Shown here: positions 1 to 64,000 of the stretch, one piece after another
Layout of the letters: each line of letters starts with the position of its first letter
How positions within the stretch are numbered: position 1 is the stretch's first letter
Source: Candidatus Hodarchaeota archaeon
GTDB lineage: Archaea > Asgardarchaeota > Heimdallarchaeia > Hodarchaeales > Hodarchaeaceae
Assembly: GCA_016839785.1 (NCBI GenBank)
Contig: JAEOTQ010000177.1
Span: 1-64,000, forward strand
DNA: 64,000 bases
Reading direction: 5' to 3'
The notes under the pieces: generated by a model
The model's input: only the letters and a program-made list of their open reading frames with translations
Told to the model about the DNA's origin: nothing
Database searches by the model: none
Program-made: the position numbers and the translations under genes

Positions 1-783
1 GATCTTGGTAAATCCTACAACACGAATTTAGAAATTATGAAAGAAATACGTCTTGCATTTGGTCCTACATTGATGCTAGGAGTTTTTGGCACACTTATTG
101 GAATCCCACTTGGTATTACACTCGGTACATATGCGGGTTCGCATCGTGAAAGCAAAAGAGATCATCTCATTAGAATATTTTCAATTGGGATTTATTCTAT
201 GCCAATTTTTTTAATTGGGGTAATCATGCAACTTTTTATGATGGAAAATTTTAAAGGTTTTCCTATAATTGCTTTGCTTAAGCCTGGAGCAACAGATAAA
301 TTCACCCATTTTACAGAAATATGGGTTATTGATACCCTACTAAGCGGACGTCCTGATTTGACGATTGATATCATCCTTCATCTAACATTACCAAGTATTG
401 CACTTGGAATGTTAATCGCAGGGACCATAAGTAGGATAATTCGAACGAATATGATTTTTCAACTGGAACAGGACTATATTCATTTTGCTCGCTCACGAGG
501 TATTTCTGAAAACGTAGTAAAATACCGATATTCACTGAAAAATGCAGTAGTACCAACTGTAGGGATGATTGGCTTACAGTTCGCCCTACTTCTATCTGGA
601 GCAATTCTCACTGAAACCACATTCAGTATTCCAGGCTTAGGAAATTATGTATATTTATCTATTGTAAATAGAGATTTTCCAGCAATTCAAGGCGCGTTCG
701 TTGTTCTAATTATCGTTGTAAGCGTAGTTAGCTTATTTAGCGATGTTTTGTATGCTATTTTAGATCCAAGAATAAAGTACTGA
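1..783 (+). CDS. dppB: Peptide ABC transporter permease (DppB/OppB), 5'-truncated by window edge
   Basis: Frame is open from base 1 (DLGKSYNTNLEIM...). EAA-type motif DYIHFARSRGISE; C-terminal LYAILDPRIKY. Confidence 0.92.
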   Translation, partial: DLGKSYNTNLEIMKEIRLAFGPTLMLGVFGTLIGIPLGITLGTYAGSHRESKRDHLIRIFSIGIYSMPIFLIGVIMQLFMMENFKGFPIIALLKPGATDKFTHFTEIWVIDTLLSGRPDLTIDIILHLTLPSIALGMLIAGTISRIIRTNMIFQLEQDYIHFARSRGISENVVKYRYSLKNAVVPTVGMIGLQFALLLSGAILTETTFSIPGLGNYVYLSIVNRDFPAIQGAFVVLIIVVSVVSLFSDVLYAILDPRIKY

Positions 784-797
784 ACAAAAGTAAGAGT

Positions 798-1742
798 GTG
801 ATATCAGATATGCAAACTCAGGAAGTTAACGTAATATCACGTGTTCGATTGATGATAGGACGCGTTTGGGACTTTATTATTCATAATAAATCTTTTACAT
901 TTGGAATGCTGATATTTATTTCAATATTATTTATGGCATTATTTGCAGAGACATTAGCGCCCTCACATTATGCTGAAAGACATAAAGATTGTGGTGAAGA
1001 CAATCCATACTGTCGTTATGATCCCCCTTCAGCTGTTCATCCATTTGGAACCAATCTTCTTGGAAGGGATGTACTCTCTCGGATAATTTATGGCTCACGC
1101 ACTACCCTATTAATTGCTTTCTCTGGAACTATTCTTGGACTTATCATTGGAGTACCTTTGGGGATTATTTCAGGTTATTTTGGGGGTAGAATCGATCGAC
1201 TCTTTACACTAATCGCTGATTCTATTTATTCCTTACCATCGTTATTATTGGCAATCGCACTTGCAATTTTCTTTTCTTCGTCTGGGCTTCTGAAAATTGT
1301 AGCACCCGTATCTTTCGCGACTGCGGTAGTCTATATTCCAACCTATTTTCGAGTTATTCGATCCCAAGTCTTACAGGTTAAAGAAGAGACGTTTGTGTTA
1401 GCAGCAAAAGCTATGGGGGCTGGATCATTAACAATATTGTTACGCTATATAACTCCTAATGTCATATCGTCTTCTATCGCAATTATTCCATTTAATATGA
1501 CCGATGCTATTCTCACAAATGCTGGTCTTGCTTTTCTTGGTTTAGGGATAGCCCCGCCAACACCTGATTGGGGATATGACATATTTGATGCTAAAGATCT
1601 TGCTAAAATACGTCTATATCCATGGTTAATTATATTTCCTGGTTTTATGATATTTCTTCTATCTTTCGCTCTTTCATTAATTGGTGATACTCTAAATGAC
1701 AAGTTCAACCCCCTCCTTAGTAAAAAATTCGAAACAAAGTGA
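798..1742 (+). CDS. dppC: Peptide ABC transporter permease (DppC/OppC)
   Basis: HPFGTNLLGRDVLSRIIYGSR, FVLAAKAMGA, LAFLGLG..PPTPDWG. Confidence 0.93.
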   Translation: MISDMQTQEVNVISRVRLMIGRVWDFIIHNKSFTFGMLIFISILFMALFAETLAPSHYAERHKDCGEDNPYCRYDPPSAVHPFGTNLLGRDVLSRIIYGSRTTLLIAFSGTILGLIIGVPLGIISGYFGGRIDRLFTLIADSIYSLPSLLLAIALAIFFSSSGLLKIVAPVSFATAVVYIPTYFRVIRSQVLQVKEETFVLAAKAMGAGSLTILLRYITPNVISSSIAIIPFNMTDAILTNAGLAFLGLGIAPPTPDWGYDIFDAKDLAKIRLYPWLIIFPGFMIFLLSFALSLIGDTLNDKFNPLLSKKFETK

Positions 1743-2733
1743 TAATCAACCCCTCCTACACGTTCAAGACCTAATCGTTGAATATCCAACCAGTGAAGGA
1801 AATTTACGTGCTGTAGATCATGTCTCGCTTTCGCTCAAAAATGGAGAAGTTCTGGGGCTTGTTGGAGAATCAGGTTGTGGAAAAAGCACATTAGGCTTTG
1901 CTCTTCTTCGTTTATTAAAAGGAGGCTACATTACTGATGGAAAAATTATTTTCGATGGGAAGGATATTGCCAAGGTTTCGGATGAAAGTATGAAGAACCT
2001 TCGTGGAACTCAAATCTCTATGATCTTTCAAGCTTCCCAAAACGCATTAAATCCGTTGCAAAAGGTATCGAGACACTTCAAGGATACACTGAAAGCGCAC
2101 AATAGATGGAATGACGAATCATGGAATAATGTTCTCGAATTGTTAAATCGGTTAGAAATTTCAGATTCTCGTTTGGCGGATTATCCTTTCCAATTTTCAG
2201 GTGGAATGCAACAACGAATTGTCATCGCATTAACCCTTATGCTAAATCCCAAATTGATCGTTGCGGATGAACCTACTACCGCTTTAGATGTTCTTGTTCA
2301 GGCCCGACTTCTACAACTTTTAAAAGATCTTATTAAAGAATTGAATTTGACAGTCATTTATATAACACATGATCTGGGGGTTGTAGCAGAAATTACAAAG
2401 CGTGTGGCGATTATGTATGCAGGAGAGATCGTCGAAATTGCCGATACGGTAACAATTTTCGAGAATGCTGCTCATCCATACACAAAGGCTCTGATAAATG
2501 CGATTCCGAATGTTAAAGATACATCTAAAAAGAAATTAGCTTTCATCCCAGGATTTCCTCCTGATCTAAAAAATCCTCCAACAGGCTGTCGATTTGCTGA
2601 ACGTTGTCCCTATACAATTGAAGCTTGTAGGAAAGAACGAATTAATGATGTCAAAATTCCTTCAGACACTGGTATTGAACATACGGTGAAATGTCTAATG
2701 AATGATGATAAATTCAAGCATCAATTCACCTGA
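1696..2733 (+). CDS. dppD: Peptide ABC transporter ATP-binding protein (DppD/OppD); exact start uncertain
   Basis: Walker A GESGCGKS, signature FSGGMQQR, Walker B IVADEPTTALD, HPYT and GCRFAERCP C-terminal oligo_HPY domain. Confidence 0.93.
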   Translation: MTSSTPSLVKNSKQSDNQPLLHVQDLIVEYPTSEGNLRAVDHVSLSLKNGEVLGLVGESGCGKSTLGFALLRLLKGGYITDGKIIFDGKDIAKVSDESMKNLRGTQISMIFQASQNALNPLQKVSRHFKDTLKAHNRWNDESWNNVLELLNRLEISDSRLADYPFQFSGGMQQRIVIALTLMLNPKLIVADEPTTALDVLVQARLLQLLKDLIKELNLTVIYITHDLGVVAEITKRVAIMYAGEIVEIADTVTIFENAAHPYTKALINAIPNVKDTSKKKLAFIPGFPPDLKNPPTGCRFAERCPYTIEACRKERINDVKIPSDTGIEHTVKCLMNDDKFKHQFT

Positions 2734-3961
2734 AATTGTGATAATCTTGAAGTCAGAAATACGCGATACAGAAACAATTCCATTATTAAAGATACTGAAC
2801 CTACGAAAATACTTCCCAGTAGAACGTGGGTTTTTTCAACAGATATTCTCACGTAAAAAAGAACAAGTTCATGCAGTGGATGATATAAGCTTTTCAATTA
2901 AACGTGGGGAAGTATTCTGCCTTGTGGGCGAGAGTGGTTGTGGTAAAACAACCGCTGCGAACGTTCTCGTTGGTTTAGAGAAACCAACCTCTGGGATCTT
3001 CCGTTGGAAAGGGGAAGAAATTTCTCATAAGGAATTGAAACCGAAGAAAGAGAACATAAAGTCCCAGATTGTGTTTCAAAATCCATATACAGCTTTAAAT
3101 CCACGAATGAGGCTAGGTGACGCAGTATTACATACGCAGATTATTCATAATCGGCTTGAAGACAAGAATACGAAGAAAAAATTAAGGAATGCCTACCTTT
3201 CAGAAGGTTTTCTCTACTTAGGTTCGATTATTTCACTCATACTGATGATCTTTGCATTTCTAATTGAAGGTCGGGGAGCGGAAGTATATGTGATGTCTTC
3301 ACTAGGTTTGTTTACTACAGGTATAGTTATCTATGCTTATTATTCTTTGATACAAAAGAAGAAAATTGCTGACCCCTCTGTTTTAAAATTATTTGATGAG
3401 ATTGGATTGACACCATCGATCCAATATTATAAGAAATTTCCACATGAAGTCAGTGGGGGAGAAAAACAGCGTGTATCTATAGTTCGAGCTTTAATAATGA
3501 ATCCTGAGTTGTTAATTGCAGATGAACCAACTAGTATGCTTGATGTCAGTTTAAGAGCAGGTATCCTTGATTCAATAAAAACCCTTCAGTTATCTTATAA
3601 TCTCTCTATTCTCTTTATCACCCACGATTTAGCTACTGCAAGACACTTTGGTGATCGGGTGGGTGTTATGTACGTTGGAAAATTAGTAGAAATAGGAGAA
3701 GTTGATGCAATTTTCCAAAAGCCGCTTCATCCCTATACAAAAGCCCTTATTGAAGCCATTCCCACTCCAATTCCGGGTGAGAAAAATTTGAATCTCCCTA
3801 AAGGAGAAGTTGCAGATACCATTAGTCCTCCTTCTGGATGTCGATATCACCCACGATGTCCAATTGCAGAATTATCATTATGTAGTGTGGAGCAACCACC
3901 ATTGAAGGAAGAAGCACCTAATCACTGGGTAGCGTGCCATTTTGCCAAAAATTTTGTTTGA
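2702..3961 (+). CDS. dppF: Peptide ABC transporter ATP-binding protein (DppF/OppF) with an inserted hydrophobic hairpin; true start probably near 2738-2748
   Basis: GESGCGKT, VSGGEKQR, IADEPTSMLD, HPYT, GCRYHPRCP, HWVACH. About 60 aa hydrophobic insert after the Q-loop. Confidence 0.9.
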   Translation: MMINSSINSPEIVIILKSEIRDTETIPLLKILNLRKYFPVERGFFQQIFSRKKEQVHAVDDISFSIKRGEVFCLVGESGCGKTTAANVLVGLEKPTSGIFRWKGEEISHKELKPKKENIKSQIVFQNPYTALNPRMRLGDAVLHTQIIHNRLEDKNTKKKLRNAYLSEGFLYLGSIISLILMIFAFLIEGRGAEVYVMSSLGLFTTGIVIYAYYSLIQKKKIADPSVLKLFDEIGLTPSIQYYKKFPHEVSGGEKQRVSIVRALIMNPELLIADEPTSMLDVSLRAGILDSIKTLQLSYNLSILFITHDLATARHFGDRVGVMYVGKLVEIGEVDAIFQKPLHPYTKALIEAIPTPIPGEKNLNLPKGEVADTISPPSGCRYHPRCPIAELSLCSVEQPPLKEEAPNHWVACHFAKNFV

Positions 3962-4145
3962 GATTTCTGTTGACTATATCAAAAAACACAATATTAGCAA
4001 ATATATCTCTTTCATTTATTTTCTGGAAGGGCTTAAGACATCAGGATTATTTGGGGGTAAATATTTTTATGAAGTGTTATCTTATATGAAATATCGACAT
4101 TTTCCTTCATAATTTGATTTCCTATAATATAGTGAAGTTTACCTT

Positions 4146-4745
4146 ATGATAAAAGGAGTTATATTTGATTTAGGTGGAGTATTAATAGATAATCCAGCAT
4201 TACCCATGAAATCACATATAACAAGAGTATTAAAAATATCCGAAGCTCAGCTACACACTTTAACTACTCCTTTAATACCTCTCTACCAAAAAGGATTGCT
4301 AACTGAAGAGGAATTTTGGCGACGTGTTACTAAGAATATTAAACTAGAAAGAGAGATAACAACTTCTATTTGGGAAGAGGCGATTAAAAAGTCATATTCT
4401 CCGAAAACAGAGATGTTCTCACTTGTTTCAGAGCTTAAGAAAAACGGAATGAAAATCGGAATCCTTTCCAATACCGAAATTCCAGTAGTAAACTTTTTGT
4501 CTAGAATGGATTATTCCATATTTGATGTGCTAATATACTCATGTTTAGAGGGGATGAGGAAGCCTGAAAAGGAAATATATCTACTCTCAATTAATCGTAT
4601 GGGATTTAAAGGTGAAGAAATTATATTTATTGATGATTCAGAAGAAAATATTAAAGCAAGTCAGGAAAGTGGGATGCACAGTATTTTATTCGTCTCTCCC
4701 ACTCAAATTAGAGATGAAATTGGGAAACTTACTGGAATCGTATAA
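4146..4745 (+). CDS. HAD-family phosphatase
   Basis: Motif I FDLGGVL, LSN, RKPEKEIY, FIDD. Confidence 0.9.
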   Translation: MIKGVIFDLGGVLIDNPALPMKSHITRVLKISEAQLHTLTTPLIPLYQKGLLTEEEFWRRVTKNIKLEREITTSIWEEAIKKSYSPKTEMFSLVSELKKNGMKIGILSNTEIPVVNFLSRMDYSIFDVLIYSCLEGMRKPEKEIYLLSINRMGFKGEEIIFIDDSEENIKASQESGMHSILFVSPTQIRDEIGKLTGIV

Positions 4746-4813
4746 CTAGACAATAAGTATTAAATTAAAGGTCAAAAGAAGAACTAGACAGGCTTGATCC
4801 TCTTCTGTGATTC

Positions 4814-5569
4814 TTGGGTGATTCAATGAGTTCAATCAGTACAATTTCACTAGATCTTTTCGAAACCCTAGTTCATTTTAGTGCTCAGAAATTTAACTCT
4901 CGCGAGACACTTGAAAAAGCCCTTCAAACACATCCCAAAGTACCGGAAATTCCATTTGAAATAGTTTATTCCCAATATTATGAAATCGTACGGAAAAAAA
5001 TGCGTGACTATAATACTGAAAATGAGTTTCGGAATGATGAGATCCTATTACAAATCTGGGAACAAAATAGTTATCCAGTAACCGAGGAATTGGAACAAAT
5101 CGCATTTAATGTAATGTCGTATTATTTTGCGGATGTTACACATTTAGTTTCCCCGTTCTCGGGGGTGTATGACACGCTCGATTACCTTATTGAGAATGGT
5201 CTACAGTTAATTCTTTTATCGAATCATAGTTGGGCACCAAATGGTTGGGAATTAGTTAACCATTATAACTTGACAGATTATTTTTCAAAGATTATCTTCT
5301 CCGCAGATGTTGGATTTAAAAAACCATCACCTAGAATTTTCCATCACATTAATGAAGCATTTCCTAGCTCAAAACAATCGGATATTCTTCATGTGGGAGA
5401 TGATTTACTTACCGATATTGATGGAGCACTTAAATACGGAATAAAAGCACTATGGATAGAAAATTCAAGATCTAAAGCAGATGAAAGTGACTTCTGGAAT
5501 CATCCTAATTATTTAGGGAAAATTCCAAATATTAGAGCCCTACCTGCCTTTCTCGAAGGTCATGTGTAG
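4814..5569 (+). CDS. HAD-family hydrolase
   Basis: SLDLFETL, LLSN, GFKKPSPRIF, HVGDDLLTDIDGA. Confidence 0.88.
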   Translation: MGDSMSSISTISLDLFETLVHFSAQKFNSRETLEKALQTHPKVPEIPFEIVYSQYYEIVRKKMRDYNTENEFRNDEILLQIWEQNSYPVTEELEQIAFNVMSYYFADVTHLVSPFSGVYDTLDYLIENGLQLILLSNHSWAPNGWELVNHYNLTDYFSKIIFSADVGFKKPSPRIFHHINEAFPSSKQSDILHVGDDLLTDIDGALKYGIKALWIENSRSKADESDFWNHPNYLGKIPNIRALPAFLEGHV

Positions 5570-5683
5570 ACAAAGATAACTCTTTTACAAGTGCAGAGAA
5601 TCGCTCTGTAACTTCAGAAAGAAGGTTTAACTATAATTTTGAACGAAGTTTTAACTTAAGAAAATTAAGGACTAAGAACTTGG

Positions 5684-6241
5684 GTGATAGATGTGCAGAC
5701 GTATGTCAAACAATCATTTAAAGATCAATTGGAGCAAATCTCTGATGGTGAATTACGTAAAAAGGTTATAGACGTTTGTGTGGAAGCGTTACAACTGGGA
5801 AACAATGGAAAAGGATGGACTGATATGGATTTTCCATTCACTTTACTAATTCCAAATCTAAAAGTCAGTTATAAGGAGCACGTCCGTATTGTAACAGACC
5901 TTGCTATTCAATCAGCAAAAATTTTGATGAATAACGGAGTACCTATCAATCTTGATGTTTTAATAGCTAGTGCTATACTACATGATGTAGGCAAACCGAT
6001 TGAATATGCAAAAATTCCAGATGGAACCGTCGGAAAATCCGATTCTGGGAATCGACTACGTCATCCTGTTACGGGTGCGGGTTTGGCTTTGAAACATGAA
6101 ATGCCTTATGAAATTGTCCAGAACATATATCAACATTCATGGGAAGGAGAAAGAGGCCCAGGACGAACAGTTGAAGGAGAAATTCTACATCGGTGCGATT
6201 TCCTCCACTATGGACCTTTAAAGATCTCGATGAGTAAATAG
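5684..6241 (+). CDS. HD/HDIG-domain metal-dependent phosphohydrolase
   Basis: EHV...AILHDVGK...RHPVTGA...HS...D metal-binding pattern. Confidence 0.85.
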   Translation: MIDVQTYVKQSFKDQLEQISDGELRKKVIDVCVEALQLGNNGKGWTDMDFPFTLLIPNLKVSYKEHVRIVTDLAIQSAKILMNNGVPINLDVLIASAILHDVGKPIEYAKIPDGTVGKSDSGNRLRHPVTGAGLALKHEMPYEIVQNIYQHSWEGERGPGRTVEGEILHRCDFLHYGPLKISMSK

Positions 6242-6260
6242 AACAGAAGGTTTGTCAATA

Positions 6261-7397
6261 ATGAGTAAAAAATATAAAATTGGATTCCTGCCTGGTGATG
6301 GGATTGGAGTAGACGTCTTAGAGGCTTCAAAGGCTATTCTTGATATAGCAGATTTTAATGCAGAGTATATTCCACTAGATATCGGTTTCAAAATTTTCGA
6401 AAGTGAAGGAGATGCACTACCCTCACGTACAGTAGAAGCATTAAAGAATTGTGATGCTGCACTCTTTGGAGCAATCACAAGTAAACCACGTACTGATCCA
6501 AGTGTTCAAAAAGTAGAACAAGAATTTGGAGTAACCTACCGATCTCCAATTGTACGTTTAAGACAAGTTTTTGATCTTTATAGCAATATGCGACCCTCCA
6601 AGAGTTACGAGGGAAATCCCTTGAACTTCAGGAAGATTGACGGGAGTGTTCCCCATATCGACATTGTTACTTTCAGAGAAAATACTCAGGGCCTTTATTC
6701 TGGTATTGAATTCGAAAGTTTGATTCCAGAATTAAAAAATATCGATTCATTCAAAGCTTTCCAAGATAGAACGAAGGCCACTGACGAAAATATCCGAATT
6801 AGCTGTCGAGTTTTCACTAAAGAAGGCTGTGATAGAATTATTAGGAAAGCTTTTGACTATGCCAAAACTACAGGCCGAAATAAAGTCACAGTTGTCCATA
6901 AAGCGAATGTAATAAGGGCAACCGATGGCCTGTTTCTCGAAATTGCTAAGGAAATTGCCTCTGAATATCCAGAAGTGGATTGGTGGGACGAAAACATTGA
7001 CGCTACGGCAATGTGGCTGATGAAACGTCCTGATGAATACTCTGTAATTGTTTCTTCGAATATGTTCGGTGATATAATAACTGACCAAGCAGCCATGTTA
7101 AGTGGTGGCTTAGGATTTGCTGCTTCGGCATCTACGTCCGAAAAATTTGGAGTTTTTGAACCAAATCATGGTAGTGCTCCGAAATACGCGGGACAAAATA
7201 AAGTAAATCCTATTGCTGCAATTAAATCCATTGCTTTAATGTGGGAATGGTTAGGAGAGACTAATCTTTCTGAAAAACTTGAAAATTCGATTGCTGAAAA
7301 CGTTAAGACGGGAAAGATTCGCACCTATGACATGGGTGGAACTAGTAGTACAACTGATGTGGCAAATGACATAGCAAGAATCTTTGGAGAGAAATAG
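6261..7397 (+). CDS. Isocitrate/isopropylmalate/homoisocitrate dehydrogenase family
   Basis: LPGDGIGVDV, FRENTQGLYSG, VHKANV, NMFGDIITD, FEPNHGSAPKYAG..NP, RTYDMGG. ATG at 6261 preferred over TTG at 6252. Confidence 0.92.
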   Translation: MSKKYKIGFLPGDGIGVDVLEASKAILDIADFNAEYIPLDIGFKIFESEGDALPSRTVEALKNCDAALFGAITSKPRTDPSVQKVEQEFGVTYRSPIVRLRQVFDLYSNMRPSKSYEGNPLNFRKIDGSVPHIDIVTFRENTQGLYSGIEFESLIPELKNIDSFKAFQDRTKATDENIRISCRVFTKEGCDRIIRKAFDYAKTTGRNKVTVVHKANVIRATDGLFLEIAKEIASEYPEVDWWDENIDATAMWLMKRPDEYSVIVSSNMFGDIITDQAAMLSGGLGFAASASTSEKFGVFEPNHGSAPKYAGQNKVNPIAAIKSIALMWEWLGETNLSEKLENSIAENVKTGKIRTYDMGGTSSTTDVANDIARIFGEK

Positions 7398-7419
7398 CTC
7401 TCTACTTCTTCTTTTTTTT
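7398..7419 (+). terminator. Archaeal pyrimidine/oligo-T terminator
   Basis: ctctctacttcttcttttttt directly after the stop codon. Confidence 0.5.
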
Positions 7420-7548
7420 ATTGCTAGTCTGAATTCTTATATAGTTCCTACACCATTATACGAAATCGTTAGTTCAATCGTTTTTAATTTCCCTTCATTC
7501 ATGTTGTTCCAAGAAATAATCTCAATCTGGAGTATTGAGGAACAAGAA

Positions 7549-8130
7549 ATGACATCAAATTCGAAAGAAGAACTAAGAAATAAGATCAGTGAGTTGGAGA
7601 AGGAGATCTGGGAGAAGGAAAAACAAGTTGTAGAACTTAAAAAGAGTCTAGCCGAAAAAAGTGTTTTAGATTATGAATTTGACGCAACCGATGGAAAAGT
7701 TAACCTTTCAGAACTTTTTGATAATAAGGATGACTTGATCATAATCCATAATATGGGGAATAAATGTCCCTATTGTACAATGTGGGCTGATGGTTTTAAT
7801 GGCCTATTACATCATCTAACAGACCGAGCTGCATTTGTTGTCGTTTCACCTTATAGTCCTGAAGTCCAACATACATTTGCACAAACTCGCGGCTGGAAGT
7901 TTAAGATGGTCTCTACTCAAGATAGTTCATTTACAAAGGATATGGGGTACGAATTTGAGGATAAAAAATACATCCCTGGGGTGTCTGTATTTCACAAAGA
8001 TGATACTGGAAAAATTGAACGTACTGGTATGGATGTATTCGGTCCAGGTGATAACTATAACAGTCCGTGGCATCTATTCCAGTTACTAAAATATGGTGTG
8101 AACGAGTGGCACCCCAAATTTGAATATTAA
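7549..8130 (+). CDS. DUF899-family thioredoxin-like protein
   Basis: N-terminal coiled coil, DYEF...LSELF..KDDLIIIHNMG..CPYCTMWADGFNG, GVSVF. ATG at 7549 follows GAGG; the ORF-track start at 7384 runs through the upstream terminator. Confidence 0.82.
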   Translation: MTSNSKEELRNKISELEKEIWEKEKQVVELKKSLAEKSVLDYEFDATDGKVNLSELFDNKDDLIIIHNMGNKCPYCTMWADGFNGLLHHLTDRAAFVVVSPYSPEVQHTFAQTRGWKFKMVSTQDSSFTKDMGYEFEDKKYIPGVSVFHKDDTGKIERTGMDVFGPGDNYNSPWHLFQLLKYGVNEWHPKFEY

Positions 8131-8198
8131 TATTTTTCAATGATTGTTGATTTTTGTTATCCAGATACCGAAAATCCAACTAGAATTCCAACGAGAAT

Positions 8199-9266
8199 TT
8201 GCATCAGGAGACATTCATTGTGCTTTCCTTCATAAAAGTGACACATTCTGGCTCTGAAATATCTCAGGTTGACCCCACTCATTTTATGTGGTTCTTCACA
8301 AATCTATTGATGTTTATTGTCGTTTCTGCGGGAATATTTCTTGTTATTCAAGGAATGAATAGAACAGAAACGTTGAAAACGGGTTCAGGTCCATGGATTA
8401 TATTCGGATTAGTTTTAACTTTACCATCTATTGTGAATGAAATTTTCGATGAATTTGAAATTATTCTGGATGGAAATTTTTATCCAGCAGAATTATATGA
8501 ATTTATATTTACTTTTTCTCCATTTTTAACACTAATTGGTGCCCTTGCCCTAATCATTGGATTATATCGACAATTCTTAGTTGGGGAACATCTAAGTCAA
8601 AAAATGTCAAGGAAAACTCTGGAACTTGAGTCTCAGAAACAAGAATTGAGTAAATTCGCTCACACTTTGAGCCACGACCTAAGGAATGAACTTGCATTAA
8701 TCTTGACAACTTTAGAACTGGCTGAAAAGAAAAAATCCTTTGATATAGAAGATATTGACCTGATTAAGAGAAGAACTCATCAGGTAACATCTCTAATTAA
8801 TCGTTCTATAGAATTGGCTGATGCAGGGCTAATTGTTGGTGAGAAGGAGCTAGTAAACCTTAATAAGCTTATTAAAGAGGTTTCTGAAGCCACAGTTCCA
8901 TCATCCATTATAGTGACAACAACAAATCTACCTTCACTAGTTGCAGATAAAGAAAAATTATACCAAGTATTCAAGAATCTTCTTGAAAACGCAGTCATTC
9001 ATGCAAAGCCAAGTACAATTGAAGTTGCTGCTAAACACACAGAAGAGGAAATACATATTCTTATTAGCCACGACGGAAATCCCGTTCGAATAAGTATGAG
9101 AACTAAAATGTTCCAAAAAGACGCTATTGATCAAGAGGGAGACGAAAGGATGGGTTTACGAATTATCACACGTATTGTGGAAGCACATGAGTGGCAAATC
9201 ATGTTAGATAATACAGGAAGAACTGTTGTCATTATTATTCCACAAACAACATTGGTACGGGAATAG
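8199..9266 (+). CDS. Membrane sensor histidine kinase (degenerate G boxes)
   Basis: About 3 N-terminal TM segments, H-box LSHDLRN, N-box QVFKNLLENAVIH, IVEAHEW. Confidence 0.85.
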   Translation: MHQETFIVLSFIKVTHSGSEISQVDPTHFMWFFTNLLMFIVVSAGIFLVIQGMNRTETLKTGSGPWIIFGLVLTLPSIVNEIFDEFEIILDGNFYPAELYEFIFTFSPFLTLIGALALIIGLYRQFLVGEHLSQKMSRKTLELESQKQELSKFAHTLSHDLRNELALILTTLELAEKKKSFDIEDIDLIKRRTHQVTSLINRSIELADAGLIVGEKELVNLNKLIKEVSEATVPSSIIVTTTNLPSLVADKEKLYQVFKNLLENAVIHAKPSTIEVAAKHTEEEIHILISHDGNPVRISMRTKMFQKDAIDQEGDERMGLRIITRIVEAHEWQIMLDNTGRTVVIIIPQTTLVRE

Positions 9267-9270
9267 TTTA

Positions 9271-9549
9271 ATGAGTGTAAAAGTCATTTTTTTTGGTCCA
9301 CTCGAGCGCTGGGCTGGAAAAAGAGAATTTTTAACTGAAGGAAATTCGATACAGGAAGTTTTTGAGACACTAACGAAAGAAATCGGCAAATCTTTAATCC
9401 ATCATATTGCAAGACAAGATACTGGAGAAATAAAAAGCCATTTCCATGTATTATTGAATGGTATCGACACAGATTCGAGTGATTGTCTCACTATTTCTGT
9501 AAAGGGCGGAGATATTATTACTATTGTGCCACCGATAGGGGGAGGCTAA
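9271..9549 (+). CDS. Ubiquitin-like MoaD/ThiS/SAMP/Urm1 protein
   Basis: VKVIFFG, VLLNG, GDIITIVPPIGGG di-glycine C-terminus. ATG at 9271. Confidence 0.9.
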   Translation: MSVKVIFFGPLERWAGKREFLTEGNSIQEVFETLTKEIGKSLIHHIARQDTGEIKSHFHVLLNGIDTDSSDCLTISVKGGDIITIVPPIGGG

Positions 9550-9676
9550 ATTATTAAGTCTATTCCAGTATCTAAAAACAGTAAATAATAAACTAGTATC
9601 TGTCTTTAGAAAAATTTATATGAATATTTTTCTTTGAAGATCATAAGTTAATTCTGAGTATTTCTACTATTGAAAG

Positions 9677-12205
9677 ATGGCGGATTGTGTGTCCTCACGT
9701 AAACTCCTACAAAATCGTAGTTATTATCTCGAGGCCCTGCAGCAACATAGGCGAAGTGTGGCATTAATTATTGCTGTAATGGTCACAGCCCCCCTTTTTG
9801 CTTTCACCTCTTTACCTCCTGTCGAAGTTCGTGAAGTAATTCCTCAAGAAGTTACCGAGCCGATTGAAGTTGAAGTCCTGGTAAATAAGACGGTCGAAGT
9901 GGAGGTTAATATTACAGAGGAAGTAGTACTTAACAGAACTATCGGAGTTAACATTACCGAGGGAGGAAACATCTTTTTGGAATCACAGCCTGCACCTCCT
10001 CTTATTGGATCAGATATTGTTCTCTGTATCGATACTTCTGGCAGTATGGAACCAGAAAATATGCCAGTAGCTAAAGCGGCTATCAATAGTTTTGTTAAGC
10101 TCTTGAATAAGACAAATAACGCAGGTATTTCTAATGATAGAATTGCACTTGTTTCATTTAATACAGATCCAGAAGACACTGATTGGACGGATCATGCAGA
10201 TTTGCATACGGAATTGGGATATGTGAGTAATAAAACTCATTTAGACTTGGTTCTAAATGAGACGGAATCACTTTCTGGATATTGGGGAACTGATATCTGG
10301 GCAGGATTAAACAAATCATTAGATATCTTATTTAGCAATTCAAGAACTGAACCAGCTTTAAAATCAATCTTTCTTGTGACAGATGGTCTACATCAAAGTG
10401 GTCCATGGAGTACCGAAGTAGTAGCTGAAGATTATGATGGATTTATGACTCAACCCTCAAATATTGCCCTAGATCCTCCTTACTCCGAAAGTCCAATAGT
10501 CGTCGCTCGTGAAAATAACGTCAATATCTATTCGATAGGGCTTTTTGAAGGAGCAACTTATGGTTTCGATGAGAACTTTCTGATGAATATTTCTTTAAAT
10601 GTCACACACGGAACCTTTGGTGATTTTTTCGCTGGGAATGATACTCTAACTCTTTCAGAGGGATTTCTAAGGGCTAGAGATAGTGCATCGGGATGGTCCC
10701 TTGTTAATTCTTCTGATATGATCATGTGGGACAATAGCTCTCAAAATTTATTTTCTTATAATGTAACACAGGAAGTAAGACGTTTAAAATGGGATTTAAA
10801 CTGGAATAATTCCGGATTAGATTTTAATTTGTATGCTATTGACCCAAATGGGTCAGTAATCCAAATCACGAATCAATCAACAGATAATATGATTCCTGTA
10901 ACACTAGGACATCCAAAATCAATAATTTTCGATTATCCTTCGCTTGGGACTTGGAAATTCAATATCTCAATTGTTAATGATTCAAATCCCAACGAGCCAA
11001 TCAAAAGTAGACTGTCTTCTTATGAACCCCCCATCTTTATTGAATCTATCAGTCAATTTGAGGCTTTAATGGAAAATCAAACACTTCTGTCAGATTTTGA
11101 AAATCGTTATCCTCCCACCATCAATGTTAACTCTTTAGAAAATTCTGTTTTATATAAAGTTCTGCAATCTACTGATAATGAAACGTCCAGTAATCAGTCA
11201 GTTCTGTTTTTAGTTAATGTAACAAATAAAAATCCATTATTTACTTATCACAATATTACTGTTTACGTTTTAGGGAATTTTACGGACTATAATGTCTCAA
11301 TGATCTGGACACCCGCTTCAATAGATTCACTTGGAACTGGTAATTTCACTGAATTTCTCTTCAATTTAACATTCAATGAACCTGCATTTCTACAAGGAAC
11401 AATCTTTTTCAAAGTAAATTGTTCAGAAGGATTTCACGATGCTGTAGCGCAAGATGTCTCCTTGGATTATCGTATAACAACCGAAAATGTTACAATCGAG
11501 ACATACATTGAAAATCAAACGATTATGGTTTTAGAAAATCAGACTACACAAACTATCATAATATCTCAGGGCATAACCACGGTCACTCGCTATACTTACA
11601 ATCGACAGTTCTTTGATACGCTCAAATGGGGGGGATTTTTTGTAACATTTGGATTATTGTTTTCTTTCCTTGCGGTTTACGTAGTCGCGCACGCTTATCA
11701 ACTTCGAAGTCTAGCAAAAAGCTTTCGTACACGATTATTCCCTGATCAAACGATCTTGGAGTTGGCATTACAAAAAGAAGGCATTTCTGTAGCTCCTGAA
11801 CAACTGAGTGCAGTCATTGAATCCACAGATGATTTAGACCAATTTGGGGAAAATATTTTCTCTCTAACAGGGAAAAGACTAACTCCAGAAGATTTAATTA
11901 GGCTTACATCTGGTGTTTCCACGGATCAAATTATAAGCCGACTTAGTTTTGTAACAGGCCGATCTCCTACTGAAATTACTGCTTTATTAAATGCTGCTCC
12001 TTCCGTTGAAGCGCTTATTACCCAGCTCAGTCTGGATGAAGAACGATTTCTAGACATTATTACCCGAGATGAACAGGTTCTTAGTTTTCAATCAAAAATA
12101 TCAGGTTTAATTACACCTAGGCAAAGAGAAATCTCTCAAATCATAATGAATGACGACTTGGATATTTCCAGATTTAGATCCCAATTGAAAAGAAAATCCA
12201 ATTAG
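9677..12205 (+). CDS. Membrane-anchored vWA-domain surface glycoprotein with cytoplasmic helical tail
   Basis: MIDAS DTSGSM...GTD...VTDG. N-terminal and late TM segments; very many N-x-S/T sequons. Confidence 0.8.
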   Translation: MADCVSSRKLLQNRSYYLEALQQHRRSVALIIAVMVTAPLFAFTSLPPVEVREVIPQEVTEPIEVEVLVNKTVEVEVNITEEVVLNRTIGVNITEGGNIFLESQPAPPLIGSDIVLCIDTSGSMEPENMPVAKAAINSFVKLLNKTNNAGISNDRIALVSFNTDPEDTDWTDHADLHTELGYVSNKTHLDLVLNETESLSGYWGTDIWAGLNKSLDILFSNSRTEPALKSIFLVTDGLHQSGPWSTEVVAEDYDGFMTQPSNIALDPPYSESPIVVARENNVNIYSIGLFEGATYGFDENFLMNISLNVTHGTFGDFFAGNDTLTLSEGFLRARDSASGWSLVNSSDMIMWDNSSQNLFSYNVTQEVRRLKWDLNWNNSGLDFNLYAIDPNGSVIQITNQSTDNMIPVTLGHPKSIIFDYPSLGTWKFNISIVNDSNPNEPIKSRLSSYEPPIFIESISQFEALMENQTLLSDFENRYPPTINVNSLENSVLYKVLQSTDNETSSNQSVLFLVNVTNKNPLFTYHNITVYVLGNFTDYNVSMIWTPASIDSLGTGNFTEFLFNLTFNEPAFLQGTIFFKVNCSEGFHDAVAQDVSLDYRITTENVTIETYIENQTIMVLENQTTQTIIISQGITTVTRYTYNRQFFDTLKWGGFFVTFGLLFSFLAVYVVAHAYQLRSLAKSFRTRLFPDQTILELALQKEGISVAPEQLSAVIESTDDLDQFGENIFSLTGKRLTPEDLIRLTSGVSTDQIISRLSFVTGRSPTEITALLNAAPSVEALITQLSLDEERFLDIITRDEQVLSFQSKISGLITPRQREISQIIMNDDLDISRFRSQLKRKSN

Positions 12206-12213
12206 TCAAGATT

Positions 12214-13152
12214 TTAAATACTAAAAATCTTATTCTCTAAGTTTTGAACTTGCTTACCTGTAACAGCGCGTAATGAAGTGGAATCGGAAATAATCTGTAA
12301 AATCATCTCAGTGGCTGATTGAAAATCTTTTGCACACTTCATTTTATGAAATTGTGAATCAACCGTTGGGATTTCATACTGGGGTATAATTTTCGTAAAT
12401 TCAGGATCATCCCTAATCATACCGAGAACAGGATAGGAAAATGATTCCATAACTTGTTCCACCCATTTTTCACTTAGGGTTTTTTCAGATATTTTATTGA
12501 AGACTAGTCCATTCAAACTCAACCCAGGCTCTGCAAACATACTATAGTCCTTTAGAAATTCTTCTAATGTTTGGATTTCAGAGATCGCCTTATCTACGCT
12601 AACTTTATTTAGATCTACTATACCTAATATCAGATTTGAATTGAGTAGTGCTGCGATTTCAAAAAATCTTTGTTGTCTAGCCTCGACCAGCGGTAGATCA
12701 AAAAACATATACTTTGTCCCTGCTTTCTCAATTGCTTCTGCTATCTCACAAATGTGCCGAGTCAGTTCGAGTGTATCAGATTTTGAAACAGTACTAGTCA
12801 TCCCTCTTTCAAATACTGGAAGCATAAAAAATAATGGTTCATTCGTATCTTTATGGGCAAATTTTGATGGAAAACTACATTTAGACCAATCTAATGTCTG
12901 CGATTCTTTCATTTCTTCAGTTATTGATGTCAGTTCACCCATCCGCATCAATATTTTGTCAGTTGCAAAAAATTGGATCGTGGTGTACATGTTTGAAAAG
13001 TCAAATATACAGGCGAGGGGAAAGTTTGGTATCTTTTCTGGTTGATCTTTCATCCATCTTTTCACTAATTCGTAACCTAAGGTGGACATAACAGGGGTTT
13101 GGGAACTGGTTGTCCCTGCTGAAATAAATGAAATTTTTAACATGGTAAACAT
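12214..13152 (-). CDS. MinD/ParA-like protein with degenerate P-loop
   Basis: YMFFDLP, AALLNSNLILGIV, LNGLVFNKI and YPVLGMIRDDPEF match the MinD/ParA C-terminal half. No GKGGxGKT. Confidence 0.6.
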   Translation of the reverse strand: MFTMLKISFISAGTTSSQTPVMSTLGYELVKRWMKDQPEKIPNFPLACIFDFSNMYTTIQFFATDKILMRMGELTSITEEMKESQTLDWSKCSFPSKFAHKDTNEPLFFMLPVFERGMTSTVSKSDTLELTRHICEIAEAIEKAGTKYMFFDLPLVEARQQRFFEIAALLNSNLILGIVDLNKVSVDKAISEIQTLEEFLKDYSMFAEPGLSLNGLVFNKISEKTLSEKWVEQVMESFSYPVLGMIRDDPEFTKIIPQYEIPTVDSQFHKMKCAKDFQSATEMILQIISDSTSLRAVTGKQVQNLENKIFSI

Positions 13153-13226
13153 CAGCGTTCGGGAGAATTTGTTATTTCAACGACTATTTATTCAGAGATT
13201 TGCATAAATCTTTAATTGTCTGCTAT

Positions 13227-14132
13227 TTAAATGTAATCTCGAAATAAGATTTTGGCATTTTCATAGAACAATTTATGGTAAAATGACGGGTTCATCCTTC
13301 GTTCTAACCAACTATTAATCGCATTCTGATAGCTATATGGTATATTTGGAAAATCAGTACCAAATAAAAGTCGATCTGCAAGCTTTATTAATTCTTGATT
13401 CTCAATATCAGCCAAAGGATCACTAAAGGCGGGATTATTTTGCACACCGACCATTGCTGTATCAAAATACAAATTTGGAAAGTCTTCAATTAACATCCAC
13501 ATTTCATGGAATTCATTGGCGCCTAAATGAGGAACAATAACTTTTAAATCTGGAAATTGTTCCAAAAAGGGACGAAGATAACGAATTCCGACATAAGGAC
13601 TTTTGAGGGTCATATTAGGATGAAAATTTGAATGATCGGGACCTGTGCCAACATGGACAATTAAAATCCGATCGTACTCAAGCAATTTTCGGTATACGGG
13701 CAACATACGTTTATCAGAAAGATAAAATGAGGTGACCATTAATTGAAGCTTTATTCCTGCAAAATTCAAGGTTTCGAGTATACGTTCTGTCTCTATTACT
13801 CGATCCTTATCATCTGGGTGAATAGTTCCAACTGGTATAGCATATTTACCCGCAGTAAAGGAGGAGCAAAAGGTGTGGGTCCAATTATTTAAAAACTGTG
13901 CAATGCCTTTTTTATGTGCATAGTTTAACACAACAAAATTACTAACATCATGATCAGTTATTAATGATCGTGCTAATGACTCTGGTGACCCCTTCTCATA
14001 AATTGGCCAATATTTCGTTTCAAAATGCCCCCATATTCTCTCAAACATCTTGGATGGGAAAAAATGGGTGTGTGAATCAAATAAACGGTACTTCAAAGCG
14101 TTAACATCAGACACCTGTCGTATTTGAATCAC
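13227..14132 (-). CDS. Amidohydrolase_2 family protein
   Basis: DSHTH, GIKLQ, VHVG, PHLG, LYFDTA, LLFGTDFP. Confidence 0.9.
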   Translation of the reverse strand: MIQIRQVSDVNALKYRLFDSHTHFFPSKMFERIWGHFETKYWPIYEKGSPESLARSLITDHDVSNFVVLNYAHKKGIAQFLNNWTHTFCSSFTAGKYAIPVGTIHPDDKDRVIETERILETLNFAGIKLQLMVTSFYLSDKRMLPVYRKLLEYDRILIVHVGTGPDHSNFHPNMTLKSPYVGIRYLRPFLEQFPDLKVIVPHLGANEFHEMWMLIEDFPNLYFDTAMVGVQNNPAFSDPLADIENQELIKLADRLLFGTDFPNIPYSYQNAINSWLERRMNPSFYHKLFYENAKILFRDYI

Positions 14133-14740
14133 AAATTAGGAAATTCCTCTGTAACAGACGTATATCCAAGATAATACATGAACCAGGCTAACGCCAATCC
14201 GAACAGAAAGAACAAATTGATTGTAGGAGTCTCTGTTAAGACATAAACCCCAAAATCTAATTCCCACTTCTCAAAAATCATTACGATTAGGTAGAGTAAA
14301 TATTCAACTCCAGTTCCGATTAAGCCAATCTTAACACCTAGCTTAGTCAATTCAATTTTACGGGATTTTTCGATTTTAACTTTATCGATAATGGGAAGTA
14401 TAAGGAGGCTAGCCGCGACAATTTGTGTGATTAACCAAATAATCCCCCATAATTGAAGTATAATCCAGATCAATCCGATGTTTGAATCTGCTGCAACTTC
14501 AATTAGATTTTTGGATCCACTACTAAGATGTGTACTGTATTCCATGATGTTCCAATAAAAATCCATTCTTTCATTAATATCAGAACCTCCCAGATATTTG
14601 GAGTATGTAAGAAAACCACCAAAATATTGAAGGAAAGGAAGAATTATTCCTAGAACTACATATACTCCAGTGGTAAAAATCATCCAAGGAACATTGGATT
14701 GACCATAGGGTTGATTACTACCAGATTTACCTGCTTCCAA
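14129..14740 (-). CDS. Hypothetical membrane protein (about 4 TM)
   Basis: Four hydrophobic segments; 4-bp overlap with the amidohydrolase gene. Confidence 0.65.
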   Translation of the reverse strand: MEAGKSGSNQPYGQSNVPWMIFTTGVYVVLGIILPFLQYFGGFLTYSKYLGGSDINERMDFYWNIMEYSTHLSSGSKNLIEVAADSNIGLIWIILQLWGIIWLITQIVAASLLILPIIDKVKIEKSRKIELTKLGVKIGLIGTGVEYLLYLIVMIFEKWELDFGVYVLTETPTINLFFLFGLALAWFMYYLGYTSVTEEFPNL

Positions 14741-14982
14741 TTCTAAACCACTCTTAAAGTTGCTTGTAAATATAATTTCAAGAATAGAAAGTTAATTTCA
14801 CATACCTCTAGTTAAAAATAACTATTGATGCATGATTTTGCTTCAATTAGAAGTCGGAAATAATAAACTATTGTGTGTACAGAAAAAACATAAAGCTGTT
14901 ATTGCAAACGACACTCAAATCTGATTTTCATTTCAGGCTCAATAAGGAAAATAAATATACTTTTAATGGGAAGATTGACTGG

Positions 14983-17163
14983 ATGACACTCCTAGCAGAA
15001 TTAAAATATGAATTACGTCCTGTTGAAAAGGGATATGCGAATAGAACGTTGTATGTAAACCTTACAACAAATGAAATAAGTATTAAACCTGTTACCGAGG
15101 AAATGAAACAAAAATTTATCGGTGGAAAAGGTTTTGATTTGTACCGAATGTGGCACGGCCTTCCTAAGGACCACCCTGTTAATTGGAACGACCCAGAGAA
15201 CGAAATATGTATTTCTTCAGGTCCATTAGGCGGAAGCACCTATTATCCAGGCTCAGGTAAGTCAATTGTGACCACTATTTCCCCCTTAACTGGTATCGTA
15301 ATAGATTCCAACGTGGGAGGATACTTTGGTCCATACATAAAGTTCAGTGGCTTTGATGGATTGGAAATTCAAGGAAAAGCAGAAAAGGAAGTCGTTCTAT
15401 TTATCAATGGAGATGAGGGAAGAGTTACGCTGGAAGAGGCCAAGGACATTCCCAAAGAAAGTCACCTATTAACACAACTATTAACAGAAAGGTACGCAGT
15501 TGATGCAACAGAAAGAGAAAAAATTCGTGTTTCAGTCGTATCAACTGGCGAAGCAGCTAAACATACAAAAATGAGCTGTTTGAATTTTTCGTGGTATAAT
15601 AAGAAGCGAGAATGGGCCAGTTCAAAACAAGCTGGAAGAGGAGGGATTGGTACCGTTTTTGCGGATAAAAAACTGAAAGCTTTAGTATGTCGCTCCCCCA
15701 GAGTAAATGCTAAAATAAATAATCCCGCTGGACCAGAAGGTAAGAATGCGGGTAAACAACATAACCTTGAGATCATTGAAAATGATCCTAAGCAAAACGA
15801 AATGCGCATTGTTGGCACAGGCCACTTACCTGAAATAATGAATGAATTTGATCTCTTACCCACTGAAAATTTCCGTTTTGGTGCTCATCAAACCTTAACT
15901 GGAGATCATTTTCCGTATACACGGGAAGTATGGCGTAAAATCTATACAAATACTGGTACTGGAGCTGACGGATGTTGGATTGGATGCACAATAGCATGTA
16001 GCCATATTTCAAAAGGACACGTTCTTCTTACTGGTCCATTCAAAGGACAGGAAGTTTTTGTCGATGGCCCTGAATACGAGACCATAGCGGGTTGCGGTTC
16101 AAATTGGGGAGTGTGGGATCCGAAAATAGTTTTAGATGCCAATTTCTACTGTGATACCTACGGATTAGATACAATTTCTATTGGTACTGGCATTGCATTC
16201 GTTATGGAATGTTTTGAGGCAGGGATACTCAATACTGATATCACTGGTGGTTTAGAGTTAAATTTTGGGAATGGACTAGCCGCCATGGAGCTTATTCACC
16301 AAATGGCACGGGGAGAAGGATTTGGTAAGATGGTAGGTCAGGGAATCCGTGAAATGAAGAAACACTTTGCTAAGGAGTACGGAGCTGATTCTCAATTCTT
16401 ACAAGATATTGGAATGGAACACAAAGGCTTAGAATTTTCAGAATATGTCACTAAGGAAAGTTTAGCCCAACAAGGAGGTTATGGGTTCGCATTGAAAGGA
16501 CCTCAACATGATGAAGCTTGGTTGATCTTTGAAGACATGGTTAGAAATAATTTACCAACATTCGAGGATAAAGCGGAAGCATTAGCATGGTTCCCTTACT
16601 GGCGAACTTGGTTTGGATTAAATGGGCTCTGTAAATTACCATGGAACGATGTCATCCCTCCAGATAATAATGAAAATCCACAAAAACCTTTAACCCTTCC
16701 TGATGCTCGTGCAAAAGTTCCTAAACATGTCCAGTGGTATGCTGAGTACTTTAGTGGGGTCACAGGGATTAATTCGGAACCAAATGATCTCATCAAAATG
16801 TCAGAACGCGTATACAACTTCCAGCGGATTTTTAATATTCGTCAGGGGAAAGGGCTCAAAGAACATGATTCGAATTTTCCCTTCAGGGCGATGGGCCCAG
16901 TTACTACCTTAGAGTATGAGAGTAGACTTGACAGGTACGATTCACAACTCAAGGAGGAAGTGGGTGTGGATCCAGAAGGAAAGAGTACTGAAGAGAAAAT
17001 TAAATTGCTTCGGGAATATCGGGAGAATCAATATAGCGAACTTCAGAAGAAAGTCTATGAGCGTAGAGGATGGACTTCAAATGGCTGTCCTACTATTGAA
17101 AAGGTTAAAGAACTCGGAATTGATTTTGACGATGTACTAAAAGTCATTTCTCCTTATCAATAG
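14983..17163 (+). CDS. aor: Tungsten-dependent aldehyde:ferredoxin oxidoreductase family
   Basis: FIGGKG, ISPLTG..DSNVGG, AGRGGIG..KKLKA, CWIGCTIAC, GPEYET, CDTYGLDTIS, YERRGW..NGCP. ATG at 14983 preferred. Confidence 0.92.
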   Translation: MTLLAELKYELRPVEKGYANRTLYVNLTTNEISIKPVTEEMKQKFIGGKGFDLYRMWHGLPKDHPVNWNDPENEICISSGPLGGSTYYPGSGKSIVTTISPLTGIVIDSNVGGYFGPYIKFSGFDGLEIQGKAEKEVVLFINGDEGRVTLEEAKDIPKESHLLTQLLTERYAVDATEREKIRVSVVSTGEAAKHTKMSCLNFSWYNKKREWASSKQAGRGGIGTVFADKKLKALVCRSPRVNAKINNPAGPEGKNAGKQHNLEIIENDPKQNEMRIVGTGHLPEIMNEFDLLPTENFRFGAHQTLTGDHFPYTREVWRKIYTNTGTGADGCWIGCTIACSHISKGHVLLTGPFKGQEVFVDGPEYETIAGCGSNWGVWDPKIVLDANFYCDTYGLDTISIGTGIAFVMECFEAGILNTDITGGLELNFGNGLAAMELIHQMARGEGFGKMVGQGIREMKKHFAKEYGADSQFLQDIGMEHKGLEFSEYVTKESLAQQGGYGFALKGPQHDEAWLIFEDMVRNNLPTFEDKAEALAWFPYWRTWFGLNGLCKLPWNDVIPPDNNENPQKPLTLPDARAKVPKHVQWYAEYFSGVTGINSEPNDLIKMSERVYNFQRIFNIRQGKGLKEHDSNFPFRAMGPVTTLEYESRLDRYDSQLKEEVGVDPEGKSTEEKIKLLREYRENQYSELQKKVYERRGWTSNGCPTIEKVKELGIDFDDVLKVISPYQ

Positions 17164-17211
17164 TCAAAAATGATTGAATTTGGATATTAAAACTAAGAAG
17201 GCATTAATATA

Positions 17212-18276
17212 ATGACATACAAAGCAAATGAAGAATTTTTAGAAAATCTAATTACCACTCCAAGAGCTACTGGTTATGAATTTTCAGCTCAAGGAGTTAT
17301 AAAAGAGTATCTTGAGAACAAGGTAGATAAGATTTATGGCGACCGTGTTGGCAACTTATATGCAGTTGTAAATCCAGATAATCCGTTTAAAGTAATGTTG
17401 GCGGGGCATGTAGACCAAATTGGTTTTCAAATAAGTCATATTGATAAGAAAGGATTTTTGTGGTTTCTTCCTCTCGGTGGGTTTGATACATCTACACTTC
17501 CTGGGAAGAGAGTCAAAGTTTTTTCGAAAGGTCAGTTTATAGTGGGTGTAATCGGGAAAAAACCAATACACTTGATCAAACCTGAAGAGAGAAAAAAGGC
17601 TCCTGAGATGGAAAAATTATTCATCGATTGTGGATTCCTATCTAAAGAGGAAGCACAGGGTAAAATCGATGTGGGAGATTTCGCTGTTTTTGATTATGGC
17701 TATCAAAGATTAGGTGAGCATCGTTTTGTAGTTGCTAGTGGATTCGACGATGCTATTGGTTCTTTCATTGTGGCTGAAATAATGAAGGAGTTGACAAAAG
17801 ATAAAAACTTCTATGCTAGTGTTCATGGAGTAAGTACTGTCCAAGAAGAAATCGGTCTTCGTGGAGCAGTAGTAGCATCCAGGAGTCTCAAACCTGATGT
17901 GGGAATTGCTTTTGATGTTGGATTCGCATCAGATAATCCTGAAATCAAGAAGAAACAAGTGGGTGACACAAAGTTAGGAGGAGGACCCATTGTTTGCATT
18001 GGTCCGAATTTCAATCCTATTCTCTTTAAACGAATTTTAAAAGTTGCTGAAGAAAATGATATTTCTATTCAACGAATAGCTACTAATAGAGGTACAGGTA
18101 CTGATGCAAATGCTATCCAACTTTCAGGAGCAGCTACAGCGTTGATTTCTATCCCTAATCGCTATATGCACACAGCTAGTGAAGTTATCAGCCTTGATGA
18201 TGTTGAGAACATTGTTAAACTTGTTGTAAAATTGATAAAGTCGATAACTGAAGAAGATACCTTTATTCCCTTCTAG
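17212..18276 (+). CDS. M42 (TET-like) aminopeptidase
   Basis: AGHVDQIG, GFDD, VQEEIGLRGA, FDV, GTDA, RYMHT..E. Confidence 0.93.
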   Translation: MTYKANEEFLENLITTPRATGYEFSAQGVIKEYLENKVDKIYGDRVGNLYAVVNPDNPFKVMLAGHVDQIGFQISHIDKKGFLWFLPLGGFDTSTLPGKRVKVFSKGQFIVGVIGKKPIHLIKPEERKKAPEMEKLFIDCGFLSKEEAQGKIDVGDFAVFDYGYQRLGEHRFVVASGFDDAIGSFIVAEIMKELTKDKNFYASVHGVSTVQEEIGLRGAVVASRSLKPDVGIAFDVGFASDNPEIKKKQVGDTKLGGGPIVCIGPNFNPILFKRILKVAEENDISIQRIATNRGTGTDANAIQLSGAATALISIPNRYMHTASEVISLDDVENIVKLVVKLIKSITEEDTFIPF

Positions 18277-18279
18277 GAT

Positions 18280-18306
18280 CTTCCTATTTCCTTTTTTTTT
18301 ATTTTT
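18280..18306 (+). terminator. Oligo-T terminator
   Basis: cttcctatttccttttttttt after the M42 stop. Confidence 0.5.
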
Positions 18307-18316
18307 ATTATTTCAG

Positions 18317-18853
18317 ATGGCCACAGTAAATCCACTTGATACGGCGTGGAAAATTGAGATTATTCCAATGATCGATAAAATTTTTGGAACAGACACCAAG
18401 TATGGGAATATTTGGAAAATGAAAAGGGGATTTTGGTGGGATGACGAAGGTAACCATTCTATTCCACAAACTCCAGATGGTTTAAACTTCACAGTTGATA
18501 ACGAGATTGAAAGAGAGAGATCTTATTTAACTTTAAAGGGTTGGTTGGAGAACATGAATGACTTTTTACTCGAAGTCCCAATTCTTCCTTCCCCAGAAAT
18601 ATTTAATTTAAAAATTATAAATACAGACCTAATTAAACATGAACCCCAAAAAGGCCCACCGCCCCCAGCTCAAGGACCTCCTCCTCCACATTTATTATTT
18701 ATAGATGGTAACGAAAGACTCCAATTTATGGCAGTTTTAAACTTAAATTATTATGAATATACTCTGGGTGTAACAGCAATAATAGAATGGACTTTCATTT
18801 ATTGGCACGAACCAAGACATCGAGGACGGTTGAATATTACCTTAGATCCGTGA
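18317..18853 (+). CDS. Hypothetical protein with a proline-rich loop
   Basis: 178-aa ORF containing PQKGPPPPAQGPPPPH; no recognisable family. Confidence 0.55.
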   Translation: MATVNPLDTAWKIEIIPMIDKIFGTDTKYGNIWKMKRGFWWDDEGNHSIPQTPDGLNFTVDNEIERERSYLTLKGWLENMNDFLLEVPILPSPEIFNLKIINTDLIKHEPQKGPPPPAQGPPPPHLLFIDGNERLQFMAVLNLNYYEYTLGVTAIIEWTFIYWHEPRHRGRLNITLDP

Positions 18854-19129
18854 ACATTGCTTTTTAGACCTCCAAAAAGGATAGGGATTTTCAAAGATTC
18901 AATTACGATGAAGCAATTAGTTACAATTCTCTGTTTTACTGGTTTCTTTTCCTTAGCTCTAATCACAACTTACAATAACAGGTTTAATTGGGGATTACTC
19001 TTATCAGAAAACGGGTTTGGACTGGTACTAGTACACAATTGTTAAACCTAATCTTCTTACCCACAACCATAGAAAGATAATTAATTAAAATTTCAATCTC
19101 TTAACCATTTTCTTAAAATATTTCAAAAA

Positions 19130-20419
19130 ATGTGTAAGGAAGTCATGATTATGACAAAATCAAAGGTGTATTTTACTAATACAGAAGAAATAACAATGGG
19201 AGATTCTCTTATTGATCGATTTGAGAACTTATGGAGTGTTGTTGGATTAAATGAATGGATTAAAAGTGGAGAAATAGTTGCCATTAAAACCCATTTTGGG
19301 GCTCGTAATCAAACCCGTCATCTCAGACCGATGTATATCCGAAAAGCAGTTGATCTTGTAAGACAGGCAGGGGGAACACCATGGGTATGTGAAGGTGTAG
19401 GTGTCGGTTGGGAGTGGCACAATCCTGAATTAGCCATGAGTATAGGGCCAGGTTTTGTCTATCTAGCAAATCGCCATGGGATTAATACGGGGACAATGAA
19501 TGCTCCTGTAGTGATGGATGATGGGATTATGGGGACCGAGGTCTTTCATGTTCATAATGAAAAAGGAAAACATATTCAAAATGTTGCATTAGCACTAGGT
19601 CTTCGTGCTGCTGACAAAGTATTGATTCTATCACGTTTCAAAGGTCATGATGGGGCAGGTTTTGGTGGGGCCTTGAAACAACTTGGGATCGGCTGTGTTG
19701 GAAATGAAGGGAAAGGGGGAGCTCATTTTGGTGGTGGACAAAATATCTATGCTAAAAATCCCGACAATTGTACAGGGTGTAGTGATTGTATACGAATTTG
19801 TCCATATGCGTGTTTATCTCTTGATGAAAACAATAAAATTGTTCATGAGAATGAGAATTGTATAGCTTGTCTCGCATGTTTTGATAAATGTCATCACGGA
19901 AAAGATATGGAGAAAGAGAGAGTATTTGCATTACATCGCAGAATCCCAAGTGTAGAGCAGGTAGAACGAATGATGGATAATGCTGGAGGAGCAGTTAAAG
20001 GAATTGGGGAAGATAGACTCAGATATTTCAACATTGCTATTGATATTACAAGTCATTGTGATTGCATGTCAGCAGGTGGTCATCTCCTTGTTCCCGACCA
20101 GGGAATCCTGTATTCAAAAGATCCTATTGCAATTGATCAAGCAAGTGTAGATCTTGTCACAAAAGCTAAGGGTGTCCCTATGTCACCTGCAGAAACTGGG
20201 ATGAATTCCCCTAGCGGACGAATTGAACCCAATGAAAAGGCGTTGGAACCTGAGCAGCAAAAATTAGGATTGTATAGTCGATTTGTTGATCCTGAATCTC
20301 GACCTATTATTGCAGAAACACAATTAGCTGCCGCTCATTCACAAAGAATAGGTTCGCGTGAATATGAGCTAATTTTAGTTCCCTCTCCCCAACAGAAAAA
20401 GAGTGAAGAGAAAAAATAA
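19130..20419 (+). CDS. DUF362-family Fe-S protein with inserted 2x[4Fe-4S] ferredoxin
   Basis: VAIKTHFG, FKGHDGAGFGGALKQLGIGC, CTGCSDCIRICP, CIACLACFDKC, CDC, DPIAIDQAS. Start may be 19145 or 19151. Confidence 0.88.
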   Translation: MCKEVMIMTKSKVYFTNTEEITMGDSLIDRFENLWSVVGLNEWIKSGEIVAIKTHFGARNQTRHLRPMYIRKAVDLVRQAGGTPWVCEGVGVGWEWHNPELAMSIGPGFVYLANRHGINTGTMNAPVVMDDGIMGTEVFHVHNEKGKHIQNVALALGLRAADKVLILSRFKGHDGAGFGGALKQLGIGCVGNEGKGGAHFGGGQNIYAKNPDNCTGCSDCIRICPYACLSLDENNKIVHENENCIACLACFDKCHHGKDMEKERVFALHRRIPSVEQVERMMDNAGGAVKGIGEDRLRYFNIAIDITSHCDCMSAGGHLLVPDQGILYSKDPIAIDQASVDLVTKAKGVPMSPAETGMNSPSGRIEPNEKALEPEQQKLGLYSRFVDPESRPIIAETQLAAAHSQRIGSREYELILVPSPQQKKSEEKK

Positions 20420-20436
20420 TCTTGAATTTGATATTC

Positions 20437-20916
20437 TTATTTTGAATCTGAACGTGTCAGATACTCTTTCTTCTTTTGTCCTTCATGGATGAACGCGAGT
20501 ACTTCTTCTTCAATTTTTCCTTTTTCCACGACCTCACGGAAAAAGATTAGCCAATCCTCATCAAGTTCCTTTTGTGTTTGACTATCACTATCGCCAATTT
20601 CACACATCCTTTCCCATTCCTCGTTTTCAAGATTATTGAGTTTTAGGAGAAGGGGAAGTACTCCCTTAATCCAGATTTCCAACGCGACCTCGGTATGCTC
20701 GATTGAAAGCATCGTTAATTTGAAATAATGACAAAATTGAAAATACATCATTTTTTCAGTTGCAAGCAATTCTGGTTGTTTTAATGAGGATAAACTATGT
20801 GGAGTCGTTGTTAAACGTGATTTTCGCCTAGTTCGTTTCCGTGAATCGACTTTTTTATCTAATCGTGCAATTTCTTCCAGAAGAGCGTCCAATTTTGCTT
20901 TATCTAAAGGCATCAT
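20437..20916 (-). CDS. Hypothetical protein
   Basis: 159-aa ORF with a basic N-terminal patch; no family recognised. Confidence 0.55.
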   Translation of the reverse strand: MMPLDKAKLDALLEEIARLDKKVDSRKRTRRKSRLTTTPHSLSSLKQPELLATEKMMYFQFCHYFKLTMLSIEHTEVALEIWIKGVLPLLLKLNNLENEEWERMCEIGDSDSQTQKELDEDWLIFFREVVEKGKIEEEVLAFIHEGQKKKEYLTRSDSK

Positions 20917-20955
20917 CTATGGAAAGGAGGAGGAATTGATAAATTTATCCTTTAA

Positions 20956-21783
20956 TTAAACAAAAAGAAAGAGTACTAATAGATGGTAATACTGCTGAAG
21001 CAGTAAAATAATCAGCACACTACCCAGTAATCGAATTTTAGCTTGCTGTAAAACGTGAATATAATAGGATATACTTATTAATTGATATATGAATGTAAAA
21101 ACGATCGCTATTGTAGACGGAATTGAAGCATATATATCTAATGATGGAGTTAGACTTAACAAAGCTACTACCCCAATAAAAAAGGATTCTGGAACCAAGA
21201 TATGCGAGGCAAGCATGATTTGGGGTAATAATCGTCTGTAAATGGTCAAAAAGTATGCATATAATCCTATCAGCCCGACAAAAGTAAAAATTATACTATA
21301 TATGGTAGATACTTGAGGATCGTCTAACGGAACAATGAAAAAACCAATGATACTTGTTTGATGCTCCGTAGCAAGCCAAAGGATCCCTAAGATGTAAATT
21401 AGAAATAAGATGAGTAAACTAATTCTGGGAATCGAATTGATTCGTGAGGAGACAGGGGAATAGATTTTGAGAATCGTTGAAAATCTGTTCTCCTCCAATG
21501 GAGAAAAGCTTCCTCCAATAAATTCAGAGGCTTGTGCTCCCTGAGGTGTAATTTCATATAACTTATCTTCTAACTGTTTAACCAAACCTGATTCTTCTAA
21601 TAATCGCATATGATGATAAAAACTCCCCGCTTTAATATTGAGAGCCTTTGAAAGTTCAGAATATCCCCCCCAACCATGTTTATACAATTCTAGAAGAAGT
21701 GTCCTTCTAATTTTATGATTCAAAGCTTTGATCACAGATTCATTAATCGTCTGTTCCGCTTCTGAGATATCGTTAGTGTCCAC
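20956..21783 (-). CDS. ArsR-type winged-helix protein fused to about 5 TM helices
   Basis: KALNHKIRRTLL...YSELSKALNIKAGSFYHHMRLLEESGLV...YEITPQG, then a hydrophobic C-terminal half. Confidence 0.8.
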   Translation of the reverse strand: MDTNDISEAEQTINESVIKALNHKIRRTLLLELYKHGWGGYSELSKALNIKAGSFYHHMRLLEESGLVKQLEDKLYEITPQGAQASEFIGGSFSPLEENRFSTILKIYSPVSSRINSIPRISLLILFLIYILGILWLATEHQTSIIGFFIVPLDDPQVSTIYSIIFTFVGLIGLYAYFLTIYRRLLPQIMLASHILVPESFFIGVVALLSLTPSLDIYASIPSTIAIVFTFIYQLISISYYIHVLQQAKIRLLGSVLIILLLQQYYHLLVLFLFV

Positions 21784-21847
21784 TTTGAATCACGTTAATT
21801 CTCGTTTGTTGTTCAGAATGTACCAAGTATTACTGATTTTTACCCTA

Positions 21848-22354
21848 TTACACTTGATTCTTTCTGTAGAGCAACCATGCTGTAGGTACCATCAGTGTGG
21901 TAAGTAAGACTACTGGTAGGAGATATTCTTTCTTAGGAATGGCTAATATTGAGAGGATATCTGGTATAACATCTGGTGGAATGAAAGGAAATTCTAGTTT
22001 CGTTATATTTTCAAATGCTAATTTTGGATCATGAATTATTAGATCGCCTTGCTCATAAACTAGATATATCTTCTCGGAATCAGATTCATCGCCCTCGACA
22101 TTACTATTGTAGACTGTTTGATTGATTCCATCAACTAAGGCATACTCATACCATGAGAAAAAGCTAGTAAAATTACCTTTGGACATATCAACCTCTTTTT
22201 CATTAGAAGAATGATTTCGCTCTTCATCTTCAGTCTCTTCGTCGACTTCGAATTCACTCTCAGCTTCTAACTTTGTATAAAGAGCAAGTTTGGATGTAGA
22301 TTCAATAAATGGAAAATTTTCTGTAAAAACCAAGGAAAGCCGTTTTTCAGTCAA
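21848..22354 (-). CDS. Acidic protein with C-terminal TM anchor; probably a 5'-truncated remnant of a larger surface protein
   Basis: No signal peptide, TTG start shortly after an in-frame stop, IIHDPKL motif before a TM helix with a basic tail. Confidence 0.5.
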   Translation of the reverse strand: MTEKRLSLVFTENFPFIESTSKLALYTKLEAESEFEVDEETEDEERNHSSNEKEVDMSKGNFTSFFSWYEYALVDGINQTVYNSNVEGDESDSEKIYLVYEQGDLIIHDPKLAFENITKLEFPFIPPDVIPDILSILAIPKKEYLLPVVLLTTLMVPTAWLLYRKNQV

Positions 22355-22522
22355 GCTTGAGAATTAAATGCGTTTTTCGTAATAAGAAAAGGTATATCAA
22401 AATGAATACTCTAACATATGGTCGCTAAGATAAGAAAAACTGCGATACAAATATATTTTGCCTTATTATGCTGAAGAAATATTAATAAAGAAGAAATAAT
22501 GGCTGGATATTGTCCTAAAGTA

Positions 22523-23050
22523 CTACCGACTTTTCGTGAGCATTGTTTTTGTATACTCAACCAAACCTCCAGCCTTAAAGATTTGAAGAGCTTGATTGTC
22601 AAGTTTGGGAAAGGAAAAAACTTCTTCTTTTATCTTAATTACACCATTATCAAAATCTACCTCTATTTTTTCTTCATCTGATTCTAATAATTCCTTATTT
22701 TTTATAACATAATCTGAACACTCTGGTGAAATAACAAGAGGAAGTGCCTGATTGATAGCATTCCGAAAATAAATACGCGCGAAGGATTTAGCGATAATAC
22801 AACTAATCCCGGCTGCTTGCAAACAGGAAACGGCTTGCTCCCTGCTTGATCCAGCTCCGAAATTGTTGCCAGCAATGATCATATCTCCCCTTTCGACCTC
22901 TTCAACAAATGATTGGTCATAATCCTCCATGGCATGGCGAGCCATTTCTTCAGGGGTAAGTGGTTCGTATGTATAGCGTCCTGGGAAGATTACATCTGTG
23001 TTAATGTCATTTTCAGGAAAAATCCATATTTTATGACTTTTAAATCGCAT
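22523..23050 (-). CDS. Isopropylmalate/homoaconitate dehydratase small subunit (LeuD/HacB)
   Basis: DINTDVIFPGRY, AGNNFGAGSSREQA, AKSFARIYFRNAIN, AGGLVEY. Confidence 0.92.
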   Translation of the reverse strand: MRFKSHKIWIFPENDINTDVIFPGRYTYEPLTPEEMARHAMEDYDQSFVEEVERGDMIIAGNNFGAGSSREQAVSCLQAAGISCIIAKSFARIYFRNAINQALPLVISPECSDYVIKNKELLESDEEKIEVDFDNGVIKIKEEVFSFPKLDNQALQIFKAGGLVEYTKTMLTKSR

Positions 23051-23053
23051 TTC

Positions 23054-24319
23054 TTATACCTCCTCTGCAGTTATATACCCTGCAATTGCAGATTTCGCAA
23101 CTGTTGCTGGACTAGCTAAATAGATACCAGTATCATCTTTACTACCCATCCGACCCTTAAAATTCCTGTTTGCCGATGATATAGCTTTTTCTCCTGAGGC
23201 AATGCATCCGCCATATGCTCCCAAGCAGGGGCCACAAGCAGGAACACCAATTTGACCTCCAGCTGCTACGAGAATCTCTATTATTCCTTGTTTTGTCGCT
23301 TGGAGGAGTACTTCTTGTGAGGCGGGGTATACTAATAATCGAACATTAGGATTAATTGTTTTATCTTTTAAGATATCAGCTGCAATCTCAAGATCATCTA
23401 ATCGTCCATTCGTACATGTTCCAATTAATGCTACATCGATAGAGGTTTTTTCTAAATCTTCGATTGGAACCACATTATCGACTTTATGAGGTTTAGCTAT
23501 ACGAGGGGTTAAGTTTGACACGTCTAATTCCAAAGATTTAATATATTCTGCATCCTCATCTGCAGCTATTCTCTCATATTGAAAACCAAATTGCTTATTC
23601 CATTTATCTGTGACCTTGTCCACAGGAAATATTCCTGCTTTCGCACCCATCTCTGCTGTAAGATTGCTAAGGGTCATTCGTTCGCTGATAGAGAGCTGAC
23701 TTATAGTGGAACCGTAAAATTCAACAGAAAGATAAGTTGCTCCAGATGCTGTTACTTGTCTTATAATTTCTAAAATGATGTCTTTAGCATAAACTTGTAT
23801 TGGTAATGTACCATTCAGATTAATCTTAATAGACTCTGGTACCTTCAACCAGGTCTGTCCAATTGCCCAAACAGACGCAGTTTCGGTTCTACCAATTGGT
23901 ATACCTGCTGCACCGAAGGCACCATGGGTTGTGGTGTGACTATCACTCCCCAAGATTACGACGTTAGGTGGAACATGTCCTTTAGCAGGTAAAACTTCAT
24001 GACAAATCCCCGTACCACCTTCATAAAAATATTTAATGTTTTGCTCTTTTACAAATTGTCTAATTACTTTATGATTTTCGGCTTTCACCGCATCAGGTGG
24101 GGGAACAGCATGATCTAATGCAATAAAAATCTTTTTTGGATCCCAAACCTTTCCTTTGGATCCTACGATCTTATAAAACGTTTTAGAGATAGCTGCAGAG
24201 TTATCATGAGATAAAATCCTGTGGGGTGATACGAATACTATTTCATTTGCGGCAACCCCTTCAGTTTCTTTACCTGAAGCTTTTGCTAAAATTTTTTGGA
24301 TTAATGTTTGACCAGCCAT
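23054..24319 (-). CDS. Isopropylmalate/homoaconitate dehydratase large subunit (LeuC/HacA)
   Basis: DH, GICH, DSHTTTHGA, GTCTNGR, CGPCLG, NRNFKGRMG, YLASPA. Confidence 0.93.
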   Translation of the reverse strand: MAGQTLIQKILAKASGKETEGVAANEIVFVSPHRILSHDNSAAISKTFYKIVGSKGKVWDPKKIFIALDHAVPPPDAVKAENHKVIRQFVKEQNIKYFYEGGTGICHEVLPAKGHVPPNVVILGSDSHTTTHGAFGAAGIPIGRTETASVWAIGQTWLKVPESIKINLNGTLPIQVYAKDIILEIIRQVTASGATYLSVEFYGSTISQLSISERMTLSNLTAEMGAKAGIFPVDKVTDKWNKQFGFQYERIAADEDAEYIKSLELDVSNLTPRIAKPHKVDNVVPIEDLEKTSIDVALIGTCTNGRLDDLEIAADILKDKTINPNVRLLVYPASQEVLLQATKQGIIEILVAAGGQIGVPACGPCLGAYGGCIASGEKAISSANRNFKGRMGSKDDTGIYLASPATVAKSAIAGYITAEEV

Positions 24320-24357
24320 ATTCCTACCTCAAGAAAAGATAAGAAAATGGTAGAGGT

Positions 24358-24651
24358 TTAAGTATTTAGGTTGAAATTTGCCACCATCTCTGAGAAAGTA
24401 TCGGCCAGTTGAGTTAATCTCAGAGTAGAATACGTCATTTGATTCATAAATGCTGTCTGTTCCTCAGTTGCAGCAGCTACCTGCACACAAGACGCACTAA
24501 ATTCTTCAGATTGTGCTGAAAATCCATGAAAAGTATCGTGAATATTTATCATATTTCCACCTATGTTTGTAACTATCCGTTCGATAAGTTCAGAAATATC
24601 TGCGGCAGTAGTTTCAACTGGAACTGTAGATTGAGCCCTAAAACAACACAA
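24358..24651 (-). pseudogene. MCP C-terminal remnant
   Basis: ETTAADIS...IGGN...[21 protein letters not shown] parallels the C-terminal arm of the adjacent MCP. Hairpin tip and N-terminus are missing. Confidence 0.75.
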
Positions 24652-24667
24652 TTCTTTACTGATTTAT

Positions 24668-25834
24668 TCAACTCAGCTTAAAATCAGCAATAATAATATT
24701 TAGAGCATCACTCAAGCGACGTAACTCCTGGGCGGCACCAGTTAGTTCATGCATACTAGCGGTTTGTTCCTCAGTTGCTGCAGCAATTTCTTCACTGGTA
24801 GCACTAAATTCTTCAGATTGCCCAGAAAAATTTTGCATAGTAGTATGTAATTTCGTCACATTCCCTCCAATATCTGTAACCATGTCATCCGTGAATGTAG
24901 ATATATCTGCAGCGTTAGTTTTGGTTTCCTCAGCAAGTCTTCTGACATTGTCTGCGACAACTGCAAATCCTTTACCATACTCTCCCGCACGAGCCGCCTC
25001 AATTGCAGCATTGAGGGCCAAAATATTCGTTTGGCTGGCAATATCTTCAATAACCTGTAACGTTGTTCCGACATTGTGTAGTGAATGATCTATCACTTCT
25101 GACATTTTCTGAACATGATCTATTGCAATGGTTGCTGATTCGGATTGATGTGATGCTGCTTGGCTTATTTGTTGTATCGCAACTGCAATTTCTCCACTCA
25201 GGACGTTAATTTCATTGAAAGTCGCTGAAAATTCTTCGGATGATGTAGATAAATTTACCGCACTACTCTTGATGGTGGTGACAATATCAATTAAGTAATT
25301 TGTCATTTTATCGTATGCTTGTTTTAAATCTCCATATTCTCTTCCATAATGCTGAATTTCTGCGATTTCAATGGTGAGATCACCTTCTGCAAGCTTATGG
25401 GTAATATGTGTAATTTCTTCTAATGGCTGTTTAACAGATTGAACAATTTGTATTAATAAAAAGATCGTTACAAAAGTACCAAGAGGAATTCCTATTACCA
25501 TTATTTGCAATGTGACATTGATCTGATTTAGAAGAAACACAATTGAAACAAGAAAAACAATGAGGGTCAATATTGAAGCAGATAAATTAAAATAGAGACT
25601 GTTCTTTAATCTTAATCTTAAGATAATCAAAAATATAATCATAACTGTTGGCATAAGAAATATGAATATTGTTTCTATAGACAAATTTATTTCACTAGTC
25701 CAGGGCAAAATAAAAGTAGTGGTAGTCCAAGTGACAAGTGTGCTTATAAGTATAAAACCAAATGCGATTATATAGGTCTGTTTCCAGCTCTTAAATTTGA
25801 ACAGAGCTTCAAACAAGCTCGACTGATTCTCCAT
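24668..25834 (-). CDS. Methyl-accepting chemotaxis protein (4 TM, HAMP, short signalling domain)
   Basis: [30 protein letters not shown] tip; HAMP PLEEIT...LAEGDLT...EYGDL; EE methylation pairs. Confidence 0.95.
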
Positions 25835-26033
25835 ACAGGATTATCCCACATGCAATTTTTGGAAGTCAGATTATATCAATCCCCTACTGTTAATAAATAG
25901 TCCTTTATCGTGAGAATTAACTTTGCAGATGATGGTTTAATCCATATAATAGTAATCTAAAGATATGAAACGCAGTTTAGCTATTGATAATTATTGAAGA
26001 TGAGAAATTATATGAAGATTAACCTGTGAAAAA

Positions 26034-26339
26034 TTATCTTTCAAGTTTAAACTTAGTAATCGCAATATTGAGATCTTCACTTAATCTACTGAGTTCTTGT
26101 GCTGCTCCTGTCATTTGATGCATTGAAGCAGTCTGTTCTTCTATCGCAGCAGCATATTGCTCGCTAGAGGCACTAAATTCCTCTGATTGGGATGCAAAGC
26201 TCCGTAATGTTTCCTGAAGAGTGACAACACTTCCACCAATATTTCTGACAATTTAATCAGTTAATGTACTGATCCCAGCAGAATTTTCTCTTGTCTCTTC
26301 CGCTAACCTTCAGACATTATCGGATACAACCGCAAAACC
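26034..26339 (-). pseudogene. Second MCP C-terminal remnant with two in-frame stops (absent from the ORF track)
   Basis: Manual translation: [102 protein letters not shown] at 26310-26312, TAA at 26253-26255. Confidence 0.88.
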
Positions 26340-26481
26340 ACATCTCTACACCTACATCCTGTTTGAATATATGATAAGGATTAGGAAAAAATCCTGTAAA
26401 ATTATATATATTATAGCGAGGAATCCCTCTAATCCTTCTTAATAAGATAATTTCCCCAAAAATTTATTTTTTAAAAAGAGA

Positions 26482-27561
26482 TTATTCATGAACTAGACTG
26501 GTTAACAAATACTCAATGAATGGACTATCCCTGTTAATTGTATCAATATCCTCTTGAATAATAAATGAGATTGTTTTTTTTTGAGCAATGCGTCCTTTAG
26601 GTAATCGAGGAATTCTGTTTACAACCGCAATAATTTTAGTATTTCCATTTACCCTTAAACCATGAAGAGTTCGTATATTTTGCGCTGTAAGATTCGATTG
26701 AATTACAAGAATATCATAGGGATCGGATTCATTCCATGTATCGATATTTTTTTGCAGACCATCGTAATCCACACAAAGATATGCTTTAATTTCTCGAGAA
26801 AGTAGAATTTTCCGCAATTTCTCAAAGGCCTGCTCACTTTGACTCAGAACTAGAAGCTTCTTATGATTCTTGTTAAGTGCAGTTGACTTTAAATCTTTTA
26901 ACAGCCGAAATAAAACATCATGAAGTTTCCCTTCTAATATTTCATCTTGTGTAACTGATGATATAACGTCTTCTAAACTAGATATTTTCCTAATTGATCG
27001 TTTCAATACCTCTGGAGTTGAATCTGCAAAAAGTTGCATTCCCCGCCAATATAATTCCTCGATTGATATAATACCTTCCATCGCATTCATGAACATATTT
27101 TGGAATTGCTCCCTTTTAATATCTTCAAGGAGATCTTTATCGGTAAGAAAACCATTTATTTCTCTGGTAAAAGAATTTGTTTCAAGGGACCAATCAAATA
27201 ATAGCTCTTGCATTGTGTTCAGATACTTTTCCGAAAATTTTGTTCCAATAAACTGCAACATAAGTTTGACAGAAAAGGATTGAAGTTTCTCTGTCCCTCC
27301 AGCCAATATAGCAGCAACAATAATTTCTCCTATCGTTTCAAAATACAGCTCATCAGTTCCGAGTTTCAGATACTCAACAGATTGATTTTCAGAGCTTAAA
27401 GATTCAGCAAAATTAGAAAGCCCTGCAACAAGACCAGCAAATAGAAGTTCCTCAATTTGATAATCCGAAAATTCTGCCTGGTAATGATAATGACATAATC
27501 CAATTTTCGATATTATCCATAGATTTTTGATTATCATTATTCTAGTCTTCTTTCGGATCAA
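26482..27561 (-). CDS. Longin-like N-terminal domain fused to a degenerate receiver (REC) domain
   Basis: IKNLWIISKIGLCHYHY...LLFAGLVAGLSNFAESL...YLKLGTDELYFETIGEIIVAAIL...FIGTKFSEKY fits the longin pattern. KKLLVLSQS...YDILVIQSNL...KIIAVV is a REC-like beta/alpha pattern. Confidence 0.65.
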   Translation of the reverse strand: MIRKKTRIMIIKNLWIISKIGLCHYHYQAEFSDYQIEELLFAGLVAGLSNFAESLSSENQSVEYLKLGTDELYFETIGEIIVAAILAGGTEKLQSFSVKLMLQFIGTKFSEKYLNTMQELLFDWSLETNSFTREINGFLTDKDLLEDIKREQFQNMFMNAMEGIISIEELYWRGMQLFADSTPEVLKRSIRKISSLEDVISSVTQDEILEGKLHDVLFRLLKDLKSTALNKNHKKLLVLSQSEQAFEKLRKILLSREIKAYLCVDYDGLQKNIDTWNESDPYDILVIQSNLTAQNIRTLHGLRVNGNTKIIAVVNRIPRLPKGRIAQKKTISFIIQEDIDTINRDSPFIEYLLTSLVHE

Positions 27562-27576
27562 TTAGTGACAGGAAAC

Positions 27577-28773
27577 CTACTCTTTTTTCTTGTAAATACG
27601 ATTTTTTGTGTCAATGATTTCAAATTTTTGCTTGATCGATTGAGGTAGAACCTCACATCGTCCTAGTACTAGATATCCCTTCGATTTCAATGCAGCATGG
27701 AACTGCTTGAAAAAGATTTCACTTTGAGCACGTGAAAAATATATCAATACATTTCGACAGAGAATGAGGTCAAAATCTCGTCCAGGGGGTGGATTTCTTA
27801 GGTCATGCTGTTTAAATGTAACCATGTTTCTTATGCGAGGTAAAAGTTGATAAAGATCAGAATCATTTACATGTTGAAAATATTTAAGAATTTTTAATTT
27901 ATCTACTTCCTCTAAAGACTTATCTGAATATACACCTTTCATAGCTTGTTGAAGTAACCCTTGATTGATGTCTGTGGCAAGAATATAGGGATTTTTAAAC
28001 GTATTTTTCATTTTCAATTCATTTAAGAGAATGGCGATACTATAGGGTTCAGGTCCTACCGCACATCCCGCACTCCAGATTCGAATAGGATTTTTTTTCC
28101 CCAATGATATTTGAGGAATTACATCCCGTTCTAGGGATAAAAATAATTCTTTATCACGAAAGAAACGTGTTACGTTGATGGAGAAATTATCCATTAGGAG
28201 TTTGAATTCATCAGATGATGTTTGCAGTAAATTATGATATCCTTTGTATGTATTCTTACTTACACGCTTCATTCGAGCATGTAACCGTCGAAGAAAATGA
28301 TTTAGCTTATACGCTTGATAATTAATCTTTTTAGCGGATAAAAAATCAAAAATCAACGACAAATTCTTATTATCTGCTGGTAGATCTAGATTTGACTCAA
28401 ATTCTAGTGGGAGAATAACGATTTTTTTCTTCTTTTTCTTAGGTTTTATAGGTGCTTCCGTCACGTAATCCTTCAGAGTTTTTTTTTGTCGAATGAGAGG
28501 AACAAACGATCTATCCTCTTCGTGATAGGCTCGTCCCTTTTCTAGCCATTGAAAAACAGATTCAGAAGTCTGAGGATCAGATTTTAAGCAGTTTAACAAT
28601 TCTTTGAAATTCCGATAACCCATCTTCCTTGCTTGATATCGTAATCGTAGTAGAATTCTTTTCTCATCTTTACGAGTAAATTCGAATTTTTTTTGACGGA
28701 GAAACTCAATTATTTCATACTTACCTTGATCTGATTCCAACTGGATAGAAAATTTATCGTAGTTAATTTGCAT
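27577..28773 (-). CDS. cheR: Chemotaxis methyltransferase CheR with duplicated N-terminal helical domain
   Basis: INVTRFFRD, RIWSAGCAVGPEPYSIA, ATDIN, FDLILCRNVLIYF, GYLVLG. Confidence 0.95.
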   Translation of the reverse strand: MQINYDKFSIQLESDQGKYEIIEFLRQKKFEFTRKDEKRILLRLRYQARKMGYRNFKELLNCLKSDPQTSESVFQWLEKGRAYHEEDRSFVPLIRQKKTLKDYVTEAPIKPKKKKKKIVILPLEFESNLDLPADNKNLSLIFDFLSAKKINYQAYKLNHFLRRLHARMKRVSKNTYKGYHNLLQTSSDEFKLLMDNFSINVTRFFRDKELFLSLERDVIPQISLGKKNPIRIWSAGCAVGPEPYSIAILLNELKMKNTFKNPYILATDINQGLLQQAMKGVYSDKSLEEVDKLKILKYFQHVNDSDLYQLLPRIRNMVTFKQHDLRNPPPGRDFDLILCRNVLIYFSRAQSEIFFKQFHAALKSKGYLVLGRCEVLPQSIKQKFEIIDTKNRIYKKKE

Positions 28774-28807
28774 TGCATCCTGACTTCATAAGTTATTTTA
28801 GTACTAA

Positions 28808-29362
28808 TTACAAGGTTACTGAAGAACTACCCGTTGGAGTAACAATCAATTCATAATCCTTCACAATAAATTTTACATTCATACCCCTGCCACCACCTGT
28901 AAATTCTTTCACTAGAGGTATTTTATGTAAATTTAGATTATTCTTTGTTGCTTTGATATTTTCCTTACCAATATCTAGAATATCAGATGATTTCTCAAAC
29001 ATCTTTGCCCCACCAACTAACTTAGCTTCTAAGGTATGGGAATGAAAACCAAGGCGTTGTAACTTCTCAATCATACGAGGAATCGCTTTATCTGAATATT
29101 TTGCTGGTAATTCTTTCTTACTTTGATTTGTTGTTCTTTTTTTATCATGTGATTCTGGGAGCATTATATGACCCATCACTGCGCAACGACTCTGACTTAA
29201 TTGGTGTTTTGGATAGATGACAAGTCCAACACAAGACCCAAGTGCTGGAATCTTTAGTTGATCTGTAGAATGTCCAATGACAATTTGGCTTATATCCACA
29301 TAGATCGTAGTGAGGGGTGTACGATCTCGTGGTTCTCCAGATAAAGGTTGATTATTAGTCAT
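28808..29362 (-). CDS. cheD: Chemoreceptor glutamine deamidase CheD
   Basis: LGSCVGL, GHIMLP, KYSD.AI, AKLVGGAKMF, IGKEN, TGGGRG. Confidence 0.95.
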   Translation of the reverse strand: MTNNQPLSGEPRDRTPLTTIYVDISQIVIGHSTDQLKIPALGSCVGLVIYPKHQLSQSRCAVMGHIMLPESHDKKRTTNQSKKELPAKYSDKAIPRMIEKLQRLGFHSHTLEAKLVGGAKMFEKSSDILDIGKENIKATKNNLNLHKIPLVKEFTGGGRGMNVKFIVKDYELIVTPTGSSSVTL

Positions 29363-29398
29363 TGATACACTTCTGAATTTTAGGGTCTAAAACGCAAT

Positions 29399-30052
29399 TT
29401 AATACATCTCTTCTGAAAACAAAGACTTCATGAAATCATCAAATGTGTCAGATTGTGGAACAATGGCTAGATCTACTGCTATATTTCGTTCAGAAGTAAA
29501 AATGTCACATTCAACCACAAGAACAGTTGAAGGACCTTGATTCAATTCCTTCAATTCATGCTCATCAAGTGAGTCAATAGAGCCAATTCTTAAAACTGGA
29601 GGGGATGGAAACGAATTGGCTTTTAAAAAGTAATTCAAGGCCTCTAGATATTTCAAAAGTAGAATAGAGCCAGTTTCCTTTATTAGTGACAGATAAAGAG
29701 GTGATAATTCAGAAAGCTTTGTTTGAACAAGATCAGGAGCTGAAGTGGTCATTAAATTGATGATTTTAGCTACACTTAATTTGTCAAAAAAAACTAGGAG
29801 TGAATATTTCAAATCACTCACAGTTTTTAAGGAAATAATTGCTAGTTCTTGATCTGTTGGCATCTTTACCAAAGTGTGTATCGATTTTACACTATCAAGA
29901 GCGACATTCGGGATACTCATATAGGTCGATCGGTTTAGAAACTGAGTTAAAGCTGTAGCTGCCTGTCCTGCACCAATATTACCTACCTCTTGTAATGCAT
30001 CTAGGTGGAAATCCGACAATTTCTCAAAATTATACTTTTCTTCATTATGCAT
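29399..30052 (-). CDS. cheC: CheY-P phosphatase CheC
   Basis: DALQEVGNIGAGQAATAL...MSIPNV; second repeat SLIKETGSIL has N->S. Confidence 0.92.
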   Translation of the reverse strand: MHNEEKYNFEKLSDFHLDALQEVGNIGAGQAATALTQFLNRSTYMSIPNVALDSVKSIHTLVKMPTDQELAIISLKTVSDLKYSLLVFFDKLSVAKIINLMTTSAPDLVQTKLSELSPLYLSLIKETGSILLLKYLEALNYFLKANSFPSPPVLRIGSIDSLDEHELKELNQGPSTVLVVECDIFTSERNIAVDLAIVPQSDTFDDFMKSLFSEEMY

Positions 30053-31940
30053 GTATAGAAGTCTCCAAAAAATTCATGGGGTCAAGTATTAACACAACTT
30101 GTCCTCCTTCTAAGATAGTCGCACCAGAAAAGGTTCCCAATTGGCTAAGAAAGTTGTTAATCGGTTTAATGACAACATCTCTTTCTCCTAGTAATTCTTT
30201 CACTAAAAATCCCAAAGTACGAGCCCCTTTTCGCCATAGGACGACGTTTTCTTTTTCTGTAATATGATTACTCCTAATTTTATTTGTAATTGAAGTGGAA
30301 CTCGGAGAAGACGAGTTATAATTTAGAAAACTCGTTAAATCGATTAGAGGAACAGGAGTATTATCAACAATAATCGATTTGGTGTTTGATTCCGAGTCCT
30401 GAAGAATTTTATCTATAGGAACAGTCAGAATCTGGTCAATATTAGCCATTGGAATGGCTAACCGCTGTTCCTGAATACTTAGCATTAAAACCTTAGTTAT
30501 CGCTACTGAAATTGGAATGATTAATCGAATAGAGGTAAATTTTCCTGGTTCAGATTCCACCTCGATATTTCCACCAATTTCTTCTACTATTTCTTTGACG
30601 ATGTTGAGCCCCACGCCTCGACCCGATATCTCAGTTGTTTTATCCGTCGTTGATAAATTTTGAGAGAAAAGTAGAGCATGTAACTCTTCATGAGTTAAGT
30701 CAGTTCCTGAAGGGATTAGTCCTAAATTTTTTGCTTTCTTACTGATTTTCTTATAATCTAGCCCACATCCATCATCTTTAATCTCGATTACAATGTCTGA
30801 CCGCTCATGATTAATATTAAGTCTGATAGTACCTCGTTCGTCTTTTTTCTTCTTAATCCGATCTGCAGGTAATTCTATTCCGTGATCTACAGCATTTCTG
30901 AGCAAGTGTGTAAGTGGATTTGTTAATTGCTCAATAACAGACCGATCAACACCGATGTGCTTCCCAGAAATAATCAAATCTACCTTTTTGTCACTTTTTT
31001 GACCCAAATCACGGACCATTCTAGGAAAACGTGTTAAAATTGTCTCTAGAGGTACTAATCTCATTTTAATGACCAAATCCTGTATGTTGGAGATGGTTCT
31101 TTCATAACTTGCTAAATTTTCTTTAAATGATCTAGAGTATGCTTGTTGTTCTCCTATCTCACGAATAAACTGACCAGATATCACTAATTCACCTAAAAGT
31201 TGAATTATACGGTCTAAATCTTTGAGTCCAACTCTTACATTTAGAGGTTCTTGGCTATCATCCATAACACTTGTCTTTTCAACTGTGCTCACCGAATCTA
31301 AAAGACGAGATATATTTGCCGAGATTACATCTTGAGTCTCTTCTATAATCTGTGTTATTGCCTCTTCATCCTCTTGAGTTGTCAATTCCACAAACAACTC
31401 TTTGAAAGTTATTCCTGCTTGAATTTCCTCCATAGGTGGAACAGTGCGTTCAACTGTCGCTTTTTTCTGTAGTTTCTTCAGAAGAACTAAAGTGCGTGCG
31501 CTTATAACCTTGCAATCTGGACTAAATAGTACCTTAATACCAAATTTATTTCCAAGATTGACAATGAAATCATCAAATGAAGCTAATTGCTGAGTAAGCT
31601 GATCAAATCTTAGCAACTCGGGTGTTTTCCCACCACGTAGTGAATTTGCAAGGCTTTGCAACTCATCACTGTATTGGAATAGAAGTGATACGACCTTTTC
31701 AACCCCTCCACTGTCAATAGTTGATAATAAATTTTCCATGCTATGAGTCATGGAACTAAGTTGTGGATACCCAGACAGAGAAAATAGCCCTTTAAGACTG
31801 TGTAAAGTATGAAGAATTCTATCAGATTTCTTCTTTGGATTTTTTTCTAATTCTAATAATCCAGTATTCAGCTCTTCAACACGTTCGGTTAGTTCCAATA
31901 ACATAACATCTTGGAACTCTTCTGTTTCAAAATCTTCCAT
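30045..31940 (-). CDS. cheA: Chemotaxis histidine kinase CheA (P1-P2-P3-P4-P5)
   Basis: HSLKG (HPt), VRV..LD..LGELVI, PLTHLLRNAVDHGIE, DDGCG, SGRGVGL, C-terminal CheW-like domain. Confidence 0.96.
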   Translation of the reverse strand: MEDFETEEFQDVMLLELTERVEELNTGLLELEKNPKKKSDRILHTLHSLKGLFSLSGYPQLSSMTHSMENLLSTIDSGGVEKVVSLLFQYSDELQSLANSLRGGKTPELLRFDQLTQQLASFDDFIVNLGNKFGIKVLFSPDCKVISARTLVLLKKLQKKATVERTVPPMEEIQAGITFKELFVELTTQEDEEAITQIIEETQDVISANISRLLDSVSTVEKTSVMDDSQEPLNVRVGLKDLDRIIQLLGELVISGQFIREIGEQQAYSRSFKENLASYERTISNIQDLVIKMRLVPLETILTRFPRMVRDLGQKSDKKVDLIISGKHIGVDRSVIEQLTNPLTHLLRNAVDHGIELPADRIKKKKDERGTIRLNINHERSDIVIEIKDDGCGLDYKKISKKAKNLGLIPSGTDLTHEELHALLFSQNLSTTDKTTEISGRGVGLNIVKEIVEEIGGNIEVESEPGKFTSIRLIIPISVAITKVLMLSIQEQRLAIPMANIDQILTVPIDKILQDSESNTKSIIVDNTPVPLIDLTSFLNYNSSSPSSTSITNKIRSNHITEKENVVLWRKGARTLGFLVKELLGERDVVIKPINNFLSQLGTFSGATILEGGQVVLILDPMNFLETSIHA

Positions 31941-32000
31941 TAATAAGAACCTTCAGTTAATTTTTACACGTACAAATTAAGGCCGTTTATGTTCTATTCA

Positions 32001-32360
32001 TTATAGCAGTACGTTTTCAATCGCTTGAACAAGCTGATCGACTTTGAACGGTTTAATAACAAAATCCTTTGCCCCAATTTTCAGTGCTTGTCGTACAAGG
32101 GGTTCATGCCCCAATGCTGTAACCACTACAAAATTGGCTTTAGGATCTATTGCCATAATCTCTTTCATTGCTAAAAGACCGTTCATTTTTGGCATAACGA
32201 TATCCATCGTCACGACATCAGGTTTGAAATTCTTATACTGTTCGATCGCTTCAGAACCTGTCTCAGCCTCTGCGACAACTTCGTGGCCGTGTTTCTTCAA
32301 GATCTTACTTATCATTAGACGTAGATATTTTGAATCGTCTACAATTAGGACGTTAGCCAT
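32001..32360 (-). CDS. cheY: Chemotaxis response regulator CheY
   Basis: VLIVDD, TMDIVMPKMNG, VTA, FVIKPF; stand-alone receiver in a che operon. Confidence 0.95.
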   Translation of the reverse strand: MANVLIVDDSKYLRLMISKILKKHGHEVVAEAETGSEAIEQYKNFKPDVVTMDIVMPKMNGLLAMKEIMAIDPKANFVVVTALGHEPLVRQALKIGAKDFVIKPFKVDQLVQAIENVLL

Positions 32361-32363
32361 GTT

Positions 32364-34616
32364 TTACTCCTCTTCTTCATTTTTTTCTTGTTTATTACTC
32401 GTTATTAGGGGATTTAACCCCTTTTTCGTTATGATTTTTGTTAGAAACTCATTTTCAATGATATTCACTGAAGATGAGCTATTATCATCAATAAATTGGT
32501 TTTGACAACATTTAATACCCTCTAAAAATAAATTATTCTTTACCCAAGGTATTAAATCGTCCTTAAATGTTGTTACCACGGCTTCCAAATTATCTACTGG
32601 AATCAGGTAAATTTTCTCCTCAATTACTATCGAGAAGAAATCAATTTCGTTATCAAAATTTATTTGTTCACTTGTGACCAATATAAGCGATGTTAAATCA
32701 AGTATTGGATATTCATTATCATTTATGACGCCTTTTCCAAGAATTGGATGAGCTTCAGTTGCAGATTTAGTAATCTCTACTGATGTACTAAATACACCCT
32801 GTACAAAAGCAACATCAATAGCTAATTTTACGTCACTTAATTGGAATACAAGATAATTTAATCGATCTTTATCAAGATGCGTTGAGAGATAAAGATCTCG
32901 TTCCTTGTTCTGGTCTTGAAGTCGTGTTAAAGAGTGTTTGTCTTCAGGAAGTAATTTAGAAACCATATCCTCAGCATTTTGCATATTTAATTCTGTTCTG
33001 ATAATTGAATAGGTTTCTTCTATTAATCGATTTGGTTTTACGATTATACCAAGTTTTCCGTTATAAGAAAAAAAGCCAGAAATTATTTGGGACAGCATTT
33101 TCGTGTAAAAACTTGTTTCAGGTTGGAATATAGCGAGCTGTTCTATTGAGGTTTGACCTAAAATATTCTGTACAATAAAAGTGGCTTCTAAACCACTTTT
33201 TTGATCATGGAGTACTACTCCAGCTAATTTTCCAGAAGAATTGTGATCAAATTTCTGTCCTTGAACTAGAAAATTGAAATCGACCAAGGGACTTAATACT
33301 TGATGAGAAGTAATCCCTAGGATAGCGTCATGACCATAATCGCTTTGGAAAAATGCCTCCTGCTTTACAATTTGTAATACGTATTCAGAATCGATGAAAT
33401 AAAGAATCTCTTCATTTTGAATTAAAAGTCCCTCTTGGGACGAACTTTTTACCTTCTCTGAATCAGTTTTATCAGGATTTTGAAAGGAAATAATCGGTGA
33501 ATTGAACTCTTCAAGACTTCCTGAAGTGAAATACTTTGTAAAGATATAACTTATATTTAGAATTAAAATGATATTTCCAGATTGCTCAAGAATAACACCC
33601 TTGAATATATAATCAGCATTACCCTCATTATTCAGTGTGATAGTTTGCCTGATGTCTGTTTTCTGAATCTCAATGATTCGAGGAATTTCATCCATCATAA
33701 GAGCAAGTTTTTCATTTCCATACTCTACAATTAACGCGCGTGTCTGTTCAAAGTCTTTCTCGTTAATACTTGAATTTGAATTACCTAAAAGTAATTTCTC
33801 CAAGTTAATAGCATTTATTATCTCACCTTGATAATTAATAGCCCCAACAATAATATCAGAGGTATTCGGAATCTCGGTTAACCGTGAGATGGTAAATATT
33901 CTAGACACATTTTCATTTGGGATTAGAATTGATAGGTCCTGGACAGAGATAACTGTTCCTGTATACTTAACTTCTTTTGGGGGGCGGATTAATCTATCCG
34001 CTCTCCATCCTGAAATGGGTGCTGTTCTCTGAATTTGGTGTTGTAGATTAATATTGTACCCTTCTAGAGTATCGGTGTTATCATTGAGAGCGCTTGAAAC
34101 TTGGAGAGAGGAAAGCGACTTCTGAAATGAAATATTAGAGTCTAACAAGATCTGATTGAAAATCATGTTAATTTTAAGTTGTACAACAATATTCTCCTCC
34201 CACATAAAAGCGGAATTAAAAAATGAATTAGCGATGGCTTCACCATCAGTAAACAAATTTCTTGTCAAAGTTTCATCTGTTTTACCTATTATACCAATGA
34301 TACTTTCAACCTTCAAAAAAATTGTCTGTTCCTCGTAATCGACCACTAGAAAGTTCCGACTTTTTGTATCAGAATGTTTTTTGTCTTTTTCAATTCCATA
34401 GAAGTAGGTTCCCAAATCTATTGCTGCTAATACTTTCCCTTGAAAAGCTGTTGATCCCAAAAAATAAGGAATGGTGTTTGCAACTGGATTTATGAACGGA
34501 TTCTGTATGATTTGAAATATCAAGGAGTTATCAATAACAAAATGCTTACCACGCAAAGTAAAAAGGACAAAACTACTTTTAACATTTCTTCCCTTTGTAG
34601 TACTTGCTATGGTCAT
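32364..34616 (-). CDS. Protein with four tandem CheW-like domains
   Basis: Four repeats of the CheW pattern: FLGSTAFQGKVLAAIDL; IVGAINYQGEIINAINL; ILGITSHQVLSPLVDF; ILGKGVINDNEYPILDL. Confidence 0.85.
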   Translation of the reverse strand: MTIASTTKGRNVKSSFVLFTLRGKHFVIDNSLIFQIIQNPFINPVANTIPYFLGSTAFQGKVLAAIDLGTYFYGIEKDKKHSDTKSRNFLVVDYEEQTIFLKVESIIGIIGKTDETLTRNLFTDGEAIANSFFNSAFMWEENIVVQLKINMIFNQILLDSNISFQKSLSSLQVSSALNDNTDTLEGYNINLQHQIQRTAPISGWRADRLIRPPKEVKYTGTVISVQDLSILIPNENVSRIFTISRLTEIPNTSDIIVGAINYQGEIINAINLEKLLLGNSNSSINEKDFEQTRALIVEYGNEKLALMMDEIPRIIEIQKTDIRQTITLNNEGNADYIFKGVILEQSGNIILILNISYIFTKYFTSGSLEEFNSPIISFQNPDKTDSEKVKSSSQEGLLIQNEEILYFIDSEYVLQIVKQEAFFQSDYGHDAILGITSHQVLSPLVDFNFLVQGQKFDHNSSGKLAGVVLHDQKSGLEATFIVQNILGQTSIEQLAIFQPETSFYTKMLSQIISGFFSYNGKLGIIVKPNRLIEETYSIIRTELNMQNAEDMVSKLLPEDKHSLTRLQDQNKERDLYLSTHLDKDRLNYLVFQLSDVKLAIDVAFVQGVFSTSVEITKSATEAHPILGKGVINDNEYPILDLTSLILVTSEQINFDNEIDFFSIVIEEKIYLIPVDNLEAVVTTFKDDLIPWVKNNLFLEGIKCCQNQFIDDNSSSSVNIIENEFLTKIITKKGLNPLITSNKQEKNEEEE

Positions 34617-34736
34617 AATAATTACCTTAAAACGCCTTTTTTACATGAATTCTATTCTTACTATCATTTCGTTCATTATTAAGTAGCTTGATTACTTTGA
34701 TAATTCTTTGTCTTTTGTCATATCTTCCATAAAACT

Positions 34737-35309
34737 TTAAGAACCTTCATCTGGCAAAGTATACTGACTAAAATCGAAATCCATGTCATCTGTATCTTCT
34801 TGTACTTGTAATTTTTCAGAAGTTTTAAGAACGGTAAAATAATTTCCTATTACCTTCTCAGGATCAACAATAAATACATCTGATTGATCATCTAATATTC
34901 CAATTTGAGTAATCAATGACTCATCAACGAGCTCTTTCCCCTTGAATTTGGATTGATCTGCATCTGTAAAACTTCTGATCTTTAATATTTGATTTACTTG
35001 ATCTACTAATATACCAATGTCTTGCCCCTTAATTGTGACTACAAGGACATTATAATTTCCATTTTTCTTCTCAGCTTGTCTATCGAACTGAGCTCCCCAT
35101 AGAAGTACTGAAAGATCGAATACACTTAATATATAACCTCTAAGTTCTGTTATGCCAGAGAGAACTTGTGAAGTCTTAGGGAGCTTCAATATCTTGTCAG
35201 TTTGAAAAACTTCTTTTATATAATCTATTTTGATTCCGTATACATCCTTTACGATCTGGAAAACAAGATATTTTTCTGGAGTATGAAGTGAAGATTTCAT
35301 AAATATCAT
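34737..35309 (-). CDS. cheW: Chemotaxis adaptor CheW
   Basis: YLVFQI..YGIKI..IKEV...LP..GITELRGYILSVFDL, IGILVDQV; acidic tail. Confidence 0.93.
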   Translation of the reverse strand: MIFMKSSLHTPEKYLVFQIVKDVYGIKIDYIKEVFQTDKILKLPKTSQVLSGITELRGYILSVFDLSVLLWGAQFDRQAEKKNGNYNVLVVTIKGQDIGILVDQVNQILKIRSFTDADQSKFKGKELVDESLITQIGILDDQSDVFIVDPEKVIGNYFTVLKTSEKLQVQEDTDDMDFDFSQYTLPDEGS

Positions 35310-36025
35310 TCCTTTTTATTTGCATTAAGTATCTGTCTGAAATTTTTCATTACTTTATTGAACTTCGAGTTAATTGGTTTTTGTATCTCTTTTGTAGTTC
35401 CTGAGTACTTTGAGCTAAGATAAGTAGAATCTGATTGCTCCATGGAATCCAAACTTCTTTCTAACTCAAAATCCTCAATATGTGTTGTAGTAGTCTCCAT
35501 AACTATATTGTCAACAATGCTCCCTAACTGAGGAAAAATCGAGGATTTCTTTTCCTCCAAAGCTTGATCTGTAAAATCGAAGCTAATTTCTTCCACAAAT
35601 CCAGATTCATATGAAGGAAGGCTGACAAGCATGAAAATAGTCTCGAATATTCTTGATGAAAGATCATCAATAGACTCAAGGAAAACGCGATTCGTTAAAT
35701 ATGATAGTGGGAAATTTATAACTGTTAATAGGCATACAAGATCATTTTGAGTTCGGACAAATATGCGTGAACCTTCTTTTACTCCAATATCGTTTAATTC
35801 CATATTATTTCCAATCATTTCCCCGAATTGTACAATGGCAGCCATTAAACCTGCAATCAGTGCTGGATCCTCCCCTGGAGAATTAGAAATCCTTTTATAC
35901 ACTCTAGAGAATACGGGAAGACCACTTCGCTTATTTAATAAAAGAATTTCTCGAACATTGAGGTGGATACCAGCAATATCTTCTTGATTCTTATCTCTAT
36001 CATCTATTTCCCGCTGGACGATAAT
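35306..36025 (-). CDS. Longin-like protein in the che operon; probable non-canonical ATT/ATC start
   Basis: The frame stays open 41 codons upstream of the GTG at 35902, giving VREILLLNKRSGLPVFSRVY...DPALIAGLMAAIVQFGEMIG...IFVRTQNDLVCLLTV. GAGGTG lies at 36032-36037 just ahead of ATT (36025) / ATC (36022). ATGA overlap with cheW. Confidence 0.7.
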   Translation of the reverse strand: MIVQREIDDRDKNQEDIAGIHLNVREILLLNKRSGLPVFSRVYKRISNSPGEDPALIAGLMAAIVQFGEMIGNNMELNDIGVKEGSRIFVRTQNDLVCLLTVINFPLSYLTNRVFLESIDDLSSRIFETIFMLVSLPSYESGFVEEISFDFTDQALEEKKSSIFPQLGSIVDNIVMETTTTHIEDFELERSLDSMEQSDSTYLSSKYSGTTKEIQKPINSKFNKVMKNFRQILNANKKE

Positions 36026-36328
36026 TTATAACACCTCAATCTCTTTATAATCATGATACTTCATAGTAATTCCAATGAAGCAAAAGTTCTTACTTCGCAT
36101 TTTGGTAGTATTGCTCCTTCAATTATAACCTATCTAAATAAAACAAGCTTTCATAATAAATAGAAATACGGTAACGAAAATGGAAAAATTAGTAAAAAAA
36201 TAGTTTTAGAATGAATTTCGGAGTCTTCTAACTTAAAATCTGTGTAAAGTGATTGAGAATTTCCGCACACTAAGTCGACGCTTAACCTGATTAAGAATTA
36301 TATATTTGAGCAAAAAATCTTATCAAAT

Positions 36329-37429
36329 TCATCCATAGCGGTTGTAACAATAATCAACTATAATTTCAGGAATTTTATGTAAAGGTGCTACACGATCAAC
36401 TAAGTTGCCCTCAATAACTTTCTTTGGCATCCCATAAATAACACAGGTGGATTCATGTTCAGCAATGATATTCCCTTTAACGGCCTTTATGCTCTTTGCA
36501 CCATCAAATCCATCCTTCCCCATACCTGTAAGGACAATCCCTACAACGTTTTCGCCGTACACCTTGGCTGCAGAAGTAAAAGTTACATCAGCTGAGGGTA
36601 TCAGAAAGTTAATCTTTGGTCCTTTGTACATATTGAACCTTTTTCCCTCTTGAATCGCACAATGTTTTCCTCCTGGAGCTATATATACCTTATTAGGTCG
36701 AACTAACTCTCCGTCATCAGGAATAACTATATTTAAATGAGGATTTTCATTTTTTAATCCCTCTACCCAACGATTTACCATTTCTTCAACCATATGTTGA
36801 ATTATTACAATAGGAGGAAACTTTGAGGGAATTTTGGGGAGAATAAGACGAATTGCACGAGTTCCACCAGTCGAGGATGCTATTACAAATAGTCTATCTT
36901 GAAATTTCTTTAGCCCTTTCTTTGGTTTTCTGGCTGCAATAGGTTCTTCTTTCAAGTGGTACTCAAGATCAAACCCTTTTATCGCTTTTACCAAGTTCAT
37001 ATGAGAAAGAATGCTAATTTTACTCATCAATTCCTTTTCAAAGCGTTTTTTATCAAACGGGTCATCGCTTGGTTTTTTGACAAATTCTACATAGCCAGAA
37101 TTTATTGCTGCCATTCCTAGATTTGAAAGGGATTTGTCAACCTCCTTCTTGCTTAAAGAAGAGACAATTACCACAGGCATAGGATCACGATCCATAATAT
37201 GGCTAATTGTTTCGAATCCGTCCATTTCTGGGGGGGGACCCATCATAATGTCCATAGTGATAATATCTGGTTTAAACTTGGGAATTTCCATTTTAGTCAA
37301 AGCAATCTCGCCAGTAGCTGCCTTTCCAACTACTTTGATTTTTCTATTACCCCTTGTTAGGATATTTGAAATGGTTTGCCTATATAATGCTGAATCGTCG
37401 ACTATCAGTACTCTAATTTCATCCTTCAT
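36329..37429 (-). CDS. cheB: Chemotaxis methylesterase/response regulator CheB
   Basis: Receiver VLIVDDS/TMDIMM/VKKP; catalytic SSTGG, QHM, LTGMGKDG; YGMP. Confidence 0.96.
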   Translation of the reverse strand: MKDEIRVLIVDDSALYRQTISNILTRGNRKIKVVGKAATGEIALTKMEIPKFKPDIITMDIMMGPPPEMDGFETISHIMDRDPMPVVIVSSLSKKEVDKSLSNLGMAAINSGYVEFVKKPSDDPFDKKRFEKELMSKISILSHMNLVKAIKGFDLEYHLKEEPIAARKPKKGLKKFQDRLFVIASSTGGTRAIRLILPKIPSKFPPIVIIQHMVEEMVNRWVEGLKNENPHLNIVIPDDGELVRPNKVYIAPGGKHCAIQEGKRFNMYKGPKINFLIPSADVTFTSAAKVYGENVVGIVLTGMGKDGFDGAKSIKAVKGNIIAEHESTCVIYGMPKKVIEGNLVDRVAPLHKIPEIIVDYCYNRYG

Positions 37430-37606
37430 TTCTAAGAGGTCCTCGGTTTACGAAATAGCTACAAAATTGGATCAATATTGTCAATTCTGGCAACTCAAAA
37501 TGATTTCTTGACCAACAACCAGATTCTCATAGAGTGAATATTGTTGAATGTTTAAATATGTGGGTTTATTGTTGACCTCATAGACTAATAGAAAGAGGCT
37601 ATTTCA

Positions 37607-38383
37607 TTGGATTTTTATCGCTCAGAGAAATCGAATCAAGAAAAAGAAAATTTAAGCCAAGAAATCCGAGAGTTAAAAGAGCTTGTTCAAAAAAATTCCT
37701 TCTTAATTGCAGAAATCAAAAAGGAAAAGGAACAAACAACTCTTAGTTCTCATGACGTAACTACTAGTCAAGATAATGAAAATCAGAAATTACTGACTAA
37801 ATATGAGGAGCTAGTATCCAAATTAACAAGTCTAGAGGAGACAATAGCTCAGGATAAGCAAGAGACATTAAGTGAATATCAAAAATTCATTAAAAGCGGA
37901 TCTCAACTCGATTATAAAGATACTTTTGTACAATTCAAAGATCCATTACCATTAGTAGAAGAACGGGTTAATAAGAAACTTATGCTTATGAGTAAAACCC
38001 AGGAAGAAGCTCAAAACCAAATCAATACTCTTACAGAAGCTCTTGACATGCTTGGAACTGGAATGGAAGAACTACATAATTTCATCAATCTAAAAACTGC
38101 TAAAATTACAGATACTCATCATATCAGGACAGACAATAAACAAATCTTACAAGACTTTGTGACCAGTTTAGAAATTTTTGAACACGAAATTAAAACTGAA
38201 ATTAGTAAAATTGTTAATGATAAATTCAAAGCAATTAGTTCCCTTCTTGTAGTAGTTACAAGTAAAACTGCAGAAATTAAATTAATTCTCGATGAAATTG
38301 ACCCGCAAACCATTTCACAAGAAAAATCTGTAACTGAAATAGAAAGTCCAGAGTCTAATGATAAAAATACAAACCAATGGTAA
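37607..38383 (+). CDS. Hypothetical coiled-coil protein, divergent from cheB
   Basis: E/K/Q/L-rich heptad pattern over most of 258 aa. Confidence 0.65.
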   Translation: MDFYRSEKSNQEKENLSQEIRELKELVQKNSFLIAEIKKEKEQTTLSSHDVTTSQDNENQKLLTKYEELVSKLTSLEETIAQDKQETLSEYQKFIKSGSQLDYKDTFVQFKDPLPLVEERVNKKLMLMSKTQEEAQNQINTLTEALDMLGTGMEELHNFINLKTAKITDTHHIRTDNKQILQDFVTSLEIFEHEIKTEISKIVNDKFKAISSLLVVVTSKTAEIKLILDEIDPQTISQEKSVTEIESPESNDKNTNQW

Positions 38384-38552
38384 TAGAAAATAGGTTCTTA
38401 AAGTATTAATTGAAGTTTTACCATTTTATTGTTCATATAGGCAAGTAGATAAAACTTTTCAAGTTCATAATGGGGGAGGAAAGATTTTACTGTGAAGGCG
38501 CTCTTCCGCGAAAAATGTTTTTAACACATTAAACTGCGAAAAAGTGGAAAAG

Positions 38553-39806
38553 ATGGGATATACAGTTATTGAAAAAATCATTGCTGATCATTCCTCCGAG
38601 GAAGTGGCCCCAGAAAAAATTGTCTGGTTAAATATTGATGTAAGATCCGCACGTGATTTTGGTGGTGCAAATGTAGTCAAAAATCTTGAGAAAAACTATC
38701 CAGGGGAATCTCATGTTGCTGACCCAACGAAGACGTTCTTTACATTCGATTGTGTCGTTCCAGCTAACAATTTAGGATATGCTGAAAATCAACAAGTAGC
38801 CAGGGTATTTGCTCGAAAGAATCTACCCCGAAATAATTTGTACGATGTAAACGCAGGTATTGGTTCTCACATAATGATTGAAAAAGGTATTGCGGTTCCC
38901 AATAGCACCGTTGTTGGAACTGATTCGCATTTAAATATTCTTGGAGCAATAGGAGCATTCGGACAAGGGATGGGTGATCAGGATATTGCCTTTACATTTA
39001 AAACAGGGAAAACTTGGTTCGAGGTTCCTTATACAATGCGAGTTACCATTGATGGTACTCCAGCTAAGAATTCTTCAGCTAAAGATGTTACTTTAGGGGT
39101 GTTAGAGAAATTAGGTTCGAAAGGCGCATTAGGTAAATCAGTAGAATTTTACGGAGCTACTATCGATGCTCTCGATTTAGCAGGACGTATTACTCTTGCG
39201 AGTCAAGTCACTGAAATGGGCGGAATAATTGGATTAATTACTCCCAATAGCTCAATCATAGAATACTGTAAGGAAAGAAGTGGTCGTGATTTTCCGATTC
39301 ACAAAGCTGATGACGATGTTGATTATGTAGAGGATATACATTATGATTTTGAAGGGATTGAGCCACGAATTGCTTTACCCCCGAATCCTGCCAATGTGAG
39401 ACCAGTCGCGGAGGTTACAGGTATCAAAGTGGATTCTGTCGTCATTGCTTCCTGCACAAATGGCCGATACGAAGATTTTGCTATCGCAGCCAAGATTCTC
39501 AAGGGTAAAAAAGTTCATCAAGATGTGATGATGAAAGTTGTTCCTGCAACCCAAGAAGTTTACGGTCAATTATTACAAAATGGGCTTGTGGATCTATTCT
39601 ATCAATCTGGTGCTATTATAAGTAATCCCGGATGCGCAAGTTGTGCAAGTGGGCAAATTGGGATGACTGGTGACGGGGAAGTGCAGGTTACTACAGGAAA
39701 TCGAAATTTTACAGGAAAGCAAGGTAAAGGAGATACTTATCTCGCATCCCCAGCTACTGCAGCAGCTTGTGCCCTTGCAGGAGAAATCGTTGTCCCGGAA
39801 CTATAA
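38553..39806 (+). CDS. Second LeuC/HacA-type aconitase-family large subunit
   Basis: GTDSH..ILGA, ASCTNGR, CASCASG, NRNFTGKQG, YLASPA. ATG at 38553. Confidence 0.9.
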   Translation: MGYTVIEKIIADHSSEEVAPEKIVWLNIDVRSARDFGGANVVKNLEKNYPGESHVADPTKTFFTFDCVVPANNLGYAENQQVARVFARKNLPRNNLYDVNAGIGSHIMIEKGIAVPNSTVVGTDSHLNILGAIGAFGQGMGDQDIAFTFKTGKTWFEVPYTMRVTIDGTPAKNSSAKDVTLGVLEKLGSKGALGKSVEFYGATIDALDLAGRITLASQVTEMGGIIGLITPNSSIIEYCKERSGRDFPIHKADDDVDYVEDIHYDFEGIEPRIALPPNPANVRPVAEVTGIKVDSVVIASCTNGRYEDFAIAAKILKGKKVHQDVMMKVVPATQEVYGQLLQNGLVDLFYQSGAIISNPGCASCASGQIGMTGDGEVQVTTGNRNFTGKQGKGDTYLASPATAAACALAGEIVVPEL

Positions 39807-39826
39807 TTCAATAGGAGAAGAACATT

Positions 39827-40360
39827 ATGAAAAAATCTACAACTCTAACTGGAAAAGCAATTGTGATAAAGGATAGTCAAGGTACAGGTATTGATGACAT
39901 AGATACAGATATGATTTTCCACAACAAACACTTACATATCACCGATATAAATGAAATGGGTCAATATGCTTTTGGAAATTTGGAGGGATGGAAAGAGTTT
40001 TCCTCATTGGTGACAGAGAATTCTATTTTAATTGTTGGTAAGAATTTTGGTGCAGGATCTTCACGACAACAAGCTGTTGACTGTTTCAAAGCTTTAGAAG
40101 TTATGTTAATTATAGGCGAATCCTTTGGAGCTATTTATAAGCGAAATGCCATCAATTCCGGAATGCCATTATTAACAGCTCCTGAAATTATGAAAACTGC
40201 AATTGAAACTGGAGATCTACTAAAAATCGATTTAACCACTGGGAAAATTTCATCTGAAACAAAAAAGTTACAATTCAGTAATATTACACCACTATCACAG
40301 GTACAGCTTGATATTTATTATGCTGGAAATCTATTTGAGTACGGAAAAAGTCTGGAGTAG
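39827..40360 (+). CDS. Second LeuD/HacB-type small subunit
   Basis: DIDTDMI, VGKNFGAGSSRQQA, SFGAIYKRNAINSG. Confidence 0.9.
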   Translation: MKKSTTLTGKAIVIKDSQGTGIDDIDTDMIFHNKHLHITDINEMGQYAFGNLEGWKEFSSLVTENSILIVGKNFGAGSSRQQAVDCFKALEVMLIIGESFGAIYKRNAINSGMPLLTAPEIMKTAIETGDLLKIDLTTGKISSETKKLQFSNITPLSQVQLDIYYAGNLFEYGKSLE

Positions 40361-40375
40361 TTCGGAATTTTGAAC

Positions 40376-41137
40376 TTACCTAGTTGAAACGGCCTGTAAA
40401 AATTGTTTCATCAGTTCTTTGGGATTTTCAGATTTCTCTAATACAGAAGAGACTACGATTAGATCAGATCCTGCTTCTACTAATCCCTCAACCTGTTCTT
40501 GCGTCCTGATTCCTCCTCCAGTGATCAACTCAGCATGCTTTCCATGAGCTAAACTTGATGCACGTTTTACGAGCTCTAGCCTGTTAGCTATAGATGCAGA
40601 AAAATTTCCCGAACCTGCTTCGATATAACACATTTCCCAGTAAGGACGCCATTTCAGAGTTAATTCCTCATATGCTTCCTCATCGGTAAGTGCCTTTGCT
40701 CGAAGTTTTTTGCCAACAGAGGATTCAGGACTTAAAACGATATATCCGTACTTCCGGTCCTTTGGGAATTGACCAAAGATCAGGCGCCTAGTCCATTTAA
40801 ACAACCAATGATATTTCTTACCAAGTTTAAGCACGACTTTTATCCTGAAACGGTAGCAATTCAATAATGTAGGCATCTGAATGTAATCAGCTAATGAAGA
40901 AATTTGGAATGGATGCCCTGGAAAAATTACAACTGGCGGAAGGGTGTGGTCGAGTTTCTTGAGACGCCGAAGGTATTTATGAACTCCCCTCATAATTTCG
41001 TGCGAATCTCCTACCCAAATTTCAAGTGGAAGCTGGGAAGGATCCTCATGCTCTTTGAGTATCTCGGTAAGAGCCATGTACATCCGTTCGGTCGCGTCAC
41101 CCTTATTTGGGTCAATAAGCACTGCTAATTTCGCGAT
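40376..41137 (-). CDS. Geranylgeranylglyceryl-phosphate synthase (PcrB/GGGPS) homologue, divergent; probable ATC start
   Basis: (I)AKLAVLIDP, VVIFPG, YIEAGSG, GGGIR, AGSDLIVV. AAGGTGGAG lies just upstream of ATC at 41137; the GTG alternative is at 41122. Confidence 0.75.
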   Translation of the reverse strand: MAKLAVLIDPNKGDATERMYMALTEILKEHEDPSQLPLEIWVGDSHEIMRGVHKYLRRLKKLDHTLPPVVIFPGHPFQISSLADYIQMPTLLNCYRFRIKVVLKLGKKYHWLFKWTRRLIFGQFPKDRKYGYIVLSPESSVGKKLRAKALTDEEAYEELTLKWRPYWEMCYIEAGSGNFSASIANRLELVKRASSLAHGKHAELITGGGIRTQEQVEGLVEAGSDLIVVSSVLEKSENPKELMKQFLQAVSTR

Positions 41138-41239
41138 TTACTCCACCTTCTATCTCATCTAAACCAGCTTTTTTTATAACATAAGTTTATCTTTAAACAC
41201 AAATTCACTTTTCAGTAATTATAACTTTTGTTGAATATC

Positions 41240-41896
41240 ATGACTTCTTCTGAGATTAGACGTGACTTCCATGTTCACACGAACTTCTCTGATGGGTATT
41301 CCTCTCCAGAAGAATTAATCAAATTTGGAATTGAGAAAAATATCGAACAAATATGTTTTACTGATCATTATTCTTTTTTCAAACCAGCAATAACTGATGA
41401 GAATTTTAATTTATATTTAGATACGATTCAAAACTTAAAGAAGAAATATTCGAAGAAAATCCAGATTTTTATTGGGATTGAAGTAGATACTTCATCGATT
41501 GAAGATTTCGATCATCTCGGACACTATCCATGGGATCTAATTTTATTTGAGTACGTTTTCGGTTTACCAAACTGGTATGAAATTTTTTCTAAAGTAAAGA
41601 GATTTACATCTAAATTTCCCAGTAAAAATGTTGGATTTGCTCATACTCGCTTTTCCCGACTAACACATGCAAAATTTGAGGAAGTAATGAATGTGATACA
41701 GCAGTACGGCCTCATCATTGAATTGAACACTGGTTATCAGAATTATCTAGACCCATGGTTCAATTATATGGATGATCAAAATAAATTTTCTGTTGGATCG
41801 GATGCACACTCCTTAGAACAACTTGGTAATATAAATGGGGGTATCAGCTTTCTCAAAAGAAGGAATATTTCGATTGATCGAATCATTGAATTATAA
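41240..41896 (+). CDS. PHP-domain phosphoesterase
   Basis: DFHVHTNFSDG, FTDH, GIE, AH, IELN, GSDAH. Confidence 0.9.
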   Translation: MTSSEIRRDFHVHTNFSDGYSSPEELIKFGIEKNIEQICFTDHYSFFKPAITDENFNLYLDTIQNLKKKYSKKIQIFIGIEVDTSSIEDFDHLGHYPWDLILFEYVFGLPNWYEIFSKVKRFTSKFPSKNVGFAHTRFSRLTHAKFEEVMNVIQQYGLIIELNTGYQNYLDPWFNYMDDQNKFSVGSDAHSLEQLGNINGGISFLKRRNISIDRIIEL

Positions 41897-41949
41897 ACAC
41901 ATATCACAATTGCCCAGTAGATAGACCATATTCCACATTACGGACGTAG

Positions 41950-43005
41950 ATGAATAGAATGTCCTTACTCTTTGATCTTAACACGATTCTTGAAGATTTT
42001 TCTGATATGATGAAACAAACAGTTCGTTATGTTTATGCTCTCTCACTTTTACCAAGGCCAAAGGTAGCTTTTCATGCTAGCGATGCAGATGGCATAGTTT
42101 CAGCTGTCATCTTAAAGAATCTTTCACCTTTCCGAAAATATGTATTTATTCCGTTAGGATATCAAGAATTACGGCATCCAGAGTTTGGTTCATTCTTATC
42201 TTGTGTTGAATGGAAAGCTATCGCAGATTTAGCTCCATTTCACACCAAAAGAATCACTCTTTACTGTGATCATCACCAAACATCAAAAGAATTGCCGAAA
42301 AACGCCGACCTCGTCCTTTTCCAAGCTGGTGCTCCAAGTGCTTCTTTTCTACTTGCCCAGCATTTTTACGCTCATTTATCCCCAAAAATTCAATTATTAG
42401 CTCAACTTACAGTAATTACGGACACGGCTTCTTATACCACGCCTCCTCCTACTGAACTTCCCAAAGATCTAGATCAGGCCCCAGAGGAAGAGCTAGCATG
42501 GCTTCTTGACGACTTATGTAGAACGGTTGATACCCCTGAAGAGATCTTAACTCTAGTTCAGGATCTTTCTTCTCGACAATTGCAAATCAGTGACCAACCT
42601 GAATATCAGGAGAGACTGTACAAGTTGTATAGTTTACGAAAGCAAAGCTTTGAAATAGCGAACAACATACCCAATGCAGATGTAATAATCGTTATTCAAG
42701 GAAAGAACAAAGTTTTGACGTCTTCGTTGGTATACAGGCTTTTTGAAAAGGGTGTAAAACTAACATGTGTTTTATATCCTGGCAAACGATTTACGGGGTT
42801 ATCATTCCGTGTGAGTTCCGCTATCTCGGATTTACAACTACCTGACTATCGTGTTGACACATTAGCTTCAGACTTTTCAGGTGGAGGACACCCTCGGGCA
42901 GCAGGTGGACGGTCAGATTCTTTAAAAGAAGCTTTACAGAAGCTGAATGGCTGGATTGAGAAGAAGAATTTATCTGTCAACGTCTATGATCTACGAAAAG
43001 AGTAA
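41950..43005 (+). CDS. DHH/DHHA1 phosphoesterase
   Basis: DADG, DL, CDHH, DT, GGGHPRAAGG. Confidence 0.88.
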   Translation: MNRMSLLFDLNTILEDFSDMMKQTVRYVYALSLLPRPKVAFHASDADGIVSAVILKNLSPFRKYVFIPLGYQELRHPEFGSFLSCVEWKAIADLAPFHTKRITLYCDHHQTSKELPKNADLVLFQAGAPSASFLLAQHFYAHLSPKIQLLAQLTVITDTASYTTPPPTELPKDLDQAPEEELAWLLDDLCRTVDTPEEILTLVQDLSSRQLQISDQPEYQERLYKLYSLRKQSFEIANNIPNADVIIVIQGKNKVLTSSLVYRLFEKGVKLTCVLYPGKRFTGLSFRVSSAISDLQLPDYRVDTLASDFSGGGHPRAAGGRSDSLKEALQKLNGWIEKKNLSVNVYDLRKE

Positions 43006-43018
43006 AAACAAGTACTGG

Positions 43019-43387
43019 TTATTTATTTGTGTCTTTATACGGTCCTAGTTTACCTGAAACCATTTCGATTGGAAATCGTGATTCATTCTCAGAGAGTTTA
43101 CTCCGAACAGCCGTAGCTATATCAATATTACAAGTATTGACCATACTTAGAAGATAAATAAGTACATCAGCTAATTCATCTTCCAGCGCCTTTTTCAAAG
43201 AAGGATCTTTATGTACGTTTTCCGATGCCTCTTCAGTTGTCACCCACTGGAATAATTCCATAATTTCAGCTGCTTCAATCGAAATTGACATTGCTAAATT
43301 TTTTGGGGTATGATACTTGTTCCAATCTCGTGTGTTAATGAAATCCGCAACTAGCTCAGATAATTCTGTGAGGGTTGTTTCTGTCAT
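43019..43387 (-). CDS. MazG-like nucleotide pyrophosphohydrolase (dCTPase-like)
   Basis: RDW.KYHTPKNLAMSISIEAAEIMELFQW...EDELADVLIY. Confidence 0.92.
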   Translation of the reverse strand: MTETTLTELSELVADFINTRDWNKYHTPKNLAMSISIEAAEIMELFQWVTTEEASENVHKDPSLKKALEDELADVLIYLLSMVNTCNIDIATAVRSKLSENESRFPIEMVSGKLGPYKDTNK

Positions 43388-43393
43388 GATTTT

Positions 43394-44344
43394 TTACTCC
43401 TTTGTCACTTCAATTCTGTATTGAACCTCAAATTTTTGGATATTAACATATTCTTGACCGTCTTCAGTGAAAGATTGACCACTTGGTCTAACAAACCTAA
43501 GCCGAAGTGTGTTCGAACTTTTATCAAACCCGATTTCATCCCATTTGTTAAGAAAATCCCCATATGCAAGAGATTTTAACGCAGAGGGCGAGCTTCGATC
43601 GATTTCGTCAGAGATGAATTCCTCTTCCTTAAATGGTACAAGTTGAGATGGTTCCAATGGAATCTTCTTTTTTAGAGTTTCAGATACTCCCTCATAATAA
43701 TTGAGAGTGGTTTTTATTTCCTCAGGATCGTAAAAAATTACAAAATAATTTGGTAAAGGATTGATCCAACTTATAAACAAATCCAACGGAATTCCTGAAT
43801 ACGGTAACCTAAATTTTATAGTTCCATCAAGATTGACAATAAAAGGACTCCATGCTGACGTTTGAGGGTCATAGCTAATTGTTAACACATCTGAACTCAT
43901 AGTTGAGCATAGTACTGTTGTAGTATTGGGAAGAGGAGGAGATACAAATGATTTTGTACTAAGTGAGTAGAATTTTGTGATTATATCGAGTTCCTCTGTC
44001 ACAAAGTATAAGCAGAGGATTTCACCCTTATATCCCCACGGAGCATAATAGGAACGAATAAAAGAAGAATAATAGATAGGAAGAAAGAAATACTGATCCT
44101 CGAACGAATGGACATCTGTAATCTCAACTTCTCCCTCAAATATCGAGATCTTCCACACATAATGAGCCATACGAATTTCCTCGACGGAATGAAAAACGAG
44201 GGAGAAATCAGAAGTTGGACTTTTAAATTCTAATTTTCCAGGCATAGTTTCAAAAGGAACGGGAATGGGTTCTCCTAAAGGTATTAGTTTCAACATGATT
44301 TTATTCCACAAGAAGTCATTACTAGCTAGAAAAAACTTTATCAA
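43394..44344 (-). CDS. Hypothetical beta-rich protein
   Basis: 316-aa ORF; no recognised motif. Confidence 0.6.
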   Translation of the reverse strand: MIKFFLASNDFLWNKIMLKLIPLGEPIPVPFETMPGKLEFKSPTSDFSLVFHSVEEIRMAHYVWKISIFEGEVEITDVHSFEDQYFFLPIYYSSFIRSYYAPWGYKGEILCLYFVTEELDIITKFYSLSTKSFVSPPLPNTTTVLCSTMSSDVLTISYDPQTSAWSPFIVNLDGTIKFRLPYSGIPLDLFISWINPLPNYFVIFYDPEEIKTTLNYYEGVSETLKKKIPLEPSQLVPFKEEEFISDEIDRSSPSALKSLAYGDFLNKWDEIGFDKSSNTLRLRFVRPSGQSFTEDGQEYVNIQKFEVQYRIEVTKE

Positions 44345-44383
44345 TTATCCTGTTGAACTTTTTCTCATTGGATTCGAGGTCGG

Positions 44384-45118
44384 ATGAGTCTCTCAGAAAT
44401 TCCCTCTCTAAGAAGTAATGAAACTCTTCTACATAATAAAATTAAGTCGATTTATGATAAAAATGAAAATGTGAAAACAGAAGTAACACAAAAAGTGAAT
44501 GGAAAAAATTTTCGTTTTGATTTGTTAGATGACGATAAGACAATTATATACGAAATCCAGAGAGCGAGTTTCGGAGGGCGGTTTTCTCGGAAAATTCAAA
44601 CCTTATTGGAATCAACCAAATATCGCATTAGAATAATACATCCCATCGTGCATAAACAAAAAATAACACGATTGAATGGAAATGACCATATTTCGACTTC
44701 ATATCGGAATTTTTATTCTACTGAATATAATTTTTTTGATCAATTAGTTTACTTTAAAGTTAAATATCAAGATCGATTAGAATTCGATATTTTGGTGATT
44801 TATGAACATCTAATTAAGCAATTTGCTGGATATTATCAAAGAAGTGGAAGACGAAGATTCCAAACATTAAATCGTGATTTAGTCCGTGTTGATTCTATGA
44901 GTAAAATTAGAACTAAGCAAGATTTTTACAATTTCCTTCCAGAAGAATTACCTTCTTGCTTCACAAACCAAGACCTACAAAATTCATTAAAGTTTAAGAA
45001 ACAATCCCCGCGTAGTGGCCGATTGCCAGGGAAGATTACTTATTCAATGTGCCAATTAGGTCTTCTTGAACGGGTTGGAAAAAAAAGGAATGCGCATGTG
45101 TTTACACGACAACATTAG
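44384..45118 (+). CDS. Putative PD-(D/E)xK nuclease-like protein with C-terminal wHTH
   Basis: LH..IK, E.......RFD........IYEIQ; FTNQDL...YSMCQLGLLERVGKKRNAHVF. Confidence 0.6.
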   Translation: MSLSEIPSLRSNETLLHNKIKSIYDKNENVKTEVTQKVNGKNFRFDLLDDDKTIIYEIQRASFGGRFSRKIQTLLESTKYRIRIIHPIVHKQKITRLNGNDHISTSYRNFYSTEYNFFDQLVYFKVKYQDRLEFDILVIYEHLIKQFAGYYQRSGRRRFQTLNRDLVRVDSMSKIRTKQDFYNFLPEELPSCFTNQDLQNSLKFKKQSPRSGRLPGKITYSMCQLGLLERVGKKRNAHVFTRQH

Positions 45119-45119
45119 C

Positions 45120-45959
45120 TTAATTTTCAAGATAAACTTTGAAATCCTTAGTGATTAATAAGCCTTGTACCTTTGATTCAACAATATTATAATTTTTCAA
45201 GATTTTGATATAATAGGACAATAAGGATTTGTTATAACCTAACTCTGTACAAAGATCCTTTTGAGTTCTTATATTCGGATAATTTATTAGAACAAATAGA
45301 ATTTCAGAAATACGTTTATTTTGCAGAAGGGAGTATAAAAGTTTTTCATTGGTAGAAAATTCTTTTTCTCGTGTAAAATAATGATTCGACTTTCCCAATG
45401 AAACCATATCAATCTCCATTTCTTGAGCTAATATCCGCACCCAATATTGAGTGGAACCCATGGCTAAGCCCGAAGTTCGTGCTAATCCTCGTAGTGAAAT
45501 ACCTGGATTTAGTGTTATAGTAGTTTTAACAAGAGATTTATTATTTCCCCAATCCTTTTTAAATTTAGAATACTGGAGTAATTTGTATAATTGATAAGAC
45601 AATAGCCCTACTAAGACACCAGATAATTCAGTTAGAAAATCAAAAGAATTCAGAAATGATTCTAACATCATTGTGGATTGATCAGAACTAGCTATTGTCA
45701 CAATTGCCTCTTGATTACTGTTACCCACATGGGAAAGACCGCCTATATCTATCAGTGATTGAGTTCCGTATGAAACGCCTAATTTTAAGGAGAAGGCAAG
45801 AAAGTTTCTATTAGACTCAGAAGCACTGACATCTACGGAAGGAGTGTCAACGATAGTAACGAATGAATAGCATACCATAAAAAATAGTGTAAACATTGAC
45901 AGATATTGCCATCCATTTTTTCGAGGAATGCTAATCACCTTTAGAAGACAATGAGGCAT
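45120..45959 (-). CDS. Membrane-anchored double winged-helix regulator
   Basis: Two TM segments, then NPGISLRGLARTSGLAMGSTQY and TQKDLCTELGYNKSLLSYYIKIL. Confidence 0.72.
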   Translation of the reverse strand: MPHCLLKVISIPRKNGWQYLSMFTLFFMVCYSFVTIVDTPSVDVSASESNRNFLAFSLKLGVSYGTQSLIDIGGLSHVGNSNQEAIVTIASSDQSTMMLESFLNSFDFLTELSGVLVGLLSYQLYKLLQYSKFKKDWGNNKSLVKTTITLNPGISLRGLARTSGLAMGSTQYWVRILAQEMEIDMVSLGKSNHYFTREKEFSTNEKLLYSLLQNKRISEILFVLINYPNIRTQKDLCTELGYNKSLLSYYIKILKNYNIVESKVQGLLITKDFKVYLEN

Positions 45960-46114
45960 TCATCCTTTTAATTATTTCTCCAAAGGCAATTATTGGTTCA
46001 AAAATCGTACTAGGAATATTTATTCCCGTAACATCGACAGGGAATAAGAAATACTTTAGAAATTGTACCACAAAGATTATAAAAATTTCAAATTCAATTC
46101 TCTCTTGAATCAGG

Positions 46115-46822
46115 TTGATAGAAGTGCAATATTCCTCCTCTGCTCCAATAATTGAACTGAAAGCTATTAGTAAACACTTTAAAGTAGGTAAAGAGCGAAT
46201 AGAATTATTTAAAGACCTAGAATTCAACTGTAACGAAAATGAATTCATTATATTTACGGGACCAAGCGGTTGTGGGAAAACAACACTTCTACAAATAATT
46301 GCAGGGTTAACACGAGTCGAAAAGGGTATAGTACGTGTATATGATCATAATATAATGGAATTTAATGAAGAGTCGCTTGCCTTATTTCGCTCCTCCACAA
46401 TCGGCCTAGTCTTCCAGATGGGACATTTAATAGAAACACTTACAGTGCTAGAAAATATCCTACTTCCCGTGGAATTGGCCCAAAGAGAGGAAAAGGATTA
46501 TGAAAAACGTGCCTGGGAGTTATTAGAGGAATTTTACATGTCTCATCGTGCTCATTCACTTCCACGTATGATTAGTGGGGGGGAATATCAACGAGTAGCG
46601 TTTATTCGTGCGTTAATTCTAGATCCTCACATTTTACTGGTCGATGAACCAACAGCCAATCAAGATGAAAGAACTAAGGTAGCAATTTTTCAGAAACTTG
46701 CACAGCTTAAAGGTAAAAAAACCATTCTAGTTGTTACGCACTCTCGTGACATATTTCCACATGCTGATCGAATTTTTATCCCTGATAATTTGAAACTGTG
46801 TGAAAAAAATGGGATCGCTTAA
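46115..46822 (+). CDS. ABC ATP-binding protein (LolD/MacB type)
   Basis: GPSGCGKTT, VFQ, ISGGEYQRVA, LVDEPT, VTH. Confidence 0.92.
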   Translation: MIEVQYSSSAPIIELKAISKHFKVGKERIELFKDLEFNCNENEFIIFTGPSGCGKTTLLQIIAGLTRVEKGIVRVYDHNIMEFNEESLALFRSSTIGLVFQMGHLIETLTVLENILLPVELAQREEKDYEKRAWELLEEFYMSHRAHSLPRMISGGEYQRVAFIRALILDPHILLVDEPTANQDERTKVAIFQKLAQLKGKKTILVVTHSRDIFPHADRIFIPDNLKLCEKNGIA

Positions 46823-48626
46823 TATCGCTTGGAAGGATGTCATCAGGAAACCAGAGAGATCCTTTCTCTATATCTTCACTCACTCATTACTAGTCGCTAC
46901 AGGCATTAATATCTTCCTTATATCTTCTGTCTTACAATTACAAGTTGATCAAGCCACACAAATGTTTAATGGGTCAATCATCAATATTATGGATATGTAT
47001 CTCCTTTTTTTAACAGGTTTTTCTTTTTTGGCCTCAATTATTTCTGCAAGTGTTCTTGCATCATTACTTGCAGTATCCAGAATGAAGGATTTAGCAGTTT
47101 TTCAGTCTCTGGGTGGTACTTTCAAGCAGATCCAACGAATTCCCATTGCAGAAATTTTCATAATTACTACTATTGGGGGAATCGTAGGGATTATAGAGGG
47201 ATCTGTTTTGGGAGCGCTGCTCCTTTCTTTTTTGGATTTTTCAATTTTACAAATACCTATTTGGGAATTTATACTTTTCTCCTTTTTATTTTTGTTTTTT
47301 TCTGCAGTGGGAACTTATTTTGCCGCAGGATTTGTTATTAACGTATTTATAAGAAGAAAATTTCGTGAAATCTTAGATAGTCAATATTTTTTAACACCTA
47401 CACACCCTAAGAGAATTTGGGGAATATCGACTAAGAAAAGAACTGCTTTTCGACTGGGCCATCTTCTCCAAACAAGGGCTCGATTGGTATCACGTATTAT
47501 GATACTAGGTATTCTTGTTCTTACATTGATCTCCTCATTCGGAATATTAGGGGGATCTATTATACAAAGCACCACGGACACCTACGTGAAACGAGGATAT
47601 GGAGGAGAGGATGTAGTAATTATTACACCTTCTCCTTCATTTTCTGATATCATAAAGAGGTGTTATGATCCTCATGAAAAATTAACCTTTAATCCTTCTC
47701 CAAATTTTGCGAATGAATTTATCCCAGGAAGTTTCCTTAGTAATCTACCAAGTGACACAATTTTTGAATCAAGATTACTTGTTTTAGGTACTATTCGCTT
47801 GTTGGAAGCTCTTCGAGAAGTAAATGACGTTATATCAGCTGTTAATAGTACATTTAATAGTTATATTTGGGGAGTCGATTCATCATTCTCAAGTATTTTC
47901 AACTATTATTCAGTCGGTGGTTCATCTGATTATCCAACCGAGGATTTCATGTTTATGGCTGATGGATATCACCAGTTCGTTATCCATCAGGGAGTGATGC
48001 AGGTAATCCCTAAAACAGCGAATGGGGATGTACTTGAACTTCAAAGATTTAAGGTCAGTAAAGTCTTGATGGATCCATTTGCCAAGGGATATTGCACATA
48101 TTTACATATTAACTCATTATCAGAGTTGAGCTGGAATATAACTAATACACAGAGAAATGTTGTATTCATCAAAAACCCAAATGAGGATATTCTTAATCTA
48201 ATCAATATTTCAGGGTTTGATTATTTCTATTTGAATTCTTATGGGAAAATTTACCAATCTTTTAGTGCTCAATTCTGGTTAGTCTCAAATATCGTTCTTC
48301 TCCCAGTTGTTCTATCTATAGGCTTATCCTTGGTTGCCTTTTCAAGTTTATATATCTTAATTCTAGAAAAGGATCTTTACATCATGCGAGTCCTTGGATG
48401 TAAGGCCAAAGTAATGAAACGAGTTATAATTTGGATAAACATCTTTGTTAGTCTTCCAGGCATTTTTTCGGGTCTTTTACTTGGATTTAGCTCCTCTTAT
48501 TCACTATTAATTCCTCAACCCGTTCTTCCATCCTTTTCTTCTTGGTTTTTGCTTATTTCATCCTTTCTGTTGATAACGATACTCGTAGAACAATACATCA
48601 GGCGATTCGTTAGATCTATGAGATGA
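46800..48626 (+). CDS. FtsX-like ABC permease
   Basis: RMKDLAVFQSLGG and KDLYIMRVLG FtsX repeats; multiple TM segments. Confidence 0.85.
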   Translation: MKKMGSLNIAWKDVIRKPERSFLYIFTHSLLVATGINIFLISSVLQLQVDQATQMFNGSIINIMDMYLLFLTGFSFLASIISASVLASLLAVSRMKDLAVFQSLGGTFKQIQRIPIAEIFIITTIGGIVGIIEGSVLGALLLSFLDFSILQIPIWEFILFSFLFLFFSAVGTYFAAGFVINVFIRRKFREILDSQYFLTPTHPKRIWGISTKKRTAFRLGHLLQTRARLVSRIMILGILVLTLISSFGILGGSIIQSTTDTYVKRGYGGEDVVIITPSPSFSDIIKRCYDPHEKLTFNPSPNFANEFIPGSFLSNLPSDTIFESRLLVLGTIRLLEALREVNDVISAVNSTFNSYIWGVDSSFSSIFNYYSVGGSSDYPTEDFMFMADGYHQFVIHQGVMQVIPKTANGDVLELQRFKVSKVLMDPFAKGYCTYLHINSLSELSWNITNTQRNVVFIKNPNEDILNLINISGFDYFYLNSYGKIYQSFSAQFWLVSNIVLLPVVLSIGLSLVAFSSLYILILEKDLYIMRVLGCKAKVMKRVIIWINIFVSLPGIFSGLLLGFSSSYSLLIPQPVLPSFSSWFLLISSFLLITILVEQYIRRFVRSMR

Positions 48627-48686
48627 GACTCCTTAGCTTAATCGAATGATTATACAATATAAGCTATAGTTCAAAAATCCCTAAAT

Positions 48687-49295
48687 ATGAGAAATAATGA
48701 TCAATTTGAGTATATTAAGAAGTATAGACCAACAAAATCAGTTTTAAAAGAGAATATTTCGACTGGAGAAGAACTACTTCTCGAAAAACTTGTTCCAGAA
48801 ATAAGATCTGTTTCAAAGGAAATTAGATCCTACCAATGGGTTTTACGTAAATGGTGGAGGAAAATGTTTGGAAATAATAAAGGCCTTATCTTTTTATTCG
48901 AGGAAAGCACGGGAACGGGCAAAACTCTCTCAGCCAGTATTTTAAATGAGGAATTAAAAATTGATCTTTATCGAATTGATTTAGCATCAATCACAAATAA
49001 ATATATTGGAGAAACGGAAAAAAATTTAAACCAATTTCTTGCAAAAGCTGAATCTGAAGATGTGGTTCTATTTTTTGATGAGGCTGACTCATTATTTGGA
49101 AAAAGGACGGACATAACTGATGCACATGATAGAATTAGTAATCAAAAGACAAATTTTCTATTAGAACAGATAAAAAGGTATAAAGGAGTCGTTATTCTGG
49201 CAACAAATTCCAAACACCGATTAGATACCGCTTTTTCTCGTCGTATTCGTCGTGTCATAAATTTTTCAATATTGAAAGATGATGAAGAAGAATAG
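48687..49295 (+). CDS. Stand-alone, possibly truncated AAA+ ATPase domain (Afp15/Pvc15-like)
   Basis: STGTGKT, DLYRIDLASITNKYIGETEKNL, LFFDEADSLFGKRT..DAHDR, ILATN..LD.AFSRR. Confidence 0.8.
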   Translation: MRNNDQFEYIKKYRPTKSVLKENISTGEELLLEKLVPEIRSVSKEIRSYQWVLRKWWRKMFGNNKGLIFLFEESTGTGKTLSASILNEELKIDLYRIDLASITNKYIGETEKNLNQFLAKAESEDVVLFFDEADSLFGKRTDITDAHDRISNQKTNFLLEQIKRYKGVVILATNSKHRLDTAFSRRIRRVINFSILKDDEEE

Positions 49296-49356
49296 AATTA
49301 AAAACTGGGTTAGTAATACTTTCCACTTAAACTAAAGAGATTTCAGTGACGATCGA

Positions 49357-50679
49357 ATGAATATCGTGGATTTAATCAGACAATGGACATCAAATTCAAA
49401 AGATCTCAATCTCAACAAGATTTACACAGAATATGGCATTGCTTCTCATCATTATCTCACAGAAATCATTCGGTATTGGAATCACCTTCACTTCATTGTC
49501 AAAAAAACACTTAGATCTTTACCGAAAGACAGTATGAGGGATAAAATAAACATAGAGACTTGTCTTTACCTGTCCTATCGGTATTTTTGGGAGGCAGCAC
49601 AATTTTCGGATGTTCTCAAAGAACTCACCATCGATGAAACGCTTCCAGAGAGAAGTTATTTGCAGACTTTCTATGATAAGCTATCTTCATTCAAGTGGGA
49701 AATAGCTCTTCAGAATAAATCGACAACTGAAAAACTAAGTATCAAATATGCTATCCCTTCCTTTATAATTAACACTTTATTACCTATCATGGATTATACG
49801 AATATTACGAAGAATATCAAGGCTATGGATGAAGGAGCGAGAAATGGAATTTTCTATCTTCGAGTTCAAAATTCTAATGACTCCATCACTCCCTTCACAT
49901 ACGATTTTTCATCCATAATTGAGGAATTCGCTAGAATTGGTGTGAAAACAAAACCTGACAACGATTTCCCATCTATTCTACAGGTTAGTGTTAAGGATAA
50001 GGTAAAAATTCTTAAGAGTAAATATTATAAAGAAAAAAAGGTCGTTTTTCAGGATAAAGCATCGTGTGCGGCAGTCTTATTACTCGATCCTCAACCTGAC
50101 GATAAGATTTGCGATTTATGTGCTGCACCTGGAATAAAGACGAGTTTAATCGCTCATCAAACAAATAATAAAGCATTTATTGTAGCTGGGGATTTTCACC
50201 ACACTCGAGCTTCTGAAATGGTTTCAGTTCTCAAGTCGTATAGGGTATCGAACGTACATTCACTACAGTGGGATGGAATACAGCCTCCACTTCAAGATAA
50301 TTCATTTGATAAGATTCTCCTTGACGCACCTTGTACTGGTAGTGGAACCTTTACTTCTAATCCAGTCCTAAAATGGAGACAAAACACCCGATTTTTAAGA
50401 AGACATATTTTTCTTCAAGAAAAACTCTTGAAAAGTGCTCTCACTCTTCTAAAAAAAGGAGGAACCCTTGTTTATTCAACATGTAGTCTGTATCCCGAAG
50501 AAGGCGAGTATCAAATAGCGAAGATTTCAAACGATCAGATTGAGTTTGTAAAGGTACCCTCTTGGTTACCTCCTACCTATACAGTTAATGGTTCGGGAAT
50601 AAATGGAAGTGGCAGATTTAATCCCGCAGATCATCAAACCATTGGATTTTTCGTCTCCAAAATGATAAAAAAACAATAA
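49357..50679 (+). CDS. RsmB/NOP2/NSUN RNA m5C methyltransferase
   Basis: QDKAS, DLCAAPGIKT, LLDAPCTGSG, VYSTCS..PEEGE, GFF. Confidence 0.92.
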   Translation: MNIVDLIRQWTSNSKDLNLNKIYTEYGIASHHYLTEIIRYWNHLHFIVKKTLRSLPKDSMRDKINIETCLYLSYRYFWEAAQFSDVLKELTIDETLPERSYLQTFYDKLSSFKWEIALQNKSTTEKLSIKYAIPSFIINTLLPIMDYTNITKNIKAMDEGARNGIFYLRVQNSNDSITPFTYDFSSIIEEFARIGVKTKPDNDFPSILQVSVKDKVKILKSKYYKEKKVVFQDKASCAAVLLLDPQPDDKICDLCAAPGIKTSLIAHQTNNKAFIVAGDFHHTRASEMVSVLKSYRVSNVHSLQWDGIQPPLQDNSFDKILLDAPCTGSGTFTSNPVLKWRQNTRFLRRHIFLQEKLLKSALTLLKKGGTLVYSTCSLYPEEGEYQIAKISNDQIEFVKVPSWLPPTYTVNGSGINGSGRFNPADHQTIGFFVSKMIKKQ

Positions 50680-50833
50680 GCTAAAAATTTAAAACCAATT
50701 TCAACGAATTAATTCGAAGATTACATCTTAGTCCTTGGATATATGTTCTTATCCTAAACCCCACCAAATTTGATATTGTATCAATTTTCAAAAAGGAATT
50801 CCCATCAGAATAAACAAGAAATTTCTGTTGACT

Positions 50834-50859
50834 AAAAAAAAAAGGAGAAATGGGGAGAG
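50834..50859 (-). terminator. Oligo-T terminator
   Basis: Minus strand reads ctctccccatttctcctttttttttt just after the stop at 50875. Confidence 0.5.
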
Positions 50860-50874
50860 TCGCGTGAAAAAGCT

Positions 50875-51756
50875 TTACTCGGAGATAGGAGCATAAAGAT
50901 CTAAGATAAATGTATCAGGATCTGTGTTATGGGGATTAACGTGATGCTCTAACCATTGATGAGTTTTTACTAATGTGTACTTAGACTCTGAAACTCTTTC
51001 AACGAGTTTACCCCATGTAGGACCGATACTTTCCACACCTTGGCAACTCATAACCGCGTATAAACCTCCATCAAAGGTTTTTACAGTCATTCCAGATTCT
51101 ACATCAAAATCGTCAGGGATAGTCACCCAAAATTCATACCCATACAGAGGTTGCTCCTTTGTAGGATTAGGGTTATTAAACCCGTAGACCTGATGGATAT
51201 CAGGTTGGTCAAACATTCCTTTAGGTTTAGCCCACTTTTCTAGCATACTCTCGGCTTCTCCTTCTGGGGAGTTACTCTCCTTTACGTGAAAGGAAACAAC
51301 TCTTAGTTTAGAGAGTTGAACTATTTTTAATATTTCTTTTTCTTTACCCATTGTCGGCACTTCTTGACTGATATAGGGATTTGTTTTCCCTATCAGTTGT
51401 AAAAGTCGCTCCAGTCGTTGTTGTTCTCTAAGCTTCGATTCAAGATAACTGTGAGCTATCTTTTCAAGTAAATCGTCACCATCAACTGTTATTTGATAAA
51501 CACCTTTTTCTTTTTTCTCGATCAGCGATTTATCACTTAATACACTTAAATGATGAGCTAGGGCGCTTTTCTGCAGTTCAGTTTTTTCTTGCAAATCCCT
51601 AAATGTGATGTGTGCTCCTCCTAGCATCGCTATCAACATTTCCAATCGTTTTGGATGAGCTAAAGTATTCATCAGATCCATAATTCCTTCAAGAGAATGT
51701 GTCATAAACTCACGAAGGTTTGTTTTAGAGTTAAACGGTGACTGTGAGGCGACCAT
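50875..51756 (-). CDS. ArsR-type wHTH fused to a GyrI-like effector-binding domain
   Basis: LAHPKRLEML...ALAHHLSVL; YGFNNP...YGYEFWVTIP...GGLYAV...LDLYAPI. Confidence 0.88.
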   Translation of the reverse strand: MVASQSPFNSKTNLREFMTHSLEGIMDLMNTLAHPKRLEMLIAMLGGAHITFRDLQEKTELQKSALAHHLSVLSDKSLIEKKEKGVYQITVDGDDLLEKIAHSYLESKLREQQRLERLLQLIGKTNPYISQEVPTMGKEKEILKIVQLSKLRVVSFHVKESNSPEGEAESMLEKWAKPKGMFDQPDIHQVYGFNNPNPTKEQPLYGYEFWVTIPDDFDVESGMTVKTFDGGLYAVMSCQGVESIGPTWGKLVERVSESKYTLVKTHQWLEHHVNPHNTDPDTFILDLYAPISE

Positions 51757-51953
51757 GGGGGTTTACTTTCCTATATTTTTAATCTGTTGTTCCTTGAATA
51801 TAAGTATTTTTGGATTTAGGCTGAAATAAAACTCCTTAAGGCTAATGTTTGGTGGAGGTTACGAACTTACGGAAGTACTGAATATGAATGGAAATAATAA
51901 TATTTCAATCTTATGCACAAAATCACCGACGCACAAGGAGAGACCTACCTGAA

Positions 51954-52385
51954 ATGTCCCGTGTAGAACATGCAGTAAGTTTATTCAAAGAAAAAGATAA
52001 CTGCTCCCAAGCTGTACTAGCTACTTCCGCAAATCAATATGGAATACAAGAGAAAACAGCTCTTAAGATAGCAGAAGTTTTTAGTGGAGGAATTGTCCGT
52101 AAGGGGAATATTTGTGGGGCATTGAATGGCGCCTTAATGGTTATTGGTCTTCATTATGGAAAAGATAAAGATTCAGATTCAACGCCAAGAAAATCCGTTT
52201 ATGATGTGGCAGATGAGCTGCTAGAAAAGTTCAAGAGCCAACATGGAACAGCAAATTGTAGAGAGTTAATCCTCTTTGATTTAACCACTCCTGAAAATAG
52301 AAAGCTTGCTCAAGAGATGAAAGTTTTTCGAAATTGTCCCAAATATGTTGGAAGTGCAGTCGAACTTCTGGAAGATCTTCTGTAA
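51954..52385 (+). CDS. C_GCAxxG_C_C family redox protein
   Basis: NCSQAV, GNICGALNGA, GTANCREL, NCPKYV. ATG at 51954. Confidence 0.88.
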   Translation: MSRVEHAVSLFKEKDNCSQAVLATSANQYGIQEKTALKIAEVFSGGIVRKGNICGALNGALMVIGLHYGKDKDSDSTPRKSVYDVADELLEKFKSQHGTANCRELILFDLTTPENRKLAQEMKVFRNCPKYVGSAVELLEDLL

Positions 52386-52405
52386 GAATCTTCTCTTTTA
52401 CGGGA

Positions 52406-52996
52406 CTATATTTTCCGAGAAAGTAGTAGCCCTTTTCCAACAGGTAAAATAAGAGTGTCTACCCGACTATCGGCAAAAACTCTCTCTATAAACGGTTGTA
52501 GTTCATCTTCATGACTTATTACATTATCTGCGATGAAGAATCCTCCCTTCACAAGCTTTGGAACGATCAAATCGTAGCAATCATCATAATACTCCTTTTC
52601 AGCATCTAAAAAGCAAAAAGAAATATCAAAAGCATCCTTTAAATGATCTCTTGCATCTCCGTGTATCAGTTTTACATATGAATCCACTCTAGCCTGATTA
52701 AAAGTAGTTTCAGCTAGCTTAATCTTTTCAGGAAGGATTTCAAAGGTTCTTACTATTTTTTCTAAATAGCGACATGCAAGGATCAGCCATAAAGTAGAAT
52801 ATCCTGCACTCGTTCCAATCTCGATAATCTCTCCTTCAGGAGCAGATGCTGCTAATAGTGAAAGTAACTTTCCTGATTCAGATGGAATTTGACGTAATCG
52901 CTGCAACCTCGGAGTACCGTCCTGTCGATCTTTCGCATCTGCTTTTTCTAATTGTTCCATTCGCTCTTTAATCAAAATAGGTATTTGATGTAACAT
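52406..52996 (-). CDS. Class I SAM-dependent O-methyltransferase
   Basis: IEIGTSAGYSTLWL, GDA, FLDAEK, GG..IADN. Confidence 0.9.
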   Translation of the reverse strand: MLHQIPILIKERMEQLEKADAKDRQDGTPRLQRLRQIPSESGKLLSLLAASAPEGEIIEIGTSAGYSTLWLILACRYLEKIVRTFEILPEKIKLAETTFNQARVDSYVKLIHGDARDHLKDAFDISFCFLDAEKEYYDDCYDLIVPKLVKGGFFIADNVISHEDELQPFIERVFADSRVDTLILPVGKGLLLSRKI

Positions 52997-53034
52997 CCTT
53001 TCATCACAACCAATAAATTCACAACATAGGAATA

Positions 53035-54150
53035 TCAGTAGAGTAAATGCTTGTTTCCTATATGGACATTATCTAAATACTTTTGTGCGATCTCATAACA
53101 CCTATTTGCTTGTTTTCGTGGAGTAACAGGTAAATCGGATAAGAAGGAATCAGGGTGGAATAGTAATAGAGAATAAGGAATAGATCTATCTAATGAGGAG
53201 AGAAAACGTGCTATTCCTTCAACCTCATCTACGTCCACATATCCAGGTACTAATAATGTAGTCGCACTCAGGAGCGGATAATCTGGTCTAGAGGCATAAA
53301 ATTTATCGTAACACACTTTGAAATTGTGATATGATTGCTGATTAGACACACCACTCAGAACTTCAAACAAGGGCGGAGATGCGTATTTGAGATCAAATTT
53401 GGCATTTCCTCCTGATTTTGCAGAAAGCTTTACAGCATTAACTATTAATTTCTCATTTCCTGATCCATTCCATTCCCAACAAATACGTAATATTGATCTT
53501 GAAGCATCAAGACCACTTAACGCCTTTCTAGCAGCTCTAATAGCAAACGGTAATTGAGGTTCCGGAGAACCACCAAAAAAACATACACACGATATTCTTG
53601 AGTTTGAATTTACTCGTTTCACGAATTTTTCAACAGAATAATGTTCTGCAGTATCAATATTTCTATGTTGATCATTTTGACATCCGAAACAAGAGAAATT
53701 ACACCCATATAAGAAACAGGCAAGATTATAGTACCCAAACTCTGGACCATCTGCATAAGTATAATGAGAGATATGACCATTAGTTCCAGCAGGGCAAAAA
53801 TAGGTATTACAACAATTTGTAGGAAGAGGATCAAGGTACGTATGTAGAAATCCTCCCTTTCCAGCCCGATTTTGAATTGACCCATCATGATTCGATCTAA
53901 TTCCGCAATAACCTAAGTTTCCCTCAGAAATCCTACATTGGTTTGAACATATGTGACATTCCACATCAGACGTATCAGGTACTGATTTGGGCAATTTCCA
54001 GACGTTTCGTGCAACCATATGAGAGTCCTTGGATAATTCAATAGAGTATTCAGGATACTTTCGAATACATTCTGGACAAATGCCAATAAACCCTGCAAAG
54101 ATCTCTGATCGTTTGTTACATATTTGACATGTAGAATGCATAGTTTTCAA
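53035..54150 (-). CDS. Radical SAM protein (PFL-activase/AmmeMemoRadiSam-like) with N-terminal Cys clusters
   Basis: GCNFSCFGCQN, CHICSNQC...GYCG, GGSPEP, FDLK, LLVPGY, FHP. Confidence 0.88.
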   Translation of the reverse strand: MKTMHSTCQICNKRSEIFAGFIGICPECIRKYPEYSIELSKDSHMVARNVWKLPKSVPDTSDVECHICSNQCRISEGNLGYCGIRSNHDGSIQNRAGKGGFLHTYLDPLPTNCCNTYFCPAGTNGHISHYTYADGPEFGYYNLACFLYGCNFSCFGCQNDQHRNIDTAEHYSVEKFVKRVNSNSRISCVCFFGGSPEPQLPFAIRAARKALSGLDASRSILRICWEWNGSGNEKLIVNAVKLSAKSGGNAKFDLKYASPPLFEVLSGVSNQQSYHNFKVCYDKFYASRPDYPLLSATTLLVPGYVDVDEVEGIARFLSSLDRSIPYSLLLFHPDSFLSDLPVTPRKQANRCYEIAQKYLDNVHIGNKHLLY

Positions 54151-54288
54151 TGTAAAATCCTTTCAGCAGTACTTCCTGTAGACTTCACTTACCTAAAAGA
54201 AGACAAATATAAAATTCATCTATATTTTTGAGATTAATATGCTTTATTAGCTTTTAGAATAGAAAAAGAAGATACGGGAGAATAAATT

Positions 54289-54744
54289 GTGGTTTACAAA
54301 TTTTTAATTGAAGCAATCCATCGTCATTTAGAAGAAACTGAACTTATTCTGAATCAACTTACCGATGAAGTGGTTCTGAAAGAACCAGTCAGAACTGGTC
54401 GTCCATTGGGTGAAATTGTAATACATATTATCCGTTCTTTGGAATATTATTCCCAAGGACTTGCGAAAAATATTTGGGAACCTTTAAACTATACTTTAGA
54501 TAAATATCCTGATGCAAAGAGCATATCATCCTTATACAAGGATGTTGTAACCAGAACTAAATCTCATCTTGAATCAATCTCACCCCAGACATTAGACGAG
54601 GTGTATTCAGAAGGGAATCGCACAGCTACCAGAGCTGAATTGCTTCTAGAGTTATTAGAACACAGTGTTCAGCACCGGGGCCAATTATTGGTATATTATA
54701 GATTATTGGGATTAATTCCAAAAGAAATTCCATATATAATCTAA
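54289..54744 (+). CDS. DinB-family protein
   Basis: IH...EHSVQHRGQLLVYYRLLG. Confidence 0.88.
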   Translation: MVYKFLIEAIHRHLEETELILNQLTDEVVLKEPVRTGRPLGEIVIHIIRSLEYYSQGLAKNIWEPLNYTLDKYPDAKSISSLYKDVVTRTKSHLESISPQTLDEVYSEGNRTATRAELLLELLEHSVQHRGQLLVYYRLLGLIPKEIPYII

Positions 54745-54782
54745 TACGGGTACTTTAGACCTTTTGAGATGTGATATAGCTA

Positions 54783-55598
54783 GTGTACAAGTATCAAATG
54801 ACGGTCGCTCGCAAAGATGTACGAACCTGCTTAACTATATGGAAGAATATATTGTTAGAAGAATTTCCAGAAAAAATCGAGGTAATCTATTCGAAAGGTT
54901 CTGCATGTAAACCATGGACATCTGCTATTGACTATGTACCTATCATAAGTGATGTTGATATCCACGTTCGTTTTACAAATTCAAACCAAAAGGGCCCCCT
55001 TAACCATCTCTCACTGGATAAAGCATTAGATATTTCACAGCAATATGAAAACCTTTTCCTAAACAAAAGAAAGGAATCATTGCATCTACCACGAACTCAG
55101 ATTGTGTCAGTAAATAAACTCATAGAAGACTCTTCCTTTATATTTCCCAGATCAGAAGACATATTACTGCTATATGGGTGGTATGACTCTCAAAACCTAG
55201 TCGTAGATGACACCATACGCGCTCTGGATAAAGAAAACGTTTTGACAGATTTTAAATATTTAGAAAATGTACCTGGATCAGTTTTTGATCGCACAGGTCT
55301 CGATTATTGGTCTCTTTTTCGTAGAATTAATTGGCGTATTTCTCCAGCCCCTGTTAGATTATTAACGCAAATGCTACCTATTTCACCCTATGAAATTTGG
55401 ACTTGGAACAGAAGCAAAATTGTGAGAGAATTGATTAAGCAGGATTTAACATCCTTAGCGAAGTCCTATCAGGACTACTATCTTACAGGATGGAAGTTAT
55501 TTCTAGCAGACTTTTCTGAAACGAAATATTATCGCGAACTCCTCAACCATGGATATTCAGTACTATCGAAAATTTCTCTTATTCTGAAAAATTTGTGA
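54783..55598 (+). CDS. Hypothetical protein with a Pol-beta nucleotidyltransferase-like motif
   Basis: IYSKGSA...DYVPIISDVDIHV (GS...DxD). Confidence 0.55.
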   Translation: MYKYQMTVARKDVRTCLTIWKNILLEEFPEKIEVIYSKGSACKPWTSAIDYVPIISDVDIHVRFTNSNQKGPLNHLSLDKALDISQQYENLFLNKRKESLHLPRTQIVSVNKLIEDSSFIFPRSEDILLLYGWYDSQNLVVDDTIRALDKENVLTDFKYLENVPGSVFDRTGLDYWSLFRRINWRISPAPVRLLTQMLPISPYEIWTWNRSKIVRELIKQDLTSLAKSYQDYYLTGWKLFLADFSETKYYRELLNHGYSVLSKISLILKNL

Positions 55599-55834
55599 AT
55601 TGTTAATCAAGTACAAGAAATGACATTAAGGTTGATCTATATAAGTAGTACTTACGATATCCATTCTATTTAAGTTATTAAGACTCGATTCTGATAAGAG
55701 TACTTGATTAGAAAAATCGATATGTAAAACTAAAGTATTCGCAAAAAAGTCAATACTCGAATATTTTCTCTGGTAACTTTTTTTATATCCGACAATAAGT
55801 GTATTGATAACTAGTCTCTCGATTGTGAAAAATT

Positions 55835-56473
55835 ATGAGTATCTTTGAGGTAAAAGACGATTTGTATAAGATCTGTCTTGTCGGAGATGGAGGAGTCGGT
55901 AAAACGGCTATTGTTGAAAGGTTTTTAGGAAAAGGTTTCGCTTCTACTTATAATTTGACCATTGGAACCAATATATGTACTCATACCGTGGATGTGGATG
56001 GTACAAAAGTCAAATTTCAAATTTGGGATTTAGCAGGACAACAACGGTTCGAATTCGTCCGTTCCATGTTTTATCGGGGATCTCATGCTATTGTTATGGT
56101 TTTTGATGTGACCAATCCAAATTCCCTTTCGAATTTACATGAATGGAAAAATGAAATTCTACAAAATCTGGACCATAGACACCATGCCATCCCCATTGTG
56201 CTATTAGGTAATAAAAGTGATCTGCAACAAAAATTACTTATCGATCAGGACGCAATATCGAACTTCAAAGATGAATTACAGATGGAGTTCCACGCAGATT
56301 CAACCGCCTTTATGTACACAAGTGCTCGCTCAGGAATGAATATCGAGGAGTCATTTGAAGTACTAGGTCTATTGCTTTTAAAGAAGAAGAATCCACAATC
56401 CTATATTGATAAAACTTCAGGGAAATTTAAAATTCCAACGAATCTTCATTCCATTGGACCCTCGAATGCATAA
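55835..56473 (+). CDS. Rab-like small GTPase
   Basis: G1 GDGGVGKT, G2 TIG, G3 WDLAGQ, RF..VRSMFYRG, G4 NKSD, G5 SAR. No C-terminal Cys prenylation motif. Confidence 0.95.
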   Translation: MSIFEVKDDLYKICLVGDGGVGKTAIVERFLGKGFASTYNLTIGTNICTHTVDVDGTKVKFQIWDLAGQQRFEFVRSMFYRGSHAIVMVFDVTNPNSLSNLHEWKNEILQNLDHRHHAIPIVLLGNKSDLQQKLLIDQDAISNFKDELQMEFHADSTAFMYTSARSGMNIEESFEVLGLLLLKKKNPQSYIDKTSGKFKIPTNLHSIGPSNA

Positions 56474-56477
56474 GCTA

Positions 56478-56497
56478 TTCCTTATTTCTTTTTTTTT
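56478..56497 (+). terminator. Oligo-T terminator
   Basis: ttccttatttcttttttttt after the GTPase stop. Confidence 0.5.
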
Positions 56498-56994
56498 CAA
56501 CTAATCCTAGTCATTTGATATTTTAGAAGAGATAACCAGCCCTTAAAAAATTCTTTTTCAGACTTGAAGCTACTTCTAATTTTGACACTTCTCTCTTCTA
56601 CTCTAAAAAGGGGGAGTTACATTCAGTAATCAATGTAGGTGACTCCTTCTGTCTGTTAATGAAAAACTTCAGTTAGTAAATCTAGCCAAAGATCTTTCAC
56701 TGTTCCTTCCTTATATACTAAATTTTGAAAAAAGCCTTCATCAAGAAACTTCTAAGTTCATACTTTCATCATTCATATCAGATGGTCCAGTGCAACCTGG
56801 AATTGATTAAAATTTGGACTGATACATAACTTTAATCATGGGATTCAGGTTTTACTGAATATAATTACTCAATCAATTTGTATTTAATGATTTAAAAGGA
56901 TATAAATGGTTGGATCATTAGATCACGAAACAATACAAATTCTTCTGAATCTCGAACCGAATAAAACAAATAATCGTCCGAATGAAGAAGATAT

Positions 56995-57621
56995 GTGAAG
57001 TTGAACAAAATGACACAAGCCCAAGTATTACTAGCCTATGCATCAAATTTCGGCTCTACCAGTGAGATTGCCTTTGAAATTGCTGACGTACTCCAACAAG
57101 AGAATTTAATTGTAGATCTCATTGATTTGAAGTCAGACATTGAGATATCATCATTAACAAGCTACTCTGGAGTGATTATAGGATCAGGAATTAGAATGGC
57201 ACACTGGGTTGAGGAGGTGCTACATTTTGTTCAATCCAATAGCAAAATTCTGAAAACAAAACCATTAGGGGTATTCATAAGTTCAGGAGAAGCATCAAAT
57301 CCTGATACCTATGAGAAAGCAAAAGAAAAATATCTTCTCACAATACTAGAAGAATTTCAACTAATGGGACCAAAAGTTATGTATGAAGCCTTTGGAGGTG
57401 TTTTTGACTTTTCTTCCTCCAGTAGCTATTCCTTTTTAGAGAAGAAAATACTCCAAAAAATCGCTGACTCCTCATCCAGTGGGTTCGTAGTGAATGATGG
57501 TAAACTAAACGATTTTAGAAATTGGCAACTAATACGAGAATGGGCCACTGCCTTTGCTGATTCGATTAATTCTTCTCAACTAAATGAGAAATCTCAAACA
57601 CAATCTGCCTCCCGTGTTTAG
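56995..57621 (+). CDS. Flavodoxin-domain protein (HemG-like)
   Basis: LAYASNFGSTSEIA, VIIGSGI, FGG, DFRNW..IREWA. Confidence 0.85.
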   Translation: MKLNKMTQAQVLLAYASNFGSTSEIAFEIADVLQQENLIVDLIDLKSDIEISSLTSYSGVIIGSGIRMAHWVEEVLHFVQSNSKILKTKPLGVFISSGEASNPDTYEKAKEKYLLTILEEFQLMGPKVMYEAFGGVFDFSSSSSYSFLEKKILQKIADSSSSGFVVNDGKLNDFRNWQLIREWATAFADSINSSQLNEKSQTQSASRV

Positions 57622-57694
57622 TTAAAAATCATTGGGTGGGTAATAAACAAGCACCCTCCCCACATATATGATTTTTTCCAATCTTTAAAAGAGA

Positions 57695-58180
57695 TTACAT
57701 CTTTTTCAACGAATGGTTCTCAATTAGCGAGCTTTTCTCCGAAATAACAACTTCTTCCATCACATCACTATTCTGAAGTTTATCAATTATTTCTGTGCCG
57801 TGAGTTACCTCACCAAAAAGAGTATGAACACCATCTAGATGAGGTTGTGGAGCTCTAACTAGAAAAAATTGCGATCCACCAGTATTAGGTCCCGCATGAG
57901 CCATTGATAAAGATCCACGCATATGTTTATGCTTTCCTTTGTTTTTTTCAGTTTCACAAGGAATATTATACCCAGGACCTCCTGTACCCGTCCCTTGTGG
58001 ACATCCTCCTTGGGATACAAATCCAGGGATATTTCGGTGGAAAGATAATCCGTTATAGAAACCATTTTCGGCAAGTGAGACGAAGTTCTTGACTGTATTG
58101 GTCACTTCATCATAAAATTCGATTTTAATTGATCCATACCTTGTTTTGATCGTAGCTTTCGTCATTTCAATCACATTCAC
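57695..58180 (-). CDS. Cyclophilin-type peptidyl-prolyl isomerase
   Basis: FYNGLSFHR.IPGFVSQGG, LSMAHAGPNTGGSQFF, HLDGVHT.FG. Confidence 0.95.
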   Translation of the reverse strand: MNVIEMTKATIKTRYGSIKIEFYDEVTNTVKNFVSLAENGFYNGLSFHRNIPGFVSQGGCPQGTGTGGPGYNIPCETEKNKGKHKHMRGSLSMAHAGPNTGGSQFFLVRAPQPHLDGVHTLFGEVTHGTEIIDKLQNSDVMEEVVISEKSSLIENHSLKKM

Positions 58181-58218
58181 TGTAAAAATATTCTGTTTCG
58201 CTTTAACTAAAGAATTTT

Positions 58219-59637
58219 ATGTCTGAATTAAGTATTTGTGCTTGCCTAATCTATAATATTAATGAAGTGCATACAATGAGAAAGGGATCAACAACTGTCT
58301 CAATTTACGAGATAATGAAGGGATATATTAGCTTGAACTGGAATGTCCGATTAGCTTACATACAAACAATTGCTCAAAGTGTAAGTTTTGGGATTATTCA
58401 GACTGCTTTTTCCATATTCATCACTCAAGGTCTTGGACATAGTGAATTTACACTTGGGAACCTTTTTACCGTATCGGGAGTCGCCTCAACCCTTTTCGTC
58501 TTCCCTTCAGGTTGGTTTGCAGATAAGTATCGGAGAGACATTCTAATTCGCATATCAGTTTTGTTTGGCTTGTTAGGACAAGCAATACTCATTTATTCCA
58601 CGTTGATCATTGCTCCTGCGACTAATACGATTGATTATTTATTCATCAGTCAAATTTGTGGAGGTCTCGGGTTTGGTCTCTCGGGTCCTGCATCACAGGC
58701 ATTATTAGCTGATAGTATCGAACCTGGACATCGGAGTAAAACTTTCGCAAACATGCACTTTATAAATTTACTTGCAGCCGCATTAGGCCCTTTTTTGGCG
58801 GCAGGGTTGACGATTCTAATAGGCGATTCATGGGAACTTAATATTTTACAAGTATTAATTGTAAGTGGGGCGATATTTTCGGTATTCGCATATGGGGTGA
58901 TCTTCTTTGTTTCTGACAAATATTCCCTTGAAAACGGCCATTTACCTAATTCCGCGGAAAAATCAAAAACGAAAGAGCAGATAGATCATGAGATACCAAT
59001 TTCTTCTAATAATAAATCATATGATATGTTTGTTCCGGTGATACTAGTAGTCTCAGGCGTGATCATAGGATTTGGTGCAGGAGCAACTGTAGCTTTCTTT
59101 CCAGTTCTCTTTGCTGATCCAGAAATTGGATATAATTTATCACCACTTCTTACGTATAGTATTGTTGGAGTAGGTAGTGTTTTTACTGGATTAGCTGGAT
59201 TAGGAGCCCAACGACTGTCACGTAGGATTGGTAGAGTATTATCAATGTTCATTGTGCAACTGCTAGCCATCATCTGTCTCCTAGGTATTGTAACTAATCT
59301 CTATTTATTTCAAAATAGTCTTATTGATGTTTCACTGTCTGTTATGATATTAGCAGTCTTCTATATTAGTCGTAATGCCCTAATGAATGCTTCAGGTCCT
59401 GTAAGTAGAAGCTTAATCATGGACATTGTTCCTACAAGTTCACGTGCAAAGTGGAACAGTATGGAAACACTAGCCTGGGGTATGTTTTGGTCTGTATCAG
59501 CGAGTATCGGTGGGTGGGTTGTTGTAGAATTCGGATTCACTTATGTTTTTCTATTTACTGCCACTCTGTATACAATAGCAACGTTCTTGCTACTAGCTAT
59601 CAAAAATAGGGCTCCCTCTGAAGCTAAAGATCTTTGA
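58219..59637 (+). CDS. MFS transporter (start probably 58276 or 58314)
   Basis: About 12 TM; GWFADKYRR and RLSRRIGR motif-A loops. Confidence 0.9.
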   Translation: MSELSICACLIYNINEVHTMRKGSTTVSIYEIMKGYISLNWNVRLAYIQTIAQSVSFGIIQTAFSIFITQGLGHSEFTLGNLFTVSGVASTLFVFPSGWFADKYRRDILIRISVLFGLLGQAILIYSTLIIAPATNTIDYLFISQICGGLGFGLSGPASQALLADSIEPGHRSKTFANMHFINLLAAALGPFLAAGLTILIGDSWELNILQVLIVSGAIFSVFAYGVIFFVSDKYSLENGHLPNSAEKSKTKEQIDHEIPISSNNKSYDMFVPVILVVSGVIIGFGAGATVAFFPVLFADPEIGYNLSPLLTYSIVGVGSVFTGLAGLGAQRLSRRIGRVLSMFIVQLLAIICLLGIVTNLYLFQNSLIDVSLSVMILAVFYISRNALMNASGPVSRSLIMDIVPTSSRAKWNSMETLAWGMFWSVSASIGGWVVVEFGFTYVFLFTATLYTIATFLLLAIKNRAPSEAKDL

Positions 59638-59758
59638 AGATGAAAAAAGTAGTGAACCTCTTCATCGAACGAATTATTCATCCTAACGATCAGATTCGGA
59701 TTCTGATACTCAGACATATGCCTTTAGAACACAAGAGGTTCAAGATATTCTATGAGTA

Positions 59759-61060
59759 ATGAATTATAACCTTTTTTACTATATTGTTGAATCGAGTCAA
59801 CTAGATAATTTGATAAGGAACAGAGTGATTTATTGTAGATGGTCGTGTCTCAATTTGAGGATGAGGAGAATTATTATCTACTGGTTGGTATTCTCCCTAA
59901 TTCTGGTTGTTGGATACCTTTTTTTACAAGTACTACATAGTATTAATTTTTGGGAGAATCTTGGCATTATTCCCGCTCCCGATCATATTGAGCCATTTTC
60001 TACAATCGGCATGACTTTTTTTACCATGGCCCTCGTTGTAGGGTGGAGTATCATCTTTAGTGGGGTGATCTGGAAGTTGATAGGTCATATATATTCACCC
60101 TCTCAACCAATATTTCGACTAATTTTCGAATTATCTCAGTCTTGGATATCGCTTTCTTTTTTTGAGATTTGTATATTCATCAATTTCACTGTTCTTTCAA
60201 CTCTTGTCACGAATAGTAAAAACACCTTTCGTCCTACAGGTCAAATTTTGCTAGAAGTAGCTTGGATCAACTTTGTCCTGGTTTGTCTGTTTTATACTTT
60301 CATAGGAATTCAAGCAGCACGAAAAAACCTTGAAGTAACCCGTTTCGTCAGTAAACTAGCTTATGATTTCCTTCAAATATTATTTATGACCTTTGAAGGA
60401 GGACTCATCTTCCTTCCTTTTGGGTTGTTCGAGTTTCTGATTAACATGAGTAATTACCCAGTACTTTTGCTTTCCTTACTTATCTATAGCTACAATGCAT
60501 TCTTGGCTGCATTTATTATTGAATTCTTAATCTGGACTGATGAGAGGGTGAAAAAGGAAGAGGCAGCAAAAAATGCTAAGACTAGCTTTCGAATCTTCAT
60601 CTTAGACACTTCAATGATTGTTTTTCCCCTGTTATTGATAGCCACTTTCATGGTTTATCCATTTTATATTCCTCTTCAATCCGTACCGGTATGGATTTTT
60701 CTAGTTGAGTTTTTGGTCATATTCTCAATTTTTGCATCAATTCTTTATAGTTTTGGTAAGATAATAGCTCCCAGGTTATCCAAAGACAGTTTATCAAAGA
60801 TTCAAATTCTGAAATATAGATTTGAAGTATTGCTCGCAACTAGAGGAACTATGTTTAATTACCCTACTCCCATCGATATTTTTTTAGGAGGAGAATTAAC
60901 AGAAAAGATCGAACATCGCTGGGAAAAAGTTTCACTAAAGATGGCGTGTGGGCAATGTTATCATGTATTTGAAGCTGAGGCTCTCAGAAAGGGAACAAAT
61001 ATTAAACCTATTCCATGTGCATTTTGTGGTTCATTGGCCACAACCCCAGTATGGGAATAA
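59759..61060 (+). CDS. Multi-pass membrane protein with C-terminal Zn ribbon (start probably 59861)
   Basis: About 8 TM, then ACGQCYHVF...IPCAFCG. Confidence 0.7.
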   Translation: MNYNLFYYIVESSQLDNLIRNRVIYCRWSCLNLRMRRIIIYWLVFSLILVVGYLFLQVLHSINFWENLGIIPAPDHIEPFSTIGMTFFTMALVVGWSIIFSGVIWKLIGHIYSPSQPIFRLIFELSQSWISLSFFEICIFINFTVLSTLVTNSKNTFRPTGQILLEVAWINFVLVCLFYTFIGIQAARKNLEVTRFVSKLAYDFLQILFMTFEGGLIFLPFGLFEFLINMSNYPVLLLSLLIYSYNAFLAAFIIEFLIWTDERVKKEEAAKNAKTSFRIFILDTSMIVFPLLLIATFMVYPFYIPLQSVPVWIFLVEFLVIFSIFASILYSFGKIIAPRLSKDSLSKIQILKYRFEVLLATRGTMFNYPTPIDIFLGGELTEKIEHRWEKVSLKMACGQCYHVFEAEALRKGTNIKPIPCAFCGSLATTPVWE

Positions 61061-61066
61061 ATTGCT

Positions 61067-61570
61067 CTAATAAGTCTCCCGATGCACAAGTTTTTCCAAA
61101 TTTTTTCGGTTCGATTCTCGAGTATGATCAGGATAACCCACCGCAACTATTGCTAACACACGTAATTTCTCGGGGATATTCAGCATGGATTTAATTTCTT
61201 TCTCAATTTGCGGTTTATTAATAACTCCTGCCCAACAGGTACCCAAACCCAAGGCGTGAGCCATAATCATAAATTGCATAGTGGCAAGAGCGGTATCTGA
61301 TTGATGGTAATCCTGATGGATAGTCGGGTCAGTGAGTGGAATAAAGATAACAGGACTTTCTGCAACAAATTTAGCATAAGGATGGATAGCTGCCATTTTA
61401 TTTCGAATTTCAGAGTCAGTTACAATCATGAACTCCCAAGGTTGCTTATTTGATGCGGAGGGAGCCCATTGAGCAGCTTCAAGACATTTCTGAATTTTTT
61501 CTTCTTCTACAGGCGTTGATTTATATTTTCTAATACTTCGACGGGTTTTTAGTAATTCTAAGACGTCCAT
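61067..61570 (-). CDS. Nitroreductase family protein
   Basis: RRSIRKY, APSASNKQPWEF, GLGTCW, VGYP. Confidence 0.93.
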   Translation of the reverse strand: MDVLELLKTRRSIRKYKSTPVEEEKIQKCLEAAQWAPSASNKQPWEFMIVTDSEIRNKMAAIHPYAKFVAESPVIFIPLTDPTIHQDYHQSDTALATMQFMIMAHALGLGTCWAGVINKPQIEKEIKSMLNIPEKLRVLAIVAVGYPDHTRESNRKNLEKLVHRETY

Positions 61571-61590
61571 TATAATTCCTTCTAGTTTTT

Positions 61591-62562
61591 CTATGTTACT
61601 TTCCAGCTCTGCAATTCACGTAAAGAAACATTTGCCCCGCAGAGAATGATACCTATCTTTTCGAAGGGGGATAAATCAAACTTTTTCTCAAGAAGGGCAG
61701 CAACGATACACGAAGTTGCGGGTTCCACCAATATTTTTTCTTCCATTAGTAAGAACTTTAGGGCTTTTAGTGCCTCCTCATCAGTCACTGTTTGCATATC
61801 ATTAACACTTACTTTTATGCGAGCCAACGTATCTTCTGTTGTTTGTTGAGCTCCTAAAGTTTTGGCAATACTAGTGATTGCAGGTAGATGCTCTATTTTT
61901 CCTGATTTGAAACTTTGGGTTACCGCGTGAGCACCAATTGTTTCTACTCCATAAACATGGATTTCAGGTTTCATTTGTTTAGCAACCATCCCCACTCCAC
62001 TAATTAGCCCACCTCCACCGACTGATAAGAATATAGCGTCGAGATCTGATTGTTCATTCAACATTTCAACTGCTATCGTTCCTTGTCCTCTAACTACAGC
62101 CACATCGTCAAACGCATGGACATAGGGTAACTGCATTTTTTCCGCATATTCTTGCGCTTTTACATCCGCTTCATCCCATGATGACCCATGGAGAACGGGA
62201 GTTCCTCCCCAAAATTTAATTGATTCAATTACTTCTTTTCCTGAATTAGCTGGAAGATAGACGATAGCAGGGATTTTAAGCTCATTACAAATGTAAGACA
62301 CAGCTAAACCATGATTTCCTCCACTAGCTGTTACCACACCTTCCTCGCAATTCTCTAGTGAGAGTATTTTTGAACATGCCCCTCTTACCTTGAAGGATCG
62401 CGTGGGTTGGAGATATTCTAATTTGTAATAGACTTTTTTATTAAGTAATACCTCTAATGCATATCCACGAATGATAGGACTTCGTAAAATATATGGCCGA
62501 ATCGTAGAAAGAGTTTTTTGGACTTCTTGAAGGGTTAAGCCCGCATAGAGATTCTTCGCCAT
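61591..62562 (-). CDS. PLP-dependent threonine/serine dehydratase
   Basis: KLEYLQPTRSFKVRGA, ASGGNHG, VGGGGLISG, VEP, CGAN. Confidence 0.92.
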   Translation of the reverse strand: MAKNLYAGLTLQEVQKTLSTIRPYILRSPIIRGYALEVLLNKKVYYKLEYLQPTRSFKVRGACSKILSLENCEEGVVTASGGNHGLAVSYICNELKIPAIVYLPANSGKEVIESIKFWGGTPVLHGSSWDEADVKAQEYAEKMQLPYVHAFDDVAVVRGQGTIAVEMLNEQSDLDAIFLSVGGGGLISGVGMVAKQMKPEIHVYGVETIGAHAVTQSFKSGKIEHLPAITSIAKTLGAQQTTEDTLARIKVSVNDMQTVTDEEALKALKFLLMEEKILVEPATSCIVAALLEKKFDLSPFEKIGIILCGANVSLRELQSWKVT

Positions 62563-62564
62563 GG

Positions 62565-63356
62565 TTATCCCTTTTTTGAGTAATATTTCTTTGCGAGGAT
62601 GGCAGCTCCATAAGCTCCATTCATCTGAGGCTCTGCTGGAATTTTAAGCTCTACTTCTAATTCTCTTTCCAGCATTGTTCTTACTGCAGGATTTAACGCT
62701 ACTCCACCTGTTAGAGATATTTCTGGGTGAATACCTACACGAGCGGCAAGCGCTATGATTTTACTCACGATGGAAGTATGAATTCCTGCAATAATATCAT
62801 CACGATCCGCCCCTTGATTTATTCTAGAGATTACTTCAGATTCAGCAAATACCGTGCATGTACTTGAGATTTTACTTGGTGATGTTGATTTAAGCCCCAT
62901 AGGCCCAAAGTCTTCTATCGAGACTTCCAAGGCACTAGCCATTACTTCCAAAAATCTTCCTGATCCAGCAGAACATTTATCATTCATCTCAAAATCTTGA
63001 ACCTGACCCTTTTCATTGACACGAATTACTTTTGAATCCTGTCCTCCAATATCAATTATTGTTTGAATTGAAGGGTCAGAGTGATGAGCTCCTACAGCGT
63101 GACAGGTTATTTCAGTTATAGTTTTGTCAGCATTCTCCACTAATTTCCGTCCATACCCCGTTGATATGATATAATCAATTTTTTGTTTACCAAAAAAGTC
63201 TTGAGCATTATTTAGCAGGTTTCTTGCAATATTACCTGGTGCATAGCCCACTTTTTTTAATTGAGAAAAATTATTTTTATTAGAAGGATCTTTGGTATTT
63301 AGGACCACAATTTTTGCAGTAAGTGAACCAATATCTATACCTGCGACGAGTGCCAT
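62565..63356 (-). CDS. 2-hydroxyacyl-CoA dehydratase activase (HgdC/BadF-type ASKHA ATPase)
   Basis: GIDIGS, TGYGR, EITCH, IDIGGQDSK, MNDKCSAGSGRFLE, STCTVFAESE, GGVA. Confidence 0.93.
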   Translation of the reverse strand: MALVAGIDIGSLTAKIVVLNTKDPSNKNNFSQLKKVGYAPGNIARNLLNNAQDFFGKQKIDYIISTGYGRKLVENADKTITEITCHAVGAHHSDPSIQTIIDIGGQDSKVIRVNEKGQVQDFEMNDKCSAGSGRFLEVMASALEVSIEDFGPMGLKSTSPSKISSTCTVFAESEVISRINQGADRDDIIAGIHTSIVSKIIALAARVGIHPEISLTGGVALNPAVRTMLERELEVELKIPAEPQMNGAYGAAILAKKYYSKKG

Positions 63357-63523
63357 TCGTTTTATCAGTCCTAGACAATTCTTGCATAAATTTTCCTTTG
63401 ATCAGGTCGTTGCAATTTAGCATTATAAACTAAGTCGTGTGCTAATAATATTTGATGAGGAGGATTTTGGTTAACGAATTAATGGAAAGAAAATATTGGA
63501 AAAAATTTTAAAAATGAATTTAC

Positions 63524-64000
63524 TCAACAATAAATGCATAAATCATTAGCCCGTATATGCTTGGAGCAATACCACTTTTGACAGTTGTTACACTGCCGAA
63601 ATGTTGAGTAATAGTCAACTTGGTTATTTGATTGATCAAGTGCTTTCCGTAATGAGGTGATCATTTTGTCTCGCTCAACATTTGACACAATCAATTCATC
63701 TAATTCATTAAGAAAGGTAAATGAATCAAGAGAGGTAATTTGTTGCTCTGAATCAGTTATTTGTTTCAATTTTGTAAATAGTAGATCGATATTTGACATT
63801 TTTTCCTGATCTAATTGTTCCCATCCTTCTGGAAACGACTCTATAAGTGTTAAAACTTGTGAAAAGTAAATTAATTTACGCCATCCAATTGCATCATCGT
63901 ATTTATACAGAAAATGTTTGCATAAAGCATGATTGCACTTAAAAACTAGGGAAATTTTGTCTATAGCTTTGTTATACTTTATACTACTCGGAATAGGAAG
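63524..64000 (-). CDS. Partial hypothetical protein with Cys/His zinc-finger motifs (5' end beyond the window)
   Basis: Frame is open to base 64000 (LPIPSSIKY...FKCNHALCKH...). C-terminal CNNCQKWYCSKH......CIYC. Confidence 0.65.
   Translation of the reverse strand, partial: LPIPSSIKYNKAIDKISLVFKCNHALCKHFLYKYDDAIGWRKLIYFSQVLTLIESFPEGWEQLDQEKMSNIDLLFTKLKQITDSEQQITSLDSFTFLNELDELIVSNVERDKMITSLRKALDQSNNQVDYYSTFRQCNNCQKWYCSKHIRANDLCIYC

Follow-up and report, generated by a model that had tools for sequence, protein, structure and literature searches.

A predicted longin, helical and pseudo-receiver protein encoded downstream of cheR in Hodarchaeales: a possible signalling adaptor

Which protein is encoded directly downstream of cheR in the che operon of a Hodarchaeales archaeon, and does it take part in chemosensory signalling? 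The question was raised by an open reading frame in the window, the whole stretch of 64,000 nucleotides that was analysed (contig JAEOTQ010000177.1, positions 1 to 64,000). The original prediction had read the product of this frame, here called the target protein, as a fusion of a longin domain with a pseudo-receiver domain. Hodarchaeales belong to the archaea most closely related to eukaryotes, and Asgard genomes carry che gene sets, many longin and roadblock proteins and many small GTPases. Asgard GTPase regulators have rarely been matched to their partners, being seldom encoded in operons (available text of PMC10933270).

Gene start and conservation

The reading frame is present at 26482-27561 on the reverse strand, as predicted, and the strings quoted earlier from its translation (NLWIISKIGLCHYHY, LFAGLVAGLSNFAESL, ELYFETIGEIIVAAIL, FIGTKFSEKY, LVLSQS and DILVIQ) were all found in it. 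From the TTG at 27561 the frame encodes 359 amino acids, and from the ATG at 27537 it encodes 351. In an alignment of the window protein with 33 homologues MIIKNLW formed the N-terminus of almost all sequences; therefore, the real start is most likely the ATG at 27537 and not the TTG at 27561. The gene was delimited by the reading frame, the homologue alignment and pN/pS:

26482..27537, reverse strand: target gene, 351 codons plus stop

Fifty homologues were found at E <= 4e-70. Against the orthologues of loci L001, L002 and L012, pN was 0.11, 0.21 and 0.27, respectively, and pS was about 0.75-0.76 and saturated. The 50 homologues and the pN values far below the saturated pS ruled out a frame that is not a gene, and this substitution pattern indicates that the gene is evolving under purifying selection. 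Full-length orthologues were present in 13 of 24 Hodarchaeales genomes and were found only in Hodarchaeales-type genomes.

The target protein matched no Pfam family at E <= 1 and no NCBIfam family, the sole NCBIfam match being a chance one to chorismate lyase (E 0.031). A profile search of PDB sequences yielded only a designed armadillo-repeat protein (E 0.052). Scores in the ESM Atlas were only 0.76-0.78 and served as a lead only; among the four clusters listed, two carried Response_reg and one also Robl_LC7. No hydrophobic stretch was long enough for a membrane span, the maximum Kyte-Doolittle mean over 19 residues being 1.43.

Predicted domain architecture

The fold was analysed with AlphaFold2 models (pLDDT 77.7 and 82.9), which were assigned secondary structure by DSSP and compared with known structures by VIA-align and Foldseek. 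DSSP assigned the order beta-beta-alpha-beta-beta-beta-alpha to residues 3-109, helices to residues 120-221 and an alpha/beta domain with five strands to residues 227-349. The models thus describe three parts, longin, helical and pseudo-receiver, an architecture to which we assign a probability of roughly 90%:

27139..27537, reverse strand: longin-type domain, residues 1-133, beta-beta-alpha-beta-beta-beta-alpha-alpha
26872..27138, reverse strand: central all-helical domain, residues 134-222, with DSSP helices at 134-153, 159-170, 175-195 and 199-221
26485..26871, reverse strand: pseudo-receiver domain, residues 223-351, folded like CheY but lacking the phospho-acceptor chemistry

The longin-type domain is the best-conserved part of the protein. 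Longin domains have been described by the order beta-beta-alpha-beta-beta-beta-alpha-alpha, with a five-stranded antiparallel sheet and no N-terminal helix (available text of PMC10933270). The predicted N-terminal domain has this topology, with the five-stranded antiparallel sheet and without an N-terminal helix, and the model therefore agrees with the longin order claimed originally. Longin, Fuz_longin_1, SRX and Robl_LC7 were absent from the Pfam families of 34 family members (25 of 26 families listed). Both end folds of the proposed longin and pseudo-receiver fusion were supported, while a helical domain of about 90-100 residues between them had been overlooked.

This middle domain consists of five helices according to AlphaFold2 and VIA-align, and the helical region from residue 111 to 222 is acidic (pI 4.6). 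The searches gave no convincing structural relative for it. Pfam CCTL2_WNK matched in the helical domain of 16 of the 34 members below threshold, and the score of one member barely passed the cut-off (27.2 against 27 bits). These are matches to a helix of 35 residues, at two differing places in the domain, and are probably spurious.

Loss of the phosphorylation site

VIA-align placed receiver domains first for the C-terminal domain, with an rmsd of 2.4-3.3 Å over 103-117 residues, and the domain has the (beta/alpha)5 arrangement of CheY in the predicted model. The receiver-like fold proposed originally is thus reproduced at the level of prediction, and its former coordinates (about 26482-26862) agree with residues 223-351 at 26485-26871. 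In a comparison of the C-terminal profile with eight receiver sequences of the same genome by hhalign the probability was 0.5% (E 0.11), which is not significant. The domain is basic (pI 9.3).

26698..26700, reverse strand: Gln280 codon, at the site where beta3 of a receiver ends in the phospho-accepting Asp
26572..26619, reverse strand: Pro/Arg-rich loop, residues 307-322, at the place of receiver helix alpha4, candidate docking site

A receiver needs an acidic pair after beta1, an Asp after beta3, a Thr or Ser after beta4 and a Lys after beta5. This set was not found in the columns of the 34-member alignment. The first site of the acidic pair, position 232, is Cys in 23 and Ser in 11 members, and the second, position 233, is mostly basic (Arg in 11, Lys in 9, Glu in 5, Asp in 4). 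Gln280, which hhalign pairs in register with the phospho-accepting Asp of the CheY encoded in the window, replaces this residue; across the family position 280 is Asp in 16, Glu in 5, Gln in 4 and His in 3 members, with others in the remainder. Positions 306-307, at the site of the Thr or Ser after beta4, are Val and Asn, and position 328, at the site of the beta5 Lys, is Gln in 32 of the 34 members, including the window protein. Where beta3 begins, 31 members keep Asp275, as receiver domains do. The original prediction that the acidic pair and the phospho-Asp had been lost was borne out, and judged by these columns every residue needed for phosphoryl acceptance is lost from the pseudo-receiver. 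At E <= 1, Pfam Response_reg was not among the 25 of 26 families listed for the 34 members.

A feature missed in the original prediction is the replacement of helix alpha4 in the models by an invariant, basic Pro/Arg-rich loop. Residues 307-322 formed no secondary structure in either model and have a pI of 12. Ile309, Pro313, Gly315 and Arg316 are invariant, and Pro310 and Arg311 are kept in 33 and 30 of the 34 members, respectively.

Three other readings of the fold were weighed against these data. The helical and alpha/beta domains could belong to a cobalamin-binding or SCHIC-type cofactor sensor like CarH, AerR or AppA instead of being derived from a receiver. Sensors of this type pack a four-helix bundle on a Rossmann-like domain. 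The top Foldseek rows for residues 110-351 were indeed the AppA SCHIC domain (4heh_A, E 3.9e-3) and AerR (7te2, E 6.5e-3), and CarH and other B12-binding domains were among the matches of the whole model, such matches covering E 3.9e-3 to 1.4e-2. However, the AppA/AerR-type alignments had an rmsd of 13-16 Å and TM scores of 0.25-0.35, while the VIA-align superpositions cited above favour receiver domains. The cobalamin-ligand motif, DxHxxG, occurs in only 1 of the 34 members, and there outside the alpha/beta domain (residues 223-351). We consider a cofactor sensor very improbable. There is a slightly smaller chance that part of the family can still be phosphorylated and that the window copy degenerated recently, as the Asp or Glu at position 280 of many members and the conserved Asp275 might suggest. 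The acidic pair and the beta5 Lys are nevertheless missing throughout the family, even in the members with Asp280, position 233 is mostly Arg or Lys, and no member had Response_reg among the Pfam families listed. Least credible of all is a relative of the signal recognition particle receptor alpha subunit (SRX longin, helical N and GTPase-like domains) that has lost nucleotide binding. The alpha subunit ranked first when the whole model was compared by Foldseek (7obq_y, E 4.4e-4, 423 columns) and has the same order of fold types, but the match had a TM score of 0.25 and an rmsd of 21.8 Å, the P-loop G....GK[ST] was found in none of the 34 members, and receiver domains, not GTPases, are what the C-terminal domain superposes on.

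Relatives with a genuine receiver

P0064, P0066 and P0076 are distant relatives, with E values of 7e-26, 2e-22 and 3e-10, respectively. All three carry an N-terminal Pfam Response_reg domain (E 4e-18 to 1e-20) that keeps DD, D, T and K, as read from the sequences, and this receiver is followed by the same longin and helical module as in the target. These fusions lend support to a link with two-component signalling. Among 400 genomes of the phylum the two halves of the P0064 fusion were found only separately, and a word-indexed search with residues 240-516 of P0064 recovered only P0064 and P0066. A 521-amino-acid reading frame of the source genome (C26) was considered as a further receiver-longin fusion and was rejected, because its sequence reads as a REC-PAS-histidine-kinase protein.

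The che operon and F18

The target gene lies directly downstream of cheR, as stated originally: both genes are on the same strand, 39 nt separate the cheR stop from the target ATG, and CheR was confirmed by Pfam. The genes of the operon and the MCP gene beyond the target were assigned by Pfam, F18 excepted:

24668..25834, reverse strand: methyl-accepting chemotaxis protein (MCP), Pfam MCPsignal (E 8.4e-33) and HAMP
27577..28773, reverse strand: cheR, immediately upstream of the target gene, Pfam CheR (E 6.8e-51) and CheR_N
28808..37429, reverse strand: rest of the che operon
28808-29362, reverse strand: cheD
29399-30052, reverse strand: cheC
30045-31940, reverse strand: cheA
32001-32360, reverse strand: cheY
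32364-34616, reverse strand: triple-CheW protein (cheW3)
34737-35309, reverse strand: cheW
35309..36025, reverse strand: F18, Asgard-specific protein of about 240 amino acids, in or beside che clusters
36329-37429, reverse strand: cheB

The order is cheB-F18-cheW-cheW3-cheY-cheA-cheC-cheD-cheR, followed by the target gene, and the che gene order was repeated at loci L001, L002, L025, L026 and L027. The MCP gene lies downstream of the target gene after a gap of 647 nt. In the source genome the target gene may be co-transcribed with cheR; the sequencing runs listed were four of DNA, from two studies, and none of RNA.

F18 is a second unannotated and conserved member of the Hodarchaeales-type che operon. 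It is probably longin/roadblock-like, as judged from weak profile matches: Pfam Fuz_longin_1 matched 6 of 30 F18 members, with a best E of 0.028. For P0126, an F18 orthologue, the ESM Atlas offered leads only: archaeal clusters scoring 0.91-0.92 and one of Roadblock/Fuz_longin_1 type scoring 0.87. At E < 1e-40 F18 was found only in che-positive genomes (11 of 11), and cheW adjoins it in nine clusters of eight genomes. In genomes G012 and G016 F18 is the immediate upstream neighbour of the target orthologue, with gaps of 57-74 nt, and the che cluster of G016 has no F18 between cheB and cheW. When the profiles of the target family and of F18 were compared, only a helix of 21 columns matched, with a probability of 1.5%, so that homology was not demonstrable. 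A complex prediction for the target and F18, both entered as alignments, scored 0.05 against a mark of 0.32, a result that counts neither way on binding.

Distribution and link to chemotaxis

Che genes adjoin the target in only 3 of the 13 genomes with an orthologue, a looser association than its place behind cheR in the window would suggest; in G000, G005 and G006 it lies between the cheR and MCP genes. A che cluster was detected in 10 of the 13 genomes with the target and in 4 of the 11 without it, counts that are not independent because the genomes are close kin and incomplete. G001, G003 and G021 (91, 87 and 80% complete) contain the target and no detectable che cluster, while G004 and G014 contain che clusters and F18 without the target; che systems therefore do not depend on the target, nor is the target limited to them. 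At loci L003-L006 and L012 the same-strand upstream neighbour of the orthologue is a GNAT acetyltransferase gene, and the other conserved neighbours there look like housekeeping genes. In the window the nearest small-GTPase gene is at 55868-56365, and none adjoins the target.

The source genome has a type IV filament cluster. Pfam CheF-arch (PF04283) and Arch_flagellin had no match in any of six che-positive genomes (the source genome and five relatives, 84.5-99% complete), the CheF-arch profile did not match the target protein, and Arch_fla_DE had no match in the source genome. This Pfam-based absence of CheF and archaellin suggests the need for a non-canonical output. The archaellum parts of Asgard archaea are scattered, some Asgard genomes have CheF homologues, and cultured Hodarchaeales strains are mentioned (available text of PMC13705601).

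Alternatively, the target could be a longin-platform scaffold or regulator of general function, serving for example a small GTPase or a process like membrane trafficking, and have no specific role in chemotaxis; its place in the che operon of one subclade and beside F18 in another would then be incidental. Of the 13 orthologues, ten are found away from che clusters, where their neighbours are unrelated GNAT, peptidase and helicase-like reading frames, and the three genomes without a detectable che cluster agree with this explanation. Longin and roadblock proteins and GTPases are abundant in Asgard archaea, the source genome alone having 10 Robl_LC7 and 58 Ras-family matches, and as a rule such regulators and their GTPases do not share an operon (available text of PMC10933270). 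On the other hand, the target has che-linked neighbours in two different settings, following cheR in one and F18 in the other, its longin-helical module is fused to a genuine receiver in relatives, and the target itself retains a predicted receiver fold. We regard a general regulator as rather unlikely, but worth keeping in view. The gene pairings on the che side, the receiver-fused relatives and the receiver fold of the target point to two-component or chemosensory signalling; for chemotaxis itself the link is circumstantial, by gene context, and its chance is about even.

Proposed role

The target may be a soluble signalling adaptor of predicted longin, helical and pseudo-receiver domains, confined to Hodarchaeales-type Asgard archaea. 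It would work within the chemosensory pathway or next to it, serving as an adaptor or output component rather than as a response regulator that is phosphorylated. As is usual for longin and roadblock domains, its longin domain could serve as a dimeric platform, with a second copy of the target or F18 as the other half. A downstream protein might be bound on this platform, the likeliest being one of the many Ras-superfamily GTPases of the genome, and the alpha4-beta5 face of the pseudo-receiver might make protein-protein contacts with CheY-P, CheA, CheC/CheD or the output machinery. The original prediction had named CheA-P2, CheC or CheY as possible docking partners of the pseudo-receiver, a proposal for which gene context is the basis. 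A bolder version is doubtful: that the bacterial-type chemoreceptor/CheA/CheY pathway of Hodarchaeales ends not at a CheF-archaellum switch but at a longin pair of F18 and the target, which together control a Ras-superfamily GTPase, the receiver-fused relatives being the phosphorylation-driven version.

As a signalling adaptor the target would concretely connect two-component or chemosensory signalling with eukaryote-type GTPase-regulator folds, and it bears on the missing-adaptor problem posed by the lack of Pfam CheF in the clade. If the link to chemotaxis is true, it concerns the control of directional behaviour in the lineage of archaea closest to eukaryotes; if the three-part GTPase version is also true, prokaryotic chemosensing would be wired directly to a eukaryote-style GTPase module for polarity or membrane remodelling. 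If the link is false, the family still has an unannotated, well-conserved and Asgard-specific architecture that deserves a family definition.

Comparison with known systems

The available text of PMC5847659, PMC10933270, PMC13705601, PMC13053709, PMC9834061 and bioRxiv 10.1101/385732 yielded no account of F18 in Asgard che operons, and none of a longin-receiver protein there; the supplementary che/T4F tables of these papers could bear on this point. The REC-NitrOD3 proteins of Thaumarchaeota are response regulators with Roadblock-type output domains (available text of PMC5847659). Like the target, they join a receiver fold and a roadblock/longin/profilin-like fold in one archaeal polypeptide, and P0064, P0066 and P0076 are the nearest analogues. 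In the target, however, the order is reversed, with the longin domain first, a helical domain lies in between and the phospho-acceptor residues are lost; its predicted longin topology has no N-terminal helix, and Robl_LC7 was not among the Pfam families listed.

CheF is the archaeal adaptor that links CheY-P to the archaellum switch (available text of PMC13705601). The target could occupy the equivalent place between signal and motility machine, being lineage-specific and che-linked, although its predicted folds match longin and receiver domains and it does not match the CheF-arch profile. In Myxococcus xanthus the Frz system acts on a polarity module of the MglA GTPase, the roadblock GAP MglB and RomR-RomX, RomR being a receiver-domain protein (available text of PMC9481161, PMC10329633, PMC6785124 and PMC13408092). 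Chemosensory output there passes through receiver-domain proteins and a roadblock GTPase regulator without a flagellar switch, which sets a precedent; by analogy, the target clade would offer comparable parts, with the target and F18 in or beside the che operon, no Pfam CheF and abundant GTPases. No sequence relationship to the target was found, and the parts that are separate in Myxococcus are fused in the target.

The eukaryotic longin-domain GEF subunits and other longin proteins compared (Fuzzy/CPLANE, Mon1-Ccz1, BLOC-3, TRAPP core chains, Sec22b and VAMP7) showed 7-17% identity to the target and, unlike it, carry no receiver-like domain. The N-terminal domain of KaiA (1m2e), HP1043 (2hqr/2pln) and the N-terminal domain of lysine decarboxylase were all among the structural matches of the target. 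These proteins use a CheY-like fold as an interaction module without Asp phosphorylation. Their partners and architectures are unrelated to those of the target, and the Pro/Arg-rich alpha4 loop is peculiar to the target family.

The chemotaxis operon and the gene downstream of cheR

The gene under study (the target gene) was the final protein-coding gene of a minus-strand chemotaxis operon recognized by Pfam annotation. The following features were present in this region.

Features of the che region (window coordinates)
38544-40360, plus strand: aconitase-family large/small pair (Aconitase + Aconitase_C), flanking the che block
36329-37429, minus strand: cheB, first gene in order
35309-36025, minus strand: F18, an unannotated ORF between cheB and cheW
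34737-35309, minus strand: cheW
32364-34616, minus strand: triple-CheW protein of 750 aa with three CheW domains
32001-32360, minus strand: cheY
30045-31940, minus strand: cheA
29399-30052, minus strand: cheC
28808-29362, minus strand: cheD
27577-28773, minus strand: cheR, directly upstream of the target gene
26482-27561, minus strand: target ORF, 359 aa from TTG
24668-25834, minus strand: MCP gene, beyond a gap of 647 nt
24358-24651, minus strand: MCP-like fragment of 97 aa
22523-24319, minus strand: second aconitase-family large/small pair (Aconitase + Aconitase_C), flanking the che block on the strand opposite to the other pair

The ORF named in the original prediction was present, and all strings quoted from it occurred in the translation. 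Because almost all sequences in an alignment of the window protein and 33 homologues begin with MIIKNLW, the ATG at 27537 is probably the real start, yielding 351 aa; residue numbers refer to this form. The distance from the cheR stop to the target gene was 39 nt. A word-indexed search of 5.8 billion proteins gave 50 homologues at E <= 4e-70, most of 339-368 aa; the named ones were hypothetical proteins from Hodarchaeales, Hodarchaeota, Heimdallarchaeota or Promethearchaeota. Against three orthologues, pN was 0.11-0.27 per site, with synonymous sites saturated at about 0.75. Constraint was strongest in the N-terminal third (pN 0.065), followed by the middle (0.078) and the C-terminal third (0.183). 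The target is a real gene. The family is small, since no more than 41 clusters at E <= 1e-3 came out when 1.84 billion cluster representatives were scanned exhaustively with HMMER.

The 647-nt gap (25835-26481) between the target and MCP genes contained no listed ORF of at least 60 aa. At this position two related loci, L001 and L002, carried two extra genes, encoding a DUF835 protein and a PAS-DUF835-HTH protein. The 97-aa ORF had no Pfam match and was similar to the C-terminal end of the adjoining MCP; it may be what is left of a second MCP gene. In relatives, versions of the triple-CheW protein reached about 1150 aa, with more CheW domains.

Domain architecture of the target protein

The target protein matched no Pfam or NCBIfam family. 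An AlphaFold2 model based on 34 sequences (mean pLDDT 77.7, pTM 0.43) placed a beta-beta-alpha-beta-beta-beta-alpha unit at residues 3-109, helices at residues 120-221 and a five-stranded alpha/beta domain at residues 227-349. Foldseek E-values of this model against the PDB were weak, the best being 4.4e-4. The list consisted mostly of longin-domain proteins with a probability of 1.00 (Mon1/Ccz1, AP sigma subunits, Sec22b, Fuzzy-Inturned, BLOC-3, a TRAPP core chain and a roadblock protein of Prometheoarchaeum). The other end of the protein matched cobalamin-binding and CheY-like domains. The predicted structure showed a three-domain architecture of longin, helical and pseudo-receiver domains.

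Below-threshold Pfam matches to WNK CCTL2 occurred in 16 of 34 family members, one member scoring 27.2 against the cut-off of 27 bits. They lay in the middle domain at two separate helices, around residues 119-153 and 187-238 (window ~26824-27183), and probably reflect chance helix similarity.

The pseudo-receiver domain

Receiver positions were read from the strands of the model and the 34-sequence alignment. Position 232, the acidic-pair site after beta1 in receivers, was Cys or Ser, and position 233 was Arg, Lys or others. The phospho-acceptor position at the end of beta3 was Gln280 in the window protein; among the 34 family members it was Asp in 16, Glu in 5, Gln in 4 and His in 3. Gln328 took the place of the receiver Lys at the end of beta5 in 32 of 34. 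The phospho-acceptor residues of this receiver-fold domain were lost, and the label pseudo-receiver given in the original prediction suits a domain in which the positions of receiver-type chemistry are replaced (Cys/Ser232, Gln280, Gln328). Response_reg was absent from the Pfam families listed at E <= 1 for any family member. Alignment by hhalign with eight receiver sequences from the same genome paired the target positions with the DD and Asp of CheY, at a statistically weightless E of 0.11 and probability of 0.5%.

Helix alpha4 was not predicted in the model, and a 16-residue loop (307-322) stood in its place. This loop was the best conserved stretch of the domain, with Ile309, Pro313, Gly315 and Arg316 invariant and Pro310 and Arg311 nearly so. 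The pseudo-receiver has a basic pI of 9.3 (12 for the loop by itself), as against acidic longin and helical parts (pI 4.6-4.7). The alpha4-beta5 face is a common partner-binding surface of receivers, and its apparent conversion into a fixed Pro/Arg-rich loop makes it a candidate docking site.

Relatives with a genuine receiver

In three of the 41 clusters (P0064, P0066 and P0076, of 516-526 aa, with E-values of 7e-26, 2e-22 and 3e-10) the C-terminal half matched target residues 9 to about 250, and the N terminus held a genuine Response_reg domain by Pfam, at E 4e-18 to 1e-20. By reading of the sequences, their receivers contain the DD, D, T and K residues, and the proteins stop after the region aligned with beta1-alpha1-beta2 of the pseudo-receiver. 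The longin-helical module is therefore the output end of real response regulators. Such a REC-longin fusion was not found in 400 genomes of the phylum.

Association with chemotaxis genes in the order

Full-length target orthologues (E < 1e-160) and che clusters (CheW-domain matches including CheA-sized ORFs) were sought in 24 genomes of the order, including the own genome (G000). An orthologue was present in 13 of 24 and a che cluster in 14 of 24.

Target orthologues and che clusters in 24 genomes
Orthologue and che cluster: 10 genomes (G000, G005, G006, G010, G012, G016-G020)
Orthologue, no che cluster: 3 genomes (G001, G003, G021; 91, 87 and 80% complete)
Che cluster, no orthologue: 4 genomes (G004, G014, G022, G023)
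Neither: 7 genomes

This co-occurrence is an association and not a test, because the genomes are close kin and incomplete. Adjacency of the target to che genes was confined to the three closest relatives: G000, G005 (locus L002) and G006 (locus L001). At the other loci its neighbours were peptidase-like ORFs, a long ORF resembling a helicase and a GNAT acetyltransferase, the last being the one neighbour covered by a Pfam scan. The evidence for a chemotaxis role is mixed.

In 4 of 12 loci (L004, L006, L007 and L012, e.g. L012:5147-5800) another conserved ORF, of ~217-223 aa, with a longin/roadblock-like sequence pattern and no Pfam match lay ~2-3 kb upstream of the target orthologue. In the che-negative genome G015 (96% complete), a fragment at C13:90594-90779 with an internal TAA matched family residues 290-351 only and may be a decayed target copy.

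F18 as a possible link between the target and the che operon

Stronger evidence for a link than adjacency or co-occurrence came from F18. Its family, specific to Asgard archaea and about 240 aa long, is highly conserved (mean column identity 56% with 51 homologues) and occurred at E < 1e-40 in che-positive genomes only (11 of 11). In 9 clusters, spread over 8 genomes, F18 directly adjoined cheW; in G017 it lay one gene further off. In G012 and G016 the target orthologue directly followed F18 on the same strand, ~74 and ~57 nt away, and in G016 the cheB-cheW spacing at its usual place was only 366 nt. Movement of F18 out of the che operon to the side of the target, with the target inside the operon in a sister group, is a pattern of the sort expected of functional partners.

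F18 looks longin/roadblock-like from its sequence pattern read by eye, Fuz_longin_1 Pfam matches below threshold (6 of 30 members, E 0.028 at best) and an ESM Atlas lead with a score of 0.87, none of the three being decisive. Because a TAA stop occupies the codon aligned with Gln3 of its closest full-length homologue, P0092, the open frame of window F18 (region 35309-36028) begins without ATG, GTG or TTG. The ORF listing and a database copy of 198 aa (P0093) start it at GTG 35902, which would cost F18 its first two predicted strands. This could reflect a nonsense change, an error in the assembly or the use of an unusual start codon.

Possible role and alternatives

A link of the target to chemotaxis was given a probability of about 0.5. 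The protein would serve the chemosensory pathway as an output-side adaptor. Its longin domain would pair with a second copy of itself or with F18 into a dimeric platform that binds a downstream partner; the pseudo-receiver would contact a Che component or the motility machine without phosphorylation of its own. The default guess for the partner is a small GTPase, because, according to PMC10933270, this is the usual partner of longin/roadblock platforms; this step is quite improbable. The nearest functional precedent is the Frz system of Myxococcus, which acts on the MglA GTPase via receiver-domain proteins and the roadblock protein MglB.

The main rival is a general longin scaffold in an incidental che neighbourhood. 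Orthologues in genomes lacking a che cluster and the unrelated neighbours at most loci are consistent with it, the arrangement of F18 argues for the chemotaxis link, and this rival appears rather unlikely. Three minor alternatives were disfavoured: a cobalamin-type sensor module, suggested by part of the Foldseek list; a still-phosphorylatable regulator, set against the replaced receiver positions; and an SR-alpha-like protein.

Pseudo-receivers are well known, as are longin and roadblock proteins in Asgard archaea. In the literature, supplementary tables aside, no description was found of a longin-helical-pseudo-receiver protein, of its REC-longin relatives or of F18 as a che-operon member. 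The Asgard che inventories consulted name CheA, B, C, D, R, W, Y and MCPs only. Receiver-Roadblock response regulators of Thaumarchaeota have been described (PMC5847659). The target protein, with its putative adaptor function, is of real interest for Asgard cell biology.

Output machinery

According to PMC13705601, CheF, with ArlCDE, links CheY-P to the archaellum in archaea, and CheF homologues and a scattering of archaellum genes occur in some Asgard genomes. The Pfam models CheF-arch and Arch_flagellin matched positive-control genomes but neither the own genome, 84.5% complete, nor any of five che-positive relatives, which are 93-99% complete. Arch_fla_DE had no Pfam match anywhere in the own genome. 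These results are no more than suggestive of a missing adaptor in this clade, because Pfam could miss divergent Asgard genes for CheF or archaellin and because of the CheF homologues noted in that source.

A type IV filament cluster of the own genome (C207:1-8866, locus L024) encoded a T2SSE ATPase with a PilB3-like C terminus and two T2SSF platform proteins. It also held ORFs with weak DUF7289 and DUF7261 matches, which may be pilins. The che system may have this filament as its target machine. The own genome had 58 Ras-family and 10 Roadblock/LC7 matches.
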